Assembly (NCBI RefSeq): GCF_000012285.1
Contig: NC_007181.1
Coordinates: 930,001 to 962,000, forward strand
Source of the DNA: Sulfolobus acidocaldarius DSM 639
GTDB taxonomy: Archaea > Thermoproteota > Thermoprotei_A > Sulfolobales > Sulfolobaceae
Length of the DNA: 32,000 nt
Reading direction: 5' to 3'
The position numbers were made by a program, and so were the translations under genes. Positions 1-32,000 of this stretch are shown in pieces. Every line of letters begins with the position of its first letter. Position 1 is the stretch's first letter. The notes beneath the pieces were generated by a model. It had not been told where the DNA came from, ran no database searches, and saw only the letters and a list, made by a program, of their open reading frames with translations.

Positions 1-1616
1 AACTCCTCCTTCCTGAACTTACCAACACTAGTCTTAGGTATCTCATCAACAAAGACAATGTCATCTGGTAACTGCCACTTGGCAAACCTCTTCAAAAGAT
101 GCTCTCTTAATTCTCTTTTAACCTCGTCCTTAGGCAAATTCTCATAGTCTGACTTAAGCACTACAATAGCCAATGGTCTCTCACCCCACTTAGGGTGAGG
201 AACACCAACAACACTAGCCTCCCTAACATAAGGATGAGCCATCAAAAAGTTCTCCAAATCAATACTACTAATCCACTCACCACCACTCTTAATCACATCC
301 TTCAACCTATCAACAATCTTGATGTGGCTTAACTCGTCAATTACAGCTAAATCTTTACTTTTCCACCACCCATCACTAGTAAAAGACTCTGCACTCCTCG
401 GGTCATTATAGTACGACTTAGCGATCCATGGTCCCCTGATCCAGATCTCGCCTACACTCTTACCATCCCAAGGTAACTCTTCTCCGGATACAGGATCCAC
501 TAACTCAACCTCAACACCAAATGTTGGGTAGCCTTGACCCGCCTTTATACGTCTCTCCTCTGGAGGCAATTGCTCTAACTCAGGTTTAATTCCCCCTGCC
601 ACACCTGGTCCAGTCTCCGTCGCACCATAACCATTACCGGCTACCTCTATACCGTACTTAGCAAGTGCAGAAACTAAAGCAGGCGGTGCAGCTGCTCCCC
701 CTATTCCAACTACCAGCCCTTTTAAATCAGGCTTTGGATTCATGTTCTCAATTCTTCGGAGTAGTTCAAAGAATACAGTTGGGACTCCTCCTGTTCTCGT
801 AACTTTATGATTTAAAATGTGCTCGACCATGGAGTCAACAGTTGGTCTACCAGGAAATATCTGCTTACAACCAGTAATTGCACCAGCAAACTGAGTACCC
901 CAACCATGGACATGGAAAAATGGAACAACTGGAAGTAGTACATCTGAAATTTTTAACCGTCTTGAGGCATTTAATGCGTGAAGAACTATTGACCTATGGG
1001 AGTAAAATACACCCTTTGGTAAACCTGTAGTCCCGGTAGTAAATGCAGCTAGGGCTGAGCTCTTCTCGTCTACCTCATCAAATTTTCTGTTGGGTGAGCC
1101 GGACTTCACTAATTCTTCATAACCAAACGCATTCCTGATATTTGTCTTAATTTCCTCAAAAGGTTTATCACTCATGATAATAGTGTAGTCGAAATTATAC
1201 TCCTTAGATAGAGCCTCAGCCAATGGAAGTAATGAATCATCAACCAGAAGACCTTTTGGTTTGGTCAATTTTAAGATGTATAATAAGTCTGCAGGGTGGA
1301 GTCTGATGTTTAATTCCAGTAACACTGCTCCTAGAGACGGGACAGTGAAGAATGACTCAAAATACCTGTGATCGTTCCAACCCAATATACCTATAATATC
1401 ACCTGGATTTATCTTTAGTTCACTCTCTATTGAGTTGGTAAAACTGGAAACCCTTTCCAGTATTTTCCCGTAAGTTAGATTGTGAATCTTGCCGCCTAAA
1501 GACCTTCTGTCTGAAATTATTTCCCTTTCTCCGTGAACTTTTCCGGCATACTGAATTATTTTATGTATATTTAATTGCCAATCGTCATTTACAGTTGATG
1601 GTATCCCCTTTATCAT
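1..1616 (-). CDS. AMP-dependent acyl-CoA synthetase/ligase (FadD-like); 3' end runs off the window
   Basis: Absent from the ORF track because it is open at position 1. My minus-strand translation starts at ATG 1616-1614 (MIKGIPSTVNDDWQLNIHKIIQYAGKVHGEREII...). It contains the AMP-binding signature AFTTGTTGLPKGVFYSHRS (about 995-1055). It is still in frame at the window edge with ...FAKWQLPDDIVFVDEIPKTSVGKFRKEE, the typical C-terminal motif of adenylate-forming enzymes. Confidence 0.85.
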   Translation of the reverse strand, partial: MIKGIPSTVNDDWQLNIHKIIQYAGKVHGEREIISDRRSLGGKIHNLTYGKILERVSSFTNSIESELKINPGDIIGILGWNDHRYFESFFTVPSLGAVLLELNIRLHPADLLYILKLTKPKGLLVDDSLLPLAEALSKEYNFDYTIIMSDKPFEEIKTNIRNAFGYEELVKSGSPNRKFDEVDEKSSALAAFTTGTTGLPKGVFYSHRSIVLHALNASRRLKISDVLLPVVPFFHVHGWGTQFAGAITGCKQIFPGRPTVDSMVEHILNHKVTRTGGVPTVFFELLRRIENMNPKPDLKGLVVGIGGAAAPPALVSALAKYGIEVAGNGYGATETGPGVAGGIKPELEQLPPEERRIKAGQGYPTFGVEVELVDPVSGEELPWDGKSVGEIWIRGPWIAKSYYNDPRSAESFTSDGWWKSKDLAVIDELSHIKIVDRLKDVIKSGGEWISSIDLENFLMAHPYVREASVVGVPHPKWGERPLAIVVLKSDYENLPKDEVKRELREHLLKRFAKWQLPDDIVFVDEIPKTSVGKFRKEE

Positions 1617-2160
1617 AATAGAATATTTTAAACTTGATTATTAATAAATATTAAAGTTAAAAATTATCCGTTAGTTATTTACCTATAGCTTGAACTATTA
1701 TGAAATAAGTAACTAATTACTGCTCTCTTTAGAGTAAAGATCATTAGAAGATAATTGCAGTGACGAACAGGAAAAAGCTAACTATAATTAATTCTATTAC
1801 AGTTTCAGGGCTGTCTATTCATTTGAGATTCATTAAATAAGAATACAACACTGATCATAGCTATGAAAACTTTTCAACAATCATGATTTCAGACTCTTAT
1901 AAAACTATATTGATTATTGGTTCTACTATTCTAAAGTCAGCTTTCAAGCCGTAGATATATTTTGTGGTGAAAAATTTTCATGTTTAATTTGCACAATATT
2001 AAAATGTCGTAAAAGTTTTATTAAAAATTTTAAACATTTGATAAATGAAAGACAAACCTAGACTCAGAGAACTATTATGAATAGTCAAAAATGAGCTACT
2101 AAATATCTATCAGATATTACGTACTTCTATCTTTTTACATTAAATGTGAAATTTACATTT

Positions 2161-2190
2161 TTCGTTAACGAAATAATTCGTTATACGAAT
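2161..2190. promoter_or_regulatory. Two adjacent palindromes sharing the half-site TTCGT/ACGAA (candidate operator)
   Basis: TTCGTTAACGAA (2161-2172) is a perfect 12-bp palindrome. ATTCG-TTATA-CGAAT follows at 2176-2190. That gives four copies of the same 5-nt half-site within 30 bp, about 100-130 bp upstream of the permease start. Confidence 0.3.
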
Positions 2191-2267
2191 TTTATTTAAG
2201 AAAGGAAAAGTTTAATATTTAAAAAATAATGTATATATACTTCAACGTTATTGTTAAACCTATAATA

Positions 2268-2275
2268 TTTTTAAA
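2268..2275 (+). promoter_or_regulatory. TATA-box-like element (TTTTTAAA) for the permease gene
   Basis: Matches the Sulfolobales TATA consensus. It is centred 21-27 nt upstream of the two candidate ATGs (2292, 2298), which fits a leaderless transcript. Confidence 0.35.
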
Positions 2276-2291
2276 TTAGAAACTTTATATT

Positions 2292-4181
2292 ATGTTTATG
2301 GGATCTAAAAATCAAAGATCAAGCAGTGGAGTAAAAGATTTAGGGACGGAGTCAGATTTAAAGCTTAAAAAATCCCTAGGTAGATTTGAGTTATTGTTTT
2401 TATCGCTGGGTGGAGTTATAGGTTCAGGATGGTTATTTGGTGCATTATATACTGCTGGTTATGCTGGTGGCGCAGGGATTTTATCGTGGCTAATAGGTGG
2501 AATATTAGTTATATTTGTGGGTTTAGTATATGCTGAGCTAGGCTCTGCCATACCAAAGTCAGGAGGTATTGTAAGGTATCCTCATTACAGTCATGGAGGA
2601 ATAGTGGGATTTATAATGATATGGGCATATTTCCTGTCCGCAGCTTCTGCTCCAGCCATAGAGGCTTCTGCAACAGTTACATATTTGAGCTATTTCATAC
2701 ACAGTTTGACCACTAATGGAACATTTACAGGTCAATTAACACTTGAAGGTATTGGCTTAGCTTATTTCCTTCTAATACTATTCTTCTTCCTAAATTATGC
2801 GGGAGTTAACATTCTAGGCAAAGTCACACACGCTGCAGGGTGGTGGAAACTGATAATTCCCTCTGTGACAGTTATTTTAGCCCTAGCGTTTCTAAACCAT
2901 CCAGCTAATTACACTGCAGGAGGAGGATTTTTCCCCTCATCTACTTACTTATCCGCTGGGTTATCCGGCTTTTCAGCAGTCCTTTTCGCAATACCTACAT
3001 CTGGAGTGGTATTTTCATACCTAGGATTTAGACAAGCTGTTGAATACGGTGGCGAAGGAAAGAATCCTAGGAAAGATATTCCATTTGCAGTAATAGGTTC
3101 TCTATTAATAGCTATAGTTTTGTATACATTACTCCAAGTAGCGTTTACAGGAGGGGTAAATTGGTCAGCTGCAGGAGTAAAAGTAGGTAATTGGACTGGT
3201 TTAACCAGTAGTGGAATGGTTAATGGTCCGTTCTTATTTATGTTCGAGAATTCAGGGCTAGTTGGTCCTATAGCAGGGCTATTTAGTGTGTGGGCTCTTA
3301 TACTTCTGATAGATGCAGTTATATCTCCAGCTGGTACTGGATGGATATATGTAGGAACTTCTACTAGAACTATATATGGTTTTGCTACTAATGGTTACTT
3401 GCCTTCACTGTTTCTTAAAATAGGTAAAACAGGTGTTCCAGTTTTCTCGCTAATAGCTTCGTTATTGATAGGCATGCTATTCTTATTACCTTTTCCAGCA
3501 TGGATAGCTTTAGTTGGTTTCATATCGTTGGCGACAGTATTTACATGCATAATGGGTGGCATTGGCTTACACACTTTAAGGAATGTAGCGCCAGATTTAC
3601 CTAGAAGGTATAAGGTCCCAGCTTACAAAATAATTGCTCCGATAGCTACATTAGTAGCGGGGCTAATAGTATATTGGGCTGGATTTTCGACGTTATTCTA
3701 TGTGGTCACTGCAATATTTCTAGGCTTGCCAATATTTTTTGGGTATTATGCATATAAAATATTCAAACTGGACAAAAGAATGGCGGCAATCTTAGGAGCC
3801 ATAGACCTGGGTATAGCATTAGCCTCAGCATTTTCCTTAGATATTGCTACCTCTGGTCTCTCAACTGCAAACAACATTGCGTTTGGACTTTATATGGGAA
3901 TTATGATAGCACTAGTTGTAATCAATATTCTGGTATTATGGGATAGTGTTAGTCAGGATGTGAGAAAAGAGATCAAAGCTAGTTATTGGCTCATTGCCCT
4001 AATATTCATAGTAATGACTATCTCATATTTTGGAGGGTTTGGACTTGACGCTATCATACCATTCCCTGAAGATACCATTGTGGCTGCCATAATTATACTG
4101 ATATTCCACTTCTTAGCAGTTAGAAGTGGATTAAGAACAGAAGCTATCGAAGAAATCATAAGTACAACTAAGGACTTATGA
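2292..4181 (+). CDS. APC-superfamily amino acid permease (629 aa, polytopic membrane protein)
   Basis: Long ORF. The N-terminal motif LGRFELLFLSLGGVIGSGWLFG...AGGAGILSWLIGGILVIFVGLVYAELGSAIPKSGGIVRY is the classic TM1-TM3 region of amino-acid/polyamine/organocation transporters. Hydrophobic helices continue throughout, with extra C-terminal helices. Confidence 0.85.
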   Translation: MFMGSKNQRSSSGVKDLGTESDLKLKKSLGRFELLFLSLGGVIGSGWLFGALYTAGYAGGAGILSWLIGGILVIFVGLVYAELGSAIPKSGGIVRYPHYSHGGIVGFIMIWAYFLSAASAPAIEASATVTYLSYFIHSLTTNGTFTGQLTLEGIGLAYFLLILFFFLNYAGVNILGKVTHAAGWWKLIIPSVTVILALAFLNHPANYTAGGGFFPSSTYLSAGLSGFSAVLFAIPTSGVVFSYLGFRQAVEYGGEGKNPRKDIPFAVIGSLLIAIVLYTLLQVAFTGGVNWSAAGVKVGNWTGLTSSGMVNGPFLFMFENSGLVGPIAGLFSVWALILLIDAVISPAGTGWIYVGTSTRTIYGFATNGYLPSLFLKIGKTGVPVFSLIASLLIGMLFLLPFPAWIALVGFISLATVFTCIMGGIGLHTLRNVAPDLPRRYKVPAYKIIAPIATLVAGLIVYWAGFSTLFYVVTAIFLGLPIFFGYYAYKIFKLDKRMAAILGAIDLGIALASAFSLDIATSGLSTANNIAFGLYMGIMIALVVINILVLWDSVSQDVRKEIKASYWLIALIFIVMTISYFGGFGLDAIIPFPEDTIVAAIIILIFHFLAVRSGLRTEAIEEIISTTKDL

Positions 4182-4583
4182 AGACATAAACCTGATATAG
4201 TATTTTTTACACAGCTCTATGTAATTCTTTTTTCCTACATTCTATCAAGGAGTCTGAAAGTGATTATAATAATATCTGACAATTATTGACAAATTTTGAA
4301 CCATGAACTATCTTATAAAGTATTTACTGTAGCAAATTTCGGGGAATATAATTTTTCCTCTACAAGATGTTTTTAAAGAATTTGAGAACCTAAAGTTCTC
4401 TATATGCTTAACGTTGCCTTAAAACTAATCATTATTTGAATAACTTTTTGCCGTCATGTAGAAGTCTTATTTGGTATTAAAGATCAGTCTTATAAAATTC
4501 TCACAGTCTACAATATTTTAAACTGAGATTGAATTCTGAAGATTAAAGGACTTCATAAGATTCCTACTATCCCTAACAGATTT

Positions 4584-4592
4584 CTTTATTAA
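4584..4592 (+). promoter_or_regulatory. TATA-box-like element (CTTTATTAA) for the HerA-like/NurA-like operon
   Basis: Centred about 29 nt upstream of ATG 4617. No SD precedes that ATG, which is consistent with a leaderless first gene. Confidence 0.35.
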
Positions 4593-4616
4593 TGTGTCCT
4601 TACATCTTATAGTATT

Positions 4617-6272
4617 ATGATGGATAGTTTAAGATCCTTAATATCAAAAGCTGATGAGAAAGCGGTAAATTTATCTTCTGATGGCAAAATCATCGGGAGG
4701 GTAACTCGTTTCTCGCATGTGAAAATTGCTGAAGAGCCAGCAATAGCCATAGACATTCCATTTGAGAACTATCTTGAAAAACCTATAGAGAGAGGAGAGT
4801 TTATCGGTATAGTATCAATAATACCAGGGTCAGTTGTTCTTGGAGCAGTAGATCAGATTGCAAGGGCTGATGCACTAGCTAGTTTAGGTATAAGGACAGT
4901 GAGATATTCTGAAGATCCATCAACAATGATAACACCAACCACTATAATATTTTCCCCATTGGGAGAGATAAAGAGTAACGGACAGATATCTCCGAATGTC
5001 TCTGCGATAGATCCACAGTCACCAGTGTTTTTACCTAAGCCTGACCTCATAGAAAAAGTGATAAACATACCCAGCGAAGGGCTAGAAGTAGGTGAGGTGA
5101 CTACTTTTTCAAGACAGACTGACGTAAGGCTGAGACTTGAGGAAAACATATTGAGGAGTCACGTTTTACTGATAGGTACCACTGGCTCAGGTAAGACCAC
5201 ATTTCTGAAGACTATTTTCTTCAGTAATTACAAAAACAAGAAGAGCACGATAGTCTTAGATAGACAAGGAGACTTTGTGAGATTTTTAATAAAGCAGTTC
5301 AAAGAGGGAACAGTGATAGTTCCTCTTACCGTTAAGGCTATGGAGGAATATGGGAGTTTCGAAAATTTGGTTCAGGATAGATATTGTGGTGAGAATACCT
5401 GGCAGGGAGATGATAACTCAATAGTTTGTGAACCTGAACAGGGTAGATTAATAAGTTTCTACCCATTCTCGTTAAGGTTTAAGGACATATTTAGACAATT
5501 GCCCGATTCCTTTCCTTACCTTAGCGACTATGCCAGAGCCTCATGGAGCTCAGTAGTTAGAGCATGTGAAAAATTAACTGAAGTGAGTTCCACATCTCCC
5601 TCGTTTTATAAGATGCTAGAAAGTTGTCTAGGAAGAGCAAATATTAATACCCAGACTTCAGGAAACATCCAAAGGAGTTTATCAGCTTTAATAGAATACG
5701 GAATCCTTGACATACCGAATACAATAACTGGAAGTGAATTAATTGATTTACTAAAAAGCTCACAAAACGTGGTTATAGACCTGTCAATAGTATTAGAAAC
5801 GTTATTTTTGGTGGAGCCGATAAGTGTAATATCGTACAATATCCTGGACATAATCTACAATTATAAGGACAAGATGTATAAAATGAGAAAGAAGGGTGTA
5901 AATGATTCAAATGATATACCACAAACACTCCTTCTAATTGACGAGGCACATGAAATGTTTCCTCAGATATCACAGGAAGTGTCTAAAGCTACTGTTGAAA
6001 AACTAATAAACAAGATACTGAGATTCGGTAGGCAAAGGAACCTAGGAGTAATCCTGGCTACTCATAGTCCTAAAGATTTGAACTCTTTAGTAATTCAACA
6101 GACAAACACTAAATTTATATTTAGAAATGATAGGACAGTTCTTAGGGATTTAGGATTAACAGAGTTTACTGATCTTCTTGAAAGTGCTCCCGCAGGCTAT
6201 TGCTTGGTTAAATCCAGTTTCTTTAACTCGTCATCATTCTTCGCAAAGGTGTATGTACTTGAGGTTAAATGA
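4617..6272 (+). CDS. HerA/FtsK-superfamily ATPase (DUF87/HerA-like, with an N-terminal HAS-barrel-like region)
   Basis: Walker A is LLIGTTGSGKTTFLKTI and Walker B is TLLLIDEAHEMFPQ. The HerA-type C-terminal block is RFGRQRNLGVILATHSPKDLNSLVIQQTNTKFIFR. The N-terminal roughly 170 aa (GRVTRFSHVKI...GEFIGIVS...VVLGAVDQI) resemble the HAS barrel that precedes the ATPase core in HerA. Confidence 0.8.
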   Translation: MMDSLRSLISKADEKAVNLSSDGKIIGRVTRFSHVKIAEEPAIAIDIPFENYLEKPIERGEFIGIVSIIPGSVVLGAVDQIARADALASLGIRTVRYSEDPSTMITPTTIIFSPLGEIKSNGQISPNVSAIDPQSPVFLPKPDLIEKVINIPSEGLEVGEVTTFSRQTDVRLRLEENILRSHVLLIGTTGSGKTTFLKTIFFSNYKNKKSTIVLDRQGDFVRFLIKQFKEGTVIVPLTVKAMEEYGSFENLVQDRYCGENTWQGDDNSIVCEPEQGRLISFYPFSLRFKDIFRQLPDSFPYLSDYARASWSSVVRACEKLTEVSSTSPSFYKMLESCLGRANINTQTSGNIQRSLSALIEYGILDIPNTITGSELIDLLKSSQNVVIDLSIVLETLFLVEPISVISYNILDIIYNYKDKMYKMRKKGVNDSNDIPQTLLLIDEAHEMFPQISQEVSKATVEKLINKILRFGRQRNLGVILATHSPKDLNSLVIQQTNTKFIFRNDRTVLRDLGLTEFTDLLESAPAGYCLVKSSFFNSSSFFAKVYVLEVK

Positions 6273-7491
6273 GGTACAGAAGGAGTTGAGAAAATTAGGG
6301 GAGAAAACCAGACAGAGCGTGAGGAATCTAACTATTCCCTCCCCTCAAAAAACTCAAGTCCCAGGGGAAGAGAGATTTATCATAAATACTCTCCCCGAAT
6401 TTAAGATAGATAAAATAAATATATCCTCATTCCAAAGTGTAAACTTCTCCTCCATTGCCTCTCTGGATACATCAAGCAAACTGCTTAGGTCAACATTTTT
6501 ACACATAGGAATTACAGGTGGTGCAATTAAATCTGAAAGAAACGGTGTATTATATCACCCACTAAATATTCAAGATAAATTCATTTTCCCAATAACTTAC
6601 CTTGATGTTTCCAGGAATTTGGTTGAGGAAAATCTCCAGATGGTCGAGTTGAAAAACGTGATGGGATTTGAATACGCTATAGACGAGGTATTATATGAGG
6701 ACGGAAATGTGAATACATTATACGACGTGGAGGACATGTTAGACGAGGCTAGGCTTTATACGGAAAATCAACTCATGAAGACTATTCAAGATGATTTATT
6801 GATCGTAGATGGACCCATATATCCCACACCTGTTGAGTTAATGCCAACATTCTTTTCCTCCTTCCCTAAGCAAAAAGATGAGATTAAACACTGGGGTAAG
6901 GCAACCCATAGATGGTCTATGGCAAAACTAATCAAGGATAGGATAAGCGTTCTGGAGAACAGAAAGGCTGTAGGAGTCGTCAAGAGACTCGAGAACTCGA
7001 GAAAACTAAATAAGATTTTTCCTGATATGGGTAGATTAACTGACATAGAGGTTCTAGATCTGTTATCAGAGAGACAATGCTCAAATGTAATTTATCCTGA
7101 AATCTGTGTTATTGGTCCATTTAAGTTGACCACTAAGGTAAGTGTTACAAGAGAAGATAGCGGGAACGTCATTTTAAGTGAAAACGAATTGAAAGATAGA
7201 TATGCATACTATGTCATACTTAAACTCTATGGATTTACCAGGAGCTTCTTTAGGATAGAGTCGTTTGACTTGAACGTATTAAATGACTCAATTCCCGTAG
7301 TGTTCGGTAATGTCTCCTACTCTTCATTACCTGTATGGATAGATGAAGTGGATAGGAGAGCAAAAGAGGTTGTTAGAGCGTTATTTTACCTTTCTTTTGA
7401 GGAGTTGAATGACATTCTCTCTTTCCTCCATGATACTAAATTGGAGGCAATAGAAATAGGTAAGACCTTAAGCACTAATGTACCTGAATGA
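6253..7491 (+). CDS. NurA-like nuclease (diverged; RNase-H-like fold predicted)
   Basis: The ORF track opens at 6178. The first ATG is 6253, overlapping the upstream TGA (6270-6272) by 20 nt, but the exact start is uncertain. The motif order matches NurA: IASLDTSS (first acidic site), LLIVDGPIYPTP (DG[SP] site), AVGVVKRLENSRKL, and YYVILKL...FFRIES. Confidence 0.55.
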   Translation: MYLRLNEVQKELRKLGEKTRQSVRNLTIPSPQKTQVPGEERFIINTLPEFKIDKINISSFQSVNFSSIASLDTSSKLLRSTFLHIGITGGAIKSERNGVLYHPLNIQDKFIFPITYLDVSRNLVEENLQMVELKNVMGFEYAIDEVLYEDGNVNTLYDVEDMLDEARLYTENQLMKTIQDDLLIVDGPIYPTPVELMPTFFSSFPKQKDEIKHWGKATHRWSMAKLIKDRISVLENRKAVGVVKRLENSRKLNKIFPDMGRLTDIEVLDLLSERQCSNVIYPEICVIGPFKLTTKVSVTREDSGNVILSENELKDRYAYYVILKLYGFTRSFFRIESFDLNVLNDSIPVVFGNVSYSSLPVWIDEVDRRAKEVVRALFYLSFEELNDILSFLHDTKLEAIEIGKTLSTNVPE

Positions 7492-7493
7492 CG

Positions 7494-7510
7494 AGACAAA
7501 AGTGTCTTTT
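7494..7510 (+). terminator. Hairpin + T-tract directly after the NurA-like stop
   Basis: AGACA-AAAG-TGTCT followed by TTT, beginning 3 nt after TGA 7489-7491. Confidence 0.35.
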
Positions 7511-7766
7511 GAAACTAGGTTAAGTGACCATATGAATTATATTAAATTCCCTTACCGCATTTCAGCCTCTTTGAAACTTACGACTATGACTCTTCATTTA
7601 TAGTATTATGTGTAAAGGCTTAAAGAGGTTTTTAAAACAGTTAAAATCCACTTGGGCACTTAGGAAGAGAATACAATTTTGTTTACCTGTTTTGGAAATC
7701 TTCTATTCTATGAAGGAGAATTTTTGAGATACAGCCTTTAAGGTATTACTGTATAATTTATTAACT

Positions 7767-8138
7767 ATGATGGTACTTGAGAGCTCTCATACATCTCGTC
7801 TGATTGATACATCTCGTCTGATTGACTGCCTCAGGCTCAATTACCCTAAAGAAGTAGCCCACGCTATAGCCTTCCTTATGTCTGTAAGAAATCATGAAAT
7901 AGATCTTTCCGGATTCGAGCCAACTAGAGATTCAGTAGAGTATGTTAACTACGTTAAGGCTAAGAATGGTGGAACAATTAATTCTTCTGAATGTGGCAAA
8001 ATAAAGTTAGAATATAAGGAGGACGTTATCAAGAGTACTGCTAAAAAGTTAAGATATAATTTAGCTGGTGACGGAGTGAAGTTTACTGATGAAGAGAAGA
8101 AGCTCCTGAATGAATTAGGGATAAGATATAATGTGTAG
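7767..8138 (+). CDS. Hypothetical small protein (123 aa), no recognisable domain
   Basis: Intact ORF in an otherwise non-coding 900-bp interval. It has charged, non-repetitive composition after the N-terminus and contains the duplicated hexapeptide TSRLID. Confidence 0.45.
   Translation: MMVLESSHTSRLIDTSRLIDCLRLNYPKEVAHAIAFLMSVRNHEIDLSGFEPTRDSVEYVNYVKAKNGGTINSSECGKIKLEYKEDVIKSTAKKLRYNLAGDGVKFTDEEKKLLNELGIRYNV
7791..7826 (+). repeat. 18-bp in-frame tandem duplication (2 copies, 17/18 identical)
   Basis: ACATCTCGTCTGATTGAT (7791-7808) is immediately followed by ACATCTCGTCTGATTGAC (7809-7826). This encodes TSRLID twice. Confidence 0.9.
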
Positions 8139-8375
8139 CTTAAGGACGTACTGTCTCTATTAATGTTGAAATTTTATCCTTTGAAGAGATCTTTTAAAGT
8201 TTAATATATCCTAAAATTATTTTTCCATCTCTTTTATGACAATAGGAGAATTCAGGTTTTACACAGTGTATTAATTTAACTGTTTATCATTTTCCCGGGG
8301 GACTTAAAAGCAGAATAAACAATTCATTTAATATATAGTTTCTATAGATTATATAATTACTTTTTGAGAATAAAA

Positions 8376-8383
8376 CTTTAAAT
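8376..8383 (+). promoter_or_regulatory. TATA-box-like element (CTTTAAAT) for the phosphoesterase gene
   Basis: Centred about 27 nt upstream of ATG 8407. Confidence 0.35.
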
Positions 8384-8406
8384 GTATTACATGAGTCCAT
8401 TAGTAC

Positions 8407-9963
8407 ATGAAAAGGATTCTCTTAATCACGTTATTCCTTACACTGTTTATAACAAATACGTCATTTATCTCTTTCTCCTATAACACTCAAACTCCGATAA
8501 AGCACATTATAATAATTATCCAAGAGAATCACTCTTTCGACAACCTGTTTGGCACTTATCCTTTTGGATATCCTCCTATTGTAAATAATATAACGTTATC
8601 AGTAATGTTCCCCCAGGGACTATACACCAATTACACTGAGCTAAAACAAGGTACACTTGACTACATCTCGGTCCCTAATGTACCTTGGCTGTCTATTTTT
8701 GGTTATTCTCATCCTTATTATGCTAACTCTTATTCCACTGAGGATCCAAACGAGGGATGGATCAATTATCATGGTGATTATTGGTTTGACACATTCAACG
8801 GTTTTGTCTTTTACTCAGGACCTCAGTCAATGGCGTACTTCTCGTATGAACAGTTGGCTCCCTTGTGGGACTATGCTGAAGAATACGTCTTGGCAGACAA
8901 TTACTTCTCCCCGGTTATGGGGCTTACAGCACCTAACAGAATAGCTTATCTCACAGGAAGTCCTCCCCCTTTTTTCACTGATGAACCAGGTCAAGTCGTT
9001 CCAATTCAGCAGAGTATATTTTATCAACTTTCAGAGTACAACTTGACATGGAAATACTACGTTTATGGCTATGAGGGTGGGGTACCTTATCCTCTAAATA
9101 TTTTCATAGGCTCTGATAATTATACCTCTCATTATGCTAACATCAGCCAGTTTTATGAAGACTTAAAAAGTGGAAATTTGCCTTCTGTATCTTGGGTCAT
9201 GTTCCTAGGTGGCTCCACAGACCAATACGACATGCACCCACCAGAAAACCTTACAAGTGGGGAGAAACTTTTAGTTGATGTCATTAACGCTGTGATGGAG
9301 AGTAAAGAGTGGAATTCTTCAGCTATCTTCATAACATTTGATGAGGGCGGAGGATACTTTGATCAGGTAGTCCCTCCCTCCATTAATTACTACGGTCTTG
9401 GTCAAAGAATTCCATTACTTATCATTTCTCCTTATGCGAAAGAGGGTTACGTTAATAACTACACAATGTCCGGCTACACCATCCTAGGTTTCATCGACTA
9501 CAACTTCAATTTGCCCTACATCACCACATTGGCAGAGCAGGGAGTCCAAGGTTTATTGCAGAGCTTCAACTTCAACTCTCCCCCTAGGTCTCCTATAATA
9601 TTAGAGCCCTATAATTGGACTTATCCTATCCCCTTGCAATACCCTGTCCATTATGGTTATATTGCGACTGTACCTAAATATGATGGATATGCAGAGGTCT
9701 ATTATATGCCAATATTGAACTTCCTATTGCCGTTGAATATAATAGCATTTGCGGTTTTAATCCTCTCTATCAAGTTTAAGAGAGTTTTGCTGAAACCGTC
9801 TTTAATAATATTTCTAATTCTGCTGGGGATCTCAGGTTATGTGTACACTGCTAGTCCAATATATCAATTCGTCAGTGAATATTATTTAGCCTCGTCATTT
9901 ATAGGTTTTGTAATCAGTTCTATTTTATTCATCAAAATGTACAAGAGGTATTTAAGGAGGTGA
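8407..9963 (+). CDS. Phosphoesterase-family protein (phospholipase C / AcpA acid-phosphatase type), membrane anchored
   Basis: Family signature HIIIIIQENHSFDNLFGTYP near the N-terminus, later FITFDEGGGYFDQV and GQRIPLLIISPYAK. There is an N-terminal signal/anchor (ILLITLFLTLFITNTSFISF) and three C-terminal hydrophobic helices. Many N-x-S/T sequons are present. Confidence 0.8.
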   Translation: MKRILLITLFLTLFITNTSFISFSYNTQTPIKHIIIIIQENHSFDNLFGTYPFGYPPIVNNITLSVMFPQGLYTNYTELKQGTLDYISVPNVPWLSIFGYSHPYYANSYSTEDPNEGWINYHGDYWFDTFNGFVFYSGPQSMAYFSYEQLAPLWDYAEEYVLADNYFSPVMGLTAPNRIAYLTGSPPPFFTDEPGQVVPIQQSIFYQLSEYNLTWKYYVYGYEGGVPYPLNIFIGSDNYTSHYANISQFYEDLKSGNLPSVSWVMFLGGSTDQYDMHPPENLTSGEKLLVDVINAVMESKEWNSSAIFITFDEGGGYFDQVVPPSINYYGLGQRIPLLIISPYAKEGYVNNYTMSGYTILGFIDYNFNLPYITTLAEQGVQGLLQSFNFNSPPRSPIILEPYNWTYPIPLQYPVHYGYIATVPKYDGYAEVYYMPILNFLLPLNIIAFAVLILSIKFKRVLLKPSLIIFLILLGISGYVYTASPIYQFVSEYYLASSFIGFVISSILFIKMYKRYLRR

Positions 9964-10185
9964 GACAAAGGGTGACCTTTAATGAAATTTTTTATCAGAT
10001 AGATAACTTGGTTATCCCAAAAGGATGTGAGGTTATATAGCATCCCGTAAAAATACAGCGTCACCAATAATGGGTAGAGGCATATATATTACTAAGTAAT
10101 TGAAGTATTTCTTGAATTAAGGTTTCCTCTCACATTTAACTTCGTCTTAATTTCAAGAACTATGAGTACGTGAATATTGTCGTTG

Positions 10186-10875
10186 CTAAAATTCCATTTT
10201 AAATACTTCCTTCTCCTCTTGATATACTGTTAACTCTCTGCTATTCGACTCTAACACTCCATAACACTTATGAAGCTGGGAGCTATCTACTCTCAAGTAT
10301 TTAGTCTGGAACTGGAAATTATGAAAGGTGTAACAACCTTGAGTCATATGTCCGTTAAAGAAAAGTCTTGGTTTTAGCTCTTCTATCCCCTGATATACTA
10401 AGGCACTGCCCTCATCCTCGCTCATTTCCGGATATACTTCTGGGAGGTATGGTGGTTGGTGCATCACCAGTATATCTAATCTATCTACTGCCTTTTTTAT
10501 CCTGTAGAGTGCATTTCTAAATCGTGTGGGAGAGGTCATAGGAATTCCCTTTTTACTTCCTTCCCCTATTAGTCCATTAATTCCAGCAATTTTCAATCCT
10601 CCTACCTCATATACCTTTCCGTCATGCATAACGTAACCTTCGATAAGCGGAAAATTCTCATGATTCCCATAAACGGTAAGTAACTTTTTCACTTTAGACA
10701 TTATATTTAAGAAGTCATTAGGTGTCATTCCATCATCCCAATCACCAGCTGATATGAGAACCTCTGGCTTAACCCTATCAATAACGTTTAATAACCATTC
10801 TACCGCAACGGACTCATTATAATTCCTGTAGATTCTGAAAGACTTATGAACATCACTTACTAAAAGAAATCTCAT
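10186..10875 (-). CDS. Calcineurin-like metallophosphoesterase (229 aa)
   Basis: The canonical motif series is present: LVSDVH, AGDWDDG, YGNHEN, VMHQPP, NGHMTQG. Confidence 0.85.
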   Translation of the reverse strand: MRFLLVSDVHKSFRIYRNYNESVAVEWLLNVIDRVKPEVLISAGDWDDGMTPNDFLNIMSKVKKLLTVYGNHENFPLIEGYVMHDGKVYEVGGLKIAGINGLIGEGSKKGIPMTSPTRFRNALYRIKKAVDRLDILVMHQPPYLPEVYPEMSEDEGSALVYQGIEELKPRLFFNGHMTQGCYTFHNFQFQTKYLRVDSSQLHKCYGVLESNSRELTVYQEEKEVFKMEF

Positions 10876-11099
10876 AGTATTAAATACCAGTTTTGCGTTT
10901 TAAACTTTTCTTTCTAGAAATAGACTCACAAATACTAGCGTAAACTTGCAATAATCTAATACCCTGATATAAGTGTTCTGTTAACTTTAGTCTTCTACGA
11001 CGTTTTTGAGCGTTGTTTTGGAGCACTTGAAGTTGGAAGATTTCTTAAAATTTCTTAGCACTTGCTTATAAAACATATAAAAAGACTGAACATTATATT

Positions 11100-11127
11100 A
11101 ACTGGTGGGTCACCAGTAACTGGTGGG
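11100..11127. promoter_or_regulatory. GC-rich repeat cluster between the putative TATA and the ATG of the ATPase gene (candidate operator)
   Basis: AACTGGTGGG occurs twice (11100-11109 and 11118-11127). ACTGGTG-GGT-CACCAGT (11101-11117) is a 7-bp inverted repeat. The cluster lies just downstream of an ATTATATTA element (11092-11100) and ends 6 nt before ATG 11133. Confidence 0.3.
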
Positions 11128-11132
11128 GGTAC

Positions 11133-12203
11133 ATGTTATTCGACTTACATCCTAAGATAGAATTAAGAGAGTTGTTTGGCAGAGGGACAGAGGTAGAATA
11201 TATTATACAACAGGTGATTTCGAGAAATTGGGTCATAATTAGTGGACAAAGGGGAATAGGAAAGACTAGTGTTATGAAGGTTAGTATAAATGAGTTAAGG
11301 AGGAGAAATTCTACTGACGGAATATACTTAAACTTAAGAGGAGTTAAGACACTGAGAGAATTATTATCTCTGCTTATTTCAGAAATAAATAGAAATAAAC
11401 TTTTCAACATATTCAATGTTAACGTTAACCTAAACTTTGGTCCTTTAGGCGTAGAACTCAAGAGAGGTAGATTGACAGTCCAAAGAGGTTTACTGGAGTT
11501 ACTCCTGTCAATAAATAGAGATATGGTTATAGGGCTAGACGAGGTTCAGGAACTTTCCCCTGTTAGTAAACCTTTACTAGATGTCTTGGGAAACGTCTTT
11601 ATGAGTAATCCTAAAGTTAGGTTCATTTTTTCCGGATCCTACGTAGGTTTAGTCAAGGCATTATTAAGTCCTAAGGAAGGGTCACCTCTACTTGGGAGAC
11701 CGCCAGTCGAGGTTAGATTGAGACCTTTTGACAAAATTACATCAATTAATTTCTTGAAACAGGGTATGATGGAGCTGGGTGTCGACTTCGAGAATAATGA
11801 GGCTGAGGAAGTGGTCAATAAACTTGATGGAATAGTAGGTTGGTTGACTTTATTTGGTAATAATTATGCCATAAGAAAGTTGAACTATGAGTATTCATTA
11901 CAGTCTACCATAGAAGAGGGCAAGAGAATAATGTTAGAGGAGTTAAATCATTTCCTTGAAGGGAGGAATAGAGAGCTATATTTAGCCATATTATCCTCTC
12001 TTAAAGTTACCAAGAGATGGAAGGACATAAAGTTCGCTACCTCTGTGAAGTTGAAGAGGAGTATTGATGATAAGGAGTTTAGTTCTGCCCTCGAATCTTT
12101 GATTAAATACAATTTCATAGATAAAATTAAGGAAGGTGAATATCAGATAACAGATCCTATTTTAAGAGAAATAGATTTCGACCATGTGGGTAGAACGGTC
12201 TAA
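11133..12203 (+). CDS. 'Archaeal ATPase' family P-loop NTPase with a C-terminal winged-helix-like domain
   Basis: FGRGTEVEYI...VIISGQRGIGKTSV (Walker A) and VIGLDEVQEL (Walker B). The family-typical tail is LDGIVGWLTLFG followed by a C-terminal region of about 100 aa (LYLAILSSL...KEFSSALESLIKYNFIDKI) resembling a wHTH. Confidence 0.8.
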   Translation: MLFDLHPKIELRELFGRGTEVEYIIQQVISRNWVIISGQRGIGKTSVMKVSINELRRRNSTDGIYLNLRGVKTLRELLSLLISEINRNKLFNIFNVNVNLNFGPLGVELKRGRLTVQRGLLELLLSINRDMVIGLDEVQELSPVSKPLLDVLGNVFMSNPKVRFIFSGSYVGLVKALLSPKEGSPLLGRPPVEVRLRPFDKITSINFLKQGMMELGVDFENNEAEEVVNKLDGIVGWLTLFGNNYAIRKLNYEYSLQSTIEEGKRIMLEELNHFLEGRNRELYLAILSSLKVTKRWKDIKFATSVKLKRSIDDKEFSSALESLIKYNFIDKIKEGEYQITDPILREIDFDHVGRTV

Positions 12204-12545
12204 AATTCGCATAGATATATTTTATTCAAAAGACATTTCCTCAAATCATGTGGAATGAAGAAGGGATGAAATTAATGAGATTATGTACTTATACCCTATA
12301 TAAACCACATTAGTAGATATAGTATTTAAAAGAGTTTGTTACCATGGGTTTATGCGATCGACGTTCCTCATATCCAAAATACATTGTGTAAAGAATCCAG
12401 GATAATAAGGAACATGAGTTTTTAATGATAAAGATACCAGTTCCTTATAGTGTCAGATCATTTTTAAGCAGATTGGTGGAATGAGGACACATTCAGAAAT
12501 AGTCCATAAATGTAAAAGTTTGACTGCGATCACGTGAGTATAATA

Positions 12546-12554
12546 TTTATTAAT
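12546..12554 (+). promoter_or_regulatory. TATA-box-like element (TTTATTAAT) for the dehydrogenase/hydratase gene
   Basis: Centred about 27 nt upstream of ATG 12578, which supports that ATG (rather than TTG 12572) as a leaderless start. An 8-bp palindrome, TCACGTGA, sits just upstream at 12530-12537. Confidence 0.35.
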
Positions 12555-12577
12555 CCTACAAATTTATAATTTTGATT

Positions 12578-14566
12578 ATGAAAGTCGATGATATTAAGAA
12601 AATACTCGTAGTCGGAGCAGGAACTATGGGTCATGGAATAGCCGAAGTGTTCGCCATAGCTGGATACCATGTGTACCTCTCCGATGTATCGGAAGATATT
12701 CTAAATAAAAGCCTTAACAACATAAGATGGAGTTTAAGTAAACTTAAGGAGAAAGACAGGATCAAGGAAACTGTTGATGAAGTACTATCAAGGATTAGAC
12801 CTGTTGTTGGGTTAAATGAAAGTGTTAGTGATGCCGATTTTGTAGTTGAAGCTTCTCCTGAGATAATAGATCTGAAAAGACAAATATTTTCCACTCTGGA
12901 TAAACTACTTTCACCTAATACAATTTTAGCCACAAATACAAGTACATTACCAGTTACCAGTATCGCTGAAGCCACATCGAAACCTGAAAGAGTTGTAGCC
13001 ATGCACTTTTTCAATCCACCAGTTCTCATGGAACTTGTCGAAGTGATGAAAGGGGAAAAGACCAATGATGAAGTAGCTCTGACGACCTATGAATTAGCCA
13101 AGAAGATAGGAAAGAAACCAATACTGATAAAGAAAGATGTGCCGGGTTACGTTGTGAATAATATTTTAGGTGCAGTTTCAGGTACAGCCTGTTTGCTAGT
13201 GGAAAAAGGACTCGCAGATATCAAGGAAGTAGATGCTGTAACCATGTATAAGTTGGGTTTCCCAATGGGAGTATTCATACTTGCAGACTACAGTGGGCTT
13301 GACATAGGATATAACGCATTAAGATCTAGAGAGAAATTGGGTTTAAAGACCAATAGACCTCCCTGTAGTATGGTGGAAGAGAAAGTCAAGAGGGGCGAAT
13401 TAGGTGTAAAGAGTGGTAAGGGATACTATCAGTACCCTGCACCAGGAAAATATCAAAAGCCCGAAATACCCAAGGAATTAGCGGAGAAATTAAATCCAGC
13501 TCTGATTCTTTGCGGAGCAGTTAACGTAGCTTCAAGGATGTACAGAGAAGGGATTGTTACAAAGGAGGAAATAGACTTAGCAGTTAAATTGGGATTGAAC
13601 TACCCTAAAGGAATATTCGAATACGCTGATGAAATTGGTATAGACGAGATACTCAGCGCAATGAGAACACTAAAAGATATATCATCATCTGATTTTTACG
13701 ATCCTGATCCTCTACTCCTGGAAATGCAGAAGAGAAACGAACTTGGTAAAAAGACGGGTAAAGGATTTTATGAGTATAAGAAAGCAGAAGAGAAAAAGCT
13801 GGACACCATAATCGTGAGGATAGAAGAACCTATAGCAACAATTATTCTGAATAGACCTGAGAGGTTAAATGCAATCAACGGAAGGATGTCTGAGGAGATA
13901 ACTAACACTCTTTCAACCTTAGCTGAGGATCAACGGGTAAGAGTAGTCATTATTACAGGAAGTGGTAAAGCGTTTTCCGCAGGTGCAGATGTTACAGGTT
14001 TCCAACAGTCCGGAAGTCCTGCGTCAAGGGCAATATTCAGAAAGGATCTCTTCAGTACCGTAGCTAAGTTCCCTAAACCAGTTATCGCTGCTATAAATGG
14101 GTTTGCCTTAGGTGGAGGACTTGAGTTGGCGATGGCATGTGATATCAGAATAGCTTCCTCTAATGCTGAATTAGGACAGCCTGAAATTAACCTAGCCTTA
14201 ATTCCAGGTGGAGGAGGAACCCAGAGGTTAACTAGACTAGTTGGTAGAGGTTGGGCTAAATATATTGTATTTTTGGGAGAAAGGATTTCTGCGTCCTTGG
14301 CTAGAGAGATAGGGTTAATAGAATTTGTGGTGCCGCCAGAGAAGTTAGAGGAAGAGGCTAAAAGAATAGCGCTTAAAATAGCTGAGAAATCACCCTTAGC
14401 ACTAGCTGCTGCGAAACTAGCTATAGATTCCACTGAAGAGAGGGAAATATCCACTGGACTTAGCTTAGAATCAACATTATTTGGTCTTCTCTTAACTAGC
14501 GAGGACTCTAAAGAAGGAGTGAGAGCGTTTATGGAAAAGAGAAAGCCTCAGTTTAAGGGAGTATAG
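12578..14566 (+). CDS. Bifunctional 3-hydroxyacyl-CoA dehydrogenase (N-terminal) / enoyl-CoA hydratase (C-terminal) fusion
   Basis: N-terminal Rossmann motif ILVVGAGTMGHGIA and HFFNPP. The C-terminal crotonase domain has ITGSGKAFSAGADV...INGFALGGGLELAMACDIRIAS...GQPEINLALIPGGGGTQRL. The ORF track starts at TTG 12572; ATG 12578 is preferred. Confidence 0.9.
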   Translation: MKVDDIKKILVVGAGTMGHGIAEVFAIAGYHVYLSDVSEDILNKSLNNIRWSLSKLKEKDRIKETVDEVLSRIRPVVGLNESVSDADFVVEASPEIIDLKRQIFSTLDKLLSPNTILATNTSTLPVTSIAEATSKPERVVAMHFFNPPVLMELVEVMKGEKTNDEVALTTYELAKKIGKKPILIKKDVPGYVVNNILGAVSGTACLLVEKGLADIKEVDAVTMYKLGFPMGVFILADYSGLDIGYNALRSREKLGLKTNRPPCSMVEEKVKRGELGVKSGKGYYQYPAPGKYQKPEIPKELAEKLNPALILCGAVNVASRMYREGIVTKEEIDLAVKLGLNYPKGIFEYADEIGIDEILSAMRTLKDISSSDFYDPDPLLLEMQKRNELGKKTGKGFYEYKKAEEKKLDTIIVRIEEPIATIILNRPERLNAINGRMSEEITNTLSTLAEDQRVRVVIITGSGKAFSAGADVTGFQQSGSPASRAIFRKDLFSTVAKFPKPVIAAINGFALGGGLELAMACDIRIASSNAELGQPEINLALIPGGGGTQRLTRLVGRGWAKYIVFLGERISASLAREIGLIEFVVPPEKLEEEAKRIALKIAEKSPLALAAAKLAIDSTEEREISTGLSLESTLFGLLLTSEDSKEGVRAFMEKRKPQFKGV

Positions 14567-14570
14567 AAAG

Positions 14571-14592
14571 GCGATATTGCCATTTTTTATTG
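14571..14592 (+). terminator. Weak hairpin + T6 tract after the dehydrogenase/hydratase gene
   Basis: GGCGATATTGCC (imperfect stem) followed by ATTTTTTATT. Archaeal terminators are typically oligo-T tracts. Confidence 0.3.
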
Positions 14593-14846
14593 AGATATTA
14601 CAGCAAAGTAAAAGAAGTAAAGGAGCATTTAAGAGGACAAACACTAAGATCGTTTATTACTAACAAGCTAATCTTTAACTCTTTTTTATACAACATTTTG
14701 TGGCACACTAACTTCTTATCTTGAGAAATAGAAAGTAAATCAACAACTTTTATTATAAAGATATTTAATAAAATTCATCATTATTCTTCAATATTTTTTA
14801 AATATTTAGAATTATATTTATATGAAGTCAAAATAAAAGTAAAATA

Positions 14847-16262
14847 ATGAGTTCAGGCAAACCGTCTGCATTAGATGAGTATGTAGCTAGAATAGATAGA
14901 CTACCAGTATGGGGTTTATCATATGCTTTACTATGGGCTATAGGAATAGGATATTTCGCCACATTATATGATGCTGTATCAAATTTAGGATTAGCTTTAC
15001 CTTATATACCGTTTATAAATACTACCCAAGCCTCTATAATCGTCTCCATAGGATTAGCAGCTTACATAATAGGCTCAATAGGTTTAGGACTTGTGGCTGA
15101 TAGAATAGGAAGGAGACCAGCATTAATAGCCTTATTTGTATTGTTGACAATAGGTAGCTTAGGAATGGCGCTTTCTGTAAATTACCCCATGTTATTTGTG
15201 TTCAGGTTTATTGAAGGAGTTGGTACAGGTGCATCATTAAACTTAGCCATGGTCTACATATCTGAGTTCTCTCCAAGCTCTAAACGAGGAAAGTACGGAA
15301 ACTGGATATTTATATCTGGTTGGATCGCTGTGGGTTTAGGGACTTTATTAGTTGCGTTTATAGTTACTGCTAACGAAACTATAGGATGGAGAATAGCCTT
15401 TGGCCTAGCCGCAGTCCTAGGGCTAATATCAACTGTTGTAGTCAGTATCAAAGCTCCTGAAAGTGTAAGAGTCTTAATTAAAAAGGGTAAGTATCAACAA
15501 GCCGAAAACTTAGTAGAAGGAATAGAAAGAGTTAGTATGGTAAGAGCTAAAGTTTCGACTCTACCACCTCCTAAGATAGTCTCGTATGAGCAAGAACAAG
15601 TAAGTCCTCTGAAGATACTAGGAGAATCTAAATTCCTGAAGAGGCTAATAGGATTGACAGTATTCTGGTTCTTCATATACTTTATCCAATACACTTCAAC
15701 AGGATTAGGTCCAACATTCGTCAAAGCAGTTGTTGGTTTAACACCGGGGCAGTATGCTGAATACATAAGGTTATTAGGGTTTGTTGCTGTAGGAGCTACA
15801 ATAATATCTTTTGCGATGCTGGGATTCATTGAGAGGACTGATAGAAGAATATTAACGCAAGTTGGCGCCATAGGTTTTTTGGTAAGTAGTTATGTCACAA
15901 CATTTCTCATATTGAATAAGGCACTAATACCATGGTTCATTACTTATTTCCTTCTTGAGTTTGTTGTGAATCCTCCTTACCTGGCTGGCTATTTAATGTC
16001 CAGCGAATCATTCCCCACTACTGCTAGGTCAACAGGTTTTGCTATAACTGATGGAATAGGTCATTTAGGTGGTGTAATAGGACCACTGCTTCTATTCCCA
16101 CTGATCTCAATTGTAGGACCGTTGTACGCATGGGTCATATTGGCATTACCGGTTCCATTTGCAGCTGCTCTACTATGGTTCACAGTCCCTAAGACAGTAG
16201 GAGTAAGATTAGAGGAAGTTAATGAAGCAATGAGACAAAGAGGTGCGAAAACCAGTAGTTGA
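14847..16262 (+). CDS. MFS transporter (12-TM metabolite/sugar porter type)
   Basis: MFS loop 2-3 signature GLVADRIGRRPALI and FRFIEGVGTGA. There is a central cytoplasmic loop between two six-helix halves. Confidence 0.85.
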   Translation: MSSGKPSALDEYVARIDRLPVWGLSYALLWAIGIGYFATLYDAVSNLGLALPYIPFINTTQASIIVSIGLAAYIIGSIGLGLVADRIGRRPALIALFVLLTIGSLGMALSVNYPMLFVFRFIEGVGTGASLNLAMVYISEFSPSSKRGKYGNWIFISGWIAVGLGTLLVAFIVTANETIGWRIAFGLAAVLGLISTVVVSIKAPESVRVLIKKGKYQQAENLVEGIERVSMVRAKVSTLPPPKIVSYEQEQVSPLKILGESKFLKRLIGLTVFWFFIYFIQYTSTGLGPTFVKAVVGLTPGQYAEYIRLLGFVAVGATIISFAMLGFIERTDRRILTQVGAIGFLVSSYVTTFLILNKALIPWFITYFLLEFVVNPPYLAGYLMSSESFPTTARSTGFAITDGIGHLGGVIGPLLLFPLISIVGPLYAWVILALPVPFAAALLWFTVPKTVGVRLEEVNEAMRQRGAKTSS

Positions 16263-16477
16263 ACGAATTCGTTGAGTCTTTCAGGAGAAAGATATTAAAA
16301 ATCATTTTATTTTTTGTTCTAGTCCCTTCCGTTAATATGGAAAACTATTTTTATATAATGAGGGAAGCCTAGCCCTTTATGGCGTGGAAGAAGCCATACC
16401 GATATAGATGTCCTAAAAAGGAAATTTTGGTTGTAAAAATTCTTTTATCCTAAAACCGAATATAGGAAGGGGATTTT

Positions 16478-18154
16478 ATGAAAGCGTCTAAGTCTTTGCT
16501 CGAACTTCTAGATAAGTATAATGTTAAACACGTATTTGGTCTTGTAGGAGAGACCTCATTCCCTCTATATGATGCATTTAATGATTATCCAAATATCACC
16601 CATGTGTTTGCCCGAGATGAGAGAAATGCAGTAATAATGGCTGATGCATATGCTAGATTCTCCTATAAACCTGGAATTGTTGAGGTTCCAAATGTAGGGG
16701 CACCATATACACTTCCGGGATTGGCTGAGGCTAACATTTCAGGAATCCCGATCATCATGTTCGTTAGTGATATTCCAACCTATGTCGAAAAAAGAAACAT
16801 GTTAACTGAACACGATAATTCTTACCTCAACAAGCTATCAAAGGAATTTCTTTCTGTAAACGATCCCTCCCAATTACCTAGAGTCGTAAGAAGGGCATTT
16901 AGAGTTGCCACGACAGGAAGGACAGGACCCGTGGTAGTTAAAATACCTATGAATATATATGATGGGGAAGTGAGTGATGAGGAGGTATATTCCCAACCTG
17001 AATTTTCGGTCTATCCCTCCCTCAGATTTATGCCTGACCCAGAAAGGATCACTGAGGCATTAAAAATACTCTACTCTGCTAAAAATCCTGTAATAGTATG
17101 CGGTCAGGGAGTCCTATTATCAAATGCAAGTGAAGAAGTAGTCAAATTAGCAGAGGCTTTGTCAATACCAGTAGCCACAACCATAACCGGAAAAGGCTCT
17201 TTTCCTGAAACACACCCCCTCTCTATAGGCGTAATAGGAGCCAGAGGAGGCACAAGATTTTCTAATAAAATTCTAGCTGAAGCTGATGTAGTATTCCTGA
17301 TAGGAACAAATACTGACTCGGCTAACACATGGGACTGGAGGTTACCTAGTAGTAAATCAACAATTATACAATTGGATGTTAGCGAGAGAGAACTGGGTAA
17401 TAATTACAAGGTTATCCCACTTTTAGGCGATGCAAAGCTCACGCTGAAGGAAATGATTAGAATGATAAGAGAAGTTAAGAGAAATCAGTCCATTAGTGAG
17501 ATTGAAAGGGAGAAAAGAGGTTTTGAGCAGTTTGTGGAGTCCCTTGCTAATGAAAAAACAGAGCTTACAAACCCTGTAAGATTCATGAAGATACTGTCGG
17601 AGTTTGTTGATGAAAAAACATTTCTGGTAGTGGATCCAGGGACAGGAGCGATCTTTAGTTCAGCATACCTTAAGTTAAAGTTGGCTGGAAGGAGAATAAT
17701 GTATAATTACTCCATGGGCGGGTTAGGTTATGCATTGCCTGCTTTAATAGGTGCTTACTTTGCGACGGGTGGTAGGATACTCTCAATTACCACTGATGGG
17801 AACCTATTCTTCAATCTTGGAGAGCTTGAAACTGTTAAAAGGCTTAACGTTAATGCTAAGATTTTCGTATTCAATAATAAGTCATTTGGATGGATAAGAG
17901 CTGCTATGTTAAGTAAATATGGAAGAGTACTTTCTGGGACTGAAATCAGTGAAATTGACTACTCAAAACTGGCGTCTTCATTTGGAATAGACTACCTCCG
18001 TATAGAGAAGAGTGAAGAAATAGAGAGCGTGACCAAAGAAGCATTGGTTGATGATTCTCCTAAGTTTATCGAGGTTCTAGTAAAAAGTGAAGATAAGGTA
18101 ATTCCTCCAGTACCTGATTGGAGGGAAATTAAGGATGGTAAATTTATGGGTTAA
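16478..18154 (+). CDS. Thiamine-pyrophosphate enzyme, acetolactate-synthase-large-subunit-like
   Basis: N-terminal Pyr domain (VFGLVGETSFPLYDA...ERNAVIMADAYAR). The C-terminal TPP-binding motif is TDG-X24-NN (ITTDGNLFFNLGELETV...IFVFNNKSFGWI), with Thr at the first Gly of the canonical GDG. Confidence 0.85.
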   Translation: MKASKSLLELLDKYNVKHVFGLVGETSFPLYDAFNDYPNITHVFARDERNAVIMADAYARFSYKPGIVEVPNVGAPYTLPGLAEANISGIPIIMFVSDIPTYVEKRNMLTEHDNSYLNKLSKEFLSVNDPSQLPRVVRRAFRVATTGRTGPVVVKIPMNIYDGEVSDEEVYSQPEFSVYPSLRFMPDPERITEALKILYSAKNPVIVCGQGVLLSNASEEVVKLAEALSIPVATTITGKGSFPETHPLSIGVIGARGGTRFSNKILAEADVVFLIGTNTDSANTWDWRLPSSKSTIIQLDVSERELGNNYKVIPLLGDAKLTLKEMIRMIREVKRNQSISEIEREKRGFEQFVESLANEKTELTNPVRFMKILSEFVDEKTFLVVDPGTGAIFSSAYLKLKLAGRRIMYNYSMGGLGYALPALIGAYFATGGRILSITTDGNLFFNLGELETVKRLNVNAKIFVFNNKSFGWIRAAMLSKYGRVLSGTEISEIDYSKLASSFGIDYLRIEKSEEIESVTKEALVDDSPKFIEVLVKSEDKVIPPVPDWREIKDGKFMG

Positions 18155-18403
18155 ATAGTTTTTAAATCTACACATTAAGTATTTGTAAAAATTTAATCAT
18201 GAGTTAGTAACGGTTTTACTCCTTTTTGATAGAATATTGTGGTTAATTATCACATCCAAAATCCCAGGTCTAAGAGTGAAATCTTATCTTAATATATGCA
18301 AGACTTCATAATCAGGGACTCCTTCTATACTATTAATCAATTATAGCTAATGTTAAATGAAATGAACACATTCTTATATAATTCCTTTTCCTAAGAATAA
18401 TTT

Positions 18404-18805
18404 ATGTTATCAAGGTCAATTAACATAGCTTTCGTCCTTTTATCCATAATAGGCATAATTTTATCCTCTTATTTAACTTACGAGACCTTGACTGCAACTT
18501 TCAATACAGGCTATTGTAACATAAATAGCTATGTAAACTGTGGGACTGTAGCCTCAAGTCCTTATTCTAGGTTCTTCGGAATTCCCGTGGCAATACTAGG
18601 ACTGGCATGGTTCGCATTAATGCTAGGATTGTGGATGATAAAGAAAGAGGTTACCATTTACCCTTGGATAATAGGAGTTATGTTTGTGGGATATTTAATT
18701 TACACTGAAGTGGAGTTAATTCATGCGATTTGCATATACTGTACTACCGCGCATATAATAGCTCTAGTGATGGGATATTTTGTACTAAAGGTGTCTAGAT
18801 TATAG
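18404..18805 (+). CDS. VKOR-family (vitamin K epoxide reductase-like) membrane thiol oxidoreductase
   Basis: A 133-aa protein with four predicted TM helices. It has a loop Cys pair (CNINSYVNC) and a CxxC in the last helix (CIYC), the defining VKOR arrangement. Confidence 0.7.
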   Translation: MLSRSINIAFVLLSIIGIILSSYLTYETLTATFNTGYCNINSYVNCGTVASSPYSRFFGIPVAILGLAWFALMLGLWMIKKEVTIYPWIIGVMFVGYLIYTEVELIHAICIYCTTAHIIALVMGYFVLKVSRL

Positions 18806-18859
18806 AAAGATAAATTTTTACATCTCAACCAAAATGTTTTTCACATCTGCTAACTGCAG

Positions 18860-20257
18860 TTACACATACCCATTTACAGTTAACTTTTCTACTACCTTAC
18901 CCCATATACCAGACTTTACATAAACCAGTATTACGTATGCGATAATATTCGTGAAGGAGAGTATTTCACTTCCCAGGTAGAGACTTAAAGAACCAATAAT
19001 AGCTTCCGCTGTACCTAAAACAGGGAGTATTAACATTATCATCATCCTAGAAATTGTGAGAAAGGCTTCCTGATTTGCATAGTCAACACCAATATCCTTA
19101 GTTTGAGGTACACCAGAGTAGGTGAATAAAAGCCATGATAGTGGGCATATTAGGAACGGATATGAGAGAGTTACAAAAAACAATGACATATCATGCAACA
19201 GGGCTAAAGATACTAGGAAAGGTGATAGTGATATGAAGGACATAATTACCCTAATCAGCATCCTATATCTTATATAGCTAACGAAGTCCAAATTCACAAA
19301 ATTTATCCATAGTCTTTCAGACTCTATGGAAAATCCCACATATACAGAATAATTAATGTATCCCAAGATGGATAGTATCAGCAACCACACAAAGTTGTGA
19401 CCAAAAAACCACGCTAATAAACCCAGTAGGAGAGAAGGAGGTATAATCACATACAATACGTTCCTAAATCCTGCCCTTGCTCCGATAATCGAGTGAACAG
19501 AAGTGTAAAACATTAGTTTTACGATATTTTTTGGTAATTCCTTATTGACTTTTACCTCGTCGTTTGACAATTCATACCTGTCACCTCCATAAGCATTTTG
19601 GTAAATTTCATTTGATGCATGAATGCAGAATAGAGTACTTATGGCAAGTGAGAGGGCTAAGACTATTGAGCCTAATACGCTCCCCTGAATAATCCAAATG
19701 ATTGGGTTAAGAGGAGGAAATAATAACGCTGAAACTATAATGTATGCTGATATTACTAAAACTATCACCAGTCTTTTAAGTGTTGTAATGGACTTTAAGG
19801 ACACAATAAGTATTGATAATGAAGTAGTAAACATTACTAAATCAAGAATATTTATAGCATTAAGAAATTTGGAGTATGTGATAACGAATGAGATTAAAAG
19901 GATTACCATGTAAATAGAATCTGCAATTCCAGCCATAAGTAGAAGATACTGTGGTCTCTCCTGAGTAGTTAATAGAAAATCTATATTACTTTTAATTTCC
20001 ATTTGAAATAAACCCCTTATGATAGAGAACGTTAACACTAGAAAAGATATCATGATGACAGTAATCTGTCCGTAATCAACAGGAAACACTTTAAAAGAGT
20101 TGTAAGGATTGTCAGTAATTACTCGAGATATCAAAGCTATCAAATTTACAAGAATTAGGAATATGAATACACTTATGTTATATCTCTCCTTTAGACTATA
20201 ATAGAACATTTTCAAAACTCTGGCTCTCATTAACTTCATCTTGTAATTAGAAACCAT
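18860..20257 (-). CDS. Hypothetical polytopic membrane protein (about 12 TM, two similar halves; ABC-2-permease-like organisation)
   Basis: Hydrophobic helices throughout. Each half begins with a basic amphipathic segment (MKLMRARVLKMFYYSLKERY; NIVKLMFYTSVHSIIGARAGFRN). There are no catalytic motifs, and no ATPase gene is adjacent. Confidence 0.55.
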   Translation of the reverse strand: MVSNYKMKLMRARVLKMFYYSLKERYNISVFIFLILVNLIALISRVITDNPYNSFKVFPVDYGQITVIMISFLVLTFSIIRGLFQMEIKSNIDFLLTTQERPQYLLLMAGIADSIYMVILLISFVITYSKFLNAINILDLVMFTTSLSILIVSLKSITTLKRLVIVLVISAYIIVSALLFPPLNPIIWIIQGSVLGSIVLALSLAISTLFCIHASNEIYQNAYGGDRYELSNDEVKVNKELPKNIVKLMFYTSVHSIIGARAGFRNVLYVIIPPSLLLGLLAWFFGHNFVWLLILSILGYINYSVYVGFSIESERLWINFVNLDFVSYIRYRMLIRVIMSFISLSPFLVSLALLHDMSLFFVTLSYPFLICPLSWLLFTYSGVPQTKDIGVDYANQEAFLTISRMMIMLILPVLGTAEAIIGSLSLYLGSEILSFTNIIAYVILVYVKSGIWGKVVEKLTVNGYV

Positions 20258-20398
20258 TGACTTTTAGTTTTTTATTCTTACATTACTAAATGCTAATAAA
20301 ATTCTCTACAAACAATAATAAAAGAGAAAGACCGATTGTAGGAAAAATAAGCTTAAACATAAACTCTCATCAAAGCCCTCAGAATTTTACTCCTTAGC

Positions 20399-21964
20399 TT
20401 ATCTTCTCCTCAACAACAATATAACGAGTACTGCAACAATGATTACCACGACAACCACAGTAGCTATAATGCCTAAAGATAATCCTGAACTAGAGGAAGC
20501 AGGAGTTGATGAAGGCACTGTAGATGATAATGATTGAGTAGTAGTTGTGGAACTTTGTGAACTCGTTGAAGTAGATGTAGAGGATGAAACACTCGATGAA
20601 GAGGTGCTGGATGTGGAAGAGGTTGTAGTGGATGTTGTGGAAGTAGTCTGGCTAGTGGTCTGAGTAGTAGTTGAACTTGTTGTTGATGTCGTAGTAGTAG
20701 AAGATGTACTGGTAGTAGTAGATGTAGAGGTTGTAGTGGATGTTGTGCTTGTCGTCGTTGTGCTTGAAGAATATGAAAACGTTGGCGTTAACACATTAAT
20801 GAGCGAGATATATGCATTGTTAGCTTCAGTCAGCTGAATCTGATATAGGTATCCATTAGAGTAAAAAGCCTGTAATGGGTATGCGTATGAGGAGGTTGAA
20901 TTATATATGATATTTCCGTTAGTGTAGTTAACTAATATGTAGTTATAACTATATTTATTTTCTATCACATTATTAATTACGGCATAACCACGTCCAAAGG
21001 TAACTTGACTAGGTAAAGCTAGACCAGGGATAGGGAAGATATTATAGTCGAGGTTTTCTAAATTTAATTTAATCAAATTAGTCCCTATTACAAAGAATGC
21101 TGTATTATTTTCCACTAAATTTCCTGATGGGATTGCCCCTCCACTAGGAATTTCTTTCAATATTTTACCATTAGTAACGTTGATTACCATTGTTGATGTT
21201 GAATTCGATACTATTAGGTAATAGTCCTTTATTAACTCAACACCAGATAAACTGCTTAAACTTATGTTCCATTTACCCAAGAGAGTTATCTCTGATTTGA
21301 AATGCAAAGCTGAAGGGGTTACGGGACCTAGAAACGAAGAAATCAGTTGGGATGGTGGCGCTAAATAAATTATTAGTATATTACCATAACTAGAATTAAA
21401 GAAACTATATATAGTCTGGTTGTAAAATCTATATATTACTTGGTTTGGAATATACAATACACTTTGATTACCGAGTAAAGTTAGATAAATTAAACCATGC
21501 TGAGTAGGATATGCCACGGTATAGTTCCTGAAGAACTGGGAGCTGACTACTTTAAGCTTTGATATTATAGAGACGTTACTATAATATAGATTCTTAAAAG
21601 TACCAGAGAATAAGCTACTTAAGGATGACCCATTTATATATACTGAATCGACCACTGAGTAGGAACCATTGTAGGGTATAACAGTTGATTCTACACTGAA
21701 ATTTATTGGAGGACTCACTGTTAGTATTTTAACTAAATTAGATGAGTTAACATAATACACATTCGAAGAATATGATATTCCCTGAGATACTATAGATTGC
21801 TGGTTAACTGCTAAGAGTATCCCGCCATTATAACCTTGGACATCAGTTACAAAACCTGTAACTGAATATGTAGCCTGCGTTTGTAATTCAACTGAGGCAA
21901 TGGCTACTCCAGACAGTAATGTTGCCATAATAATTATGAGGGCTATATTAGTGGTTTTCCCCAT
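20399..21964 (-). CDS. Secreted, heavily N-glycosylatable surface protein with a Ser/Thr stalk and a C-terminal TM anchor
   Basis: N-terminal signal/anchor (IALIIIMATLLSGVAIA). A beta-rich body of about 380 aa is full of N-x-S/T sequons. It is followed by a Ser/Thr tract of about 98 aa, a hydrophobic helix and an LLLRRR terminus. Confidence 0.7.
   Translation of the reverse strand: MGKTTNIALIIIMATLLSGVAIASVELQTQATYSVTGFVTDVQGYNGGILLAVNQQSIVSQGISYSSNVYYVNSSNLVKILTVSPPINFSVESTVIPYNGSYSVVDSVYINGSSLSSLFSGTFKNLYYSNVSIISKLKVVSSQFFRNYTVAYPTQHGLIYLTLLGNQSVLYIPNQVIYRFYNQTIYSFFNSSYGNILIIYLAPPSQLISSFLGPVTPSALHFKSEITLLGKWNISLSSLSGVELIKDYYLIVSNSTSTMVINVTNGKILKEIPSGGAIPSGNLVENNTAFFVIGTNLIKLNLENLDYNIFPIPGLALPSQVTFGRGYAVINNVIENKYSYNYILVNYTNGNIIYNSTSSYAYPLQAFYSNGYLYQIQLTEANNAYISLINVLTPTFSYSSSTTTTSTTSTTTSTSTTTSTSSTTTTSTTSSTTTQTTSQTTSTTSTTTSSTSSTSSSSVSSSTSTSTSSQSSTTTTQSLSSTVPSSTPASSSSGLSLGIIATVVVVVIIVAVLVILLLRRR
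20483..20776 (-). repeat. Low-complexity Ser/Thr-coding tract (protein stalk)
   Basis: Minus-strand codons give SYSSSTTTTSTTSTTTSTSTTTSTSSTTTTSTT...SSTPASSSS. On the plus strand this appears as degenerate GTAGTAGTAG/GTTGTGG-type repeats. It is coding low complexity, not a spacer-repeat array. Confidence 0.9.
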
Positions 21965-22096
21965 GATTAAATAGGATTTAAGATAAAATATAAAAATTTA
22001 ACTAACTAAATGATAAGTTCTCAAACAACATGATGTTAACCTTTTTAATATCCTTGCCACTTTACTTATGCTCATAACTTCCAGAAATTTAAACAT

Positions 22097-22870
22097 TTAA
22101 AATAATGTCTTGTATCTACGTTGACGCTCATAAATCCAGTCCTCTCTCTCAGAATGACAATGGACTCCATATCTTTCACATAAGTCCTTTATTTCATTCT
22201 CTTTTTCCTCCCACCATGACTGATTGCAATCGAAGTTAGGCAAACCCCTATAATTATTGTATTTATCATATACTATGAATGATGAAGTCTCGCTGGCTAA
22301 CTTCACTATTTCCTCAAAGCCACTGTCATTAACCCCTTTTATAATAGGTCCTAGAAAAATCCAGGTTCTAACGCTTCTAGATAACTTCTTAATTGATTCT
22401 GCTCTTGCCTTAGGGGGAGGTGCTAGAGGCTCAATATATCTACTCACAACCTTATCCAGTGTTGTAATGGTTAAACCTACATCCACCTTATCACTATACC
22501 TTGACAACAAGTCCAGATCCCTGACAACCATAGGTGACTTAGTCTGAATAGAGACCCTAAAGCCATGGGATAGGAGAACCTCTAAGCTTTTCCTGGTAAG
22601 TTTATACAGCCCCTCTACTGGTTGATAAGGGTCTACTATTGTGGATACTCCTACTACTCCTCTCCTATACTTATAGACCTCCCTCTTAAGAACATCCACA
22701 ATATTCCTCTTAATCGTTATAACCTCTCCCCATTTATCACTCACATACCTTTGGGCATAACAATAGATACAGGAAAATCTGCAGTTGTTATACGGGTTTA
22801 AGGAATAATCAATTTCCTTTAAACCAGACTTACTCAGTGCACTTTTAACCTCAACTTCCCTAATTATCAT
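22097..22870 (-). CDS. Radical SAM protein, SplB/'DNA repair photolyase'-like
   Basis: CX3CX2C cluster motif NNCRFSCIYCYA at the N-terminus of a 257-aa TIM-barrel-sized protein. Its start ATG (22870-22868) shares one base with the upstream TAA. Confidence 0.8.
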   Translation of the reverse strand: MIIREVEVKSALSKSGLKEIDYSLNPYNNCRFSCIYCYAQRYVSDKWGEVITIKRNIVDVLKREVYKYRRGVVGVSTIVDPYQPVEGLYKLTRKSLEVLLSHGFRVSIQTKSPMVVRDLDLLSRYSDKVDVGLTITTLDKVVSRYIEPLAPPPKARAESIKKLSRSVRTWIFLGPIIKGVNDSGFEEIVKLASETSSFIVYDKYNNYRGLPNFDCNQSWWEEKENEIKDLCERYGVHCHSEREDWIYERQRRYKTLF

Positions 22871-24063
22871 TAAAATAACCTCGACCTAAAGAGCTTTACC
22901 ACATATGATATCTTTAACCACTCTTGAAGATTCACTTTCAACTCTCCCTTAACTCTTCTTAATGCCTGGTCAAGCGTATCAAATACTTCTGGTTTCTGCT
23001 TAAACATTTCCCTAATGTTTTCCCTCACAAACCAAACTCCTACAGGTAAATTAAATCCGGGGTAAATTTCTCTCCATAGTATCACCATAGCTTGTCTCTT
23101 CCTTAGACGAAGACTTTCAGCAACCCCCAACCTAGAAGCATAATAACAGCCACCAATTTTAGGATATGTCCTCCTTCCCCTATACCCCTCATAATCTAAC
23201 TCCAATGCTACTTCCCCATGACCAAACTGGTTCCACGTGCTTCCTGGAAACCATGCTTCGCCCCACTCAAAAGCCCAATTCCCTGGTATTAGAATTCCTA
23301 TAAAGAGATTCTTCATATGCCTCCTTACATAAACTTCGATCTTGTCAATGCTCTCAAAATGCTTTAATTCCTCTATTAAGCTGTCAGAGACCAGTTTGTC
23401 AACGGCTGTTATACTCCGCCTCGTTGGAACCAATTTCCTCTTAACCCCTAGAACTCCTACACTTAAAAGACGTGATATTACGTTAACCTCGACCTTATTA
23501 CTGTAAAGAGTTATTACAGCATCTTTAGACTTAAGATCCTTATCTTCATAAACTCTTTCCACTATTCTTTGAGGTGCTGAAAGCGTACCTAATTTGAACT
23601 CCCTTATTGGTGCTGAAGGACCTATAGGTGGTAACGTTTCGTCTAAGACAACCTTTCTAGGTTCCTTAGCAAATTCCATTTCTATCTCAGATGGTCCTGA
23701 TGAGATTGAGAGAGTCTGGACATCATGTAAAAATCTTTGGGGATTATTAGCATCAGTAACCCTGAAGGACTCCCCTCCTCTCACTAGACTTAGCCTTAAA
23801 GATAAAAAGGTGTTAAGATCCATGTTAAGCCAAGTTTTAGGATCCTCGTATATTGATGTATCATCTACCACTGGAGGGGCTGATGGATAAACACTCACTT
23901 TTGGGTATCCATATCTTCCCACAAATATTGAGGGGGGAGATGAACCAACCATATCTTTAGGTACCACTATCTTCTTAGTTATACTCTTAACTACGATGGG
24001 GCAATAAGCCAGTCCGCATAAGTACTTTGAGCTTCTGCATATTACACAGAGTCTAGGATCCAT
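22870..24063 (-). CDS. Nre-family-like protein (archaeal DUF650/DUF651 type, N-terminal Cys4 zinc finger)
   Basis: N-terminus MDPRLCVICRSSKYLCGLAYCPI (CxxC...C...C) followed by GSSPPSIFVGRYGYPKVSV, as I recall for archaeal Nre proteins. Size is 397 aa. The C-terminus carries a partial PIP-like motif, QEWLKISY. Confidence 0.55.
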   Translation of the reverse strand: MDPRLCVICRSSKYLCGLAYCPIVVKSITKKIVVPKDMVGSSPPSIFVGRYGYPKVSVYPSAPPVVDDTSIYEDPKTWLNMDLNTFLSLRLSLVRGGESFRVTDANNPQRFLHDVQTLSISSGPSEIEMEFAKEPRKVVLDETLPPIGPSAPIREFKLGTLSAPQRIVERVYEDKDLKSKDAVITLYSNKVEVNVISRLLSVGVLGVKRKLVPTRRSITAVDKLVSDSLIEELKHFESIDKIEVYVRRHMKNLFIGILIPGNWAFEWGEAWFPGSTWNQFGHGEVALELDYEGYRGRRTYPKIGGCYYASRLGVAESLRLRKRQAMVILWREIYPGFNLPVGVWFVRENIREMFKQKPEVFDTLDQALRRVKGELKVNLQEWLKISYVVKLFRSRLF

Positions 24064-24541
24064 TAAAGATAAAATTCTCGGAATACCTTTTACATGTTAT
24101 CTAATGAAAAGCGGTATTACAATAGTATACACGTAAATCATGCTGTGAGAGATACTGTAGTATTTATAGAGATAACATGGTTCATAATACATACGCATAG
24201 TCAGGTTGAGACAATACATTTACCTAATCTCGTTAGATTTGATTTATGTTACACGCTTTAGTCTGGTTTTAGTTTAGGATCGCTGTCCAAATAACCATTA
24301 TATAAAACTTTTTTAGCGGAATAGTTCTATCTGAAAAATGGTTTTATCTAAAATTTTTAGAATTTAGAGTACCTATATTTATATTTCATGTTAGAGTTAT
24401 CGCTGGTAGTAAACCTATGGAAAAACGAAAATCGGATCATCTATTAAATCAAAATAAGTATCTGAAACACGAATAAAAAGGTTTTGATTAAGTATTTATC
24501 CTTCCTAACGCTCGTTACTTTCACTTCTAAATTCGACACTT

Positions 24542-25000
24542 CTAAAAAAGCAAATTAACAACAGCATAGTCAATATGGTAGGTTATCTGTCTTTCCAATA
24601 TCTCTGCTGGCTTATTTCCGACTGCCCCTACAGGTACGATCCAAGTTCTCAACTCGATATTTCCAGTCTCCTCAAGCTTATCATCACTCAACTTAGCTAA
24701 TTCCTTTCCTTTTCCTGCCTTCAATGTCTCCAGGATAAAGTTATCAAAATCAATATCGATTTTACCATAGTAAGGCGTTCCTGGAAAATGGGACAAGCCT
24801 CCTGTACCAATTATAGCAACCTTCTCGTTCTCTGGTCTTTTCTTAGCTACAATTCTGGCAATAGCCCTACCTAATTCAAAGCATCTTCTTACGGGCATTT
24901 TAGGTTCCACGTTGGCATTTAAGTGGATAGGTACGATTGGAATTGAGTAATCCCTGAATATGTCTAGTAAGGGTATGAAGAATGCGTGTGAAAGTAGAAC
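24542..25000 (-). pseudogene. 5'-truncated remnant of a class III (LigB-type) extradiol dioxygenase
   Basis: The translation ...LLSHAFFIPLLDIFRDYSIPIVPIHLNANVEPKMPVRRCFELGRAI...VAIIGTGGLSHFPG...ELRTWIV matches only the C-terminal half of LigB-family subunits. The frame has no ATG upstream of the recognisable region and runs into the opposing gene fragment. It stays open to 25069 by chance. Confidence 0.6.
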
Positions 25001-25009
25001 TTCACCAGG

Positions 25010-25806
25010 AGAGGAAGCAAAGGTCAGAATCGGAAAGGGTAAGGTGGAAGTAATTACTGGTTCAGGGCATCATGGTCAGGCTTACCTATCCTCCTTCTCC
25101 AAACTCGTAATTGAGGAGCTCGGCGTCTCAGAAAATGTTATTTAGGTTTACACAGGTACCACTGATGGTTTGAAAGAAGGAGTAGGTAGCTACGGGAGTA
25201 GAGCATTGTCGGTAGGAGGATCTGCCATAATTGAAGCCTGTAGAAATTTGAAGAAAAAGCTAAACGGAACAGGGGATAGACTTGGATAAAGCCCTCCATG
25301 GAGAACAAATCTATGAGTCAGAGGTATACGTTAAGGCTGGAGATGTGTTCGCACCAGGATTTCACATATCCGTAGTGGACATTGATTTGGAAACCTTAAC
25401 ACCAAGAGTAAGAGAATACGTTGCAGTGGATGATGTAGGAAGAGTTGTCGTAAAAGAAGAAGTTGAAGGGCAAGTTATAGGTGGAGTAATGCAGGGTATA
25501 GCGCAAGTGCTCTGTGAGTGGGCAACTTATGATGAGGAGGGAAATCCAACATTCTCTTCTATAGCTGATGCTGGCATGCCTTCTCCAGAGGAGTTTACTT
25601 GGAGAGTTATTGTTGACGAGGTCGAGTTTAAGTCTGGACTACTTAGTGGTACAAGAGGCGTAGGAGAGGCTGGTAGTATTGGAGGACTAGTTGCAACCTT
25701 TATTGGTCTTGAAAAAGCTATAAAGGATAAATTTGGTAGGAAGGTAAAGTTACAAAGAACACCAGTTACACCAACATATTTAATGGAACTTTTAGGGAAA
25801 AGTTAA
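25010..25806 (+). pseudogene. 5'-truncated, disrupted remnant of a molybdopterin-binding large subunit (CoxL/xanthine dehydrogenase/aldehyde oxidoreductase family)
   Basis: AKVRIGKGKVEVITGSGHHGQAYLSSFSKLVIEELGVSENVI is followed by TAG (25143-25145). The same frame then continues VYTGTTDGLKEGVGSYGSRALSVGGSAIIEACRNL to TAA 25287-25289. A +1 shift leads into ...FAPGFHISVVDIDLETL...AVDDVGRVV...GQVIGGVMQGIAQVL...GTRGVGEAGSIG...TPVTP. Only about the last third of such an enzyme is present. Confidence 0.65.
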
Positions 25807-26509
25807 ATTTGTTTTTGAAACTATTGACTACCATCTTTATAACCTCTATTAATATAAATCAAAGTTCTTACTATCAAGATTAATGCGCGGTCAGTAATAA
25901 GGATTAATATTTATTTGAAGTAATGCTCATGATATAAACTAGATATCTATATCGTGATAAGGTAAAAATTACGCAATTCCTCCTATTACTTTATGCTAGT
26001 TCGAAGTATTAATTTGAAAATACGAATATCTAATTCCTACGATTAACTTTTTAGGTTGTTGTAACTTTGAACTGGTCTAAAAATCTATCGCTCATCGAAA
26101 ATTTTGACAAATTCATGTCTAGATCTAAGATACTTAGAGTTTAAAAGCCTTGTAAAATTTATTTTGATTAATCTAGAGCTTCTATGTTTAATTTAGTGTT
26201 ACGGGAAAAATACCTTATGCCTGGGTCTTAGGAAATATTTCGTTTAACTGGATGAAGCTAACAATATTCGATATATAGGTTTAAATCTAATATCACGTTT
26301 TATGGTATATATCTTAAATTCGTTTCAAGCCTTAATTATGACACCTAATAGCTCTACTAGAATTGAGTATAGATAATGAATTAACTATGTCCCAGTTTCA
26401 AAATATCTCGTTTATCACGCTTTCAAGAGGGCATTTAATCTATTAGTAATCTTTATTAATGTATTTCGCATAATAGTACTAGTGGGTGTGTATATCCTTC
26501 TAAAAACCC

Positions 26510-26725
26510 ATGTTAAGTTGTTATTTCCACGATTCATGTTCAGTATTAGTGAAGGATTTAAGGAGTTTGAAGATCCATCTTGAGAAAAATCCCGCTGATA
26601 AATGCCCAGTTTGCAAGAAGGAAATAAGATCTAAGTGCTTTAGTGATTTGAAGAAGCATGTGAAAATGAGTAAGGATAGTGCGCATGCAGAGCATTTAAA
26701 GATATACAGCGTGTTATACAAATAA
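26510..26725 (+). CDS. Small C2H2-like zinc-finger protein (71 aa), orphan
   Basis: CPVCKKEIRSKCFSDLKKHVKMSKDSAHAEH (CxxC...H...H) plus an upstream C-x5-C...H segment. It is basic. The fully overlapping antisense ORF translates to low-complexity hydrophobic sequence. Confidence 0.35.
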   Translation: MLSCYFHDSCSVLVKDLRSLKIHLEKNPADKCPVCKKEIRSKCFSDLKKHVKMSKDSAHAEHLKIYSVLYK

Positions 26726-26857
26726 CGTGGAGTGTTAGAATAAGAATAACGGTTTGTCTATCTCGTCATAAAGAATAGTAGAATCTTTTTTCTATCTTTA
26801 ACCTAAAAATTAAAAAGAATTTAAAAAGGAATTAAAAAATGATGACATATTAAAAAA

Positions 26858-26867
26858 CTTATTAATA
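26858..26867 (+). promoter_or_regulatory. TATA-box-like element (CTTATTAATA) for the sedolisin operon
   Basis: Centred about 25-27 nt upstream of ATG 26887. Confidence 0.35.
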
Positions 26868-26886
26868 TGATTTATAAGAATATTTT

Positions 26887-29800
26887 ATGCAAGTCAAATT
26901 CTTGATACCAATATCCATACTCTTAATCTCTATAAGTGGAATATTAAGTCTAGGGATCTCAAGCCCCTCAAATCAGAACACATTTTTTAATTCTTATACT
27001 AATGCAAAACTCTTACCATCTAATACCTTACTGACACTAACATTTTTCATCCCGCCCAAGAACCTAAACATGCTATATTATACTGCAGAAGAAGTTGCAA
27101 ACCACCAGATATCTCCCCTAACTCCACAACAAATTATTAAGGAATTTTCTCAGCCAAATAAAGTAACTTCTCTAATTAATTTCCTAGAAAGCAATGGTTT
27201 TACAATATATTATTCTAGCCCATTTGCAGTTGTTGCTACTGCCACTGCAGGAAAAATAGATAACGTGTTTAGTACCGAGTTAGGTTTATTCAGTTATAAC
27301 GGACATGTATACTATAAGCCTCTTACATCTCCTTCATTTAGTCTAACAGGGATTATAGTAGGTGGACTTGACAACGAAACTGCCTTCCAGCCCTATTTTA
27401 TGCAATTGAACAATACGACCCATCCAGCTTTTCAGTTCTCTTACCTAGGGTATGGTCCAAATGCGTTAAGGACTGCATATAATGTTACAGGGACAGGTAA
27501 GAACGTGACAATTGCAATAATAGATGCTTTTGGAGACCCTCTGATATATCAAGATGTAAAGAGTTTCGATCAGATATACGGATTACCACCAGCAAACTTA
27601 AGTGTTTACGCTGTAGGTCCTTACATTCCTGAGCAGGGAATAGCAACAGGTTGGGATATAGAGACAGCTTTAGATGTGGAAGCGGCCCATGCTATGGCTC
27701 CTTATGCCAAAATCAATTTAGTGGTCTCCTCAGATAGTGGTCCAACGCTTTATGCGGCTGTTGATTATGTTGTTACGCAAAAACTAGGAGATGTTGTATC
27801 AATGAGCTGGGGGTTATCTGAAAACTTATTCGCCGCTTCAGGATTCTACTACTTTATAAACGGTCAACCATTTCCCAACTATCCGTACTTAGACTATTAC
27901 TTCGCACTAGGAACTGCTGAGGGAATAACTTTCTTCGCATCGTCAGGTGATACTGGTGCTTATGGCGATTCACTGACCACATACGGTGGTGCATCATTCC
28001 CTGCTACTTCTCCATTCGTTACAGCGGTTGGCGGTACAACTTTGTATTTAAGCTCTGGAAAAGCCTATGAGACAGCCTGGAGTGTATTGCCACAATATTT
28101 TGAGTATGCTGGTACAGTTTCCTCTGGTGGTGGATATAGTACATTTTTCCCTAGACCATGGTACCAAGACGGAGTTATAAACTCCTCATTTAGAGCTGTC
28201 CCTGATGTGGCAGCAGATGCCAATCCATATACCGGATTTAATATTACAGTTTTGGGCTCTGAAGAAATAATTGGAGGAACTAGTTTAGCTTCACCACTCT
28301 GGGCTGGTATGTTGGCTGACATTATCTCTCAGCTAGGTAGACCAATAGGTCTACTCAATCCAATCCTCTACTGGATATACAAGAATCCTGCACTTTACCA
28401 AGAGTCATTCCATCAAATCACCCTTGGTTACAACGGAGAATTTTATGCTAAGCCAGGATATAATTTAGTTACCGGCTTAGGAACTCCTAATGTCGGAGAA
28501 TTATTAAATGCTATTCAGCAATACTTAAAGACAAATAATTTAGAAATTTCAGTCACTACAAATGGTACAATCCCGTGGTATATGTATAATAGTACTGTAA
28601 GTGTAATAGCATACATAACCTATCCTAACGGCACCATAGTGAGCCAAGGAACATTTAGTGCATATATTCAGACTACCAGTGGGACAGTAACAACTATACC
28701 CTTATCATTTAATGGTACTGATTGGGTCGGAAGTTTTAATATACAACCTGGAATGACACCAAATATATGGTCTATAATTGTCAATGGTTCATCAGCAGGC
28801 TTTTCGGGAACTTCGAGCTACGATATAGATGTTGGACAATCAATAAACATCTTATCTCCAATTCCATTCCCCTATGGTCCTCCTTTGTCACTCAACACAC
28901 CATTTGGCGTAGTAGCTCAAATATATAATCCAGATGGAACTCCGGCTGTTAACCAAACAGTTAACGTTTACCTGCTAAAGAATGGAAAGGTTGTGGAGAG
29001 CGCTGTATTAACTCCAACATCTCAACCTGGTGAATATGTTGGTCAGTTAGCCCTTATTACTCCTGCTGAACAGGGCACATATATACTAGTTGTTAACACG
29101 TCTTATGGTAGTGCGTACACTTATGTTTACTTTGGAAACATAATAGAAGGTGCAGTATACACTCCAATAAATACTGGATTTCCTGGAGTATCTCCTGGAC
29201 AGAATATAACGCTATTTGCTTTTACTCTAACTCCAGAAGGGACAGGTCAGTTGTCCTCGAACGTGTCAGCATTTATATACAACCAAAATGGTCAACTAGT
29301 ATCAACAGTTAATTTAACTCAAGCTCCTGAGATAACTCTATTCGGCGTATTTAACTTCTTTGGATTATATTACGCGAACTTCACAATACCTTCAAACTTT
29401 ACTCCAGGATTCTATAGTGTAATCATTCAATCACAGGCGAGAACAGGAATCGGGGTCAGCACAGGTGAGTTCTTCACGTCTTTTTATGTCTCTCCAGCAT
29501 CACTAAGTTACAATATAAAAGTAAAAGGAATAGCTTATGAAGGGCAACACATCAAAATATATGCCAACATAACGTATACTAACGGTACTGAGGTGGAATA
29601 TGGGATATTTAACGCAATTCCGTTGCCTTCATCCATAGCATTTAAGTCTTATTTGGTAGCTACGAATTACTCAGTACCGCTCCAATTTAACTCCACTCTG
29701 GGACTCTGGGAGGGAACTTTCCAGATACCCTCAGTACTTGGGGCAAATTCATTCTATCTAGGATATCCGCCCTACACTTTATCTGGACCTTGGACAGTAT

Positions 29801-30714
29801 ATATATCAGGAGTTTCTGCTAACGGTAACCCAATATCTTCAGGTCCAACTTACTTCAACGTTCTTCCATACACCTACTTAGGTAGTAAAGTGATAATTAC
29901 TAGTCAAAACTACACGAGTGTGCCGTTACTCTCATCCAATTCTCTGAGTAATGTTTACGTAGGTAATCTAGAACTAATAAATGTTAATATCTCCCTGAAT
30001 AATGTTGTAGTAGGTAACTTGACAGTGGTTAACTCACAGGTTGGAGTAAGTAGTTCAACATTAAATTCACTGACCGCGAAGAACTCTAAATTATCAATAG
30101 CCCAATCCACAATAGGTGGTGATCCTGACAGTGTAGCGATACAATTATATAACTCTAGCCTCATACTGACTTCTGTAGTAATAGCAAACTCGACTTATGC
30201 ATTCAATCAGGTCAATAGTAATGTTGAGCTAAACGGAGTAAGCCTATCGAACGTACAACATGTATCTACAATATCACCTCCTACCATATCACCTCAATTT
30301 GTAAATATAACGCAGAAAATAAGTGCACTAAACCTAACTGTCTCCGGTTATAACGCTAAGATACTGAACGTTTTAGTGAATGGAATATCGACAAGGTACT
30401 CAGTTATTAGCTCATCACAAAATTCCACAACGATTTCAATACCCTTCTCTTCATCCGCTTTACCGTCGGGACAATACACTATAGTGGTTATGACATATAA
30501 TGGATTACCGTATAATGTGAGTGCTACGGTATACAATGCTTATCCTCAAATATCACTATCAAGTTCATTGTCTAACGCGACAACCTCACTATCAAGTAAA
30601 ATATCCAGTAATGCGTCTGACGTAGCGTTTTATAGAAATATCACCATAGCTTCCCTAATAATAGCCATAATATCATTGATCCTTGTCATATACTTGTTGT
30701 TAAGAAGGAGGTGA
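26887..30714 (+). CDS. Surface-anchored sedolisin (peptidase S53) with pro-kumamolisin-type propeptide, tandem Ig-like repeats, a beta-helix-like segment and a C-terminal TM anchor (1275 aa)
   Basis: Signal peptide at the N-terminus, then a propeptide region (SPLTPQQIIKEF...LESNGFTI...). The S53 catalytic residues are all present: E259/D263 in GWDIETALDVE (27661-27675), oxyanion D355 in ASSGDTGAYG (27949-27951), and S466 in GGTSLASPLWAG (28282-28284). The C-terminus is a hydrophobic helix followed by LLLRRR. Confidence 0.85.
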   Translation: MQVKFLIPISILLISISGILSLGISSPSNQNTFFNSYTNAKLLPSNTLLTLTFFIPPKNLNMLYYTAEEVANHQISPLTPQQIIKEFSQPNKVTSLINFLESNGFTIYYSSPFAVVATATAGKIDNVFSTELGLFSYNGHVYYKPLTSPSFSLTGIIVGGLDNETAFQPYFMQLNNTTHPAFQFSYLGYGPNALRTAYNVTGTGKNVTIAIIDAFGDPLIYQDVKSFDQIYGLPPANLSVYAVGPYIPEQGIATGWDIETALDVEAAHAMAPYAKINLVVSSDSGPTLYAAVDYVVTQKLGDVVSMSWGLSENLFAASGFYYFINGQPFPNYPYLDYYFALGTAEGITFFASSGDTGAYGDSLTTYGGASFPATSPFVTAVGGTTLYLSSGKAYETAWSVLPQYFEYAGTVSSGGGYSTFFPRPWYQDGVINSSFRAVPDVAADANPYTGFNITVLGSEEIIGGTSLASPLWAGMLADIISQLGRPIGLLNPILYWIYKNPALYQESFHQITLGYNGEFYAKPGYNLVTGLGTPNVGELLNAIQQYLKTNNLEISVTTNGTIPWYMYNSTVSVIAYITYPNGTIVSQGTFSAYIQTTSGTVTTIPLSFNGTDWVGSFNIQPGMTPNIWSIIVNGSSAGFSGTSSYDIDVGQSINILSPIPFPYGPPLSLNTPFGVVAQIYNPDGTPAVNQTVNVYLLKNGKVVESAVLTPTSQPGEYVGQLALITPAEQGTYILVVNTSYGSAYTYVYFGNIIEGAVYTPINTGFPGVSPGQNITLFAFTLTPEGTGQLSSNVSAFIYNQNGQLVSTVNLTQAPEITLFGVFNFFGLYYANFTIPSNFTPGFYSVIIQSQARTGIGVSTGEFFTSFYVSPASLSYNIKVKGIAYEGQHIKIYANITYTNGTEVEYGIFNAIPLPSSIAFKSYLVATNYSVPLQFNSTLGLWEGTFQIPSVLGANSFYLGYPPYTLSGPWTVYISGVSANGNPISSGPTYFNVLPYTYLGSKVIITSQNYTSVPLLSSNSLSNVYVGNLELINVNISLNNVVVGNLTVVNSQVGVSSSTLNSLTAKNSKLSIAQSTIGGDPDSVAIQLYNSSLILTSVVIANSTYAFNQVNSNVELNGVSLSNVQHVSTISPPTISPQFVNITQKISALNLTVSGYNAKILNVLVNGISTRYSVISSSQNSTTISIPFSSSALPSGQYTIVVMTYNGLPYNVSATVYNAYPQISLSSSLSNATTSLSSKISSNASDVAFYRNITIASLIIAIISLILVIYLLLRRR
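30707..30714 (+). promoter_or_regulatory. Shine-Dalgarno GGAGGTGA embedded in the last codons and stop of the sedolisin gene
   Basis: GGAGGTGA is complementary to the Sulfolobales 16S 3' end. It lies 7 nt upstream of ATG 30722. The intergenic gap is only 7 nt, which indicates an operon. Confidence 0.5.
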
Positions 30715-30721
30715 GACAAGA

Positions 30722-32000
30722 ATGAAAGCCCTCTTACTTATACTGGTTATTGCTCTTGGTATTACACCATTAACACTAATGGGGTCTACTACTTCATCCT
30801 CCCATTATGGGGTCTATAATGATATGACGATTTACAACATAACAGGATTTCCTAACGGAGTGGATCCTGCATACTATTCTGAAGAGCCATTTTTCATAAA
30901 GAGCAATGTTACACCTATAATAGTCAACGTAGCCCAAAACATGGTATTCAATAACACAGGAATAATTCCAAAAGTTGTAACATTATATATTCCGCCAGGT
31001 AATTACAGCATGATACTGCTGAACATATCTATCAAAGAGTACGGAGGTGCTCAGTTTGACAGACCTGTTTACATATTTGCAAATGGTATACCAATATTCT
31101 GGGGATCAACACAAGAGATCAGAAATAGTACAGCTCAGACTGATGTCACTATGTTTGAAAACTTGCTACAGGGTAATGTGACTTTCCAGCTTGTCTTAGC
31201 CACTTACTACGCCAAAAGTGTTGGTATAGTTGGTCTTTACTCAATGAACGTAACGCTGTTACTTTATCCAGGTAACAAACCTGCGGGACTACCAAATTAC
31301 TTCATACCGCTCTTCATGAACAGCTTAAACTACTCGAGGGTTGTTCTAAATCCATTAAATGATCAGGTAACCCAAAGTGTAGTAATGCCTAATGGAACAT
31401 TTAGGTCAGTTCTATTGCTCTACTATGAAGGCGGTGGTTTAGATGAATTTTGGTATACGAATATACCAGCCACTAGAAATATACTAGTATATTATAACAG
31501 CCTTTTGGCGGGAGTAGTGAATCCATATCCTATAATATATACAGGCGGGATAAACTTGTTCTGGTGGAGACCGGTAACCTCCATAAACACATTAGCTTTT
31601 GAGACACCACAATATATAGAGCTGACACCCCTCTTAGCAACTTCAACTAAGCCAAATATAACAGTAACAGTTAGTAATCTGTTAGCTTCTGCACAGGAGT
31701 TAGGTTCTACCGCGCTGTCATGGACAATTTCGGGTGTCCTGATGCTTTGGGTGAACAACTCTAACCCATTAATAAGTTCAAAGCTTATATCTGCCGATGC
31801 AAGGTATGTTGACTCTCAGCCGATATTTACAGGTTTATCTGGTTCCACATATTATCAACAGGGAGAATATTATTCAATAAACTACACATCTATACTGAAA
31901 TTCGAGAATGGGCAAGAGTTTGCTACCACTTATGAAGAAGGAAAAGTAACAGCTTACCAATCTTTCAATCCTAGTTTTATCTATCAACAGGCTATACTTG
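30722..32000 (+). CDS. PNGase A-family (peptide-N4-(N-acetyl-beta-glucosaminyl)asparagine amidase A-like) secreted protein; 3' end beyond the window
   Basis: Absent from the ORF track because it is open at the window end. My translation has no stop from 30722 to 32000. It shows a signal peptide (MKALLLILVIALGITPLTLMG) and then the family blocks GGAQFDRPVYIFANGIPIFWGSTQE, GGGLDEFWYTNIP, PYPIIYTGGINLFWWRPVTSINTLAFETPQYIELTPLL and SWTISGVLMLWVN. Confidence 0.7.
   Translation, partial: MKALLLILVIALGITPLTLMGSTTSSSHYGVYNDMTIYNITGFPNGVDPAYYSEEPFFIKSNVTPIIVNVAQNMVFNNTGIIPKVVTLYIPPGNYSMILLNISIKEYGGAQFDRPVYIFANGIPIFWGSTQEIRNSTAQTDVTMFENLLQGNVTFQLVLATYYAKSVGIVGLYSMNVTLLLYPGNKPAGLPNYFIPLFMNSLNYSRVVLNPLNDQVTQSVVMPNGTFRSVLLLYYEGGGLDEFWYTNIPATRNILVYYNSLLAGVVNPYPIIYTGGINLFWWRPVTSINTLAFETPQYIELTPLLATSTKPNITVTVSNLLASAQELGSTALSWTISGVLMLWVNNSNPLISSKLISADARYVDSQPIFTGLSGSTYYQQGEYYSINYTSILKFENGQEFATTYEEGKVTAYQSFNPSFIYQQAIL

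Follow-up and report, generated by a model that had tools for sequence, protein, structure and literature searches.

Paralogous nurA-herA pairs have been described in Crenarchaeota, including nurA-csm6-herA clusters in Pyrobaculum/Thermoproteales (Bernick et al. 2012), and have also been reported as 'Cas HerA/Cas NurA' (Tagg_0814/0815; Vestergaard et al. 2014) and as clusters 57 and 58, 'type III coevolved' (Shah et al. 2018). The Csa3a-regulated SiRe_0094/0095 operon of S. islandicus was proposed to supply DNA for CRISPR adaptation (Liu 2017). The canonical genes of Sulfolobus acidocaldarius form a co-transcribed four-gene cluster, herA-mre11-rad50-nurA (PMC2288612), with mre11 as Saci_0052 and herA as Saci_0053 (PMC2246294); in S. 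islandicus the canonical pair is reported to be essential (PMC4351679). Two reports link bacterial NurA-HerA pairs to repair and to an interaction with RecJ (PMC4663267, PMC9960219), and Sir2-HerA/Nezha, DUF4297-HerA and TdpAB combine a HerA-fold hexameric ATPase with another effector.

We analysed a 32-kb stretch of the S. acidocaldarius DSM 639 genome, hereafter the window, in which a herA-like gene and a nurA-like gene lie on the same strand (Table 1). The first-pass annotation had described a self-contained, co-oriented, overlapping pair without mre11/rad50, and ORF and profile analyses agreed, with both ORFs at the coordinates originally given and all of the quoted motifs present (GTTGSGKT, LLLIDEAHE, IASLDTSS, LLIVDGPIYP, VGVVKRLENSRKL, YYVILK and FFRIES). 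The reported overlap of 20 nt, between ATG 6253 and TGA 6270-6272, can be read directly from the sequence. An alternative TTG start at 6259 would shorten it to 14 nt and yield a 410-aa product identical to GenBank AAY80481.1. The spacing of an SD-like GGTG within the herA 3' end is better for this TTG than for the ATG, and its position suggests translational coupling of nurA to herA. The 551-aa HerA-like protein has the same sequence as WP_015385849.1/AGE73336.1 of S. acidocaldarius, and the DSM 639 product AAY80480.1 (550 aa) falls in the same cluster.

The genes flanking the pair encode a permease for amino acids and a phosphoesterase (PF04185), and the claim that AT-rich spacers separate it from unrelated neighbours proved correct (GC 0.377 across the two genes, compared with 0.276 and 0.309 in the spacers). 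The transcription signals proposed for it fared less evenly. The TATA-like box is well placed, at a distance consistent with a leaderless Sulfolobus transcript, but such motifs are no more frequent in the window than expected by chance (9 found, 5.9 expected). The 3' hairpin does exist, as a 6-bp stem including one G-U pair and followed by T4, but it is weak and a terminator scan made no call there; it is a possible termination signal, and T5 tracts occur further downstream at 7629 and 7721.

Table 1. Features of the herA-like/nurA-like locus, numbered from the first nucleotide of the window.
Feature	Position	Strand	Remarks
Upstream spacer, AT-rich	4182-4616		435 bp, GC 0.276; no ORFs reaching 50 aa
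TATA-like box TTTATTAA	4585-4592	+	25-32 nt upstream of ATG 4617
herA-like gene	4617-6272	+	551 aa; FtsK/HerA-superfamily ATPase, 'Cas-HerA / type III coevolved' family
Walker A GTTGSGKT, residues 187-194	5175-5198	+	Invariant in 28 family members
Walker B LLLIDEAHE, residues 438-446	5928-5954	+	DEAH core invariant
RFGRQR, residues 469-474	6021-6038	+	Conserved R-x-G-R-x-R block of the family
SD-like GGTG	6248-6251	+	Within herA 3' end; 1 nt before ATG 6253, 7 nt before TTG 6259
nurA-like gene	6253-7491	+	412 aa, ATG 6253, stop codon 7489-7491; RNase-H-like NurA-fold nuclease, 'Cas-NurA' family
NurA-like D72	6466-6468	+	First core strand; invariant in 70 relatives; PfNurA Asp51 by position
NurA-like E165	6745-6747	+	Helix 159-177; at least 90% conserved
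NurA-like D186	6808-6810	+	End of strand 182-187, LLIVDGP; invariant in 70 relatives; PfNurA Asp126
NurA-like H393-D394	7429-7434	+	Start of C-terminal helix; PfNurA His411
Downstream spacer	7492-7766		275 bp, GC 0.309
Weak stem-loop GAGACA/UGUCUU, then T4	7493-7510	+	Directly 3' of nurA stop; -4.9 kcal/mol

The window pair is paralogous to the canonical genes, as the first-pass annotation had proposed, because the canonical operon lies outside the window at Saci_0052/0053. The window proteins also miss the NCBIfam repair-HerA equivalogs by more than 750 bits (43 bits for a cut-off of 970 and 30 bits for a cut-off of 800). The HerA-like protein instead scored 156 bits with the PADLOC model PDLC01055 ('HerA, type III coevolved') and at most 63 bits with every other HerA model; its orthologues reached 160-168 bits, whereas a canonical-like control HerA with a Pfam HAS-barrel match (L012) scored 193 bits with PDLC04105 and only 65 bits with PDLC01055. 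The score of the NurA-like protein with the PADLOC NurA model was modest (39.7 bits), a search of 1.84 billion representatives with its profile recovered only 140 clusters, and 65 of the 70 clusters scanned matched PDLC01056 ('NurA, type III coevolved'). Each window protein finds its best match in these two models, and by sequence both belong to the small Cas-HerA/Cas-NurA family of thermophilic Thermoproteota. The pair is thus a member of a known, CRISPR-associated accessory family and no unrecognised system; the novelty implied at first does not hold, the family having been described in 2012, 2014 and 2018.

In metagenomic sister clades, nurA-herA forms the tail of type I-A cas operons or adjoins Csx1/Csm6 CARF genes, the two genes being adjacent at about 21 of 24 metagenomic loci. 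The gene series cas7-cas5-cas3-cas3HD-cas8a/CsaX lies immediately 5' of the pair on the same strand at two loci (L039, L032) and cas3HD-cas8a/CsaX at a third (L031), and two more have the same layout as judged by ORF sizes only (L044, L043). Csx1/Csm6 or CARF7 genes adjoin the pair at L021 and L023, and L024 and L025 have ORFs matching this layout, seen as ORFs alone. On this basis we favour, with a probability of roughly 55%, a reading of the window pair as a second, paralogous HerA-NurA machine from a CRISPR-associated family that processes or destroys foreign or broken linear DNA for CRISPR immunity and does not carry out essential end resection.

The Sulfolobales proteins group in a separate clade, in which HerA shares ~31-33% identity with the relatives embedded in type I-A operons. 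The pairs of this clade are chromosomal, and those of S. acidocaldarius and most other Sulfolobales have no cas or CARF genes near them. Sulfurisphaera sp. S-194, where Csx1 adjoins the nurA-like gene, is the exception, the only CARF neighbour among ~14 Sulfolobales/Desulfurococcales loci examined. At these loci the two genes are adjacent in all except Stygiolobus, in three different orientations. Only the S. acidocaldarius lineage has the overlapping herA-then-nurA order; in other lineages nurA precedes herA or the two are convergent. The suggestion that the pair serves defence has only indirect support: the family is CRISPR-associated, but the 32-kb window holds no defence or CRISPR genes (cas, CARF), the GC content of the pair is normal and host-like, and no plasmid or virus homologues were found. 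The clade looks vertically inherited among metabolic genes, and this, together with the GC content and the lack of mobile copies, is as compatible with a housekeeping function as with defence.

Such a function is a tentative and less probable alternative, in which a second DNA-end-processing machine with a like translocase-nuclease mechanism would act on the cell's own DNA, with no CRISPR tie in Sulfolobales, in back-up or specialised resection, in stalled-fork processing or in processing the DNA that cells take up or export during UV-induced exchange. The broad retention of the pair in Sulfolobales and Desulfurococcales beside metabolic or replication/repair genes would be consistent with it; such neighbours include PolB and an XPD-like helicase in Stetteria and, at two loci (L012, L020), a divergent DHH phosphoesterase gene on the upstream side. 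So would the proposal by Beltran et al. that HerA-NurA is a source of ssDNA for Ced/Ted transfer. However, the sister clades have their pairs inside type I-A operons or next to CARF effectors, and for the HerA-like protein the CRISPR-coevolved model outscores every other HerA model by ~100 bits. The S. islandicus genome carries an orthologous pair (L001), so that the reported essentiality of its canonical pair argues against redundancy. In Stygiolobus caldivivus the herA-like gene is frameshifted and therefore dispensable, the window-type pair, unlike the canonical one, being non-essential in at least one lineage. Identities of 36-41% between Sulfolobales genera indicate fast divergence in sequence, and the text of the UV-TFB3 iModulon study of S. 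acidocaldarius does not name the window genes. Our literature search found no expression or phenotype data on these genes.

The NurA-like protein matched Pfam NurA (PF09376; 6.1e-17), and all of the top 12 Foldseek matches of its structure model (pLDDT 87.5, pTM 0.88) in the PDB were NurA structures, with TM-scores of only 0.35-0.47 at ~10% identity. The model supports an intact NurA fold and acidic active site in a protein that is, as first noted, strongly diverged. The 21 residues from E165 to D186 reproduce the spacing of Glu105 and Asp126 in P. furiosus NurA; the insertion lies between D72 and E165, a distance of 93 residues compared with 54 in P. furiosus NurA. About 70 extra N-terminal residues had been claimed, an overstatement given that the first catalytic Asp is D72 here and D51 there; the insertion is the greater of the two differences. 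Within the Sulfolobales clade D394 does not vary, H393 shows at least 90% conservation, and the position of PfNurA His411 is acidic in T. maritima NurA.

The HerA-like protein matched the Pfam DUF87/HerA central domain (1.7e-26) and, over its cut-off, HerA_C (6.4e-6), and its Walker A, Walker B and RxGRxR blocks are kept in all 28 aligned relatives; RFGRQR may be an arginine finger or sensor. The Pfam HAS-barrel model gave no match; the N-terminal beta-domain that had been called HAS-barrel-like is supported only by the structure model (pLDDT 86.5) and by its full-length alignments to HerA in Foldseek. The best of these were to HerA of T. kodakarensis, solved in complex with NurA (1e-21, TM 0.64), and to that of S. 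solfataricus, with ~12-16% identity to solved HerA structures.

It is highly improbable that the pair is a decaying or non-catalytic paralogue, whether a nuclease-dead relic duplicate or a Ced-type membrane DNA-transfer ATPase. The NurA-like family profile detected no solved NurA by sequence and gave no hhalign alignment to a canonical-like NurA, and the S. acidocaldarius HerA-like protein lacks ~56 residues present in other Sulfolobales orthologues, as might be expected of a relic. Yet the catalytic D/E/D/H-D residues and Walker motifs are conserved across the family, and every S. acidocaldarius record recovered retains the two ORFs intact (82 contigs for the HerA-like product, 109 for the NurA-like). 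CedD was the top NCBIfam match of the HerA-like protein but was rejected, with 44 bits for a cut-off of 600 and CedD itself being a separate gene (saci_0667); the structure model of the HerA-like protein has no transmembrane segment.

Sir2-HerA, DUF4297-HerA and TdpAB are among the top Foldseek neighbours of the HerA-like model (1e-19 to 1e-21), its best PDB sequence match is an anti-phage HerA (8xau), and the module is self-contained. These observations would be compatible with an anti-virus or anti-plasmid system that stands alone and works independently of CRISPR, comparable to the bacterial Sir2-HerA and DUF4297-HerA systems, in which HerA would sense foreign DNA ends and activate NurA, possibly causing abortive infection. 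We consider this unlikely. All HerA structures score alike against the model, with repair HerAs first; the NCBIfam antiphage HerA equivalogs gave 42 and 34 bits where 850 and 800 are required; the pair is not patchily distributed and does not occur in a defence island, and relatives are wired into cas operons instead of standing alone. The parallel with Sir2-HerA and DUF4297-HerA drawn in the first-pass annotation is therefore confined to the HerA fold, the effector here being a NurA nuclease rather than Sir2, DUF4297 or TdpB. The NurA-HerA operons of Deinococcus radiodurans and Thermus thermophilus are likewise two-gene modules without mre11/rad50, and a bacterial NurA-HerA structure (7WRX) is a strong neighbour of the HerA-like model (3e-18), but they represent a separate sequence family from another domain of life. 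The window pair resembles SiRe_0094/0095 in being an extra nurA/herA pair beside the canonical operon; its orthologue in S. islandicus REY15A lies at ~540 kb in convergent orientation and is therefore distinct from that operon.

For the favoured reading, an ATP-driven hexameric translocase feeding DNA ends to a dimeric nuclease is the most likely mechanism. Folds and motifs are visible in the proteins themselves, and we infer assembly and activity from the solved HerA-NurA complexes. The window pair shares both folds, the catalytic residue set and the ATPase motifs with canonical HerA-NurA (4D2I, 2YGK, 3TAI, 9X1L-9X1P) and presumably also the hexamer-plus-dimer architecture and DNA threading. 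The two genes would be co-transcribed and translationally coupled, the HerA-like protein would form a hexameric ring ATPase, and a NurA-like dimer would dock onto the N-terminal beta-barrel face of this ring. A free or nicked DNA end would enter via the dimer and be drawn through with ATP, while the putative active sites (D72, E165, D186 and H393/D394) would cut one or both strands by two-metal RNase-H-type chemistry, so that linear DNA would be processively degraded or resected. Given the family association, the pair may clear targets once a type I-A or type III system has attacked them, or it may supply prespacer fragments, analogous to bacterial RecBCD/AddAB. Since its genes have left the cas neighbourhood, the S. 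acidocaldarius pair would act in trans.

By profile comparison, the herA-like gene and the nurA-like gene overlapping it encode members of the Cas-HerA/Cas-NurA family. The first-pass annotation had presented the pair as a candidate uncharacterised system, which does not stand as a new kind, this kind having already been described bioinformatically (Bernick 2012, Vestergaard 2014, Shah 2018). HerA-NurA pairs near CRISPR loci have been catalogued as accessory genes since 2012; Bernick et al. 2012 reported that Pyrobaculum has at least three paralogous nurA-herA pairs, including a nurA-csm6-herA cluster beside CRISPR arrays, and Vestergaard et al. 2014 named 'Cas HerA' and 'Cas NurA' from 14 members, found with types I and III only and invariably as partners. 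The literature searched, including by protein accession, yielded no experiments on CRISPR-associated NurA-HerA or on the S. acidocaldarius pair.

The assignment is based on the PADLOC 'type III coevolved' models PDLC01055 (HerA) and PDLC01056 (NurA), which derive from clusters 57 and 58 of Shah et al. 2018. The HerA-like protein scored 155.9 bits on PDLC01055, against 50.6 bits for the next HerA model and 63 for mad8, and its orthologues in S. islandicus, Sulfurisphaera and a Desulfurococcaceae MAG reached 160-168 bits. A canonical-like HerA from the same MAG operon (locus L012) served as control and preferred PDLC04105 (193 bits vs 65 on PDLC01055); PDLC01055 is therefore discriminating. The NurA-like protein matched PDLC01056 at 8.7e-11 (39.7 bits) and on this score is a peripheral member of that family, while 65 of the 70 relatives scanned match the same model (best 2e-127) and the canonical-like NurA of L012 gave no match to it. 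An exhaustive profile HMM search with the NurA-like protein retrieved only 140 proteins at E ≤1e-3 among 1.84 billion cluster representatives, and a word-indexed profile search returned no relatives beyond the Sulfolobales. A contig profile scan with the NurA-like alignment gave 10 loci; the metagenome loci came from a narrower alignment (A6). The two genes overlap in the window and are adjacent in all examined loci except those of the Stygiolobus lineage. In a rough NJ tree of HerA-like proteins, built without support values, a long branch parts the whole family from canonical-like HerA, and the Sulfolobales clade is monophyletic and sister to cas-embedded clades. Some relatives lie in or beside cas or CARF cassettes; the window pair does not.

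The HerA-like protein matches the whole DUF87/HerA central domain model (PF01935, 1.7e-26, residues 156-409) and, more weakly, HerA_C (6.4e-6). The motifs quoted for both proteins in the first-pass annotation are all present at the expected codons; Walker A (GTTGSGKT) and Walker B (LLLIDEAHE) are invariant in the family, as in a RecA-like core, and together with the RxGRxR block they are kept in 28/28 aligned relatives. The predicted model (pLDDT 86.5) has a HerA fold by Foldseek (9x1m_A, 1.3e-21; 4d2i_A, 3.6e-21; 7wrx, 3e-18). Its top match is the T. kodakarensis HerA from a NurA complex (TM 0.64), S. solfataricus HerA was also matched, and the model contains no transmembrane helix. The HAS-barrel previously read at the N-terminus was not recovered by Pfam (no match to PF09378). 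Support for such a domain is structural: the N-terminal region of the model is rich in beta-structure (strands 27-118), and Foldseek alignments with HerA chains over the full length reach TM 0.55-0.64, a whole-chain and not a domain-level measure. At 551 aa, the S. acidocaldarius protein is the shortest of its clade (others about 600-640 aa), without some 56 residues of a helical insertion after residue 329 that is present in other Sulfolobales orthologues.

DUF4297-HerA, TdpAB, Sir2-HerA and D. radiodurans HerA received Foldseek scores almost equal to those of the top matches. The anti-phage HerA equivalogs were nevertheless far from reached (NF042944, 42.4 bits vs 850; NF042943, 33.7 vs 800), and the effector in those systems is Sir2 or DUF4297, whereas the partner here is a NurA-fold protein; that the pair is a CRISPR-independent abortive or defence system appears improbable. 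CedD is the top NCBIfam name for the HerA-like protein, at about 44 bits against a cut-off of 600. Identity with CedD (43.6 bits vs 600; CedD is saci_0667) or CedB (30.5 vs 700) was rejected.

The NurA-like protein matches PF09376 at 6.1e-17 (62 bits, cut-off 21), in part, with residues 138-371 aligned to model positions 60-253. The HerA/DUF87 and NurA profile checks that had been proposed were thus positive for both proteins. A structural model from a 13-sequence alignment (pLDDT 87.5, pTM 0.88) has the NurA/RNase-H-like fold that had been anticipated: the first 12 PDB matches are, without exception, NurA (9x1l_G, 2ygk, 3tai/3tal/3taz, 1zup), from T. kodakarensis, S. solfataricus, P. furiosus and T. 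maritima, with E from 1e-6 to 1.5e-3, TM of only 0.30-0.47 and about 10% identity, followed by Argonaute PIWI, RNase HI and EndoV. The acidic active site expected of such a protein is likewise conserved. D72, D164/E165, D186 and D394 are among the family-invariant residues, and H393 is conserved to at least 90%; across 70 remoter relatives D72 and D186 remain invariant and E165 keeps a conservation of at least 90%. In P. furiosus NurA (PfNurA), metal binding and catalysis involve Asp51, Glu105, Asp126 and His411, the T. maritima enzyme being acidic at the His411 site (PMC3300031). In our model D72 lies on the first core strand, E165 on the following long helix, D186 on a short DGP strand and H393/D394 on the C-terminal helix, and the Glu-to-Asp spacing is 21 in both proteins (E165-D186, E105-D126). 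The NurA catalytic residue set is present on this modelled placement, in which residues were matched to PfNurA by order and spacing, not by residue-level superposition.

A search of PDB sequences with the family profile recovered no NurA and gave nothing but chance matches to nitrite reductase, and hhalign found no relation between the family and canonical-like NurA. The assignment to NurA is therefore based on Pfam, PADLOC and the fold search, and the family is, by these sequence comparisons, very diverged from known NurA.

nurA and herA were first discovered in S. acidocaldarius, where they are co-transcribed with mre11 and rad50 (PMC2288612), and the canonical cluster lies at Saci_0052/0053 (PMC2246294). 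Since this operon is documented elsewhere in the genome, the window pair is a second, paralogous pair, as the first-pass annotation had proposed. Repair-HerA NCBIfam equivalogs were not passed (NF040819, 43.1 bits vs a cut-off of 970; NF040937, 29.6 vs 800), and in the window ORF annotation no Mre11- or Rad50-like gene flanks the pair, which does not show the canonical linkage. The reading as a housekeeping pair merely detached from mre11/rad50 was rejected on the equivalog scores and the documented operon. Canonical herA and nurA are reported to be essential in S. islandicus despite the presence of paralogues (PMC4351679). A different extra pair in S. islandicus, SiRe_0094/0095, is bound by Csa3a and has been proposed to feed spacer acquisition.

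The pair's ORFs and their 20-nt overlap, from the nurA-like ATG to the herA-like TGA at 6270-6272, are as first described, both in the ORF list and on reading the sequence (see table). The 551-aa protein is identical to S. acidocaldarius WP_015385849.1/AGE73336.1 and falls in the same cluster as the 550-aa DSM 639 record AAY80480.1; the 410-aa GenBank nurA-like product, which starts at TTG 6259, is identical to AAY80481.1. The pair's sequences occur on roughly 80-110 S. acidocaldarius contigs. Both the TATA element and the hairpin with T-tract ascribed to the pair are present, but they are weaker than had been stated: TTTATTAA is not enriched in the window (9 found vs 5.9 expected), and the stem-loop was not called by our promoter and terminator scan, which is bacterial-type and uninformative on archaeal signals. 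AT-rich spacers of 435 bp (GC 0.276) and 275 bp (GC 0.309) separate the genes (GC 0.377) from an amino-acid permease gene and a PF04185 phosphoesterase gene. The pair has the GC of the neighbouring genes, and recent horizontal acquisition was rejected on this host-like composition; plasmid and phage collections contained no homologue of the NurA-like protein. The 32-kb window contains no CRISPR arrays, cas genes, CARF genes, tRNAs or Rfam families, and the tandem-repeat, Rfam and tRNA scans gave nothing relevant close to the pair.

Features of the gene pair and of other genes in the window
Feature	Position	Strand	Remarks
herA-like gene	4617-6272	+	ORF, 551 aa
nurA-like gene	ATG 6253, ORF end 7491	+	412 aa, frame differs from herA-like
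SD-like GGTG	6248-6251	+	optimal spacing to TTG 6259
TATA-like TTTATTAA	4585-4592	+	position suits leaderless mRNA of herA-like
Stem-loop after nurA-like stop			6-bp stem, -4.9 kcal/mol, then T4
ORF 3' of nurA-like gene	7767-8138	+	123 aa, no Pfam family
Tandem duplication in 123-aa ORF	7789-7825		ATACATCTCGTCTGATTG x2.1, perfect, 18 bp
Metallophosphoesterase and ATPase genes	10186-12203	-, +	divergent; 229 aa (-), 356 aa (+)
ORF without real family	20399-21964	-	521 aa
Tandem repeat in 521-aa ORF	20694-20743		imperfect, 18 bp
Nre gene, then radical-SAM gene	22097-24063	-	397 aa, 257 aa; one base shared by Nre stop and radical-SAM start
LigB-like short ORF	24542-24910	-	C-terminal positions 148-259 of 269 only
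MoCoBD_2-like short ORF	25282-25806	+	C-terminal positions 194-280 of 283 only
Putative protease gene	26887-30714	+	1275 aa

Several other features of the window were recorded. The 123-aa ORF just 3' of the nurA-like gene carries near its 5' end a duplication encoding an SRLID peptide repeat, and it was not conserved beside the pair in other genomes; its annotated start may be wrong, because TTTATTAA sits only 2 nt before its ATG. Further downstream, a calcineurin-like metallophosphoesterase gene is divergent from that of a PF01637 'archaeal ATPase' carrying an MCM_C-type winged helix. The 521-aa ORF has no real family, its sole match being a sub-threshold RIFIN, and its product is probably a surface or membrane protein of low complexity. 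The archaeal Nre gene of the window has both the Nre_N and Nre_C domains; proteins of this kind are DNA-repair factors that associate with PCNA. The LigB and MoCoBD_2 ORFs look like gene fragments or pseudogene remnants, and about 1 kb without any ORF of at least 100 aa separates them from the next large gene. In the 1275-aa protein a pro-kumamolisin activation domain lies at the N-terminus and MG2 (alpha-2-macroglobulin-like) is matched weakly; it is presumably a large secreted sedolisin-type protease.

The gene contexts of relatives differ markedly. At nine Sulfolobales loci, from S. islandicus, A. hospitalis, Ca. Aramenus, Sulfurisphaera sp. S-194, S. javensis, Sulfolobus sp. A20 and two MAG contigs, the genes are adjacent but convergent, with 3' ends overlapping or abutting; within the order, co-directional herA-then-nurA with overlap is confined to the window and a Sulfolobaceae MAG, which is its closest relative (51-54% identity). 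In Stygiolobus the two genes are unlinked, and the herA-like gene of S. caldivivus is split by a frameshift into 550 + 84 aa. For the window pair, which is intact, the status of a relic is highly improbable. The S. caldivivus herA-like gene (L014) lies about 2.6 Mb from the nurA-like gene and has transposase fragments and a MazE-PIN pair next to it. At its stop, the orphan nurA-like gene is overlapped by an 80-aa MJ1316-domain gene (AP024597.1, locus L015, 7266-7508), and this domain (PF04457) has been described as recognising RNA ends with cyclic phosphate.

Sulfolobales neighbourhoods differ by genus and are mostly metabolic, and no conserved third gene was found in them. An exception is Sulfurisphaera sp. 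S-194 (L016), in which a gene for Csx1 (CARF+HEPN; PDLC01957, 1e-206) immediately precedes the nurA-like gene in the same orientation. The same position and orientation in S. islandicus REY15A (L001, 11075-11854, minus strand) is occupied by the gene for a 259-aa protein with weak matches to the wHTH part of CasR/Csa3/CARF3 models (E 3e-9 to 2e-4) and no detected CARF domain, which could be a dedicated regulator. The vertical, cas-unlinked distribution within the Sulfolobales, in a metabolic context, leaves room for a role in cellular repair or recombination, a reading that we consider possible but doubtful.

Beyond the Sulfolobales, Desulfurococcales loci have nurA before a herA of about 700 aa, often with a divergent DHH phosphoesterase gene upstream. 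The Desulfurococcaceae MAG locus L012 (CAYZRH010000003.1, 7791-14817) has an apparent operon with two tandem nurA-herA pairs, in the order Cas-type nurA (446 aa), herA (686 aa), canonical-like nurA (392 aa), herA (526 aa, with a HAS-barrel match) and a 294-aa gene; this last gene is conserved after herA only in two Desulfurococcales loci (L012 and L013). Among metagenomic loci of more distant relatives, about 21 of 24 have nurA followed by an overlapping herA. Two of these pairs (L039, L032) lie immediately 3' of a type I-A cassette (cas7, cas5, cas3 helicase, cas3 HD, cas8a/CsaX) on the same strand, a third (L031) has cas3 HD and cas8a/CsaX directly upstream, and two more (L044, L043) have a type I-A-like layout judged by ORF sizes only. 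A Csx1/Csm6 gene adjoins herA at L021 and a CARF7/Csm6-like gene follows it at L023, with same-size ORFs, on layout only, at L024 and L025, respectively. Separately, at L040-L042 the Cas-type nurA-herA genes follow, in the same orientation, an SF2 helicase gene (about 750 aa, resembling SngC, BrxH and Cas3) and two conserved genes of about 450 and 300 aa without family match, which may represent a further variant module.

The pair would encode a hexameric ATP-driven DNA translocase (HerA-like) coupled to a dimeric RNase-H-like nuclease (NurA-like), a machine that would thread and cut DNA ends. This mechanism is proposed by analogy with HerA-NurA complexes of solved structure, and fold, motifs and conserved pairing all lend it good support. 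The assignment of a biological role carries less certainty. We favor, with a probability of roughly 55%, the handling of foreign DNA in support of CRISPR immunity, because other branches of the family form part of type I-A operons and CARF modules, because Csx1 is a neighbor in one Sulfolobales genome, and because the pair is dispensable in Stygiolobus and not redundant with the essential canonical pair. The defence-system and relic readings are less likely than both this role and one in repair.

A more specific and tentative proposal is that the Sulfolobales Cas-HerA/Cas-NurA act in trans as a DNA-shredding arm of CRISPR immunity, an archaeal counterpart of RecBCD/AddAB. Such an arm would break down invader DNA that type I-A Cas3 or type III Cas10 has nicked, and would supply Cas1-Cas2-Cas4 with the fragments for acquiring spacers. 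Cyclic-oligoadenylate signalling or 2',3'-cyclic-phosphate RNA ends might gate it; hints come from the Csx1/Csm6 neighbors, from the CasR/Csa3-like wHTH gene that precedes nurA-like in S. islandicus and from the MJ1316-domain gene that overlaps nurA-like in S. caldivivus.

The name 'DNA double-strand break repair nuclease NurA', now used by some records, is unfit as a default for such proteins. Our analysis shows that a genetically tractable model archaeon has an intact, cas-unlinked member of the family with its own operon, and that in sister clades the genes are a fixed part of type I-A interference operons and CARF modules. Although not surprising to a specialist, the pair is worth following up in this organism, and if the DNA-shredding proposal is true, its first genetic test would be possible in S. 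acidocaldarius. The pair offers a concrete system for studying the contribution of a dedicated translocase-nuclease to CRISPR immunity, or to DNA metabolism, in organisms without RecBCD.
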